NCBI GenBank assembly: GCA_026770705.1 | Contig: JANJGN010000011.1 | Coordinates: forward strand, 113,584,001 to 113,648,000 | Source of the DNA: Isurus oxyrinchus | Taxonomy: Eukaryota | Direction of reading: 5' to 3' | Length of the DNA: 64,000 bases | Shown here: one piece after another, positions 1 through 64,000 of the stretch | Position numbering within the stretch: the first letter of the stretch is position 1 | Layout: the number at the start of each line of letters is the position of its first letter | The notes under the pieces: generated by a model | Database searches by the model: none | What the model was told of the DNA's origin: nothing | Seen by the model: the letters and a program-made list of their open reading frames with translations, nothing else | Translations under genes and position numbers: made by a program

Positions 1-61
1 GCAACATTTTGAGCGCTGACGTGCAGTCTCCGCCAACCGCACATCAGCCATAGTCTCTTGT

Positions 62-358
62 GCTGGAGGCATGAGTTCAAATCCCAACATAGCAGCTAGC
101 GAATTTAAATTCAGCGAAATAAATAATTCTGGAATAAAAAACTATTAATGGTGGCCATGAAGCTACTGCATTATATGTCTCACTCAAACCGATTAGAGAA
201 GAAAATCTGCTGCCCTTACTTGGTCTGGCCTGTATATTTCTCCAGACCCATAGCAATGTGTTGACTTGTAGCTGCCATCTGAAATGGTGTGGCAAACTAC
301 TCAGTTGTACAGAGATGGTCAATGAATGCTGGCCTTGCCAGTGAATTAATTTTTAAAA
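62..358 (+). mobile_element. tRNA-derived SINE (Deu-core-like), 5'-eroded
   Basis: B-box gagttcaaatccc (~73-85); core 'ggtctggcct...ctccagacccatagcaatgtg...ctgaaatgg...actcagttg'; 3' tail 'aatgctggccttgccag' shared with the local LINE. Confidence 0.75.
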
Positions 359-374
359 AAGCTGTTTAAGGCAA

Positions 375-2150
375 ACTGTGTTTGACTAACTCAGTTGAGT
401 TCTTTGATGAAGTAACACAGAGGGCTCATGAAGACAGCGTAGATGACTTTGTGTATATGGACTTTAAAAAGGCATTTGACAGGATTTTGCAGATTAGATT
501 TATAGGCAAAATTAAAGCCCGTGGGATTAAAAGGAAATTGGCATCATGGATACAAAATTGTTAAGAGACAGAATGCAGAGAGTAGCAATAAACAATTCTT
601 TTTCAGACAAGATGGAAGTGGTGTTCCCCAGGAATTGGTTGATACATATTAACCCCTTCTTGCTTGATTTCATATAAATTAATAGCCTGGGCTTGAGTAT
701 ATAGGACATAACTTCAATGGTTGTAGATGATGCAAAACTTGAAAATGTAGTAAATAGGAAAGAGGATAGTAATACACTACAGGTGGATATAGATAGACTG
801 GTGAAATGGGTAGACACATGGCAGATGAAATCTACACACTGACATGATATGTTTTTGTTCAGAAGAATGAGGAGAGGCTATATGATCTTAATGGTACAAT
901 TTTAAAAAGGATGCAGAGGCATCTGGGGGTATATGTACTTAAATCTTTGAAGGTGGCAGCACAAGCTGCAAAGGCTGTTAAAAAGCACATCAGATCCTTG
1001 GCTTTATTAATGCAGGAATAGAGGACAAAAGCAAGTAAGTTATGCTAAATCGTTGTGAAACACTGTTTGGCTGTGGCTGGAGTATTGTATTCAATTCTGA
1101 ATGACATGCTTTCAGAAAAATGTGAAGGTTTTGGAGAACAAACTTCCTAGACTGGTATCAGTGCTGAGGGACTTCAGTTATGTGGAGAGATTGGAGAAGC
1201 TGGGTTGTTCTCCTAGAGCAGAAAGGACTCTGTATGGCTGTAGTTGAGAGTGCTATTCTTTTGAGATGTCTGTCCAGGTACTGTTGTCTTTGGAAACTAA
1301 ACTCTTTAAAGGTACAGAGATTATTGAGCCAGACAGGAAGGGTATTTGATGAGCAGATCTTTCTTGAGGAAATCTGTTATTGAAGAATGTTGATGGAAGT
1401 GATGAGTGTTGTGGACAATGCGAATCACCCCTTGTCTCAGTATTACTGCTGGTTGCATTCAGGGAAAGGGCTACAAGTCAGTTCCTGAACTCGTTTGTAC
1501 CCCTCCTTATCAGAATTTCTAACAAGAGTTTAATGAATGGATGAGGATATGCACTCCAGATGGGACTCACTAACTAATTATTTAAATGCATTGGAAGCGT
1601 TTTTTATACATTTTAATTAAATGATAATTATTAATTAATAAATACGCATCTTTTGATAGGGTAATTTTCTTTCTTTTATTTTATTATTCATTTATGTGTT
1701 ATGTTTTTAATGAACGAGCAATTTACCCAAAATGAATTTCCATTGGGACATTAAAGTGAAATTAAATTGAACTGCATTAAGGGAAGATAGAAGTGTTCGA
1801 AATTATGAATGGCTTTGACAGAGTAAATAAGGAGAAACTGTTTCCAATGGCAGGAGGGTCTGTAACCAGAGGAAATACATGTAAGGTGGTTGACAAAAGA
1901 ACCAGATGTGACATGAGGAAACATTTTCTTAAACCACGAGTTATTGGGATCTGAAAAGGTAGTGGAGGCAAATTCATTTGTAATTTTCAGAAGAGAATTG
2001 GATAATTAGTTGAAGGGAAAGTATTTACATGGATCTGGGGATGAAAGAGAGGAGTGGGATTAATTGAACAGCACTACTAAAATTGGCTCTTCTAGCATAG
2101 GCACAATGGGCTGAATGGCTTCTTTTCATGCTGTATCAATCTAGGATTCA
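375..2150 (+). mobile_element. CR1 LINE ORF2 3' half, degenerate, split by an insertion at ~1228-1776
   Basis: LTNSVEFFDEVT..VYMDFKKAFD (382-564); C-terminal CR1 motifs on both sides of the insert ('gagcagaaagg' | 'ttaagggaagat'); 3' UTR 'gggctgaatggct' at ~2108. Confidence 0.85.
1228..1776 (+). mobile_element. Rex1/Babar-like LINE 3' fragment inserted in CR1
   Basis: Interrupts contiguous CR1 sequence; ends 'aatttccattgggacattaaagtgaaattaaattgaa', resembling Rex/Babar 3' ends; 'vvesail' and 'nsfvp' like remnants. Confidence 0.55.
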
Positions 2151-4413
2151 CATAGAAAGATAGCATATAATTTTGTACATACCTTTACGCATTGAGTATA
2201 ATTTTTTAAGTTCACGCAGTTGTGGGGGTGGTGGTGTGCTGGAATCTTATTCAGCAAAAGTGTGAATTGACATATCATGAGCACGCAGCTAGCAAATGAC
2301 GATCCCACTGGCAGCAGGTACTGGGAAAATCACCAACATGAAATTAATAGCATTACAAATTATTTTACTAATTTATAATGAGATTTGGAATAAAGCATAT
2401 ATGATAACTTTGTAAAACAAAGTTCAGATTGGATTAAAATACATGGCTTCTTTTAAAATTTGTCTCCTTTATGTGTTACATGTGACAATTCAGGGATTCT
2501 TTGTGCCGTTTCTTTGTTAGTAGTTTTTCTAGGTTAAGCATTAGCAGCATTGGGTCAACTGCCTGCCTTTGTCATGCTGATTAAAACCAGTCAAATACAA
2601 TCTGAACTTTTAGGCAACCCAAGGGAGGAACTTTGTAACTAGAAGGAAGCATGCGGGTCAACTGTACACTTGGACATATTGAGGATTACAATCCATTAGC
2701 AAATTTATGGCACTTCATCTTTACTTTCAGAGCTGGAGCATGGATATTAATCTCGGAATCGGCTTCATTTTGTAAGCTACTCTTGGCAGGTTGGCTGTTC
2801 TGTTTGGTAGGAGACGTGCATATGAATGTGAACCAACGTGTCAATACTCCGTTTATGCAGTCCAGATCTCTTTCTGTGCTGGAGGATACTTGCCGTGCAC
2901 TCATGCATCCCAAATAAATTGGTGAGTAAATGCAGATTAGGTTATGCAAGAAGTCTCTAGCTAGACTAGTTTGCAGGAAAGAAGAGAGACTTAAAACAAC
3001 TATTTTTGATATTTGAGAAAGTATGTGCCTTTGGAAATTTAGCTGAACTGTGGTTTTCATAATTGATTTAGAAAATAGGACTCTATTGTTTTACTTAGTA
3101 TAGCCTTTGAAACAAATTGTGAATCTTGAATAACTCTCGATATTCTTACTGACTAAGGAAAAGGGATACAGCATTAATTATTCTCTCATAAGAAGCATTG
3201 TGAGGGATTTTGAATTATTACATGAAGCAAAGATAACAGTGGTTTTGTGTCTTTTAAATATTATCAACTGATGTATAATTATTCTATTCAGCATTTAGAC
3301 AAAGAATACAATTCTTGAATTTGAACACATTCTACATTAAGATTTTTTGAATAAATGTAGTGCACAATTTGGAAATAGAGTATTATTCAAATGAGTTTGG
3401 TCTACTTAAATAAGGAAAAATGTTTATCTGAATTGTAACTGAGAAAAAAGGCTGTATACCTAATTCAGTTAGAATGATGTTAGGTTAATTTTGTCAAGTG
3501 TTTTCCTCAGTCGATACTGAAACATTTAATTATTATGTTCAATTTTTGTAGGATATTTGTCAAACTTTAATTGTAGTGATTTTTCATTGTAAAGAAATCA
3601 AGACAATTAATTTTCTATTATGCCATGTTAAGGCTTGTGTTGGACTATTAAAGATTGTTTTTCATTCTGAAAACTTGCTGGGAGCCAGATTGAAATGACA
3701 AGAGAGAACGTGACCATCTGCTATTCAGAAGTAGGGCACTCCATTTCTATCATAGTTATATAATTGGCCAGTAACTGAAATGAGTCTTTTAGTCTGTACT
3801 TTACAATAGAAACTGTTTATCCAACCTTTCTGCTCTGCTGTACTGCACAAGCTGGTCATTATTGTAAAATGGAGGCCAACTAAACTCTAGACATTGTGCT
3901 GCATCACCTCTTTTTTTGAATGGATCTTGCTTTTTTTTCCACACGAATAGCCTTTCTGTGGCATGTACCTCTTTTGCTATTGGTACTTTTGATCACATAA
4001 TTTAAATGTGAGAGGTACGTGTAGAGAATAGTTTCTTCAATAATGCTTATTGGTTTGATAAAAGTAGTTAAATTATTTTTTATATAAAAGGTGATGAGAT
4101 TTAAACATTAGAATGGAAAGACAAACTTATGTCCGAGAAGCAACTGTTACAGAGGATCAGATAATTTGGACAGACTTGTAATACAACTTACTATAGATGT
4201 TAAGAGGTAATAAAATAAATTCACAAAGCCAGGAGCTATAAAGTATAATGAAATATAATCAGCGTTAATCTCTTGCATTTTAGTAACAATTATTGAGTGG
4301 AAAGTTGGAGGCAAGAATTTTGTAACAATATCACAACTTAAATTGATTATGATTGACTCCAAAACATGACCTATGAAAAGTAGACCTAATAAGTTTGATA
4401 GTTTGATGATAAC

Positions 4414-4660
4414 GTGGTCTTGTGGCACAGTGGTCACATCCCTGCCTCTAAGCCAGAAGCTCTGGGTTCAAGTCACACTTCAGGTCTTGATGACCAAGGA
4501 AGGTGCATTCATAATGTGGCTGAACAAGTTGAGTATCAGTTTGTAAATCCTTCCAACATACGCCAATGGCAGGCGATAAGAGTGAAAAAGATTCCTGGTC
4601 AACTATGCAATGCAAAGAGATACCATCACTATCCATAGCTCCTGGAATAACATACATGTA
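4414..4660 (+). mobile_element. tRNA-derived SINE (second family)
   Basis: A-box tggcacagtgg (~4423-4433), B-box gggttcaagtc (~4463-4473). Confidence 0.55.
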
Positions 4661-4684
4661 AAATGTATGTTGCCACAGCAAGTT

Positions 4685-4840
4685 GGGGCTGGCTGTCTCA
4701 GTTGGTTGGATGGTCAGTGTGGATCAGATTAGCGCCAACAGCAGGGGGTTTGATTCCCCAGTCAGACTGGGGTGGATTCAGGACCTGCCTACCCCTGGTC
4801 GAGATTCTGGCATGGTGGGTTGGACCTGCCTTCAATCAGA
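4685..4840 (+). mobile_element. tRNA-derived SINE fragment (third family)
   Basis: A-box-like 'tgtctcagttggt', B-box-like 'gggtttgattccc' (~4747-4759). Confidence 0.45.
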
Positions 4841-5419
4841 AAATTCAAGCATTTATTTCAAAATTCAGCCTTTTGTTCCATCCCACTGAACAGCCTTCAA
4901 AGTGGTAATTTGCCTGTCAGAAAAGAGTTTGGATGTAGAAGCACTGGACTATAATAAATATAATAGAAAACACAAATGGCTGAAGTGTGCCAGGACCTGA
5001 AGCACTTTGTAGACAAATGCAATGATACAGTGTTCAGTATGGACAATGGAGAAATAGATGGAACGTAGAAGGAAATTTAATTGAATGACAACTGACCTCA
5101 ATTGCGTATTATGACCTCCAGATTTATTTAAATTTTAGATTCACAGTCTCACGATGTATTTAGAATACATTAATTAATTAGAATACATTGATTAATTAAT
5201 CTCTCTGCATTCTAAGGGTAGCAGGTACAAGGGTAGCAATAAATAATATGATAGTTGAAAATTAAATACAGCAGAATGATGGAAAATAATTGTTGATGAG
5301 AATAACAATGATGGTTGAACAGAAGATTTTGAAAGCTGAAAGAAAACCCAACAATGATGGACGAAACAGTTTCAAAATGAATATTAAACTGGTATTGGGG
5401 TTAGTGTAATGTTTTAGTA

Positions 5420-5705
5420 ATTCATGGCTAGGCCAGCATTTGTTGCTCATTATTAATTGCCCTCGAGCAGGTAGTGGTGAGTTGCCTTCTTGAACCGTTG
5501 CAATCCATGTGGTTTAGTTACATCCACAATACTCTTTAGGGAGACAGTTCCAGGATTTTGACCCAATGACAGTGAAAGAATGGAATTATGTTTTCAAGTC
5601 AAGGAGGTGTGTGACTTAGAGGGCAACTTACAGGTGGTGATGTTCCCATGTTGCTGCTGCCCTTGTTCTTCCAGGTGGTAAGGATCGCAGGTTTGGCATG
5701 TGAGT
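5420..5705 (-). mobile_element. 3' end fragment of the dominant APE-RT LINE family
   Basis: Reverse complement matches the 3' ends at 9700-9960 and 40380-40630. Confidence 0.8.
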
Positions 5706-7779
5706 AGGCATCAAGCAGATTCCTTTGTCTTGGAAACATCATTGCGGTAATGTGGACAAGGCCATGGCTAAATTTAGTGAAGATGATGATCTTGAATGCA
5801 GTTTCTTGAGGCATTGGAAGACAAATTGTATTCAAGGATGGGGATAACTGGAAGGTAGGACTGTGGAAGTGTTAACATGGACTGCAACTTTCCGAATGAG
5901 TTCTAGTTTGCAGCATATAATGGTTGGTGAGGTCAAAGATCAAAGTAACAAAGACATGGACTAGCTCTTTGGCACCAGTGAGAAAAAAGCAGCAGAGGGT
6001 AATTATTCCAAAGTGGAAGGTGCAATTTTGGTAATGATTCAATTGTGAGGCCTGAAACTGAGCCTGAAATTGAACAGTTTTTCTTAGATTTTCATCTCTG
6101 AGCTAAACCTGAGGTGACAGCCAAGGAATGTAACAGAGTCAAATCAGAGACGTAAGGATGGCGTCAATTTTCCAAAATTTAGTTGAAATATATTAACATT
6201 TAGTGTGCTGACATTTCATTTAGCTACAATTTCAATCCATTTGTTCAGTTATTAAGAAACTATATTTCATTAATGTTTTGGATGTAGAAAGCAAATAAAT
6301 TGAAAGTTTGAGGAGGAACATAATCCTATGAGACATTTTAGGCTTTAATGTTAAATTTCTTAAGACTATTTAATGCAAGCTATTATAAATTAATCATAAA
6401 TGACTCACAATAAATGCTTTAAAGGAACAAGTTAATGAAATAGAGATGAGAGGTGTTTCTAGTCTTTATTTAATAATAATTTGAAGCTTTATTGAAACCT
6501 CTGGGAAAACAGGATTTGTTAACCCTAAAACTCTTCCTCCATAACATTAATTAATTACCCACAGTTCATGGAGATTTTTTGGATATTATTTCAAAATTCA
6601 CACAATATATTGAAATTTTCTCAATTTGTTTTAATGATAAGATGCCGTTTTGGGACAATGTATTTCTCTGATCAACATATGAATGTAGATGAAGTTGCAG
6701 TGTCATTCAATTGAAATTAATAAAACTATGGGGCTAAAACCCTTTAATTCAGTGCAGTCATAGTCTATCTTTGTTGATAATTTTCACATTTAGCTTTAGT
6801 TATGATCCACGGGGGGAAACTATAAACTAAGATAGCCAAAATTTACTGAATGACCCCCAAATGAAGAAATTACCAACAAGAATCTACTTTTCGTAGCTTT
6901 TATTTTACCAAATCAGAACCAACACAAATTACACATGAATTAACAGGCCAATGATAGGTAAACTTCACTTTATATAGTCAATTCAACTAAAATATATCCT
7001 ATGGAACCACATCACTTAATGATCAAATGTGATACCATGTGTAGTCTTACAGTACGCGGGATCTCGCAGTTTTCCACTAAATTGATTCAGCCCTCAAGTT
7101 GTGTTCACTGGCAGCTGCATTAACACCACCAAGACACACATCTATGAACCCTCTCTCACTCTGGCCATGTCAGTCCTAACGGCATAGCTTTCCAGAGTTC
7201 TTTATCAACCAACAATACCCAGTTCACAATCTGGTACTCTGATACAAATTCTCAGCTCTTTCACATGCCTGAGCTAGTCAGACCAATTGGAGGATTCAGT
7301 CTCTGTTAGCTTGCTCGTACATTGCTTCCACAAGCACTTCTAGAATTTTATTTTTTTTCTTACTGTCAAACAGAAAATTAACATTTTTGTAGAGACCTCA
7401 GATTTCTTCTAAATACACCAGGAATTTGATGACTGTCCTATTGTGGCACTTCTTTGTGTTTGCATCTGTCTGCTGTTTGCCTTCTGTCTCCAGCTCTCCT
7501 TTGTGTCTGCAATGCTCCTTTGTGTCTACAAGCCATGCAACATTTTGTCTCAACTTCCTTCCTGTTGGTACTGTTTCCAGGTCAAGGATTGCCAGGCCAC
7601 ATGTACCAGTATTTCTTATGATCCAAGAACATTTAATTGATCCCTTTACAATTGATGCAAGCTCTCAAAGGTCCTTTTCAAACATTCATAAAAACAATTA
7701 GATTCTACATTAGATGCATTTTAAATAATTACAAATTTTCCTTATGGTACTGCTTTTGAGTCAACAGTCATCATACTTT

Positions 7780-9977
7780 GTAGGTGGTGAGGGAACTAAC
7801 AAGAGGAAAAAGACAACTTGACCTTATCCTCACCAATCTACCTGTCAGTGACAGTATTAGTAGGAGTGACCACTGTATAGCCCTTGTGGAGACAAAGTCT
7901 CGCTTCCACATTGAGGATATCCTCAATTGTGTAGTGTGCCACTACCACCATGCTAAATGAGATAGTGCTTTGAACAGTTCTAACCTACTCAAAACTGGGC
8001 ATCTATGATGTGGGCCTTAACCACAATCTGTAACCTCATGGCCCAGCATCTCTGTCACTCTACCATAACCATCAAGCCGGGGGATTCACTCTTGTTCAAT
8101 GAAGAGTGCAGGAAGGCATTCCAGGAGCTGCAGCAGGCATACCTAAAAATCAGGCGTCAACCTGGTGAAGCTACAACACAGGATTACTTGCATGCCAAAT
8201 AACGGAAGCAGCATACGATTGACAGAGCTAAGCAATCCCACAACCAAAGGATCAGATCTAAGCTCTGCAGTCCTGTTGTGAGTTGTGGAGAAGAAGGCTG
8301 GAGAAGATGGCTCCACAAATATCCCCATCTACAATGATGGAGGAACCCAGCACGTCAGTGCAAAGGACAAGGCTGAAGCATTTGCAACCATCTTCAGCCT
8401 GAAGTGCTGAGTGGACAATCCATCTCAGCCTCCTCCTCAGGTCCCCAACATCACAGTCTACCACCAATTGGATTCACTCCATTTGATATCAAGAGGTGGC
8501 TGAAGGCACTGGATACTTCAAAGGCTTTGGGCCCTGACAACATTCCAGCAATAGTACTGAAGACTCCAGAACTAGCCATGCCCCTAAACAAGCTGTTCCA
8601 GTACAGCTACAGCACTGGCATCTACCCGGCAATGTGGAAAACTGCCTAGGTTTGTCCTGTACACAGCAAGCAAGACAAATCCAACCTGGCCAATTACCAA
8701 CCCATCAGTCTATTCTTGATCATCAGTAAAATGATGGAATGTGCTGTCAACAGTGCTATCAAGTGACACTTGCTTAGCAATAACCTGCTCACTGATGCTC
8801 AGTTTGGGTTCTGCCAGGGCCACTCAGCTCCTGACCTTGTTACTGCCTTGGTCCAAACATGGTCAAAGGAGTTGACCTCAAGAGGTGAGGTGAGAATAGC
8901 TGTCCTTGACATCAAGGCAGCATTTGGCCGAGCGTGGCTTAAAGGGGCCCGAGCAAAACTGAAGTCAGTGAGATTTGGGGGAAAACTCGACAAAGGTTGG
9001 AATAATACCTAGCATAAAGAAAGATGGTTGTGGTTGCAGCTGTTTCATCAATGACCTTCATTGTAAGGTCAGAAGTGGAGATGTTTGCTGATGATTGCAC
9101 AATGTTCAGCAACATCCATGACAACTCAGATCCCGAAGCAGTTGGTATCCATATGCATAAAGCCCTGGACAATATTCAGGTTTGGGCTGATAAATGGCAA
9201 GTAAAATTTGCATCTCACAAGTGCCAGGTAATGACCATTTCCAACAAGACAGAATCTAACAATCGCCCCTTGATATTCAATGAAATTACCATCGCTGAAT
9301 CCCCCTCTGTCAACATCCTGGAAGTTACCATTGACCAGAAACTGAACTGGACCAGCCATATAAATACTGTGGCCACAACAGCAGGTCAGAGGTTAGGATT
9401 TCTGTAGCGAGCAACTCACCTCCTGACTTCCCAAAGCCTGTCCACCATCTACAAGGCACAAATCAGAAGTGTGATGGAATACTCTTCACTTGCCTGGATG
9501 AGTGCAGCTCAAGAAGCTTGATATCATCCAGGACAAAGCAATCCATGGGGTGATTGGCCACCATCCATCATCTTAAACCTTCACTCCCTCCAGCACCGAT
9601 GGACAGTGGCAGCAGTGTGTACCATCTGCAAGATGCACGGCAGCAACTCACCAAGGCTCCTTTGCCATTACCTAGCAAACCCATAATCTCTATCACCTAG
9701 AAGGACAAGGGCAGCAGATGCATGGGAACACCACCAAAGTTCCCCACCAAGCCACTCAGCATCCTGACTTGGAAATATATCGCCGTTCCCTCACTGTCGC
9801 TGGGTCAAAATCCTGGAGGTCCCTCCCTAACAGCACTGTGGGTGTACCTTCACCACAAGGACTGCAACGGATCAAGAAGGCAGCTCACTACCAATTCTCA
9901 TGGGCACTTAGGGATGGGCAATAAATGCTGGACGAGGCTTCGATGCCCACATTTCATGAACAAATAAAGGAAAAAAT
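7780..9977 (+). mobile_element. 5'-truncated LINE (CR1 group), disrupted APE end plus RT
   Basis: SDH motif (~7865); KALGPDNIP; QFGFCQGHSAPDL; VLDIKAAF; MFADD (9081-9095); C-terminus FKKAAHH-like; A-rich tail. Confidence 0.92.
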
Positions 9978-10320
9978 TAGAGACAATTGTCTTTTGACTC
10001 CCTTACTAAACAAAAATAGAATTAAAGATTATCAGATGTTTGTTAAGAAAACTATGGGCAGAATCGTCCCAAACATGCACTAAATGTGATAGCAGGCGGG
10101 AAAAAGAATAGTTTACCCAACGGCCGGAATGGCAGCTTTTCATGCTGTATCATCCCAATCTCGCCTCATTAATAATGCATTCCTGAGAAACATATCGTTT
10201 TGATGGTGGGCAGACGCTCATTTGCCCACCACGCCATCACTGCGCCAGGCGCCATATTTAAAGTACAGCCACGCGAACACCTTTCAGTGCTTCCAGCCCC
10301 AGGGCTTCTGCAAAGAAGAC

Positions 10321-10545
10321 ATGGCCCTGAAAGGCAGGAAGACTGCAGCTCCCCGGTTTAATGACGCATTCCTTGGACGCAGTGAGGCTCACCATGATGT
10401 CCTCTACCCCGACTCTGGGGAACGGGCAGCAACATCCAATCCAGCATGGAAGGCGGTGGCAGCGATGGTCAGCATCAATGCCCTGCAAAAGAGGACAACC
10501 ACCCAGTTCCATAAAAGGATGAATGATCTCCTCCGTTCTGCCAGG
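10321..10545 (+). pseudogene. Harbinger Myb/SANT-like DNA-binding protein, exon 1
   Basis: MALKGRKTAAPRFNDAFL...AWKAVAAMVS...RTTTQFHKRMNDLLRSAR followed by donor gtaagt at 10546; TATA-like atatttaaa ~10254; downstream exons absent. Confidence 0.8.
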
Positions 10546-10630
10546 GTAAGTCACTCTTCTCATCAGTCTCAACTCACACTCATAAACCCATTATACATCC
10601 ACAGGGCCCTCACTCACTGCCGGTTCAAAG

Positions 10631-11990
10631 AATTGGTGGAGGTACCAGGGGATCCACCACCTCACCCGTCAACGCCCCTGATGCTCACCACCAATGCCCT
10701 GTTCTCTTCCAGGTCATCGTCTCTAGCTTCCAACCCCTCCCCTCTATTGAGTATGGGGGGCTGGTTCGGAGCTGCCAGTCGGCTCCACCTCCACCTCGAT
10801 CCCACCCCCAGGATCAAGGCCAGAGGGGTCCTCTCTGCTCTCCTTGTGGGGCTCTGGGTCAGAGGGCATCAGCAGCTCAGAGACCCACTCCACCTCAGGC
10901 ACCAGATCGCCAGGCAAATCCAGAAATGTTCCGAGCCCAAAACAGTAGCGCCCAGTGCCAAAGGCCGAGCTGCGGGGTCCTCCTCGCAAATGACACCCAA
11001 TGACCCAGCAATTGGGAATCACCGCGGTCCCTCAGTGGGCCAGATGACATCTCAGGGGTACAAGGCGGGTGAGGGTGGGGTGTTACATCAAGGGCGACAC
11101 CCTTACCGACCCCCGAGGGGCCCTGCTCAGGGGATCGCGGCAAAGAATCAGGAAGTTTGGCTTCCCCAGGAGGGCGGTGCAAGGACTTACGGGATGGAGC
11201 TGCCTCCAGGTGGCCAGTCTTTCTCTGTGACTTCTTCCGGTGCCTGGGTCTGAAACAAGCTCTGGATTTTGCATATACAGGCCAGGTTGCATTTATGCTT
11301 GTCCCTCAACTATAGATCTACTTCTGAAAGAATAAATTAGCTTGTGAAGAAAATTAACCACTCAGACCACCCATTTTTATCCGAGATGGGAGCAGCTGTC
11401 AGTGGCACCACCCCTTGCGCGGAGGAAGTTGGAGCGGTGGCGGGGGGAGGAGCGGTGGTGCCAACCGCGGCCACCTGGATGGTGCTGGGGGCCTTGGAGG
11501 GGGGCAGTCCTTCTCCATGTGCCCCACCCCCTTGCAGGCATGGCATCGCGTGGCAGACAAAAACCTGGCACCGGAAGGAGTGCACATGACGAAGGCTCGG
11601 GTCCTTTAGGCCAAGCGGGATTGGTGCCCCCACCCCAACATCACCTCCCCCAGATGACAAAAATGAGGGGGGAGGAACTCATCAGGGACAAGATAATATG
11701 AGCCTCTGAGCGATGGCCTCCAGAGGGCCCACTGCCAGGAATATCCCGTCCACCATGAGCCCCTTTTCGAGGGCGAGGCGCACTGCCCACTCAGTTTTAA
11801 AAAGAATACAGCCTTCCTGTGCATTTTTGAGGCTGTGACAACGGCTAAGGGGCTGACAACCCCAGCCAGAGCGTTGATGCAGGCTCCAATGGTCATTGTG
11901 GGCTGGGTGTAGCACTTCACCTCAAGCTGTCAGGTCAGCAATTTAAATGATGATGGGGCTTCGGGAGATTCAGGGGCCTAAGAGGCCTCC
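10631..11990 (-). pseudogene. Tx1-like ORF1 (gag-like, zinc knuckle), frameshifted
   Basis: KCYTQPTMTIGACINALAGVVSPLAVVTASKMHRKAVFFLK / TEWAVRLALEKGLMVDGIFLAVGPLEAIAQRLILS; CCHC knuckle CHACKGVGHMEKDCP (~11500-11545); GEVVDPLVPPP at the break. Confidence 0.75.
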
Positions 11991-12589
11991 ACCCCCGTAT
12001 AGGTGGCCTGGGTGGTACCCACCACCAATAAAGATGGTGCTGCCTTTGGTGAGTGCTAAACGCACCACGATACAGACAAAATACACAGAACAAACAGAGT
12101 GAATGGAGAGTAGGAGCAGGGGGAGTGAGAGGGAGAGGAGGAGGCAGAGACAGAGAGATCAAAGGCAGGCAGGTGCCCTGATGTTTCTTGAGGTGGGTGG
12201 TGGAGAGGTGGTCCGATGTTCAGCAGGGGTAGGAGTCTTCCCCTGGGCAGCTAGCACTGCCCAGGCACAGTTCAGGAATGATGGTATCGGTCCTTGGGTG
12301 CAGCTGGCAGCATGTGCTAGCCCATGCGAGGCAAGGGAGGACAGAGTGGGGTGCAGGTTTTCTTTTCCCCTTTTAACACTCAGTCAGTCACTGTCCTCCC
12401 TTCTGAAGAAAACATGTCTTCCTTCCCTCCCCCTGCAGGAAATCAATCAGTTGCAGTTCTTTTCTTCCCCAGGCACCTACCTCTGGCACAGCAAATGTCC
12501 TCCTCCTCTGGCTGAAGTTATGTCCTCCCCACCTCCGGCTTTTTCCAGGCTCCCACTCCCAGGCTCTACAGGCCTTGCAAGGCCCCACC

Positions 12590-13680
12590 CTGCAGCAGCA
12601 GCAGGGCTGTAGCAACAGCAGCAGCAACAGGCTGTAGGGGCCCCCAGAAAGGAAAATTCCAACTCCATGAACTCCTTTTCTCCTCCATATGTGCAGTAGT
12701 CTTCCCCTTCCAGGTGAAGGTGAGCAAACAAAAACTCCAAAGTAGTAACAGCAGCAGCAGAGGAAAGCAGCATCCAGAGCAGTAGCACAGCAACAGCCAG
12801 TGCCAGTACCACAGCCAGCACTAGTGCCACAGCCAGCAGCAGCAGCACAGCCAGCTCCAGCACCAGCTACAGCACCAGCACCAGCACCAGCACCACAGCC
12901 AGCTCTAGCACCAGCAACAGCACCACAGCCAGCACCAGCACCACAGCCAACACCAGCACCACAGCCAGCTCCAGCACCAGCAACAGCACCAGCACCAGCA
13001 CCAGCAACAGACCAGAGCCAGCATCAGCACCAGCATCAGTACCACAGCCAGCTCCAGCACCAGCACCAGCAACAGCACCACAGCCAGCTCCAGCACAGCA
13101 ACAGCACCAGTGCCAGCACCAACAACAGACCAGAGCCAGCATCAGCACCAGCAACAGCACCACGGCCAGTTCCAGCACAGCAACAGCACCAGTGCCAGCA
13201 ACAGACCAGAGCCAGCATCAGCACCAGCAACAGCACCACAGCCAGCTCCAGCACAGCAACAGCACCAGTGCCAGCACAAGCAACAGCACCAGAGCCAGCA
13301 TCAGCACTAGCATCAGCACCACGGCCAGTTCCAGCACCAGCAACAGCACCACAGCCAGCACCAGCACCACAGCCAGCGCCAGCACCACAGCCAGCTCCAG
13401 CACCAGCAACAGTACCAGCACCAGCAGCAGCAACAGCACCAGCGCCAGCACCACAGCCAGCACCACAGCCAGCACCAGCAACAGCACCAGCACCAGCAAC
13501 AGTACCAGCACCAGCAGCAGCAACAGCACCAGCGCCAGCACCACAGCCAGCACCAGCAACAACACCAGCACCACAGCCAGCAACAGCATCAGCGCCACAG
13601 CCAGCAACAGCACCAGCACCAGCGCCACAGCCAGCACCAGCACCAGCACCAGTGCACAGCAACAGCACCAGCACCAGCTC
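12590..13680. repeat. ~1.1 kb low-complexity tandem array of cagcac/cagcaa/cacagc units with higher-order blocks
   Basis: Seen directly; recurring blocks such as 'acagaccagagccagcatcagcaccagc' and 'agtaccagcaccagcagcagcaacagcaccagcgccagc'. Confidence 0.95.
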
Positions 13681-14283
13681 CCACTCAGACAGGAATGAGC
13701 TGCACTTGAGCCCAATCAGAAAGCACAGCCTGGGCACAGGTATTAATCACTTATACATAATGTTCACTATTGTCAATAAACTCCCAAGAATTTCTCCCTG
13801 CCTATGCTCCTCATTCTGATGAATAGTGGTCATGTCACTCAGATTTAAAACCTTAGCTCTTGCATAAGATAAAGGCAGGTGTGTCAATCCAGGGCCTCTT
13901 CCCTGTGCTTTGTGCAGTCTTCAGACCAAAGTGATGGGACTGCCTCACATTCTCTGGAAATATTACTGATGCCTGAACTTTAATGGTGCTTGTCATTGTT
14001 GCCAGAATGTAGTGAGCAGGCGTCACAGAGTTCCATCATTCTCTCTGGGGCTAGCCCCAATCTCATCAGCATCTATGACTAGTGACACTGTGCTCCTGAA
14101 GGGGTCAGTTGCTGAATGCTGACAAAAGATCAGGTGCAAGCAAGCTGCCCTCAGCCAGACAGGAGTCAGACATTCTCAGAGGGTATGTGAAGATCTATGG
14201 AGTGTCCTCACTTCACGTCGTCATCATCATCCTCCTGGAATTGAGCAAGAGGCCTCTGCTGCCTCTCCATGACAAGAGCCTTA

Positions 14284-15555
14284 TCACAGATGCAATGTGA
14301 AGATCTGTGTTGTCTCTTCATTGCATGCCATCATCATCCTCCACAAATCTAGCAGCTGTGAGGGCCTCCCGAGCGTGCCTGCCTCATCTGGCCAGTTCGA
14401 TGGCCTCTTTGCCGTCATCATCGCCTTCGAGGACCTCTTCACCCTCATCCCTTTTGACATCCACTTCATCAGAGGAGACTTCCAGCTCCTCCTCAGCCAC
14501 TCCTCCTCAGCTAGCTCCTCTGCCCGTTGCAGCACCAGGTTGTAAAGGGCACAGCAGCTGATGATGATGCAAGACACCCTCTGTGGTCTACATTGCGGGG
14601 CTCCACCAGACTGGTCCAGGCAGCGGAACCTCATCTTTAGCATCCTGATGGTTTGCCCTACCAAGGTGTGGGTTGCAGCATGAACCTTATTGTACTCTGC
14701 TGCAGTCTGAGACTGCCACATGGCTGTCATCAGCCATGTCCTCTGTGGGTAGCCCTTGTCCCTGAGGAGCCCTCCCTGCAGCCTCTGTGAACCCTGGAAG
14801 ATATCCGGAATCTGAGACCAACTGAGAATGTAGGAGCCATGGACACTCCCTGGGAGCCATGCACAGACCTGTAGATGCAGACCTGGTGGTCGCACATTCA
14901 GCGAATGGGAGCACTCACAGTTGACACAGTTGACCGCTTGTTGTAACGAAGCTCTGAGCGAGTGAGTGAGTGCAGTCAATGGCACCCTGAACCTGTCGGA
15001 AATCTGAGCTCTCGGCAAATCCCAGCACTCTTGCATTCTGGCTGTCCTGGTCCCAGGCGAAACGCACCAATTGTATGCCTTCGTGAAGACAGCATCCGTG
15101 ACCTCATGGATGCATTGGTGGGTGGAGGTTTGTGATATTCCACAGACATAACCTGTGGAGCCCTGAAGGGAGCCACTGATATACAAATTGAGTGCCGCTG
15201 TCATTTTCGTGGTCGTGGGCAGTGGGTGCCGTCCATGTCCCCGTGGTACCAAATCCTGCAGCAGCTGGCAGATGTAAATGACCGGTCCCCTAGACGTGGG
15301 CAGTCTTTGGCGACACTGGTTCTCAGTCATCTGCAGGAATGAAAGGCAACGTTTATAGACCCTGGGTCTAGCTAGGCGTGGAACAGCGATGGCTCGCTGT
15401 GGTTCTTCAGCAGTGTGTGCGGGATCCCCAGCCGCCCCTTCTTCTTGAGGGTGTTGCTCCTCCACCTGCCCAGCCAGACATCTCTGTTACTCTCTTCTCT
15501 TTTGTCTCTGTTTTCTGTACACCACAAGGCATACAGCGAGTACACCAGGCTCCAT
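14284..15555 (-). pseudogene. HARBI1-like Harbinger transposase, inactivated
   Basis: RPRVYK..LSFLQMTE; ALNLYISGSLQG..GISQ; VQGAIDCTH out of frame (~14965-14992); PGSVHGS; LRDKGYP; YNKVHAATHTLVGQTI.MLKMRFRCLD with the catalytic E changed to G; ATG at 15555 preceded by a polypyrimidine-cag acceptor at ~15574-15597. Confidence 0.9.
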
Positions 15556-18500
15556 GCTCCTGATGCACTCCTCCTGCAGGATGAAAGAGAGAGACATGTA
15601 GGAAATCTCAGAACCTCCCTTGGTTAAGTCTGAGGGCCCCTTAACGCATTCCAGAGAGTGCTGGCCATCACTTGGATGGCCGGAGTTTAGTGTGCTGCAT
15701 GGCTGCCCAAATCCCCACTCTCCACTACCTCACTGCACCTGGCTGATTGGCAGCAGCTTTGCCCATTGGACTGCATACTGTGCTCTCAGCTCAGGTTCAG
15801 GCATTCTCCTAAACCGTACTGCAAGTCTGCACTGTTAGCTTGAACCATAGGGGAGACTGGTCCAAACCTGAAAGATGACATTGCAAGGCGCTGTGAGTGT
15901 CTCCATCAGTGACTGCTCCATGACCAGCTTTAGCAAGGAGACTGTATGATGTGCTCAGCCATTCAGCAGTCCACTAAAACATTCATTAGTTTGCAGCCTG
16001 TGCCGGAGGTGTGAAAAGTTCAAGAGCATTTGGTGGCACTTTCATGCTTCTGCATTGCTTGAGTGGGAAGATAAGCTAGAGGCCCAACTCCAACATGTCA
16101 ATGTGGCTGCATCTGAACTGTCTCAGCTGCGGAGGAATGGTCGCTATATACAAGGTTTCACTAATGCATGGCCGCTTCCCTTACTCAGCATGTGCTTGTG
16201 CATTACCATCAAATGCAGTGTGGCCCTTGCCCACCCCACGCAAATCGCCTCAATCACAGTGCAGCCCTTGTCCACCACCCCCCCCACCAAGTCACCTCAA
16301 CCGCAGTGCAGCCTTTGCCTACCCTGCAACTTGCCTCAGCTGCAAGGCAGCTCATGCCCTGGCAATGCACTGTCAACCAGCCAGGAAAAAGTGACTTGCC
16401 TGCACCCTTGTATGAGGTGTGGTGCCTCAAACTTGAAGTTGAACAGGGGACCCTGGCGAGCACTGCACAACATTACTGTGCACTCACCTCCGAGTTCCCC
16501 TCAAAGTGTAACCCGCATGCCTTATATATGTTGATATGAAACATGGTGGGTGGACAATCCAGCAGGTGGGGTTGAGTCCGGCGGGCTGGCCTTATAATTA
16601 TCTGCAGATGTATTGCAATGAGGTTCCTGATGTTCAACAGCGGGAAATGCAACCCTCCATCGACAGGCAGAGCAGACGATTGCAAACTGATTTCACAATG
16701 TCATGAAACCAATTTTTAGCCTTCTCGCCATACCACCAAACACACCCGATATCAGCGAAATAAGACTTCAAATTAAGTTATTTCTCTTTGTAACAATTCA
16801 GTTGAGATCAAACAACTGTAGCTCTGATAGCAAAGCACAAATATCTAGTCTTATTTTTTTTATCAGCCAATTATGAAATCTTGGTTTGCTTTTTGTATTT
16901 GCATGATTGGGAGCTGGTTATTTGGAATAAAATGCGTCTGAGAGTTGTGATTATTTTCTAAATTTAATGGAGCAGCCATCGTAACAGATAGTGGTCTGGT
17001 GTTTACCTAAAACAGATTGAACTTTGAACAGCTCACCATAATCTGAATGGTTCAAACATGTCTTTCAAAGTACTCCCATGAATTCTTTATTTTCTTCCAG
17101 GGAAAATTGCAGGCTTAAAATAAATAATTTAAATGTCATTAATTAAAATGTAATAAGTGTATAAGGTGATGTGAAACATTTACAATTGGAGAACTGAAGA
17201 CGAACCAGAGGGATACATATGTTGTCTAGCAAATTAACTCAAATTAAGACTACAGTTAAATGCCAATAGCAAAAATTGACAAGTGCCCTTTCTTGTTTTT
17301 TTGACTTTTTTTACATAGAAAATCATCATATTACATTTTGCTGTGACTGTATAATAACTTTAGAATTGTGCTCAAATGTAGAGCAGCAGAATGTTAACTT
17401 ATTTCGACAAATACCTGTCCATAGCTTTTGCAAAATGTCTGATGTGAAAAACATAGCAGTAAACATATCTTATTTGAAACATACTGTTTCTGTTTTGTTT
17501 TGTGAAAAAAAGACAGCTGTTCCCAGTAGCTCAAAAGGCAAACAGTGCAGCCTTGCTGACATGTTGCTTTGTTACTGTGTTGCTGTGGTGATTTCAAACC
17601 ATTGAATGAACTTCATGAAGGGGACACAGATAAGAAAGCAAAACTGGTTCAGCAGTGCAAAGAATATGTGAGGCAAATTTATCTGAGCCATGTATGGAAT
17701 AAAACCCTGGTAGGGGATAATCCTTTTCTCAAACTGGTTTTGGAGCAATGTAATAACACATGTAATATGTTATTAAATTATTTAACATGTTGTATTCTCA
17801 CCAGTTCTCTTATATTCTGTGTCATTACAAATATTATTGCACTGGATGTAGCTTTTCATAGTTTTTGTCTGTGGTTTAAGCAAAGGAAGAAACAATGAAC
17901 GTGGTTAAAGAATTAACCAATAATCTGCTTCAATTTGTGAACTTCAATTTTTACTAATAATTAATTGAAATTCTTCAAAGAATACATCGGTAAAATGTCA
18001 AACAGTGGCTATTTAACAATGAGTTACAAAATGCAATGGAATGATTCAAATAATGGTAGGGCCTAAACATTAGTAGTTTATGAATAATAATTGAGCCTTG
18101 AAAGTGAGCAACAATAGCATAAATGTGTTATTTAATACAGGAAAAAAAGTTACAGAGATTTCTTAAATGCGATCACTCATTGCTGAGACTCCATGAGTAG
18201 GGCTTGCTGAATGAGAATACTGGGAAGGTATTTTAAAACCCTGGCATATAAGCAGCTTTTTCTAATATGACCACAGTGAACTTGCACCACTACAGAATAT
18301 TAGTATAAATTTTGGGATGGAAATTCTTCATCTTTTACAGAAAAATATGCTTAATTTGTTATCCCTCACATGTCAGAGTTGTTTGTTGGCAGTGGAGATT
18401 TGCTTTCTCATTAATGTATTTTTTCTCAAATGTCTATCATAGAATTTTCTACTTTTCTGTGTGATTTCATTGTGTCATCCTTTAATTAAAGCATTGGTTC

Positions 18501-18798
18501 CCTTCTCCTAGTTTTTGGTAGGAATTTTTTTGGCTTCTTCCCGAATTTTCTGAAAAGTTACTGCACTTGCCAAAGCTTTACTGCAATCTCAGAACTTTAC
18601 TGTGGTTGATAAACCTTAACTGCGCGCACCAAGACTTTTCTCCATTTGGTGAAATGTTGCAACATTCTTCTACTTGTGTCCATTTTCGACAGTTGTGATC
18701 AAAAGTAATATTGATGTATTCTAGCAGATTCTTAAAGTTTGTGCCTTTCTGGTCTCTAATGGTAATGATCTAGACCAGGTATCTTTAGCAGACCCATT

Positions 18799-19430
18799 GG
18801 GCAGAAATTTTCGCTCGGCGGGCGGGTGCGTGCCCAACCCGCTTGAGTGTGAAATGATGTGGGTTGACGCTGCCGAGCATCAACAGGCAGTTGAGCGATA
18901 GTTCGGTCGGTGGATGTGCGCCGGAACAGGCAACACGCCCACTGACAATGAAAAGGTCTGTTAAGGCCATTAAGTAATCAATTAATGTAAATTTTTCACA
19001 GCCTTCGCATTTTTTTGAAACCTCATCCACGGGTGGGATGAGGTTTCCAAATGCAAATAAAAAAATAATAAAAACTTTAATTTTTGATTAATAATATGTC
19101 CCTGCTAGGACATTTTTAATTTCTTCATTATTTGTTGTTATATCTCTTCATTTCTCTGAGGCAGCTCTGTGAAATTACCTCAGGGAAATTATGCAGCGCT
19201 CACTCACGCACGTGCGTGAAGTTTGCATTCGGCCCGGTCAGACTCCCCCCCCTCCCCCCCCCCACCTCCCGCACAGGCAGCGCTCAGCACTGCTGCTCGC
19301 GTTTCATGCTGTGCTGGCCTTAAATGGCCCGCCAGCATGAAATCGCGGTGTAGTGCCGATCGCAGTCAACAGTCGGCTTCCCAACCGCCACCGCTGAGCC
19401 CGCCTGCCCGCCAAGGGCAAAATTCTGCCC
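18799..19430. mobile_element. Harbinger-type MITE
   Basis: TIRs gggcagaaatttt / aaaattctgccc; perfect 3-bp TSD att (18796-18798, 19431-19433). Confidence 0.9.
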
Positions 19431-19454
19431 ATTATTTCAATGATTTTTTTTAAT

Positions 19455-19690
19455 GAAATAGGAGTAGATTAGCCATATAACCCCTCAAGCTTGTGGTACC
19501 ATTCAATAAGATGGTGATGGTGAAAATTATCAGTGTTCAACAAGATCATGGCTGAACTTCGACATCAGTTCAATTTACGCATGCTATTTCCATATCCCTT
19601 GATTTCCTCAGTGTCCAGAAATTTATTGATCTCATCAGTGAATACATTCATCAACTAAGCATTCATTGTCCGCTGCAATAGAGATATATT
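19455..19690 (-). mobile_element. CR1 3' tail fragment
   Basis: 'aataggagtag...ccattcaataagat...catggctga' matches the tails at 53890 and 58005. Confidence 0.6.
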
Positions 19691-20079
19691 TCATCATTTC
19701 AGGTGGTCATATTTCTTTCAAGTGTGATGTCAAATGCACGATTTGAGTAACGGCAAATACTTCAGAGTAGATGATGATTGACAATAAGAAGGACAATATG
19801 AGCTGCCAAAAGCCTCTAAAAAGAACTTCCTGACTGCAAGAATAGGAAAGGCTGTGCTGCGATGCAAGAATTCACTGCATGAGTAATGGTAGCAATTAGA
19901 TTGCCAGTTTCATTGTGGTACATGGCAACACTTAATAATTTTCACTATCATGCACCTCACAAGTCTTCCTAGAAGAGTGTGATATGGAAGAGAGATATAG
20001 ACTTCATTAGATAGGTGCCTTTGCAATGTTGGATTGAGTACAAATATCACAATGTGTTGATATATGCATGTTCTTCAAC

Positions 20080-22575
20080 ATCTGAACCCTATGAAGTCTC
20101 ATGGCATCAAGTCAAACATGGGCAGGGAAACATTCTGCTGATTATCATGTATAACCCCCATCAGCTGATGAATCAGTGCTCCTCCATGTTGAACACCACT
20201 TGGAGGAAGCACTGAGGATGTCAAGGGTACAGAATGTACTCTAAGTGGGGAACTTCAATGTCCATCACCAAGAGTGACTCAGTAGCACCACTACAGACCA
20301 AACTGGCCAATTCCTAAAGGACATAGCTGCTAGACTGGGTCTGTGGCAGGTGGTGAGGGAACCAACAAGAGGGAAAAACATTTTTCACTTCATCCTCACC
20401 AACCTGCCTGCCACAGATGCATCAGTCCATGACAGCATTGGCAGGAGTGACCACCACACAGTCCCTGTGAAGACAAAGTCCCTTCTCCACATTGAGGACA
20501 ACCTCCATCACATTGTGCAGCACTACCACCATGCTAAATATAATAGATTTCGAATTGATCTAGTAACTCAAGACTGGGCAACCATGAGGTGCTGTGGGGC
20601 AGCAGCAGAATTGTACTCAACCACAATCTGTAACCTCATGGCCCGGCATATCCTCCACTCTACCATTACCACCAAGCCAGGAGGTGGACCTTGGTTCAAT
20701 GAAGACCACAGGAGCGCAGGAGCGCATGCCAGGAGCAGCATTAGGCATATCGAAAAATGAGTTGTCAACCTAGTGAAGCTATAACACAGGACTTCTTGCC
20801 TGCTAAACAGCAAAAGCAGCAAGTGATAGACAGAGGTGAGCAATTTCACAACAACGGATCAGATCTAAACTCTTCAGCCCTACCACACCTGGTCTTAAAT
20901 GGTGGCGGGTAATTAAACAACTCACTGGAGGAGGATGCTCCAAATATCCCCATCCTCAATGATGGACGAGCCCAGCACATCAGTGCAAAAGAGAAGGCTG
21001 AAACATTTGCCTTCATTCAGCCATAAGTGCCGAATGGGTGATCTATCTTGGCCTTCTCCAGAAGTCCCCAGCATCACAGATGCCAGTCTTCAGAAAATCC
21101 AATTCACTCCATGTGATATCAAGAAACGGCTGAAGACACTAGATGTTGCAAAGGCTATGAGACCTGATAATATTCTGGCATAGTACTGAAGACTTCTGCT
21201 CCAGTACTTGCCATTGCTCTGCCAAGCTGTCCCAGTTACAATACCAGCCTCTACCCGGCTATGTGGGAAATTGCCCAGGTATGTCCTATGCATGAAAATT
21301 CAACCCAATCAATTACCGCCCTGTCAGTCTACTCTCGATCATCAGCAAAGTGATAGAAGAGATCATTGACGGTGCTGTCAGGTTCACTTGCTTAGTAATA
21401 ATGTGCTCAATGATGCTCAGTTTGGGTTCCGCCAGGGTCACTCAGCTCCTGACCTTACAACAGTCTTGGTTCAAACATGGACAAAAGAGCTGAACTCAGT
21501 AGGTGAGGTGAGAGTGATTGCACTTGACATCAAGGCAGCATTTGACCAAGTTTGGCATCAAGGAGAAAACTCTCCACCAGTTGGAGTCATTCCTAGCAGA
21601 AAGGAAGATGGTTGTGGTTATTGGAGGTCAATCATCTCAGTTCCAGGGCATCATTGCAGGAGTTTCTCAGGGTAATGTCCTTGACGCAGCCATCTTCAGC
21701 TGCTTCATCAATGACCTTCCTTCCATCATAAGGGCAGAAGTGGGGATGTTCGCCGATGATTGCATAATGTTCAGCACCATTCGTAACTCCTCAGACAATA
21801 TCCAGGTTTGGGCTGACAAGTGGCCAGTAACATTCACACCATATAAGTGCCAGGTAATGACCATCTCCAACAAGAGAGCATCTAATCATCGCCCCTTGAC
21901 ATTCAATGGCATTACCATCACTGAATCCCCCACTATCAATATCCAGGGGGTTACCATTCACTAGAAACTAACTGGACTAGCCATATAAATACTGTGACTA
22001 CAAGTGCAGGTCAGAGGCTAGGAACCCTGTGGTGAATAACTCACATCCTGCCTCCCCAAATTCTGTCCACCAAGGCACAAGTCAGGAGTGTGATGCAATC
22101 CTTGCTTGGATGAGTGCAGCTCCAACAACATTCAAGTAGCATGACACCATACAGGACAAAACAACCCCCTTGCTTGGCATCCCATCCACAAGTATTCACT
22201 CCCATCCACCTCTTTAACTCAGTGGTAGCAGTGTGTACCATGTACAAGATGCACTGCAGGAACCTTCCAAACCTACAACTGCTACAATCTAGAAGGACAA
22301 GTATAGCAGATGCATGGGAACACCAGCACATGGAAGTTCCCCTCCAAGCCACACACTATCCTGACTTGGAAATATATCACCGTTCCTTCATTGACGCTGG
22401 ATCAAAATCCTGGAATTCCCTCCGTAACAGTACTATGGCTACTGTACTGTACTGTACACCACATGGACTGCAGCGGTTCAAGAAGGCAGCTCACCACCAT
22501 CTTCTCAAGGACAATGAGATATGGGCGTTAAATGCTGGTCTAGCCAGTGATGCCTACATCCCATGAAAGAATATT
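20080..22575 (+). mobile_element. 5'-truncated LINE of the dominant family (APE part plus RT), disrupted
   Basis: GNFNVHH, SDHH, QFGFRQGHSAPDL, ALDIKAAFD, GMFADD, FKKAAHHHLLK, family tail. Confidence 0.92.
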
Positions 22576-23309
22576 TAAATCTTCCTACATGAATTTGTGC
22601 AGAATAAGGCAACTTGTACTCTTCCCAAAGAATCTGTCTCAGCTCCAATAACAAAGAATCTTTCCCTTATTGTAACAGTGTCATCCTTTTGAAATGTTCA
22701 CACCTGGTATTCTGTTACCCCTCTGAGTGAGACATCTGATTTAACTGTACTGGTTTAGAGGCAACTTGATGTTGTGGGCCAATAGCTGGATTGGAGCCAA
22801 CCAAGGTTTTTTCAGATATGACCCTCATTCCCAACAGCGGATGCCTTTACCCTGTCAATCTAGGACGCATTTGAATTTACGTTCCAATACTAAGAAGCCA
22901 TTGTTTATTTGTACAAATCCCCTTGTTTAGAGCCACTTTCAATGTTCTCAATCATGGCCTTTGTAGCAAATAAGCATTTCCATATCATCAGTCAGTGATC
23001 TTTGTTTGCTTTGTCATGTATGTTTCCATGGCTATTGAGATTTAAGTCATCCTTTCAAGATAAGAAACTGTTCATACTACATTTGCTTTTTTTAAAATTC
23101 ATTCATAGCATATGGATAGAGCTCATAGTCAGTGTTTCCTGTTCATTCCTCAATGCACTTCGGAAGGTAGTGGTGTGTCACCTTCTTGAGCCATTGTATA
23201 TTTTATCACCAGATTTTTTTTCATTTTCTATTCTTTTTAATTTTGGTTTCCCAGTGCATTTCATATAGCTTGGCAGCCTTCTGTCTTGTAAGACAATGGT
23301 TTGAGCCTT

Positions 23310-23830
23310 GGTGGCAAACTCTATGTTGAACATCACCTGGTGTGACTCAGGAGTCCCATTCTTGCATGGCAGCCTCAGCTGCATTTGCTGCAGCTGAAGA
23401 CAATGGGTTGACAAGGTGCAGGATTCACTGGCCTCTGTTTTTTCTAGGCCCTTTTCTTGGCCATCTGAGCTTTTTGTTTCTTTTCACTTCTTCCAATGGT
23501 CCTCCAAACAGTCAGCCTCCAGAGATCACAGTCTTCAATGACTGCCTCCCAGTGTCATTGTTAATTTCCGCCATCTTCATATCTCGCTTGCAGGTTGCCC
23601 TTGTAGCGGAACATGGACATTCAGCAGGTTGAGACCCAGTGGCCAGTTCACCATACAGAAGGACTTTAGGTATAGACCCATCATCCATCTGACGTACATG
23701 GCTGGGCCAGCATAGGCATCATTGCAATGAGTAATGAGTATATGCTGATGGATTTAGCATGCTCCAGGACCTCTGAGTTGGTGACCTTGTCCTACCAAGA
23801 GATGCTGAAGGTAGATCTGAGACAGATGTA
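23310..23830 (-). mobile_element. RTE-clade LINE 3' fragment
   Basis: Minus strand reads WAQPCT/HV..M.DGSIPKVLLYGELATG..P...CKRD, typical of RTE C-termini. Confidence 0.7.
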
Positions 23831-23879
23831 TTGAGAACTCCTATGGCTGCACCTTCTCAACTATATATCATTGTGCCAC

Positions 23880-24140
23880 AGCCTCTGATTGGTCTTTCCT
23901 GTAGCAGGACAGTATATACCCAGAGATTGTGGCGGAGGAGCCTGGGACATTGACTGGAAGGAATCATTCGATGAGTATGACTATGCAAGTCTGTTGCTTG
24001 ATTATTCTGTGGAACAACTCTACCAATTTTGACACAAAGCCCCAGGTGTTAGTGAGGAGGACTTTGCAGGGTTTACTGGCCTGAGTGTGCCATTGCCCTG
24101 CGTGGTCAATGCTGGGTCATCCTTCCAGTTTTATCCTTAC
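23880..24140 (-). mobile_element. 5' part (linker plus APE start) of the dominant LINE, old copy
   Basis: Reverse complement matches 37750-38000 (caaagtcctcctcactaacacctgggg; gaccc/agcattgacc linker). Confidence 0.7.
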
Positions 24141-24554
24141 ATATTCTTAAGTATTTGCTTCTAGAAGAAGGGAGAATGTAGACCTGCAGGTTTATTCTGG
24201 ATATGACATCAGGTTTTCTGGGATTGCTTTGTCAAATGTGACTGTTGCAATTTGCTTGCTATTTCTCTTAACCAGTCAAATATACGATCTTCCTGTAACA
24301 AAATATATGAGCCCAAATGTTTCTTTCAGCAATGAAGTGCTGGCATTCAACACTGACAAAAATCCATACTTCCCTGTCTGTAAACTGCAGTGGGAATTTG
24401 CTCTCCCAGCTTCAGCATGACTCCAGCAGAGAATTCATACTTGAGGCCCAGCAGCCAGGCACATAGGTAGTGAAGCCATGGTGCCCTTTGATGCTAATAG
24501 AGGAAGTCACGCCCCTTGAGGCCAAGTAGTCAGTCACAGTTCAGGTTGGTGCTT

Positions 24555-24874
24555 TGTAATATATCTGATATGTAAGTCACCTTTAAGACAAGTGTTGCAA
24601 TGTAAAATCACACGATCTTAATACCCAATAGCAGAATAGTGCAGGCTACCACTGTGGGAGAGTCTTAAGTTAGACACTGAAGAGTGAAGACAGAGTTATG
24701 AGTTGTGAGCACATAAGCGTAGCTGCTGAGTTTAGTTTGTAAATAATCAATATGTTTTTATTCTAACAACGATCTCCTGATGCTCTCTGTCTCTGTACTG
24801 ACTCAGTCAGCCTGAATTACGCATGCAACATGGATCCTTTAGCTCCAACAAACCAAAGGGTACTGGATCCAACA
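24555..24874 (+). repeat. 5' LTR of Gypsy 1
   Basis: Direct repeat of 28351-28669. Confidence 0.9.
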
Positions 24875-26688
24875 AACTGGTGACGAGAGTAAAAGCACAA
24901 AAAAGCATGGAGAAAACAAATTAAAAAGCGAGCAAGGGCGAAGGAAATTAGAAGAACCAAAATCAGGCCGTACCTTGCACAGTTGTCGTAAGTAAAAGAA
25001 AAATTTCCTTCCCGATCATCGAAGTAATCCCTTCAGAGCATGCCGTAATTTGGAAGAGTGGAGCCTTTGGACCCAACCTTGGACGATTGATCTCATTATG
25101 TTGAACACCTCATGTTCTTCTTCCAGGTGAACAACATTGAGGGGGAGGAGAAGAGGCGCATGATCCTTCTGTCCACATGTGGGAGTAAGACATACTGACT
25201 AATTCGGAATCTGTTGGCACCCATTGACACAGACTTGAAAAGTTTTGATGACTTAGTGAGCCTAGTAAAGAATAATTACAAGCCCAAGCTGTCAGTGACG
25301 ACACAACGGTTTAAATTCAACTCAAGAATTAGATCTGCAGGGGAGACAGTTGCTTGTTATCTGGCGAGTCTGAAGCAATTAACTGAATATTGTGAGTCTG
25401 TCAATGACACACTTAGAGATCGTTTGGTGTGTAGTACAAACAAAACTGTGATTCAGAAGAGATTGTTGACAAACAAATTTAGATTTCTGGAAGACATTAG
25501 AAATCACTCTAGCAATGGAAGGCACAGTGTGAGACTCAGATGCCAAACGAGGAATGGAAAATGGTGCTGTCCTCCATGTTGGGCGGGAAGACTCAACCAA
25601 AAAGAACACGAAAGTGCAGAGCTTTACTCAGGAGCGGGAAGCAACCACCGCTAGCAAAAAAACTAAAGGAGGCAACTTAGCAGTAAAAAGTGGCATAATA
25701 GAAACAGAGATGGAAGCAGATAACTTTGTAATGAACCACAGTTTAAAAAGATCAAATGTTTCTTCTGTCATCGATATGGACACCTCATGAGGCATCGTAA
25801 AGATAGAATCAGGCAGACTAGCAGACAACAGCAAAAACACATTGAGATAAACTGTGTTGAAAAGCCTGAAGTAATAGATCATGATATATATTTGCTATAT
25901 AATTTAAAGGTAAGAAGAACAGAGCCTATCTATGTAACCATGAGAGTGAATGAGAAGCCTATCAGAATGTAAGTGGATACCGGTACAGCCACTACTTGAA
26001 TCATGGAGAATGTAAGCTGAATTTAGAAGAAACTGATGACAAATTAAGAACATACACTGGAGAAAACATACAAGCCAAGGGTGTAGGTAAAGTCACAGTA
26101 CACTACGGAGATAAACAGTGAGATTACCCTTGATGGTAGTAGTAAGTGAGGGACCTAGTCTCCTCAAATGAAACTGGCCGAAAGAAATTAAATTGGAATG
26201 GACGTAAATATTCCAGCTGAGAACTAATGGGCTTTCAGAACTACTACAAAAATATGCCTCAGTTTTCAAAGAAGAACTTCTAAAAACTGGGGAGCTCCAA
26301 GCAAAAGTTCATATAGATCCAGAGGCAATACGACAATTTATGAAAGCAAGACTAGTACCTTATGCAATGCAGAATTAGCTAGATGCAGAACTAGATAGTG
26401 AACTCAGAGTGATACAACCAGTACAATTTTCAGAGTGGCAGCTCCAATTGTATCTGTTCTCAAGCCTGACCAAAACATTAGAATATGTGGGGGCTATAAA
26501 TTAACAGTCAATAAAGTTGCAACATTGGATAGACACCCCATAACTTTAGATGCTAAATTGACAGGTGCGATGACTTATGCAAAGTTAGATTTGAGTTTCA
26601 TATACCAACAATTGGAATTAGAGAAGGTATCCTGGAAGTTTGTCACCATAAATACACATAAAGGATTGTATCAATACAACCTGTTTAC

Positions 26689-27000
26689 CTTTTTTTTATT
26701 CATTTACAGGATGTGGGCTTCACTAGCTGGGCCAGCATTTATTGTCCATCCCTAGCTCAGTGGGTCTGAAATCACATGTAGGCCAGACCAGGTAAGGACA
26801 GATTTCCTTCCCTAAAGGGGACCTGTTGGATTTTTACAGCAATGTTTCATGGTCATCATTAGACTTTTAATTCCAGATTTTTATTGAATTCAAATTCCAT
26901 CATCTGCTGTGGTAGGATTTGAATCCAGGTCCCCAGAGCATTACCCTGAGTCTCTGGATTATTAGTCCAGTGACAATGCCACTATGCCATCACCTCCCCC
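26689..27000 (-). mobile_element. tRNA/Deu-like SINE inserted in Gypsy 1 RT
   Basis: Head at the right end (reverse complement of tggcatagtgg and ggattcaaatcc), poly-T at the left end; splits RT LYQYN.LP|FGISSA. Confidence 0.88.
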
Positions 27001-28350
27001 TATATGGCATTTCTTTGGCATATCTTCTGCTTGTACCATATTCCAAAGAACCATAGAAAGTTTACTACAAGGTTTGCCCCATGTTGTAGCTTATTTCAAT
27101 GATGTTCTTGTGACTGGACTCACTGAAAAGGAACATTTAATGAACTTGGAGGAAGTTCTGAAACTTTTTTTGCAGGTAGGAGTGAGAGTGAAAAAGGAAA
27201 AGTGCACATTCCAGGCAAAAGTGGTAATTTAATTAGGTCACAAGGTAGATTCACAAGACTTACATCCAATTGAAGAAAAAGTGGAAGCCATCAAAGAAAC
27301 CCCATTACATCCCTGGGAGTGGCCAGGAAAGCCACGTGTACACATCGATTATATGGGACATTTTATGGGAACAATGTTTCTATTCACCATAGATGCGTAT
27401 TCAATATTGGTGGACATATACGAAGTGAAGTCACTCACATCTTCCGCGACAATAGACAAACTACGACAAAGTTTCACAATTAATGGATTACCTGAAGTGT
27501 GAGTATCAGATAATGGAACAGTATTCACAAGTGCTGAATTTAACCGATTTACAAGCCTCAATGGTATTGTTCATGTAAAAACATCTCCATGCCACTCTTC
27601 TTCAAATGGACTTTCCGAGACAGCAGTTCAGAGGTTCAAATCTGGTATGAAGAAACTGTCTAAAGACTCAATAGTGACTAAATTAGCATGATTTCTATTC
27701 CATTATAGAACTACCCCTCATTCGACAACAGTGTCACATTATTGGAGTTGTCAATGAAGCGTAGTCCCCAATCAAGACTGAGCCTAATCATGCCAAACTT
27801 GGGGGGAGGAGGGGAGGTAGAAGGAAGTCAGAAATGCCAAATAATGGGACGATTGTCACAGTCGAGATAGAACATTTAACAATAAGAGAGAAAGTATTTG
27901 TGAAATATTTTAGAGAAGGACCAGTATGGTTGGTTGGTGAGATAAGTGCAGTGACCGGACCTCTTTTCTACCACGTGAAAGTCAAAGATCAGGTAATTAG
28001 GAGACATGCAGATTACATAAGAAGAGGAGAAACCAAATATCCAGAGATGACTCCACAAGTGTTCGAGACTGAATCCTGTTGAAAGAACTCAACCAAGTAC
28101 AAATGTGTTTGGGGGGCTAACTGTACCTGAAAGAGTTGGAGAAACAGATTTATCCGGTACCTACTGAAGAGCCATATGCTCAGACAACTCCAGTAAAGGA
28201 GGTTCCAAATCAAACTTCAGAAGCTGTAGTGCTGAGACATAACATACGCATTAGGAAACCCACCCAAAGACCTGACATTGTAAATAATTTGATACATTGA
28301 AAAAATATCGAAAAGATTGTAAAATGTCTTTTTCAGTAAAGGAGGAGGGA

Positions 28351-28669
28351 TGTAGTAATCTGACACGTAATACACCTTTAAGCCAAGTGTTGTAATATAA
28401 GATCACACGATGTTACTATCCAATAGCAGAGTAGCGTGGGCTACCACTGTGGGAGAGTCTTGAGTTAGACACTGAAGAGTGAAGACAGAACTATGTGTTA
28501 TGAGCACACAAGTGTAGCTGCTGAGTTTAGTTTGGAAATAAACAGCATGTGTTTATTTTAACAACAATCTTCTGATGTTTTCTCTTTCTGTACCAACTCG
28601 GTTACCCCAAATGAAGCATGCAACCTGTATCCTTTAGCCCCAACAAACCAAAAGACACTGGATCCAACA
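28351..28669 (+). repeat. 3' LTR of Gypsy 1
   Basis: Follows the PPT; ends ggatccaaca like the 5' LTR. Confidence 0.9.
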
Positions 28670-28929
28670 ATATCGTAATGATTTTAAATAGTTTTGAACT
28701 TGTTGAAACTTCTAAGTACTTTTAATCAATTTTTAAAAGATTTTATAAATTTGGAAAAGGGTTATAAATATTTAAATACATCTAAAAACTTTAAAATCCC
28801 TTTAAAACTTTTATTTACTTTTATCAGCAGTCAATCAATGAAGATAAAGTAACTTTAGTTATTTGTGTTGTATAGAGAAGCAACTGCCAAGGACACATGT
28901 CCACACCATCCTGGCACTGTATATCTTTG

Positions 28930-30372
28930 CTGGTTGGCTTTGCTGGCTGGGCCAGCATTTATTGTCCATCCCTAGTTGCCCTTGAGACTGCTGCAGTCTA
29001 TGTGGTATAGGTACACCTACAGTGCTGTTAGGAAGAGACTTCCAGGATTTTGACCCAGCGACTGTGAAGGAACGACGATATATTTCCAAGTCAGGATAGT
29101 GAGTGAGTTGGAGGGGAACTTCCAGGTGGTTATGTTCCCATCTATCTGCTGGCCTTGTCCTTCTAGATGGTAGTGGTCATGGGTTTGGAAGGTGCTGTCT
29201 AAGGAGCCTTGGTGAATTCCCGGAATGCATCTTGTAGATGGTACACACTGCACCTGCTGTGCATCGGTGGTGGAAAGAGTGAATGTTTGTGGATGCAGTG
29301 CCAATCAAGTGGGCTGCTTTGACCTGGATGGTGTCAAGCTTCTTGAGTGTCGTGGGAGCTGCACTCATCCAGACAAGTGAGGACTATTCTATCACACTCC
29401 TGACTTGTGCCTTGTAGATGGTGGACAGGCTTTAGGGAGTCAGGAGGTGAGTTACTTGTAGCACAATTCCTAGCCTCTGACCTGCTCTTGTAGCCACAGT
29501 ATTTATATAGCTAGTCCAGTTCAGTTTGTGGTCAATGGTATCCCCCAGGATATTAATAGTGGGGGATTCAGTGATGGTAATGCCATTGAACTTCAAGGGG
29601 CGATAGTTAGATTCTATCTTGTTGGACATGGTCATTGCCTGGCACTTGTTTGGCACGAATGTTACTTGCCACCTATCAGCCCAAGCCTGGGTATTGCCCA
29701 GGTCTTGCTGCATTTGGACATGGACTGCTTCAATATCTGAGGAGTCATAAATGGTACTGGACATTGTGCAATCATCAGTGAACATCCCCACTTCTGCCCT
29801 TATGGTGGAAGGAAGGTCATTGATGAAGCAGCTGAAGACGGTTGGGCCGAGGACATTACCCTGAGAAACTCCTGCAGGGATGTCCTGGGACTGAGATGCC
29901 TGACCTCCAATAACCACAACCATCTTCCTTTGTGCTAGGTATGACTCTAATCAATGGAGAGTTTTCTCCCTGATTCCCATTGAGTCCAGTTTTGCTAGGG
30001 CTCCTTGATGCCACAATCAGTCAAATGCTGCCTTGATGTCACGGGCAATCTCTCTCATTTCACCTCGGGAGTTCAGCTCTTTTATCCATGTTTGAAACAA
30101 GGCTGTAATGAGGTCAGGAGCTGAGTGGCATTGGCGGAACCCAAACTGGGCATCAGTGAGCAGGTTATTGCTAAGCAAGTCCCACTTGATAGCACTGTTG
30201 CTGACCCCTTCCATTACTTTACTGATGATTGAGAGTAGACTGATGGGGCGATAATTGGCCAGGTTGGATTTGTCCTGCTTTTTGTGGCTGGGCAATTTTC
30301 CATGTAGCCAGGTAGATGCCAGTGTTATAGCTGTACTGGAACAGCTTGGCTAGGGGTGCAGCAAGTTCTGGG
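28930..30372 (-). mobile_element. 5'-truncated LINE of the dominant family (RT region)
   Basis: NYRPISLLSIISKVME, QFGFR, DIKAAFD, GVSQGNVLGP, MFTDD. Confidence 0.92.
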
Positions 30373-30562
30373 TATCTGTATATCATCAGGATTTCTGTTG
30401 GATAGTAAATTGGATATCACTAGGATGATAAGTGGATAGCAGCCCCTGCTCCCTTTGCTCCTCTTTCTCTGTTCCTCTGGCTCCCATTCACAACCCCACC
30501 GACCACATGCCCCCTCACCTTCTCAGTTCCAATGTCAGAACAACACTGATCGTTCTGACATA

Positions 30563-31237
30563 GGGCAGGATATTGAAGTCGGTGAGTGGGGGGGGCGCTG
30601 CGGGATGACATCGGACGGAACTCCCAATGTCATCCCGTGTCGTTTCAATTTTCAGGTCAGCGGGGGCGCAGCCGAATCAGCTGTGCACCTGCTGACCTGT
30701 CAATGACCAACTGAGGCCATTTAAAAAGTAATTAGACCAGTTAATGGACCTGCCCGTCCAACGTTAAGGTTGGCAGGCAGGCCGGGCGCCCTGGCAGGCT
30801 TCAGAAAAAGCATGAAACCTCATCCATGGGCGAGATAACGTTTCATGTAGGTTTTTTAAAATTTTATAGAAGTTTACTTCAAAGTGGTGGACATGTCCCA
30901 GCTCATGTGACAGTGTCCCATGAGGGGACATGTCAGGGAAATTTCATTTCTGTACAAGTACCATTTTTAAATTTGGCGCCGATCTCCCTGAGGCAGCACT
31001 TGGCATCAGGGAGATAAGTGCATTCTATCGGCTTCCGGCTTAGAGAATCCCCCCACCTCCTGGCTCCCGCACAGGGAATTCATAGCACTTCCTGGCAGAC
31101 GTCACGCTAGGTGGGCCTTAATTGGCCCACCCATATAAAATGGTGGTGTGCCTCCAATCGCTGGCACCAATCGAAGGCGTACCCCCACGCACCCGCTCCT
31201 GAACTCTCCCCACCCCGATGGGGAGAAAATTCTTCCC
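30563..31237. mobile_element. Harbinger-type MITE
   Basis: Ends gggcaggatatt / aaaattcttccc; near-TSD ata/aca; interior similar to 18799-19430 (gaaacctcatcca, tccctgaggcagc). Confidence 0.8.
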
Positions 31238-33044
31238 ACAAGCTGGACTAAAGAGTCGGGAGATCTCTGGGAGTGGTGGGGCCGGAAGAACCGGGGGCGT
31301 GTGGGATGAGGTGCAGGTAGAGCCAGTGGAACCAGGTATGCCAGGGGAGCATGGGATGAAAAGCCATGAACACTTTTATTGCTAATATAACAATTTACAG
31401 TCATGAAGCCTTTATTTACACTGCCTGCTTTTTGACTTACACCTGTGCTTAAGTGCGTTATCTTTACGCATGTAAACAGCCGGGCAAATTGTGAACAAAT
31501 AAACAAAGTTTTTGTACTAATGGTCCTTGCCATTTAAGAATAGGAATGGCAAGGCCATCAGTGTGAGCCAGTTGAGGCGCACTGCAACTTCTGCATTTCA
31601 GCGTATATCAGGTCACCAGAAGTTACAATGTGTAAGTTTTTGATAATTCTGCTAAGTTTTAGGGTTTTTTGTTGGTTTGTAACATCTATGGATTTTATTC
31701 TTTAACTACTTTTTAAATGGTTCAGTTTGAATTTCTGTTAGTGAGACGATGGACAGTCATGGCAGTTTACTTACAATTGCTGTTTGTGAGAAATTACACT
31801 TAATTGTTTTTTGACTTTAAGTTGCTTGAAAGTGTGGATTCAGCAGTTCATGTTGTAATTAAGAGTTATTTAAATCAACTTTGAAAGAACGGCTAAAAAA
31901 TGGCTTGAACTTTGGATGACTTTGTCTTTAAACAAAACCCATGCACTGATTTAATTGATTAACTACTTTTGTAGGGCAGAACATCTGTGTTAGAGGGAAA
32001 CATTTCTTTTTGTTTTGACATTCTTGTAAGAAGTGTCACTAACACTTGTTCTTAATGGTTTTAGTATCTGTGGGACTTGAGTTAAAATATGTTGAAGAGG
32101 ATGGGACAATATTGTAACTGCTGTATATCTAAAGGAAATGTGTTATTTGCTCACAATGGAATGCAAACTCTGGAGGCCCAGTGGAAAAGGCTTGGACATT
32201 TGTCTTTAGTCTATATGGCTCTAGTTGCAGAGGTGGTGTGACATGAGATGACTCTTAGCCTAAGCCAATGGAAGTGGTGAATTTCAACAATTTCCAAATA
32301 AGGGATCCCAGAATAATAAGAAGTGGGGATAACTGTTGGAAAATTGGAGTCTTTATTGGCACAGTGGCTTTTGGGGTATGACTCTTCTGGACACAGTTGA
32401 ACATCACTCCAAAGACAGAGAAGATAAAGACATTGCTTGTGTGGCAATGCTCAAGGATTATAGAAACTTGAGGAATAAGGAACTTCCATGTTGTCTTCAC
32501 TGTTTTTTGTTAAGTATATGTAAAATATTGCTTAATAACTTCTAATTGATTCATAAATACTAGTTGTTTGTGCCTTGTTAGGTCAGACACAACTGAGGAC
32601 CTTGGTGTTAGACATTTTATTTGGAAGGCTTTAATATCTTAAAACCCTAAAATCTTACAAATGCCTTCCATCTCTCAATAGTAACAACCTTCTCAGCATT
32701 CGCCGATATTGAGAAAGGAAAATCTAGACCATGGTATAATAATGGTAATATCAAATTTGATAGGTCTTTCTTTTTCTTTACTGTGTTGTCTTCTTGTAAG
32801 CAAGCATTTTAAAATATTGTTCGCTTTGTAAACCACCTTTTCTTATAATTTGGTGCAAGGATCACTTCAGGAGCTAGCTACTCCTTAGAGGCAATGACTG
32901 GTCTGTGTTTAAAGTTCTGTTGATGTCTTTGGACTTAGCCACAATTTACAGGATTTTGTTTGAGAAGGTCAATAGCAGCAAATCTTCATCTAGCCCATTG
33001 TAGTTGACATGATATCATTCATTTCCTGAAATGCATCATTCCAG

Positions 33045-33900
33045 AGAATGGTTTAAGCCAGTCTGACAACTGAAAGGAATAAGCCATTCAGCCCTTGCAG
33101 TCTTTTACACCATTCTATTTGATCATGGCTCATCTTTCTTGAAATTTCCTTATCTGTCTTTACTCCATATACCTTGATCTTAACTTTATTTAACAAAAGT
33201 CTTTGACCACAGAGTGAAAATTTCAATTGATCTAGCATTCACAGCCTTTTGGGGTTGAGGATTCCAAACTTCCATCACCCTTTGAGTGAAAAAGTGCTTC
33301 CTATTTTCACTCCTAACTTGTCTGGCTCTAAACTTGAGATTATACCACCCTGTTCTTGATCCTCCATCAGAGTTAATATTTTCTCTGCATGTACCCTATC
33401 GATAATTTCAAGGACCTCATTTAGACCATCCCTTAAACTTCTAAACTCAAGGGAGTTAAAGCCAAGTTTGTGCAATCTGACTTCATAATTTAATCATTTA
33501 AGCTCCCATCCTGCTATATCTGAATTGTACTTGTTACAAAGCCAATAGGGCCTTCCTGAGGGGCAGTGCCCAAAACTGAACATAATACTTTGGATGGAAT
33601 CTGATCAAGATCAACAGAAGCAGAACCTATTTTTTCCATTCCAACAACCTGAGATAAAGGCCAATATTCCATTAGCCTTTTTGTTTAGTGAATAGTGAAT
33701 TGTCTAGACATGGCCAAATTCTCTTGCTCTTCCACAGATCCTAGACTCTTACCATTACGAAAATATTCTAAATTGTCTTTCTTGGATCCAAAGTGGATGG
33801 TCTCACACAGTAAGCTCCATCATCTTTAGCCATTCACTAAGTCTGTCTGTTCCCTTTGTAACTTCCTGTTCCCATCCACATAACTTTCTGTGCCATCTAA
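33045..33900 (-). mobile_element. Old CR1 LINE 3' fragment
   Basis: KLGFNSLEFRSLRDGLNEV; tail 'ccattcagccc...gatcatggct'. Confidence 0.7.
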
Positions 33901-34539
33901 ATGGAGTGACAATTGCAATACTCCAATCCAAAAACACAATTCCTGAATTTAGAGAGCTGTGGAAAATTTTGAAGTATCTGCAATTTCCTCACTTGGGTAA
34001 AATGCATTATTTCCTGAAGATTTTTCTGAAGTATTACTGCTTTCTCGTGACCATTTTTAGCCTAAATTAATTCCAGGAATTTCCTCCCCTTGTCTCGTTT
34101 TCTTTTATCTTTGTAATATTTTGTACTTTCCATCACCGTGAAAATGCATACAAGTATTAATTCTGCGATCCCTTATTGTCCGTTATAGTCTTACTTGCAT
34201 CTCTCTTTAATGGATCCAAATTTCCTTATATAATTCTCTATCTTGTAACATATTTATAAAACTTAAATGTTAGCTTTGATATCACTTGTTTTTCTATATT
34301 CCATTTTTTCATCTCATTACTTTCTTTGTGTCTCCTTGCTACATTAAGCTCTCCAAATCTGCTGGGTTGCTACTTATTCCTGCATTAGTACAAGCCTTTT
34401 CTCTTAGCATGATATCATCTCTTACATAATTTGTTGACTATGGTGCTTAACTGGACAAGTGGAGCTTGTCTTTTAGGGGTATGTACTGGCTTTGTATCAT
34501 ATCAGCTACTACTTTGAACATATCATATTGCTTGATTTT

Positions 34540-35056
34540 TAAAAATCCACTTATGTGATTTGGGCATCGCTGGCTAGGCCAGCATTTATTGCCCATCCCT
34601 AATTGCCCTTGTTCAGAGGGCATTTAAGAGTAAACCACATTGTTGTGGATCTGGAGCCACATGTAGGCCAGACCAGGTAAGGATGGTAGATTTCCTTCCC
34701 TAAAGGACATCAGTGAACCAGATGGGTTTTTACGACAATCGACAATGGTTTCATGGTAACCATCAAACTTTTAATGGAAATGTTGGGCAGATCAAAATTT
34801 ACTCACCTGGGTAACTGCACAACTGACCCCCAATCACCCCCTGACCCCTCAACTACCACCCTAACCACCAACCTGATTACAACCTTGATTACCTCTCCCA
34901 ACTATGTTCCCAGCCTGCCTAACACTTTGACCCAATCTGACTACTCTCCCAAACTGACTACCATGGTGGGATTTGAGCCCAGGTCCCCCAGAGCGTAACC
35001 CTGGGTCTACTAGATTACTAGTTCAGTGGGCAATATCACTATACCAGTGCCTCCTC
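34540..35056 (-). mobile_element. tRNA/Deu-like SINE with a ~180 bp C-rich internal insertion
   Basis: Tail and core at 34540-34772, head at 34960-35056, unrelated sequence between. Confidence 0.82.
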
Positions 35057-35563
35057 TAATGATGTAGGCTTACTAATTAACAATTTAGCCCCATTTACTA
35101 TAGTCAATTAATTTCATATCTCTTTGAAGTTTGTCATACTTAAGTTGAAATCATTGATTTTTACCTTTCTCACTTTCCTCACAGATATAACATTCAATCA
35201 TATTCTGGTCATCATTGACAGGATTTTCCGTAATTCTCCCTTAAGCATCTGCAGTGTTTTTTATTGCTGTACTAGTGCATTTTAGCAATATTGGTTCTCC
35301 TCCTCCTTTCCCAATTTCCTTATCCTCTCCAATGATCTTATACCCTGAAATATTTTGCCATTAATAATGCCCAGCTTGTAGCCAGTTCTCTGTAATGGTT
35401 AATTTAACATTAAACAGATTACTTTAAACTGGATTTGTGCTTCCAAATCATTTGTTTTATTTCTTATGCTAAGTGCCTTTGTGTACAGGGCTCTTATTTT
35501 GTCAACTGTCCTCACACTGCCTAAATTCCATGCTGGTCTTTTTGTCATGCTTATTGACTTTCT

Positions 35564-36277
35564 GAGCTGAATTTTATGGAGTCTGCAGGAGCGAGATAGG
35601 AGTTGGGGGTGGGGGTGGGGGTTGGGGACCTCAAGAGGGAAGAGAGTGGAGTGCCTGTCAGGAGGGAATGCAGGAGGGAAGCTGGAGGACAGACCTCCTG
35701 CCTCGAGACAAGTGTGCCACTAAAATGGCTGATTAAGGGCCTCTTCTTGCCATTGCTGATGTTTTACCAGCAGCAGGTGTGCCCTCTGTCATGTGGGGTG
35801 CCCTCCTGGAGAACCCCTGTCCTCCCTGCAGGCTCAGGCCCTCCTAATTGAGCACCCTGTGGCTAATGGAGGGGACACCAGTGGCAACGGCTGCCCCAGT
35901 CACAACATCCTCCTCTGACTTCAACTGCCAACACCACCATTGATGGGGCCTGCCTGACTGGCTTTGGTCTTACCTTTCTGCGAGAGCAGAGTCCTTTGAT
36001 GAGTCTCTCAAATGGGTGTAGTCCCAGTGGTGACCTTTGCTCCCAGTGGTACTGCTGGGACTGAAGAGCTGCCAGCATTTTGATTTACTGGCAGCTCCAA
36101 GAGCCGAGCTCTTGTCCCTTAAAGAGATGGGAGCCCCACTGGCAGCTCATTAGTTGCTAACTTGCCTTAGAATCTGGCTGGAGCTCTCACAAACAGCTGA
36201 GTTGGGGGGTGGGGGTGCTTATCCCCGGCTTTCCTATCCATCGTTGGAGCTGCTACCATCCTTACAAAATCCAGACC
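35564..36277. mobile_element. Degenerate Harbinger-type MITE
   Basis: Ends gagctgaatttt / aaaatccagacc; near-TSD tct/act; GC-rich island in AT-rich context. Confidence 0.6.
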
Positions 36278-36536
36278 ACTGTGTGGATTTTCCCCTCCCT
36301 TCTCCCTAATTAGTGTAAATCTTCCCCATTGACTTATCCATCCTTTTTCTAAGTGAAGTCCTGCACATTAGTACCACATTCCTGGTCCTAAAAATAAAAA
36401 AATATATAGACTTTGCATTGATGAAACACATTTCAGAATCTCAAGATATTCCAAAGCAATTTACAATGAAATGGTACTTTGAAGTGTAGAAATTGTTGTA
36501 ATTCTGGAAGCACAGCAAGGTGGCGATGAGATATCG

Positions 36537-36990
36537 TGCAGATTTTTCACCTCGGCAGGTGGGCGCGTGCCTGACCTGCTTGAATGAGAAATGACGTGGG
36601 TTGATGTCGGGTGAGTCTCCCGACATCAATGTGCAATCGCGTGATAGTTTGGTCGGTGGACGCGCGTGGGAATCGGCAATTTAAAGACCTGTTAAGGCCA
36701 TTAAAGTAACAATTAGTTTAATTTTTTGCTGCCCGGCCAACATTAGTGTTGGTGGGTAGGCAAAAAGGCCAAGCAGCCTTTGCATTTTTTTGGAAACCTT
36801 ATCCATGGGCTAGATGGGATTTCCAACATCAAATAAAAATAAAATAAAATTTTCAAATTGCACTTATAACATGCCCCTACTCATGTGACAGAGTCACATG
36901 GGGGGACATGTTTTATAACATTTTTCTAATCTTTACTTTTTTTCAAAATTCTTCATTTCCCTGAGGCAGCCCTGTGCCTCAGGGAGAATC
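36537..36990. mobile_element. Truncated copy of the 18799-type MITE
   Basis: Colinear with 18799-19190 (ctgttaaggccattaa, gaaacct.atcca, cctcaggga). Confidence 0.8.
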
Positions 36991-37111
36991 TCATATTACA
37001 TCATTACAGCCATCTGAGACATCCCATCATAAACCCCATCTTACACTAAAACCCACCAACAAAAATATTTTCATTAACATCTTTATCCAACAATGCATCC
37101 AATTATACAAA

Positions 37112-37344
37112 CAGAATTCAGTTAATAAATCTGGAATATAAAATGGTGACCATAAAACTTGTTGTGAAGACCCATCTAGTTCACTAATGCCCTTTAGGGA
37201 AGGAAATCTGCTATCCTTACATGGTCTGGCTTACATATGACTTCAGACCCACAGCAACGTGGTTGACTCGGAAATGTTCAATTCAAGAGCAACCAACACT
37301 AACTTTGTCAGCAACGTCCGCATCCCATGAAAGAATTTTTAAAA
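37112..37344 (+). mobile_element. 5'-truncated tRNA/Deu-like SINE
   Basis: Core 'gttcactaatgccctttagggaaggaaatctg...ggtctggc...cagacccacagcaacgtggttgactc' plus tail catcccatgaaagaa. Confidence 0.8.
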
Positions 37345-37414
37345 AGTGGGGATGTTCGCTGATGATTGCACAGTAATCAGTACCATTTGCAACTCCTCAG
37401 ATAAGAGGAGGTGA

Positions 37415-37490
37415 TGGCATAGCGGTATTGATGCTGAACTAGTAATCCAGAGACCCAGGGAAGTGCTCTGGGGACCTGGGTTTGAATCCC
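37415..37490 (+). promoter_or_regulatory. Pol III type-2 internal promoter (A and B boxes) in a tRNA-like head
   Basis: A-box tggcatagcgg 37415-37425; anticodon-like arm ctgaa-ctagtaa-tccag (AGT); B-box ggtttgaatccc 37479-37490. Confidence 0.75.
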
Positions 37491-37827
37491 ACCGTGGCAG
37501 ATGGTGGAATTTGAATTCAATAAAAACCTGGAATTAAAGTCTAATGATGACCACGAAACCATTGTCAATTGCTGTAAAAATAACCCAACTGGTTCACTAA
37601 TGTCATTTAGGGAAGGAAATCTTCGCCCTTACCTGGTCTGACCTACATGTAACTCCAGACTCACAGCAATGTGGTTCACTCTTAAATGCCCTCCGAAATG
37701 GCCTAGCAAACCACTCAGTTGTAACAAACTGCTACAAAGTCACAAAAAAAAGAATGAAATGGGATGGACCACCTGGCATCGACCTAGGCACCGGAAATGG
37801 CAATTGCAGCCCTGTTGACCCTATAAA

Positions 37828-40575
37828 GTCCTTCTTACTAACATCTGGGGGGCTAGTGTGAAAATTGGGAGAGCTGTCTCACAGACTAGTCAAGCAACAG
37901 CCTGAGATAGTCATCCTCCACGAATCATACCTTACAGATAATGTCCCAGACTCCACCATCACCACATCTGGGAATGTTCTGTCCCATCGGCAGGACAGGT
38001 CCAGCAGAGGTGGTGGCAGCACAGTGTGATATACAGTTGGGAGGCAGTTGCTCTGGGAGTCCTCAACATTGACTCCGGACCCCATGGCATCATGTCAAAC
38101 ATGGGCAAGGAAACATCCTACTGATTACCAAGTACTGCCCTCCCTCAGCTGATGAATCAGTACTCCTCCATGTTGAACATCACTTAGAGGAAGCACTGTG
38201 AGTGGCAAGGGCACAGAATGTACTCTGGGTGGGGGACTTCAATGTCCATCACCAAGTGTGACTCAGTAGCACCACTACTGACTGAATTGGCTGAGTCCTA
38301 AATGATATAGCTGCTAGATTGGGTCTGCGACAGGTGGTGAAGGAACCAACAAGAGGGAAAAACATACTTGACCTCATCCTCACCATGCCTGCCACAGATG
38401 CATCTGCTCATGACAGTATCAGTAGGAGTGACCACTGCACAGTCTTTGTGGAGACAAAGTCCCGCCTTCACATTGAGGATACCGTCCATCATGTCGATGA
38501 CACTACCACTGAAATAGATTTCGAACAGATCTAGTATCCATGAGGCACTGTGGACCATCAGCAGCAGCAGAATTGTACTCGAACACAATCTGTAACCTGA
38601 TGGCCTGGCATATCACTCACTCTACCATAACCATCAAGCTAGGGGATCAACACTGGTTCAATGTACAGTGCAGGAGGGCATGCTAGGAACAGCACTAGGC
38701 ATACCTAAAAATGAGGTGCCAACCTGGTGAAGCTATAACACAGGACTACTTGCATGCCAAAAGCATTAGCAACAAATGATAGACAGAGCTAAGCGATCCC
38801 ATAACCAATGGATCAAATCTAAGCGCTGCAGTCCTGCCATATCCAGTTGTGAATGGTGGTGGACAATTAAACGTCTCACTGGAGGGGGATGCTCGACAAA
38901 TAACCACATCCTCAATGATGGAGGAGCCAAGCACAGCAGTGCCAAAGATAAGGCTGAAGCATTCGCAAGAATCTTCAGCCAGAAGTGGCGAGAGGATGAT
39001 CTATCTCAGAGGTCGCCAGCATCACAGATGCTAGTCCTCAGCCAATTCGATACACTTCACACGATATCAAGAAATGGCTGAAGACACTGAATACTGCAAG
39101 GGCTATGGGCCTTGACAATATTCCAGCAATAGCACTGAAGACTTGTGCTCCAGAACTTGCCACACCCCCGAGCCAAGTTGTTCCAGTACAGCTACAATGC
39201 TGGCATCTACCCAGCTATTAGAAAATTGCCCTGGTATGTCCTGTACATGAAAAGCGGGACAAATCCATCCCAGCTAATTGCTGCCCCATCAGTCTACTCT
39301 CAATCATCAGTAAAGTAATGGAAGGGGTCAGCAACAGTGCTGTCAAGTGGCACTTATTTAGCAATAACCTGTTCACTGATGCCCAGTTTGGGTTCCGCCA
39401 TTGCCACTCAGCTCCTGACCTCATTGCAGCCTTGGTTCAAACATGGACAAAAGAGCTGAACTCCCGAAGTGAGGTGAGAGTGACTGCACTTGACATCAAG
39501 GCAGCATTTGACTGAGTGTGGCATCAAGGAGCCCTAGCAAAACTGGAGTCAATGGGAATCAGGGGGAAACTCTCCGCTGATTGCAGTCATACCTAGCACA
39601 AAGGAAGATGGTTGTGGTTGTTGGAGGTCAGTCATCTCAGCTCCAGGACATCACTGCAGGAGTTCCTCAGGATAGTGTCCTAGGCCCGATCATCTTCGGC
39701 TGCTTCATCAATGACTACCCTTCCATCATAAGGGCTGCTTCATCAATGACTACCCTTCCATCATAAGGGCAGAAGTGGGGAAGTTCGTTGATGATTGCAC
39801 AATATTCAGCACCATTCGTAACTCCTCAGATACTGAAGCAGTCCATGTCCAAATGCAGCAAGATCTGGACCTTATCCAGGCTTAGGCTGACAAGTAACAT
39901 TCGCGCCACACAAGTGTCATCTCTAACAAGAGAGAATCCAACCATTGTCCCTTGATGTTCAATAGAATTACCATCACTCAGTCCCCCACTATCAACATCC
40001 TGGGGGTTACCATTGACCAGAACTGAACTGGACTAGCCATATAAATACTGTGGCTACAACAGCAGGTTAAAGGCTAGGAATCGTGCAACACGTAACTCAC
40101 GTCTTGACTCCCCAAAGTTTGTCCACCACCTACAAGGCACAAGTCAGGAGTGTGATGGAATACTCCCCACTTGCCTGGATGAGTGCAGCTCCCACAACAC
40201 TGAAGAAGCTGGACACCGTCCAGGACAAGGCAGCCTACTTGATTGGCACCAAATCCACAAACATTCACTCCCTCCACCACCGACGCACAGTAGGAGCAGT
40301 GTGTACCATTATACAAGATGCACTGCAGGAATTCACCAAGGTTCCTTAGACAGCATCTTCCAAACCCACGAAGGACAAGGGCAGCAGATAGATGGGAATT
40401 CCACCATGTCCAAGTCACTCACCATCCTGACTTGGAAATATATCTCTGTTCCTTCACTGTTGCTGGATCAAAATCCTGGAACTCCCTCCTTAACAGCTCT
40501 GCGTGTGTACCTACACCACATGGACTGCAGCGGTTCAAGAAGGCAGCTCACCACCACATTCTCAAGGGCAACTAG
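37828..40575 (+). pseudogene. LINE ORF2: AP endonuclease plus reverse transcriptase, with stops and frameshifts
   Basis: VLLTNIWG, QQPEIVILHESYL, WVGDFNVHH, SDHCTV, QFGFR, ALDIKAAFD, GVPQDSVLGP, FVDD, SLHHRRTV, FKKAAHHHILKGN*. Confidence 0.9.
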
Positions 40576-41569
40576 GGATGAGCAATAAATGCTGGCCCAG
40601 CCAGCGAAGCCCACATCCCGCGCATGAATAGAAAAAATGACAATGAGGCAGTCCATGCCTGCATGCAGCAAGCCTTGGACAACATTCAGGCTGAGGCTGA
40701 CAGGTGGCAAGTAATGTTCACACTACACAAGGGCCAGGCAATGACCATCTCCAACAAGAAAGAATCTAAGTGCCTGCTTGTTTAATGGCATTACCATTGT
40801 TGATACCCTACCATCAACATCCTGGAGGTTACCGTTAACCAGAAACTTAATACACCAGCTGTATAAATGTTGTGGCTACAAGAACATGTCAGAAGCTGGG
40901 AATTCTGTGATGAGTAAATCACCTCTTGACTGCCCAAAGACTATCCACCATCTACGAGGCATTAGTCAGGGGTACGATGGAATACATCCCATTAGCCTGG
41001 ATGAGTGGAGCTTTAGCAACACTCAAAATGCTCAAGACTATCCAGGACTAAGCAGCCCACTTGATCAGCACCCCTTCAACCACTTTAAATATTCACTTCC
41101 TCCACCACTGATGCACGGTGGTAGCACTGTGTACCATCTATAAGATGCATTGCAGCAATTCACCAAGCTCCCTTAACAGCACCTTCCAATCCAGTTACTT
41201 TTACCACTTAGAAGGGCAAGGGCAGCAGATACATGGGAACACAACTACATGAATGTTCTCATGCAAGACAGGCACCATCCTGACTCAGAACTATATTGCC
41301 ATCTCTTCACTGTCACTGGGTCAAATACCTCCATCCCCAACAGCACTATGGTTGTACATGCATCACATGCACTACAGCAGTTCAAGGAGACAGCTCATCG
41401 CCACTATCTACAGGGCAATTATGGATGGACAAAAAATGCTGACCTTGTCAGTGACGCTTATATCCCATGAATTAATTTAAAAGAAAAGGACTTCAAAGCA
41501 TACACCACTAAGGGAATGGGAGCAAGTAGCCACAGAGATCAATTCAAAGAGTCTGGCCCCAAAGGCCTG

Positions 41570-41812
41570 ACTCCAATTTCTCCTCCAAATCGCACAACAT
41601 CCTGACTTGGAACCACATTTCCATTCCTTCATTGTCACTGGGTGAAAATCCTGGTGCACTCTCTCTAGCAGCAATGTCAGTGTACCCACACCACATGGAC
41701 TGAAGCAGTTCAAGAAGTCGGCTCACCATCACCTTCTCAAGTTCAATTAGGGATGTATAATAATTGCTGGCCTTGCTAGCAATGTCCACAACACACAAAT
41801 TAATAAAATAAA
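41570..41812 (+). mobile_element. 3' end fragment of the dominant LINE
   Basis: Matches 40420-40630. Confidence 0.8.
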
Positions 41813-41924
41813 ATGTTAGGAAAGGGGGTTGAGGTAGGATGAAAGAGGTCCATGGGTCATATCATTTGCAGCTTGTACTTCATGCCAGTGGGATGAGGCT
41901 AGCTGTTTATTAGCAGGAGGCTCC

Positions 41925-42285
41925 TTTGTTCATGTTTGACCTGATGACATGATACTTCATGAGGTCTGGAGTCAATGTTGAGGACTCCCAGTGCAACTCC
42001 CATGTGACTGCATACTTGCTGATCCTCTTCTATACCACGCTATTGCCACCTCTTGTAGGTCTATCCTGCCTGCAGGACAAAACATTCCTAGGGATGGTGA
42101 GGAGGCAGTCTAGGACATTGTCAGTGACATATGATTTGCTGAACATGAGTCAGATTCTTGCTTGACAAGTCCTTGGGCCAACTGGGGACAACTTGGGACA
42201 ACTGTCCCAATTTTGGCACAAGTCTGCAGATGTTAGTAAGGAGGACTTTGAAGCATGAGCTGGACTGGGTATGCCTTTATCATGT
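41925..42285 (-). mobile_element. APE N-terminal fragment of the dominant LINE
   Basis: Reverse complement matches 37815-38090. Confidence 0.75.
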
Positions 42286-44344
42286 TTAAGAAAGAGGTTT
42301 AAAATTGATCTTCAAAGACTAAACATGGGCATTGTACAACTCTGTGAAAGTGTGCTCAACTTGTGATCGGCTGGACTTCCAGGTGCACCAATAAGATGAT
42401 GTTACTTGGATCAGTCCATATACAGTTTTCCCTTTTCCGCAAACATGACTGTTTCAGTAAACAGAAGAAACATGAGTTTCAGATTTACATTTTCTTTGAC
42501 ACTGTTGACTTTTTTCTTCAGTAAAGATGCACTTTTAAATGCAAACAATTTTTGCCACAAGTTTTTCATTCAAAATTGCTGATGGTGAGCTTTGTAATGT
42601 TTATTTTGTTAATATAAGAATGTATTTGTACTGTATGTTTAATTTGAAGCACTGTTGTGTTGTCCATTATTGCTTTGGCAGACGTGGCTATGTTCTTCGT
42701 TCTGTACAACTCCTAATGAATAGATGTGGAGAATTGCTGAAAGCTTGCCTGAGGCATCTTTGCAGTATGTGCCTCAACATATTACTGAGTTGGTAAACCT
42801 TGGCTGTTTGCCAGGATTTGCCCATTCTATCCTGGTTATGGGAACCTGAATGTTTTGAAATGCTTCCTTTGTCACTTGTCCACAGACAAGCACTAATAAG
42901 CACCTCATAGAAAATTGAGGGGCACTTTACAGCTTGGAGTGGTTAAATGTGTTTTTTCATTATTTTATGTGCCACCACATTCAAGAGTGAATAAATCCTT
43001 GTGTTCCTTCAGTTGCGTTAACAACAAAACTGGCAAAACTCATTGAGCCATTATCTCCTGCAGCAGCTCATCTAAAGGTATCAGCAATTAGTTAGGCTGC
43101 CCTTGCACATTTGAGCTTTTAAAATTATGTGTTTCAATTTGCTGAAATTGCAAACTGATAATGACGCAGTAGGGGAAGCCAGATATGAGGGACCTAGTGA
43201 ACAGGGCGAGCAACTATACATTACCTTGCCCAATCAGACTGAAGGATTGTGAAATTAACAGCACAAGGACTGAGAAATATGCAGTACACTAGAATGTGTG
43301 AATTCAATTCCAAACTAGTTAAAGAAAGAGAAATCAGGAGAGGGCTAGAAAGGTCGGATTAAGAGAGAGAAAATAGAGGCAGAAAGTAAATGTAAAAAAT
43401 TACATTGTTCAAATTAAACAGCGAAACATTTGTACAAAATTTCAAAATTAAAGATTTAAATATTTTTTTTAAACGTACAATCAATTTTGATTAGAAAAAT
43501 AATTTTCAAAAGTGATATTTATAAAGTCTGGCAAATCATACTTTAAATCATAAACTTCACTTCTTAGCAAGACTTATTGGACTTTTAAAAGGTTTTATTT
43601 TTAAACATTAATCCATTTTAATTTTTAAAAGATTATTTCAGGTCTGGGCCTCCTCATCACATATTGACAAATTGAGAGGAGGCCCTTATGGCTGGAAATA
43701 CAGGATTACAATTTTAAAGTGTAATTAGCCCAAAATCTTGCTGGTCCCAAACTTTCCATTTGAAGTACTGAACCCTCAGCAGTGGCATTGGTTGGGCCAC
43801 CACAATTTACGATTTGTCCATTTACAGAACGTGCACACTCTAAGTTTGTGGAATCTCTCTGGCATCCAGCACTAGTGATGTGTTACAGACACTGCAAAAT
43901 CCAGCCCATTATTCAGTGCTAGATATATTGACTGGTAGCAATTAACACATTTCATGTTGTTACTAGACTGAAATGCACTAAGTTTAACTTCCTGTGGAGA
44001 GTTTAACTTGTATCTACAGTTCAAGTACAGCAATTTCAAGTTTTTCAATGCATTTCAATGGCAAGCCAGACGATTTGCCACTTTTCCGGGGATAACTGTG
44101 ACATAGCTCATTTCATATACCAACTTTTGGATTTCTACATTTAACCATGCACCATTCACCTGGAGCTATTGTAGCATTTGTGCATAAATAACGATGAACA
44201 CGGCTAGCCTCTCTGTTATTTTGACAACAAATTAAATTCTAAGTTATTAACACATAGCTGGTTTATTAGGAAGAAATAAAATAATAAAACCTGAAAATTT
44301 TACATGTAAAAGCTGACATTATGCAAGATTTTAGGCAATCAGAG

Positions 44345-44690
44345 TTTTTAAATAAAAGGTTTTGATGGGGCAGACACAAAGGAGCTATTTCTTTTGGTGA
44401 GAGAATCAAGAATGAGGGGATAATATCTTAAAATCCGAGCTAAGCTGTTCAGGAGGAACAACAGGAAACGCCATTTTGTATAAGGGATGGTAGAAATCTT
44501 GAATTTTATCCCATATATAACTGTGAATGCAATAATTAGAGCTTTCAAATCAGAAATAGTTTTTTCATGTAAAGATGTCAGATTATGGAGCAAAGGTGGG
44601 TGAGAGGTGTTGATGTAAAGATCAACCATTATCAAAGGAATGGCACAATGGACTCAAGGGGCTGAATAGCTTACTGCTGTTCCTTGTGCT
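44345..44690 (+). mobile_element. Old CR1 3' fragment
   Basis: C-terminal remnants plus 'caaggggctgaatagcttactgctgttcct' tail. Confidence 0.65.
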
Positions 44691-47600
44691 CCTGGAGTTC
44701 AGGCCAGATGGGGTCCTGTGTATTGGAAAAGCTACCTCAGTATGTACATTACTTATTTATTTTTTTGCTTCTGCATCTGCAATGCTAGTCACCATTTGAA
44801 TCCAAGATGGCATTTTATTGATGTTTCTATGATCCGTAATTTTCTGAAGCGCTCTCACAGTGAATATCACTTTATGTTCATATTGTCAGATCGCTGAATC
44901 ACCCCTGTCATATACATGTGAAAATGTGAAAACTTAATTTTGTTTGGTTGTAACAGTAATTACCTGAACTAACCCAGCAGAAGCCTGGCAAATCAATTGA
45001 TTTTCAGTTAGTGAAATCAATGCATAATCAATTTTGGAGATTTGTGGTGCGTGAGAACAGATTGTGTGAAAAATTCCATGCTCTGAAAGATTAGTTATCT
45101 ACAGAACATAGTTCCAATAATGAGTGTGTTGCATGTTTTAAATTGCTAACATAATTCATGTAGTCCATGCTGTGTAGAGGTTGTGACTAATGGTCTGATG
45201 TATTTAATAAAAATTCCACTGTCATTGAAACAAAATGAAAATAGAATTAATTTCTCTCCTGTATCACAATTTTAAACCACTGCCTTTTTATATCAAGTCA
45301 GTGAGGTAATAGTTTAATTTTCCAATATTAAATAGCATAGTGTACAGTACAAATATTAACAAGAAGAAAATGTACTAAAATTAAACAGTAACACCAAACT
45401 TGGAGGCAGTTTGAACAGAGAGACAAAATGTATGTGGTTGAAAATGTAGAATTTAATATTATATCAGTATTGGAGGGGAAAAATAGGAAGCCCTGTATAT
45501 TGACTACTGACTTGTTCCTCTCTTGGCTTGCTTGACAATGTTAGTGGGTTACCTCTCAGCCAGGGTTCACACCCCACTCTAGAACTCCTGCACTTAACCT
45601 AGGCCAATATTTCAACAATAGTCATAATTTGCATTTTAAATCTAGAAAACATGCCACTTTCTTCTTTTTAATACACCCTTTCAACTCACACACTATCTGA
45701 TCTGTTTCTTCATTGTAAATGAGTCAATATCCCAGAATTCTGTACCTAGCAACATTCTGGGAGTGCCATCACCAGAAGGATTGCAGAAGTTCATAGGAGA
45801 GCATAAAATATCGTGGTTGCATGGTAATTAAGGTTGGGCCACCATTTGTGCCACCGGACTTGGAGGATTGGGAGGAGGGACCGCTGGTGAGACTTCTCCA
45901 GTGCACTTAAATGCCTGCTGTTGGCTGGCCAAGTCTGCAAAACATATAAGAGCATAGAGATCAGTTTTGAGATCATGGTCCTTAAATACTCTTTTCCTCA
46001 GTCGCTGGAGGCTGAGCTGGCACATTGGAGGTAATCATGAATTTCATCATCTGTCTGCCACCGTTGAGTGGAAGCCGCATTTTTTCAAGATCTCATCATT
46101 GATCTTAATCGACGGGGAAAGGGGTTGTGCTATGGGGGCTGGTTAATGAAAGTTCTTCTGTGCTTCAGAGAAGGAGTTGACAATGACCTGGAGCTCGGTT
46201 TCTGAGTGAGCGCTTACACAAGCATCATTTGTATACTGAAGTTTGTCCCGGACAGGAGACAGGAAAGAAAAAAAAAATAGATATTTCTACGTCAAACTGG
46301 CTACTTTATAAAATTATTATGTTTGTTCTAAAAATGGATAAGGCTTTACTCTGACTAGCTATGGTTTATACCAGAGGAATTTCTAACCATCAGAAACCAG
46401 CAGGGACCTTGCTATCTTTAAAGATACTAATGACCTCTCACTGCCAACAATCAAATTCTGAAGAAATGGGACAGAGAATTCCAGCTCCGAAAATTGGAAA
46501 TGGAGCTAGCAGCTCAGAGAGTGAGAACAGGCAGCTAGCCGTTACAAGGGAAAATCTCTTTCTACCCGGCAGCGTCCCCTATTCCCCTAACCTGGAACCA
46601 CTCTCTGAGGCCCTCAGGTGTGCGAGATTCCTTCCAAAATTTTAAGAGCGTGATATGGAGCCTTGTTTTTACCACCTTTGTGAAAATAGCAGGACAGCTA
46701 AAATAGTCCTCAGAGATCTGGACATTTTTAATTGAAGGGCAGCTGTGAAGGAAATCCCAGGAAGCCTGCTCCATGCTGCCTTCTGAGGCATCCTTAAATT
46801 ATGAGCAGACTAAGGCTGCCATCCGGAGCGCCTATAAGTTAGTCCCTGAGGCATACTGCCAGCAATTCCAGAACACTGTTAAGAAGCCCACACAACCTAC
46901 AATGAGTTTAAATCCTGTTCGACTGATCACTAAAAATCCCACACTCCTATGAGGAACTGCGTGAACTGTGGGAGCAATTCAAAAATTGCTTACCCTCCAA
47001 TCTACAAATACACCTAGAGGAGCAAAGAATCCTCACAGCCATGGGTACAGCAGTCAGAGCAGACAGCTATGACCTCACCCATAGGCCTATAAACTCAGGC
47101 AGACCCTTTCCAAACCATTCCATGAGCATTGGACAGAGAAGCAATTTGGATAGGAAAGGGCCCCCCACTCAGAAAATAAAACACAAAAGAGGATGTGAGA
47201 AGCCCCCGCTACATCCCAAAAGGAGAATTCCCGGAGGCTGGTGTGTTCTCGTTGCAACAAAATAGGCCATTCCAGACACGAATGCTGGAGACTGCGAGGC
47301 AAGCCAGTTGGCCTAGTAGGGTTTCACATGAGTCTCCCCCTGAAGAACGGCCCAATGGGGAATGCAGCACAGCAGGCAGAGCCCCTCGCTACAGAAACTT
47401 ACTCTTCAGAGGGCACGGCACTGTGTGTGTCTGAGCCGGACAAACTCCCAGAGAGTTTCCAGAGTTTTGTCCATTCAGCAGCAGTGTTTCTGTACCCATC
47501 TCAAAATGTGAGCAAGTTCATGGTATTGCTTCAGGACACAGGGGCCACTCAGTCCTTAATGTTGGAGGGAAACTTAAATCTACCCCCCTGAGTCCTTCCT

Positions 47601-49269
47601 GAAGGTTAAAGCACTGATCAGTGGAGTGAGAGGAGGATCTGTGTTTGCACCCCTCCATAAGCTCTGTCTAGAGTGCAACCTTGTTTCAGGCCCTGTTACA
47701 GTAGGAATTGTCCCTAAGCTACCAGTGGCAGGAATCAATTTCCTCCTTGGGAACGATTTAGCCAGGTGCTAGCCAGCAAAAGAAAAAAAGGCCAGTAGAA
47801 ATCTGCGGAAAGCTAGAGAAGGTCCAGAGGTCCAAAAGGGTGGAATAGCAGGCACAGACCTTGAGCAAGAGCGGCTTGAAGAGAGCAAGGATGAAGCCAG
47901 GTCAGTAGAATGAAGCAGGGTCCAAAGAAGGCCCCTAGAATCTGAAATAGATTCTCCAAATATCCTCAAATGAAATAGGGACCAGAGAAGTTCAAAAGCA
48001 GGGAATAAAATAGTGAGGGCGATGCCCTCCCCTGTAGAAAAGCCACCAGGGAGGGTGGCTGGAGCTGCACCACCACTCAAGGGAAGTAGTGTTTCAGAGG
48101 ACATGGGACATGTGAGGAGAATGCCCCCCCCTCCAAAGACAAAGTCCCCAGTCAAGGAGCCAGTGATTGATTTCACTGACCACTTTATGCCAAATTTAAA
48201 TATGGAGGAGGAAAATTCCCGAATTGACCCAGAAAGCATGAGGTGATGCCCCATCTACTTGATAAACCATTCCCAAATGACGCTGAACCTATGATGCAAC
48301 TGACCAGCAGAGGGACCTCAACCAGACTGGACTCCATGCTCACCCATCATCATGCAGAGTTGCAAGAGGACTGGACAGAGTTAGTCAATCCTTTTAAAAT
48401 GATCCATAATACCCACAACCCAGCAACAATCCTGTGGCCATATCAGGTATGGATGCGGGAGAGGCTCTACCAGAAAGCCATCTTCCTGTCATCCTGGCCC
48501 AGAAAGGCTGGCCCAAGTGCAGGGGCCTGTCACTGTGCCAGTATGAATGAGAGAATGTCTGTATACTTCTGCATTTCCAATTCTTTCTTCCCTAAGACAA
48601 CATTGAAAAAATTTAAATGATTTGGAATTTGTTTCATTTTTCTCCAATGGGGGAGATGTGTTCCAGCGGAAGACAGGAAGGAATATATATATATATATAT
48701 ATATGTGTGTGTATATATTTCTACATCAACCTGGCAGTTTTATAACATTATTATTTTTGTTTCAAAAATGGAGAAGGCTTTGCTCTGATTAGCCATGACT
48801 CATACCAGAGGCAAAAACAGAAAATGCTGGAAAAACTCAGCAGGTCTGGCAGCATCTGTGGAGAGAGAAACAGAGTTAACATTTCGAGTCCATATGAGTT
48901 CACTTAATTTTATTTTTATTTTTATTCATTTATTTGTGGTTTTATCCCCTTTTATATCACATTTTCAATTCTTTTTTCCCCTCCAATGCCCCCTCCCCGC
49001 ACCCGATCCCCTAAAGGGCCGTCTGTTATTGTTCCATGTTGCTCTTTCACACAATGTTAACCTTGTTCTGCTATAATCACTTTCTTACCTTTATGCCACT
49101 ATTAGCACCTTAATTTAGTGCTCACCACTACCACTAACACTCCCTTTGTCCTTTAGTTCAAGATATCTTAGTCAATCCTTCCATTGTCCCCACCTATCGC
49201 TGGCCTTCTATCCGGCTCCATCTGCCCCACCCCTTAAACTATAAATTTCATCAGATTTCCACTTCTCTT

Positions 49270-49305
49270 CAGCTCTGAAGAAGGGTCATACGGACTTGAA
49301 ACGTT
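49270..49305 (+). ncRNA. Minimal hammerhead ribozyme motif, copy 1 (stem I 3' arm deleted)
   Basis: CTGAAGA-agggtc-atacg-gactt-GAAAC-GTT. Confidence 0.55.
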
Positions 49306-49373
49306 CCACAGATGCTGTCAGATCTGCTGAGTTTTTCCAGCATTTCCTGTTTTTGTTCTGTATAACTCTTCTT

Positions 49374-49413
49374 CAGCTCTGAAGAAGGGTCATACAGACT
49401 CAAAACATTAACT
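49374..49413 (+). ncRNA. Minimal hammerhead ribozyme motif, copy 2 (core decayed)
   Basis: agct-CTGAAGA-agggtc-ataca-gactc-AAAAC-ATT-aact; G>A changes at CpG positions. Confidence 0.45.
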
Positions 49414-50663
49414 CTGTTTCTATCTCCACAGATGCTGCGAGACCTGCTGAGTTTTTCCAGCATTTTCTGTTTTTGTTTCAGATTTCCAGCATCTGCAGTA
49501 TTTTGCTTTTACTCATACTAGAGGAATTTCTAACCTTCAGAAACTTCAGTGACCTCATTATTTTTAAAGTGGTGCTAATGCCCTCTGTGAGCACTGACAA
49601 TCAAATTCCAAAGAAATGCACCAAACCCCTTTGCATTTCTAAGGCAGAGCTTTGACCAATGGAGACGGTATGTCAGCAAAGGACAAAAGGGACCCTGAAT
49701 CCTGTGTTAAACATTACAAGATTCCAGACCTGCAAAAATATATCCTTTGACCAAGACCCAGGAGAAGATGTGGGAGGTATGTCACATGACCTCCCCAAGA
49801 TGCTAGAACCTGTAACATTTCTGTGTGGAATTGAACCCAGGCAGTCCACCATTTTATTATCCAACAGGTAGCAGCAGAAAGAGCTCTTTCCAGGTGAAGT
49901 GCCCGGCCCTCACCTACACGGTGAACTACTTGAACACTAGAACTTCTGTATCTGTGCCTTTAAGAGTAATTCATCTCTAGGTGCCTTCTCCCATCGTGGA
50001 AGTTCTCGCTTCTAGAAAGTCAGATCACCCTGCAACAATTCCAGCCTGCTAACTCCTTATTTTATCTTATCTTTGCTGTGGGGCTATTAATAGAGGATTG
50101 GATAACTCCAAACTGAAGATTTGGGGAAAACACACTACCACTTATAAAGGGGGAAATCAGAGATCAAAAACACCTTTCTGTTTACAGCTGGGTAGTGAGA
50201 GGAGAAACCAGGGCTGTTTAAATTAATCTCCCTCCTGACCGTACAAGCTCAATGACTGAAATTGGAGTGATTTTGGTTTTGGATTGAAGGTGGCAGAGGT
50301 TGAAGTTTCTTTTACTGTTCTGTAAATTATCGCCATGCCTGTGGGTAATTGCCTGGAGGTGAGGTGCAATATTGCAGCAAAGAAGATGGTGAATGGAGTT
50401 TGTGCGATGGCACAGCCTGGTTCGACCACTCTTCACTGAAATAACATGTGATGGTTCCATTGGTGAGTACCACAGAGTGCCTGTCATCACAAAGTAGGTA
50501 CAGGGCAGCTAAATTTGGGGAGGATACTCCATAAACCTTCAGTGTTGACAGAGTCAAAGGCTTTAGCATTCCTTGCATTTTTCTTCAAAGTTCCTTGCAA
50601 GTAATTTTATTCACATAACTCTGCTATTCTTCTATTGATTTTAACTTTGTATCAAGATTTCTA

Positions 50664-51285
50664 TCATAGAATCACAGAATCACACAGTGCAGAAGAGGCC
50701 CTTCGGCCCATCGAGTTTGCACCGACACGTGAGAAACACCTGACCTACCTACCTAATCCCATTGACCAGCACTTGGCCCATAGCCTTGAATGTTATGACG
50801 TACCAAGTGCTCATCCAGGTACTTTTTAAAGGATGTGAGGCAACCCGCCTCCACCACCCTCCCAGGCAGTGCATTCCAGACATCACCACCCTCTGGGTAA
50901 AAAAGTTTTTCCTCACATCCCCACTAAACCTCCTGCCCCTCACCTTGAACTTATGTCCCCTCGTGACTGATCCTTCAACTAAGGGGAACAGCTGCTCCCT
51001 ATCCACCCTGTCCATGCCCCTCATAATCTTGTACACCTCAATCAGGTCACCCTTCAGTCTTCTCTGCTCCAACAAAAGCAATCCAAGTCTATCCAACCTC
51101 TCCTCATAGCTTAAATGTTTCATCCCAGGCAACATCCTGGTGAATCTCCTCTACACCTCCTCCAGTGCAATCACATCCTTCCTATAATGTGGCGACCAGA
51201 ATGGCACACAGTATTCCAGCTGTGGCCACCCAAGGTTCTATACAACTCCAACATGACCTCCCTAATTTGTAATCTATGCCTCACT
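50664..51285 (-). mobile_element. Relatively young CR1 3' fragment
   Basis: Uninterrupted 128-aa ORF LSYEERLDRLGL..LEQRRLKGDLIEVYKIM..TRGHKFK..RKNFFTQRVV; (agaatcac)n tail at 50667-50683. Confidence 0.9.
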
Positions 51286-52440
51286 TTTATGTAAAAACGG
51301 TAACAGCCCCTGTTGTAGATAATGGCCAGTGAAACACAACAAATCTGAAAAATAGACTGTGATACACCAAATTGTTTAATGGGTTATCCCTAGGAAGCTT
51401 TTAGCCCATAGAGAATCACAATGAAAAGAACCATCTTCTTTAGAGGCAGTATTCCCATTATTCAGTGTTTCTGCCACAGTTTGTTGTCAAAGTGGTGGAG
51501 TGGTTAAAATATGCGTAAAGCTATGCACATCACAAAATATGAATATTAGTGCCTGATGGCGTGGATTTCACACCTAAACAAAATTGCTTGTTAAACTAAA
51601 TGCCAAAAGTGCTTGAGCATACGTGCTTAATGAGGCAATAAAGACTGAAATATGAAATATGATGAAATATTATTGAATTGGTTATTAGACCATTCCTAGA
51701 ATTGTAGGAAGGCTACAGCAGAGAGGGATGTCATTTGGCCTGCCGTGTACATGCTGGCTCTCTGCCCGAGCAACTCAGCTAGACCCACATCCTGTCTCTT
51801 CCCCCCATAGACCTGCGTTCTTTTTTCTTTTTCAGGTGTTTTCTTTATTCACAGACAAGGCAGAATTTATTGTCCATCCCTAATTGCCCTTGAGAAGGTG
51901 GTGAGCATGTGGTTCATGTAGGCCCACTGTGCTGTTAGATAAGGAATTCAAGGGATTTTACTCAGTGGCATTGAAGGAAAAGTGATATAGTTCCAAGTTA
52001 GGATTGTGAGTGGCATGGAGGGGAAATTGCAGACGGCAGTTGCCCCTTGCCGTTGTCCTTCTAGGTGGGAGTTTTGAAGGTGCAGTCAAAGGAGCCTTGG
52101 CGAGGTGCTGCAGTTCACCTTGTAGATGGTACACACCACATCAGTGATTAAAGGAGTGAACACAATGTGGTGCCAATCAAGTGGGCTGCTTTGTCCTGGT
52201 GGTGTCGAGCTTCTTGAGGTTGCACTTATCTGGACAAGTGGGGAGTATTCAATCACATCTTGTGCCTTGTGGAACGATTTGTGGAGTTATTCATCACAGA
52301 ATTCCCAGCTTCTAATTTGCTTAGTATTTATATGGCTGGTCCAGTTAATCTGCTTGATTGGCACTGGTAATGCTATTGGATGTTAAGGGTAGATGGTCAG
52401 TTTCTTTCTATTTGGAAAAGGTCATTGCCCGGCACTTGTA

Positions 52441-52796
52441 TTTTTTTTTAAATTTGTTCATGGGATGTGGACATCACTGGCTAGGCCAGCATTTGTTGCT
52501 CATCCCTAATTGCCCTTGTTCAGGAGGATTTAAGAGTCAACCACATTGCTGTGGTTCTGGAGTTGCATGTAAGAGCAAGGTAAGGACAGATTTCCTTCCT
52601 TACAGGGCATTGGTGAACCAGATGAGTTTTTAATAACGATCGGCAAGGGTTTCATGGTCATCATCAGACTTTTAACACCAGATTTTTGTTGGATTCAAAT
52701 TTCACCATCTGCTGTGGGACTTGAACCTGGGCCCCCAGGGGATGAGTCTCTGGAATACTAATCCAGTGACAATGCCACTATGACACCTCCTCCCCT
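52441..52796 (-). mobile_element. Full-length tRNA/Deu-like SINE
   Basis: Head at the right end (reverse complement of tcatagtggc and ggttcaagtccc), core, LINE-type tail, poly-T. Confidence 0.88.
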
Positions 52797-53872
52797 CAAT
52801 GTTACTTACCACTTATGAGCCCATGCTTGAGTGTGGAAATGGTCCTGCGGCATTGCAAACATGGACTTCTTCAGTAAAGTGAGGCATTGTGATGGTAGTG
52901 AATGATATGTTATCATCAGCAAACGTCCCTACTTCTGACCTTATGTTGCAGGGAAGATCATTGCTAAAGCAACTAAGGATAGTTGGGCCTAGGATACAGT
53001 CCTGAGGAACTACTATACTGGTGCCTTGGGCATAAGATGAGTGGCATCTAACAACCACAACCATATTCCTATGTGCTAGGTATGATTCCAACCAGCAGAG
53101 AGTTTTCCCCCCTGATTCCCATTGACTTCATTTTGCTCGGGTTGCAATGTTGCCTTGATGATAAAGGCTTTCACTTTCACCACTAGAATTCACCTCTTTT
53201 GTCCATGCTTGGACTATGTCTGTAACGAGGTCTGGAGCTGCATGACCCTGGCAGAATCTAAACTGAGTATCAGTGAGCAGGGTTTTGTGGAGCAACTGCC
53301 ACTTAACAGCATTGTCAACAACAACTTATATACAACTTATATCTCTTTGTTAATGATTGAGAGTAGGCTGATGGAATGGTGTAGTGTTCAATAATTCAGT
53401 TGTTCTGTGTTTGATTATATTAGCCTGTTGCCTGATCTATGTTCACTGTGCTTGATTGATTAAGCCTGGATGTAGCCTCTGGGAGCTAAAGTAAACAGAA
53501 GCTTCCATAAAGACCTGAGAAGTCTGAGCTGCAACATATGGTGTGGAAATACTGCGATTGCTGAGATATTTTAAATAGTGTAAATAAAGCTGTTGTAGAT
53601 TTAGAACTAGTGTCATCTCTGCATTGCTCTGAGGTAGATAAAATGTATATAATGTACAACAAAACAGTGAATACACTACAAAAGTAGTGACAAGGGTGTG
53701 AAAGTTTAACTTCACCAGCTTCAGCAGTGTTTTTTTATCACTGGGGCGGGGTGGGGGGGGGGGAGTCTTCCAAAGTCATGGGATTGATAGATTTTGAGAT
53801 TCAAGACCTACTTGCTGGTTATGGGGGATAGACAGTCCAGATGTAGCAGTGATCCTCAAGAAGGCAATACTC

Positions 53873-54550
53873 ATATGAACGTCCAAATTAGAAGCAGGAG
53901 TAGGCTACTCGGCCCCTCGGACCTGCTCTGTCATTCAGTAAGATCATGGCTGATCTTATTGTAATCTCAGCTCCACATTCCCACCTACTCCCCAAAAACC
54001 TCCCATCCCTTTGCATAGCAAGAATTTATTTACCTCTGCCTTAAAAATATTCAAATGCTCTGCTTCCACCACTTTTTCTGGACGAGAGTTCCAAAGACTC
54101 ACGAATCTCTATGAGAAAATGTTTCTCATTTGTTTTGAATGGGTGATCCCTTATTTTTAAACAGGTGACACCTAGTTCTAGAGTCTCCCACAATAGGAAA
54201 CATCCTCTCCACATCCAACCTGTCAAGACCCCTCAGGATCTTATATGTTTCAATAAAATTGCCTCTTACTTTTCTAAACTCCAGTGGATACAAGCCTAGC
54301 CTGTTCAACTTTAACTAAGAAGACAACCCGCCCATTCCAGGTATTAGTCTAGTAAATCTTCTCTGAACTGCTTCCAACTCATTTACATCCTTCCATAAAT
54401 AAGGACACCAATACGGCACACAATACTTCACATATGGTCTCACCAATGCTCTGTATAACTAAAGCATAACCTGCTTACATCAATTCCCCTCGTAATAAAC
54501 AATAACATTCTATTAGCTTCCCTAATTACTTGCAGTAAATACTCATACAT
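53873..54550 (-). mobile_element. CR1 3' fragment nested in Gypsy 2
   Basis: LNRLGLYPLEFRKVRGNFIETYKILRGLDRLDVERMFP plus tail. Confidence 0.85.
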
Positions 54551-57500
54551 TGTCTTGGAACAGAAGGCCAGTGAATATTCGAGCAGCTTGCTGAAGATAT
54601 CTATGTTTGATACAGCGGTATGCGCTCTTGAAAAAATAATTTGGGCCAAAGAAAAGTGTGACGATCGAACAATATACACTCTGCCAGAGATGCCAGGGAA
54701 ATTCTGAGCTCATTAAACAATTTGTGGCAGCCTTGCAGTAATTGGCTTCTACCCATAAATTTGGTACTCTAATCAGTGAATCAATACATTCAGCAATCTC
54801 ATCAACTTGAGCTCTAGCACAGTCAGACACCTTTAAAACAATGTCTAAGCTGTTGAAATGCTCATCAATTCACTAGTCCATGTCCAGCTTGAGAGGAAGA
54901 TTGTAACTCATCCTTAAAGTGGAACCATTTTGCAAAAGTCTGCAATCATTGACGAGGGGGATTTCATCGAGTTCAACACATGGAGAAGTCTCTCCTTGAG
55001 AATGTGTCCTAGCACGTGTATACCTTGCAAAAGGTAAAGCACCAAGTCATTTTAAGGAACCACCCATTGAGATTACGGGCTTCTCAGTATCACTTCTTAC
55101 TGATGTTGATGCAAAAATATCTATTTTGAGAAACAAACTCTACCATTGATATTTTTCGCAACATTGTCTCACTCTTGTGACAGATACTCTTCAAGCTTAA
55201 AATGACTCAATTATTCTGGTTTTGGGAACAATCACAGTGCCAATATGCTACCAAAACATCACCCTAGACAGGTTCATTTGTTATGTAACTAGAGGCAAAC
55301 GTCTATGGGAGTAAACTTTTTTGACAAGCTTGGTTTCAAACTTGAAGACCTCTCATTACAAATTAACATGATCGATGACAGAGACTGTACAAACTCTTCC
55401 TTATTTACTGGATTGTGGAGACTGAGGGATACTGACAGGCTCCTTGCCTCGACACATCAGTTCCACCAGTTTCACAAAACTTGAGACTGTTGGCATTTGC
55501 AACCTGTGCCAAAGTGTCACAGGAGTTGAAATTATTATAAGTAGAGAGTATCATTTAATGAATTAATATGGATATCAAATCTAGTCATTACACAACGAAA
55601 AAACATGAACTTAGACTGCGTCAACGTTAAAGTGGTCAACAAAGCTATCATTCCAGAAAAGTATCCACTTCATACAAACCAAGAACTGTCAGCATCATTT
55701 CATGACTGCACAGTCTTCACAAAGTTCCATATGCAAGGAAGCTATCTTCAGATACCTCTAGCAGAGCAAAGCTGATAACTTACAGCTTTTGTTCTTCATG
55801 AAGATTTGTTTCAGTACTGCAGAAATGTCCTATAGACTAAGCTCAGCAACAAGCTCATTCCTGAAGATCATTTCTTCAGTCTTGTCAGATATTGAGCAGG
55901 CACTCAACCTACTTGATGAGCTTGTCATCCATGGAAGGACAAAGCAGAACATGGTCAATGATTATCAGCAGTACTTACTTGACTCGCAAAGTTAACACTC
56001 AACAAAAATAAATGCACTTTTGCGGCACCCAAGATTCCAATCCCATCTAACATGAAAGAATTGGTATAATATGAACATACATGAAATAGGAGCAGAAGTA
56101 GATGATTCAGCCCATCAAGCCTGCTCTGCCATTCAATAAGATCATGGCTGACCTGTAACTCCTCAGTGCTACCAACTTTTATCTTTGACACAAATTTGTT
56201 CCTAAGTACTCACAGATCTTGGAGCCTCTTTGGAAGCTAGCCCTCAAAGACACGCGATGGGAATGGAAAGCCACAGAGCAGAAAGCCAAACAGCATTTGA
56301 CATGTTAAAGATGAAGATAGCATCTGCCAGTCCTCGTGCATTTCCCAACCCACGTGTAAATGTATGTCACAGCAGATATGTCAGGAAATGCAATGAATCT
56401 GTACTCTCAGGTGCAATGCCCATTGTTACAAAGCGAACGCAAATACTCTACTGGAGAATGGGCAGCACTAGCCTGCATCTACGCTCGTGAACATTGGCAT
56501 ATGTAACTCTATGGTAGAAAGTTCACTCTCTGCACTGATCACCAAGCGCTGACTACATTGTTAGCCACGTCAGGACCTGGTCATCAACCTCAACACATCT
56601 ACAGATGGTCAGATTGTCTTCATCAGTATAACTTTGAGATTGAGTACCTCATAGGTTCATACAGCTGAGTAGCTGAAATGCTTAGCTGTGCTACTATCAC
56701 AGAAAACATCAGCAATAGCAAAACAACTAGCAATGTTGAAGACGACATGATTGCCATGATTATGCATGCAACCGCAAATTTTGTTATGTGAGAGGAGTTG
56801 GAGGCAGAATTGGTGACAGACAGTGTACTACAAAAAGTAAGCCAGTCCCTCAAAATTGAGTGGCCTCATGAAATAGAGGAAGAACTGATCCCATACTACA
56901 GACTATCACAATTGAAAATGGACCACAGCTTGTTTCCAGTCAATTCATGGATTTCCTAGCAAGTTATGGAATTCATCGCCATCTGATGTCACACTACAAC
57001 CCACAATCGAATGGTGGTGTTGAACGATTCAACTGGGTGATAAAGGACAGTCTGAGAGCTAGTATGTCAGAGGGAAATCATTTGCACAATCCATTCACAC
57101 CCTACTTTGCACATATCGTTCCCTCCCACACTCTCTGACCAGAAAGACCCAGACCAAACTTATTAAAGGTCATAACTTTCACATGCCTTGGCCATTGTAA
57201 TGCTGTCACCATCAGTCAATGGGAATGCCAGAGCAAAAGCAGATGAAGTTGCAAAGTGACAACATCATACTTTGACAGCAAACAGGCTGAAGTTTTGAAG
57301 GATTTGAAGTTGGAGATTGGGTGTGCATCAATGGGCCAAATTGTGTCCACAAAGTTCTATCATCTCTAGGTTCAAAGTAGATCAAGCAGTGGCTCAGTAC
57401 CAATTCTTATCTGTTGGATGATCATACAAAATTGAATGCAAGACATTTGATAGTGAGCAGACCAGGATATTTCAAGGGCGATCATTGTCAAGGTACATTT

Positions 57501-57984
57501 CCTTTGCTGACAAGTAATGTTGATATGTTGATCATCCACCTCATCAAGTTGATGACGCAGATCCGCAGCATCAAATTTGTGGTCTAATCAAAGACCTCAG
57601 AGACATTTATACCTTATACTGTTTCTGTACTTAGAGAAAACAGACAAGCTGAATTCTAAGAAATAACTTGGTGTATACATGTTTGCTCAGAATTATTTGA
57701 TTGAAAATAAGATCTCTAGTTAAATGTTGGAGGGTAGAGATATATGGTTCAATGGTTTAATTGATCTGTGTTTGATTATATTAGCCTATTAATTGGCCTA
57801 TGTTCACAATGCTTGATTGATTAAGGCAATGGGTAGCTAGCTCTGAGAATGAAAGTAAACAGAAACTTCCAGAAAAACCTGAGGTGCCTGAACTGTGAAC
57901 ATGTGTGTAAAAAGCCTATAATAGCTAAGATATTTTAAAGCACTATAAATAAACCTATTGTGGACTTAGAACTGGTGTCACCTC

Positions 57985-58217
57985 ATACAAACATATGGAC
58001 AAGGAGCAGGAGTAGGCCATTCAGCCCCTCGAGCCTGTTCCACCATTTAATAAGATCATGGCTGATCTGATAGTAACCTGAAATCTGCATCCCACCGACA
58101 ACCAATAACCTATCACCCCCTTGCTTACTAAGAATCTATCCATCTCTGCCTTAAAAATACTCAAAGACTCTGCTTTCACCACCGTTTCAGGAAGAGAGTT
58201 CCAAAGATTCACAATCC
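57985..58217 (-). mobile_element. CR1 3' end nested in the 3' LTR of Gypsy 2
   Basis: QRIVNLWNSLPETVVKAESLSIFKAEMDRFL plus tail. Confidence 0.85.
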
Positions 58218-59240
58218 TCTGCATTGCCCTGAAGTAAATCAGATAGATAAAATATGCAACAAACCAGCAAAAATGTAACAGATGGGAATTGGCCAGATTG
58301 GATCCCAGAATGAAAAACCAGTAAGTACTGGGAAATAAAAATACTGCTCCAAATAGGTCTTGTATACCTTAAAATGGAACAGCAGTAAAAACTGGTGTTC
58401 TTCCTTCTGGGGTTTCTTCTGTTTTTTATGGACAGGACATGCCTGTGCAATTTTCCATATTGTCAGGTAGATGCCACTGTTGTAGCTGTATTGAAGCAGC
58501 TTGGTTAGGGGTGCAGCTAGTTCTGGAGCACAAGTCTTCAGTACTACAGCCAGGATATTCATAGCATTCATAGCCTTTGCTATATCCAATGCCTTCAACT
58601 GTTTCTCAATATCACATAGCATGAATTGAATTGTTTGAAGACTGGAACCTCAGTTGCTGGAGACCTTAGGAAGAGGCTAAGATGAATCATCCATTCAGCA
58701 CTTCTGGCTGACAATGGTTGCAAATGCTTTAGCCTTGTCTTTTGCTCTGAAGTGCTGGGCTCTTCCATTATTGAGGATGGAGATGTTTTTGGAGCCTCTG
58801 TTTTATTGTCCATCACCATTCATGATTCGATGTGGCAGAACTGCAAATCTTCGATCTGATCCTTTGGTTGTGCTTTTGCTTAGCTTTGTCTATTGCATAC
58901 TGCTTCTACCTCTTAGCATGCATGTAGTTCCTGTATTGTAGCTTCACCTGGTTAGCACCTTATTTCTAGGTATGCTGATGCTGCTTCAAGCATGTTCTGG
59001 TGTGCTTCTCATTGAACCAGACTTGGTCTTTTGGCTTGATTGTAATTGTAATGTGGGGGATATGATGGGCTATGAGGTTACAGATTGTGATTGAATACAA
59101 TTCTGCTGCAGCTAATGGCCCACAGCACCTCACTGATGCCAATTTTTATTAGATCTGTTTATTAGATTTATCCCATTTAGCACAGAGGTAGTGCCACACA
59201 ACACGAGGTAGGATGTCTTTAGTGTGGTGATGAGACCATG

Positions 59241-60455
59241 GGGATAATCATCCCAGATTTGCACGAAATGCAGTAGTGGGTGGGAAAAGGGATGTTTTAC
59301 CCACGGCCACAATGGCGGCTTTTCACGCCCTATCATCCCAATCCTGTCTTATTAATTATGCAGCCTCAGGAAATATGCCATCTCTCTGGTGGGCAGCCTC
59401 TGAATTGCCCACATGCCATTGCCGCACCGTCTCCTCACTCCCACTGCCATATCTAAACTGTCCAGGACTGTTCCAGTGAAGACATGGTCCTGAAAGCCAA
59501 GAAGAGTACAGTGACCTGTCACTGGAATGCCTTTCGGAGGCCCGCTGTGATGTCCTCCACCCCCACTCTGGCTGCAAGAGGTCCAGCAATCTCACCATTC
59601 CAGCTTGGGAGATGATGATAGTGGTGATCAGTGTCATTGCTGCACAGAAGACATTGGCCACCCAGTGCAGAAAGACAATGAAGGATCTCATCCGTGCCAC
59701 CAGAGTAAGACAGCCATCTCATCACTCTAAACTCACACACTAACAAGCCCATCACGTATTCACTGGCATCTCACTCACTGCCAGCTCAAGGGACACTCTC
59801 TCATACACCCTCACATCTCCATCTGGCCTCATCTCCACTCGATACTGCCTCCTCAGCCCTCACCATTTTGAGGCCACTTGCACAGGTTAACATGTACCTA
59901 CTCCCCAAAACACACCCTGGGATAACCCCCTTCCCCAGTACAGCCCTCGCCATGTAGCTTATTCCCTTGCCTGAGACCAATTCTCCCCCTTCCCCAAGCA
60001 AGCTCTAGCCCTGAAGCTGTTGAAAAGCCACTCCCGCCTTATGGCTGGTCTGGTAGGTATAGGCCTGCCCATAAGACCCCTAAAAGTGATGTGCTGCCTG
60101 CAAAGCCTGGTGCTGATGACCGCTAGTGCTGTCAATGCCAGGTGGGCAAACAAACCTCAAAGTTCCATGCCAAGTGCAGCTCGCTGGGTGCATGTCACTA
60201 ATGTAAAGTTGTGAAATGCTGATGTACTCAGATGTGGGGGTGATGATTCTGGCAAGCTGAGCTTATATGTGATGCATTACAATGAAGTTCCTGACATGTG
60301 ACAATGGGAAACAATGGCCCACCATTGATGGGTGGAACGGACCAATTGCAAGCTGATTTCACGATTTCATGCAACTGATTTTTGGCCTTTCCGTCATGTT
60401 GTCCGCTCATGCCCACCATGACACCCGATGCCAGCAGGTACAGAAAACTTTGCCC
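59241..60455. mobile_element. Internally deleted (1.2 kb) relative of the Harbinger at 10056
   Basis: Ends gggataat / actttgccc; near-TSD atg/ttg; decayed Myb exon 59484-59705 with gtaaga donor; right part matches ~16490-16757. Confidence 0.85.
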
Positions 60456-60594
60456 TTGACTCCGCAAGATCTGTGCGGTGGTCTTGCCTACAAATACTGT
60501 CATAGACAGATGCATTTGTGATAGGTAGATTGGTGAGAAAGGTTGACCACACCATTGTCCTCCAATGGTTTTCTTCTGTTGTCCAGCTGGCTGG

Positions 60595-63500
60595 TATAGC
60601 ATAAGGATCTGGCACATATAAGGTTAATGTGGGACTGAATACAATACCTCCCACACAGTGATGTAGAAGAACACATCACCCACACCTAGTTGTCAGTCTA
60701 GTGTTGGATAGAGTGTGTGCACCAGCTAGCAAGGAGACAGCTCCTAACTTTAACCCTTCATTGCCTATATGTACATAGTTCTTGTAGTTAACAGACCTAC
60801 TTAACCTACTTAAGACTATGAAGACTTTATTAAGACCTACCAAACAGTATCCAACACACTACAACATGGTGGCAGCAAATGGAAAAACCCAAAACATCCC
60901 AAAAAATGTAGAGAAGAAACAAAATTCTGCAAGACTAAAAAAATTCAAAGAAGCATTCTGACCTGGAAAAAAGCTCAAGAAGCAGACATGTAGAGGAAAA
61001 ATTGCCAGGGAAAAGCCCCAAGGAATGGTTGGGATACTGAAAGGAGGAATTTAACATTCCTCACTGTAGCAGAATCCATGGAATCTCTTAGAAGTCCCTG
61101 AGTGCAGTCAGCAGACCTAGGTGGAGTGAGCTAAAACTTTAAATTCTAGGGTAAAGCGAGTCTTGAAACACTTTTGGATAGTTCAGTGGTCAGAAATTGC
61201 CATTTAAAAACTCTGTTGAAAAAGCAGATTCCCAAGTCAGTGCCTGAACACCTGGCATCTGAGCTCACTCCGAACAGGGGGAGAAAGTAATTAATTTGGA
61301 AGCATTGTGACTAAAGCATCAGCTTTCAAGACTAACAAAGACCATGATTCAATGCTTTTGCAACCATAAAGCATCATGCTGAAATGGAGAAGTCTTCAGC
61401 TCGTCGATCCAAGCAGCCATCATTTAAAACTTTTTTGAAGACTGAGCACGAACCCCATTACAGCAGAAGCCCACCAAAACCAGCAAGCACAGGAAAAACC
61501 TTTGCCTTCAAATGAAAGGTGGTGCCATCTTGAATTTCAACAACTTCTTAAAGCTGAACCAACACATAAAAATTTTAAACCATGGATTAGAAATCTACTC
61601 TTCCAGATCAATTCAGACTTATCCAAGTCCCAGATCAATCACAAAATTGGGGACTTTGGTGAAAAAAGATTCCTTAGATAAATGATTGCTTCAGATCTGG
61701 ATAAAAGGACAAAAGCTGAACAAGTTAACACATTGCTTTATTCAGTAGGCCCGATAGTAGATGACATTATTGCTAGACAAGGAATCAATTAATCTAAATT
61801 TGAAGACGTACTACAATCATTTGATGTTTATTTTAAACTAAGAAGTAACAAAATCCTCAAAAGGGCTAAATTTACTCAACATGTCCTGCAGCCAGGAGAA
61901 CCTGCCGACTCATTCACTAATGATCTGTACAATATGGCTGAAGGCTGCAAACGCAGAGAACTAAAATCTGGACTTATCAGGGATAGAATAATTGTAGGAG
62001 TAGCGGACAATGCCCTCTCAGGCATGCTGCAAGTGAAGGAAGTTCTAACTCTCGAGAAAGCTATGCAAATTGTTAGGCAGTCGGAACTCCATGTGCACAA
62101 GTCCATTTTAAGGGGAGAAAGTAAACTGTGGTAAAAGGAAACTCCGCAGTCCAGTTAGGTGAGCAACACAGAAACAGGGACACTTTAGGTCCACGGAACC
62201 TAATAACCAACCAGTTAAGCAACTCTACCAACACTGTGGAGCAAAGAGCCTCCACTGGCATGATTAATGTCCTGCAATTTCAGCCCAATGCTTTCAATGT
62301 AACAGAATTGGATTCTTCAGCAAACTGTGCAAGGCCAAAACATCTAAACACACAGAAGGCCCAAAGATGATTTATGAGGTTGAGACTGCACAACAAGAGG
62401 ACACAAAACCATGATTCTTGGGCGAGGTCAAAGATCCTGGATTTTTATATTGGAATGCAAACATTTTGTCTAATGGCCATCTCACAAACTTTAAATTGGA
62501 CACAGGAGCCAACGTTATGGTCCAATGGTTCAAAGCACCATGGCTAAGAGACCTCTGGCTTTCAACAACAGACACACCACTCTATGGGCCCAGAGGAATC
62601 TGATTTCTGGTTATAGACATGATTCTGGAGCCACTAAAGAATGGTGGTAAGCAAGACTTATAGCTGATGTGTGTCATCTGTAGCCAGTCTTTTCTATCTT
62701 GAGCAGAGATGCCTGTGTAGCCCTGGATCTCCTCAAAACAGCAGTAGCTATCAAGACAACCAGTGTCGTAAATTATACAAAACTGCAAGCTCCCGAGATC
62801 TCCAACAGGAAAGACTATCCAGACTTGGACTTCAGCTCTGAACTGTCTTCTCTCTTTGCAGAGCAGGTTTGAACATTTTTGTGACAGGTGCTGGAAAGCC
62901 CTCATTGCTCAGGCCAGACAACCACTCAGATGGTTACCATGATGCCTCCAATGGAGAAGAGACAAGAGAGCAACCAACAACCAGAAGAGCCACAGCCTCC
63001 TGCTCCAATGACTGTTGATGAAGTCAGTGCTGTGACCACAGAGCAACCACTGAACTCTGGGCCCTCATGGCGGTGCCACAGATGATGCTGGAACCAAGTA
63101 ATAGCTGCCCATCACCAAGAGCACACCACAGCCAAATGCAAAAGTGAGCTTACTAAAAAAGACCACATTCTCACAACAGAAAGGCCATCTTCCATCACAG
63201 TCAACTTCACAATGACTCACACAAAGAAGAAGAAGAGGAAGAAAAAACATGGAGATGAGCACAATGTTCGTCCACCCGACAAAAATCAGGAAGGAACAAC
63301 AACCATTGAACACCACAACTGTCCAATTGACTAAGAGCAGTTCAATATTAAAGAATGGAAAAACAGAATGACAAACTACCCAGATGCCAGAACAACCTCC
63401 AAACCAACAGAGCTCACCGGAATGACAGAGTCTACCACTCCTCCAACAGTAGTGCAAACGAGATATGGAAGTGTTATAAAGCCTCCAGGCCGCCTGAACC

Positions 63501-63879
63501 TATGAACTCAGAGACTTGAAGGGGAGAGATGGGGTAGTAATAGTGATGTAAATACATGGAGTAAATGAAAATAACTTGAAATACATTGGATAAAGACTTG
63601 GGAGGAAGTGTAGTGTAAGGGTTTGGCACATATAGTTACTGTGGGACTGAGTACAATGCCGCTCGCACAGTGATATAAGAGAACACATGACCCACACTTA
63701 AGGGTCAACATAGTGTTGTCAGAGCCGTGTATACCAGCAAGAATGGGGACAGCTCCTAGGTTGAACCCTTCACTGTACATATGCACGTAGCTTTTGTAGT
63801 TAATCAATACATACAGTTAACCTATTTAAGACGATACAGACTTCATTATCACCTACCAAACAGTATCCAATGCCCTACA
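60595..63879 (+). mobile_element. Gypsy LTR element 3, gag-protease only
   Basis: LTRs 60595-60863 and 63609-63879; PBS tggtggcagc at 60867; near-TSD ctgg/atgg; gag (EQVNTLLYSVG, RAKF, LIRDRIIVGV, LTLEKAMQIVRQSE); protease FKLDTGANV; no RT or integrase core seen. Confidence 0.88.
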
Positions 63880-64000
63880 ATGGATGGGACTTGTTTTTCA
63901 CTCTTGTTGGTGCTCTCACCACCTGCTGCAGGCCCAGTCAGGCAGAAAGCTCTTCCAGGACCTGGCCAGCTCGGTCAGTAGTGCTGACACGCAGCTCCTC

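Follow-up and report, generated by a model that had tools for sequence, protein, structure and literature searches.

A shark LINE copy with a SINE-type 5' half upstream of a single APE-RT reading frame

In the 64-kb stretch of shark DNA analysed here (the window), we found SINE-type anatomy on a LINE at positions 37405-40638 (+). This is a single 3.2-kb insertion within an older LINE, flanked by a 5-bp target-site duplication (TSD), and it consists, from 5' to 3', of a tRNA-like head, a body of ~220 bp, a 104-bp linker, a broken APE-RT frame and a tail shared with SINEs. It is a dead but full-length copy. Our best explanation, which we put forward tentatively, is that it belongs to a shark family of single-ORF APE-RT non-LTR retrotransposons in which the SINE-type head and ~220-bp body would act as 5' UTR and internal promoter. 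Such a family, which is tentatively CR1/L2-group-like, may switch itself on in the same way as its SINE parasites.

The host sequence defined the limits of the insertion. The older LINE relative is present as part of its RT region on the left (37344-37404, +) and as a right part at 40644-41482 (+; K2P 0.28 to the element). Its left flank aligned with the element's own RT up to 39832 and its right flank from 39829, indicating a duplication of 4-5 bp, and this register overlap places the end of the element at 40638. The TSD reads gataa on the left (37400-37404, +), where the two host flanks share 4-5 nt of RT register, and gacaa on the right (40639-40643, +), also in the host RT register. An earlier note on this DNA had described the host LINE as contiguous across the insertion, with this as a possible TSD, and the 3.2-kb unit as inserted in one piece; the preserved RT register and the duplicated bases bore out both statements. 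Like other LINEs, the element has no LTRs, an A-rich or simple 3' end, a short TSD and many 5'-truncated copies.

ORF2 occupies 37828-40575 (+), with APE at ~37828-38500, RT at ~39220-39920 and the stop codon at 40573-40575. Both domains scored above the Pfam cut-off (APE, PF14529, E 7e-11; RT, PF00078, E 1.6e-11); a PDB sequence search with the RT block gave 0 matches. APE precedes RT in one frame, as in LINEs, and in this copy the frame is broken by frameshifts and by 10 stops in 14 frame blocks. The earlier note had proposed looking for an intact ORF2, and none was seen. A 35-bp tandem duplication within RT (39698-39770, +) probably arose after insertion. The 423 nt available upstream of APE contain no ORF1, the longest sense stop-to-stop frame having 86 codons and no Pfam match. 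The absence of ORF1 noted earlier was therefore confirmed, but a one-ORF layout is not as rare as the note suggested, as the zebrafish L2-clade element ZfL2-2 likewise has ORF2 only and is retrotransposition-competent (excerpt of PMC4176376). The 3' UTR after the ORF2 stop (40573) is 62 nt long. The SINE-shared tail (40563-40638, +) comprises the last ORF2 codons, a stem-loop and an A-rich end; its fold was modest (z = -2.15, with 6 of 200 shuffles equally good), and a 3' stem-loop held in common with a partner SINE is a trait of the CR1/L2 group.

As the earlier note had read, the tRNA-derived head (37405-37500, +) carries an A-box at 37415-37425 and a B-box at 37479-37489, the former an exact match and the latter a match with one mismatch to the consensus. 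Between them lie an AGT loop (37441-37443) and a long variable arm. Across four head copies, 89.6% of 67 cells in the D-, anticodon-, long variable- and T-arms were paired, compared with 25-61% when the arms were slid; no two-sided covariation was detected in the arms of these four copies. The head is degenerate, since ARAGORN called 0 tRNAs, the head included, and no Rfam family reached its gathering score. The acceptor stem is degenerate as well and, in a by-eye reading, unpaired. A tRNA-like 5' end bearing A and B boxes is typical of SINE2 elements, which are also short and non-coding; the five free copies in the window are, whereas the 3.2-kb APE-RT element is not.

The body (37501-37723, +), which contains an ATG at 37669, is common to the free SINEs. 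Head and body together matched the five free SINEs of the window at 71-91%, in keeping with the earlier observation of a shared central core. K2P distances between head/body and SINEs (0.10-0.32) overlapped those between body and young LINE copies (0.14-0.20), with the host at 0.28. The free SINEs combine the first 293-319 nt of the element with its last ~76 nt. One (52446-52795, -) joins the 5' part up to 37697 to the tail at 40563; another (34548-35056, -) has its junction at 37697 too and is interrupted by an insert; a third (26690-26999, -) has internal deletions close to the junction. An older copy (58-345, +) retains the body to 37723 and then passes into the tail, and a 5'-truncated, internally deleted SINE (37114-37343, +) adjoins the host LINE on its upstream side. 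The label "Deu-like core" had to be dropped, and a SacSINE1 identity of the core found no support: two Deu/Nin motifs (PMC7245038 Fig. S4) occurred at chance level (2 and 1 matches in the window at 3 mismatches, none of them in the body), and a by-eye comparison was also negative. A motif of the 66-bp Meta domain gave 0 matches at 3 mismatches, and one 7-nt CORE motif (PMC5786205), searched as a single motif, was absent from 37405-37830.

Past ~37720-37723, the element continues through the linker (37724-37827, +) to the endonuclease N-terminus VLLTNIWG (V codon at 37828), much as the earlier note had described with a linker of ~105 bp. The linker has no counterpart in the free SINEs and recurs in other LINE copies (24138, -; 42278, -) as well as in the sequences P0008 and P0011. 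A tail scan over 37405-37830 was empty, so the claim that no SINE tail separates head from ORF stood. The linker does hold an A8 run (37744-51). We ruled this run out as a SINE poly-A because P0008 aligns through it.

Outside support came from two gene-model proteins, P0008 and P0010, among four shark-type protein matches, so this evidence is at protein level only. Residues 230-277 of P0008, a Heterodontus francisci gene model, were collinear with 37672-37828. They span the body, the linker and the beginning of APE, and the alignment needs one frameshift, in the A-run, and one gap of 12 nt; APE comes next in the gene model. The junction score was 74, compared with a mean of 12 and a maximum of 28 in 100 shuffles and 4-11 for three free SINEs. 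The 16 residues just beyond the junction scored 21 by themselves, and 3 of 500 shuffles were equally high. P0008 represents a different copy, ~54% identical at the amino-acid level in the body portion. Residues 125-166 of P0010 aligned with 37609-37739 (score 64; shuffle maximum 15; SINEs 30-45) and are followed by APE; the alignment extends only ~6-15 nt beyond the longest SINE junction, and the body-APE link in P0010 may be a splice. P0011 begins with the linker (score 63; shuffle maximum 27). Both of the other sequences that are in register to or past the 5' end of the linker (P0008 and P0010) have the body. The tRNA head was observed in the 37405-40638 copy only and is not visible in the P0008 and P0010 proteins. 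The earlier note had raised the concern that the junction might occur at only one or a few loci; collinearity across it in P0008, and partly in P0010, argues that it is not confined to this one, and on these alignments the body-linker-APE junction is probably not a one-off.

P0008 itself and P0011 were also the two matches among 840 candidates when we searched with a profile of the junction, and the APE protein search yielded 3 of 210 candidates. Searching proteins with the junction translated in frame with ORF2 gave 0 of 1 candidate, an HMMER search with an alternative open frame gave four unrelated repeat proteins, and a GTDB scan gave one weak bacterial locus among 95 candidates, with only 28 nt in common and no relevance here.

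Within the 64-kb window, blastn and nhmmer found no second complete junction, and a profile of seven head/body pieces had no match upstream of six other LINE copies. These six copies have no alternative 5' end in common, and the conventional 5' UTR plus ORF1 upstream of the linker, the other contrary case raised earlier, was not found in the window. The 5' piece of a second near-full-length copy (23831-24138, -) contains the linker from ~37748 and the APE start, without a head; an inverted 3' piece (20072-22578, +; element 38060-40630) probably belongs to the same copy. We rejected a candidate for a decayed body lying 5' of the 42278 copy (score 170; 2 of 1000 random segments; 8 of 1000 dinucleotide shuffles; 0 of 5 SINEs), which was gone at stiffer gap costs. 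Weak matches at 16586 and 30923 were other repeats or chance.

For the favoured single-ORF family, we envisage that the A and B boxes would promote transcription by Pol III, starting at the first base and running along a sense strand without T4+ terminators. Translation of ORF2 would begin at the body's ATG (37669) or re-initiate once a short, overlapping frame further upstream has been read, two options that are not separable because the element copy and P0008 are one base apart in the A-run. Pol III RNA is uncapped, which hampers translation. ORF2p would bind the 3' stem-loop and insert the element by target-primed reverse transcription, leaving a short TSD, a mechanism taken from L2 work (excerpt of PMC4176376); stem-loop and TSD are both demonstrated in the element. 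The promoter would travel with each full-length copy. The free SINEs would use the ORF2p of the element and would be either deletion products of the LINE or donors of its head. Autonomy and Pol III transcription of the element are what we infer from this anatomy. Rather doubtful is the fuller proposal of a self-sufficient Pol III-transcribed family. Its 3.2-kb element would combine a tRNA promoter with a sense strand purged of terminators and with a single APE-RT ORF read from uncapped RNA, and its internal deletions would have led directly to a complete SINE family of sharks that takes head, body and tail alike from the LINE. If true, the element would amount to an autonomous SINE and supply the parent that a SINE body has so far lacked.

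The 3.2-kb element has 0 sense-strand T4+ runs, with 6.0 expected from a mononucleotide shuffle (P0 0.0025) and 2.1-2.8 from triplet shuffles (P0 0.04-0.09). Twelve family segments (12,778 nt), which are not independent copies, had 4 such runs versus 15.2 expected, and 0 of 300 dinucleotide shuffles were as low. T4+ was the most depleted homopolymer class of the sense strand, C4+ (5/300) and G4+ (9/300) being mildly low. The deficit stems partly from low TT content (TT o/e 0.74), and a 541-nt RTE control also had 0 T4+. The terminator check suggested earlier came out clean for the element, yet the deficit is compatible with Pol III transcription, not diagnostic of it.

The structural evidence (TSD insertion, K2P, P0008 and P0010) also fits the same autonomous single-ORF LINE family with RNA made by Pol II, either driven by a promoter located in the body or obtained through host read-through, with the head as a captured 5' UTR and the A/B boxes serving mainly the short SINE forms. 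The problem of translating uncapped RNA would then disappear, and the T-run deficit, not being diagnostic, would pose no obstacle. LINEs are generally Pol II-transcribed (PMC10886601; excerpt of PMC5786205), as are non-LTR elements, and Pol III elements are limited in length (PMC10886601). We nevertheless consider this reading unlikely: the A and B boxes are retained exactly at the 5' end, T4+ is depleted beyond any other homopolymer class, and the unpaired acceptor stem (by eye) argues against RNase P-type 5' processing.

A SINE-LINE chimera could also have spread passively to many loci as a long Pol III transcript whose cargo is ORF2 and which a conventional master, sharing the tail and having its own 5' UTR and perhaps ORF1, mobilises in trans. 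Poor translation of uncapped RNA would suit this scenario, as does the finding that, of the three window copies extending as far as the APE start, two break off within the linker and have no body. No selection signal emerged from codon positions: differences between copies were equal across them, with no third-position excess, and 2:2 splits at third versus first/second positions numbered 17 versus 10/9, 10 versus 6/5 and 6 versus 7/6 in three trios. However, the window showed no alternative 5' end, the upstream flanks of the two linker-ending copies have nothing in common, the 5' end of one of these copies carries a TSD-like match (11/12) that is consistent with ordinary truncation, and the head-bearing copy falls in the young group that also holds the commonest truncated copies, all of which makes passive spread quite unlikely. 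Very improbable is a one-off at this locus, whether by a LINE-to-SINE RNA template switch, an accepted origin of chimeras (PMC5499810), or by nesting of a LINE in a SINE that lost its tail, because, although the window holds one complete junction and an A8 run lies near the join, the divergent P0008 crosses the junction in register, A-run included, and appears largely to refute it, with P0010 agreeing in part.

Single-ORF L2s and tRNA-bearing RTE elements are on record separately. ZfL2-2 resembles the shark element in having one ORF with EN and RT, no ORF1 and a 3' stem-loop recognised by ORF2p; it differs in its ~4.2-kb length and repeat-unit 5' UTR, and a tRNA head is unmentioned in the excerpt of PMC4176376. 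The nearest LINE precedent is RTE-1_DAn with its relatives, Repbase LINEs with tRNA-like sequence, which belong to the RTE clade and for which the excerpt of PMC5786205 reports no SINE partner with head, body and tail in common. In bipartite SINEs and non-autonomous LINEs (Bov-A/Bov-tA, RIME, Vingi derivatives), a short element derives from LINE 5' and 3' parts, as here, but the tRNA head is added on the SINE only (reported sources RTE, Ingi, Vingi and R2; excerpt of PMC5786205), whereas the long shark element itself has the head and the entire body. SacSINE1 and other DeuSINEs, with L2-2_CM, include a shark tRNA-headed SINE of similar size (copies <=463 bp) and LINE-shared tail (PMC5499810); SacSINE1 has a Deu domain, unlike the shark body, and is set apart by description. 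Other elasmobranch pairs of tRNA SINE and LINE partner are HE1 V-SINE/HER1 and CR1-x_CM (PMC3747384 table); the CR1-1/4/5/11_CM tails (PMC7245038 Fig. S5) were unlike the element tail by eye, and HE1 was compared by description only. TRIMp3 elements (Cassandra, Helenus, Ajax) are non-SINE retroelements with a small-RNA-derived Pol III promoter (PMC10886601), but these LTR elements are non-autonomous, measure 0.3-1.3 kb and have no coding capacity. Motif searches of paper texts and supplements found no printed sequence of the element's SINE or LINE, and the literature searched yielded no report of a single-ORF CR1/L2-group LINE with a SINE head and body as 5' UTR.

LINEs are usually set apart as coding Pol II elements and SINEs as parasites transcribed by Pol III, without coding capacity, whose only borrowing is the tail (PMC10886601; excerpt of PMC5786205), and the source of the SINE body has been termed enigmatic (excerpt of PMC5786205). 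A LINE family with an entire SINE 5' half blurs this split and, if true, would offer a concrete origin or fate for the SINE body and widen the formation of bipartite SINEs past the four clades named in that excerpt. The element offers a testable case of whether Pol III can make a 3-kb coding RNA and whether such RNA can be translated. Repeat masking would cut such copies into a SINE and a LINE fragment, concealing full-length elements in shark genomes.

The element starts at 37405 with a tRNA-like head containing an A-box at 37415 and a B-box at 37479 (motif matches in the element to the consensus for these boxes), together with D-, anticodon- (AGT, 37441–43), long variable- and T-arms. Arm pairing held in 89.6% of 67 cells across four head copies, compared with 25–61% when the partners were slid, for a structure drawn from the same sequences; we found no two-sided covariation in the arms among these four copies. 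Neither ARAGORN nor Rfam made a call on the head, which is therefore degenerate, though the boxes and arm pairing bear out its tRNA-like nature as described in the earlier note.

Five free SINEs in the window matched the head and body (body, 37501–37723): 58–345(+), 26690–26999(−), 34548–35056(−), 37114–37343(+) and 52446–52795(−), confirming that the head and core are those of the free SINEs. They depart from the 5' part of the element at 37697 (2 out of 5) or 37723 (1 out of 5), deletions blurring the point in 2 out of 5, and re-enter its tail at 40563–40580. The two junction types lie ~23–26 nt apart, and either could be derived from the other; the SINE may have come out of the LINE, or the LINE may have captured the SINE 5' half.

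The description of the core as Deu-like did not hold: with three mismatches allowed, two conserved Deu/Nin motifs gave 2 and 1 matches in the window, none of them in the body and no more than chance would give. The body did not resemble the Deu/Nin alignment published in Fig. S4 of PMC7245038, and a Meta motif is absent. Since SacSINE1 is described as Deu-bearing (accessible portion of PMC5499810) and Deu motifs are missing from the body, the present SINEs probably belong to a family other than SacSINE1; they are set apart by its description, and naming may change.

Beyond the body, a 104-bp linker (37724–37827) leads to VLLTNIWG at 37828, followed by APE and RT; ORF2 stops at 40573, ahead of a 62-nt 3' UTR with a modest stem-loop. 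ORF1 is absent, as originally reported: the region ahead of APE is 423 nt long and its longest sense frame 86 codons. The CR1/L2-group label given to the element is a tentative one, based on resemblance.

The element is flanked by an older related LINE (37344–37404 and 40644–41482; K2P host vs element, 0.28). Aligned to the RT of the element itself, the left flank ends at 39832 and the right flank starts at 39829, a 4–5 bp duplication. Head and body lie at K2P 0.10–0.32 from the SINEs, a range that overlaps with that of the body against three young LINE copies (0.14–0.20). Because of this duplication and overlap, the data fit arrival of head, body and LINE part as a single insertion; RT register across the flanks and the 4–5 bp TSD agree with the proposed one-piece insertion into a contiguous host LINE. 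With 10 stops in 14 frame blocks and a 35-bp duplication, the copy at 37405 is dead. The element (host, 37344–37404) and one free SINE (52420–52810) both sit in the RT-end region of older same-family LINEs, which may reflect density alone or target bias; the SINE at 37114–37343 adjoins the host LINE.

Copies of the junction outside the window were sought by protein searches, giving protein-level evidence. An APE query yielded 3 out of 210 candidates: two gene models of Heterodontus francisci and one from EukProt, each with pieces of the same LINE inside an unrelated gene. The H. francisci hits suggest a shark origin for the window. Residues 230–277 of P0008, an H. francisci immunoglobulin-domain model, match 37672–37828 codon by codon, interrupted by a single frameshift and a 12-nt gap; the alignment spans the body/linker boundary and an A8 run, and APE follows the junction in the same model. 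This alignment scored 74, against a shuffle maximum of 28 (n=100), and three free SINEs gave 4–11; the first 16 residues beyond the boundary scored 21, with 3 out of 500 shuffles as high. Nothing in the window credibly matched the non-repeat part of P0008, and its repeat part is ~54% identical to the element over the body, indicating that P0008 is a different copy. Another model, P0010, runs from 37609 in the body to about 37727–39 and then into APE, which is weaker evidence because its body extends hardly beyond the longest junction seen in the SINEs. P0009 is uninformative on the junction, its LINE content being confined to APE and later parts of ORF2. A junction profile yielded 2 out of 840 candidates, P0008 and P0011, the latter starting with the linker; other protein searches for the junction returned nothing relevant. 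The full join was thus seen in two independent copies (the element and P0008) and part of it in a third, the tRNA-like head at the present locus only. The structure is real, and it probably characterises the family and is not a one-off. The LINE pieces in P0008, P0009, P0010 and P0011, public shark-type models of an Ig-domain protein, CWC25, a CAND1-like and an RGL1-like protein, are probably annotation artefacts or exonisation.

Within the window, the complete body/linker junction occurs once; no repeat of it was found there. Two further LINE copies reach the APE start; both stop within the linker, one at ~37748 and the other at ~37796, and the sequences upstream of them show no match to the body or to one another. 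Pieces of the ~37748 copy cover element positions 37750–38075 and 38060–40630 on opposite strands (window 20072–24138), and each breakpoint shows short inverted similarity; they look like parts of one near-full-length copy, split by a ~3.75-kb inversion, with its 5' end at ~37748. Its 5' flank matches its 3' end at 11 out of 12 positions (equalled by 22 out of 20000 random 12-mers), which looks like a possible 12-bp TSD and thus ordinary truncation. A LINE 3' fragment that we take, by its motifs, to be RTE-like lies at the putative inversion breakpoint, 23290–23830(−).

In the way it works, the element is comparable to L2-type LINEs of the stringent kind that have a partner SINE. In the accessible portions of the sources, a single ORF is known in the L2 element ZfL2-2 (PMC4176376), a feature common to both, and RTE-1_DAn is a LINE noted, like the element, for a tRNA-like sequence (PMC5786205). 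The accessible portion of the latter paper also gives a systematic Repbase comparison finding LINE 5' parts in SINE bodies for RTE and Vingi only. No SINE-headed LINE of sharks was described in the papers searched, a largely open-access set, and the element may already be catalogued in Repbase or Dfam.

The 5' boxes, missing ORF1, shared tail and TSD are observed directly; promoter use, translation and autonomy we infer. The family would be autonomous and transcribed by Pol III from its own promoter, the leading but tentative reading, which falls somewhat short of even probability; that it is also the Pol III-driven parent of the SINE is doubtful. Sense-strand T4+ runs numbered 0 in the 3.2-kb element against 6.0 (mononucleotide) or 2.1–2.8 (triplet) expected, and 4 against 15.2 over 12 family segments, with the caveats that the copies are homologous and that runs of C and of G show a mild shortage too. 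The proposed terminator check was compatible with Pol III on the sense strand but not diagnostic: a short RTE control likewise had 0 and TT is low overall. Transcription of the same family by Pol II is unlikely. ATG 37669 lies in the body shared with the SINEs and in this copy reads into ORF2 in frame, bar one stop; its equivalent in P0008 leads into a different frame, so ORF2 would either start within the body or be preceded by a short upstream frame that overlaps it. Copy-to-copy differences are equal over codon positions, the pattern expected of one burst decaying neutrally, which says nothing on selection. Passive spread of a chimera is quite unlikely. A one-off event is very unlikely: in the recurrence check, P0008 (full junction) and P0010 (part) stand against it, whereas the lack of a second junction in the window points the other way.

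Over 37865–40570, C is favoured at the third position in codons with T beside T, or TAT/TCT (TTT/TTC 4/16, ATT/ATC 16/30, TAT/TAC 1/13), with CAT/CAC, AAT/AAC and GAT/GAC near even. Elsewhere in the window, a DDE_Tnp_4 transposase frame at 10051–11253(+) (E 8.6e-13) faces a second decayed frame at 14284–15486(−), with a 6-bp-period repeat at 12833–13678 between them; the 10051–15486 arrangement looks like a Harbinger/PIF-type DNA transposon. The segments 10051–10628 and 59235–59789 are 67% similar. Dispersed repeat pairs of the 190–320 bp, 69–84% identity class lie at 24555–24875/28351–28670, 60594–60864/63608–63880, 53386–54107/57747–58216 and 36538–36727/18801–18996.
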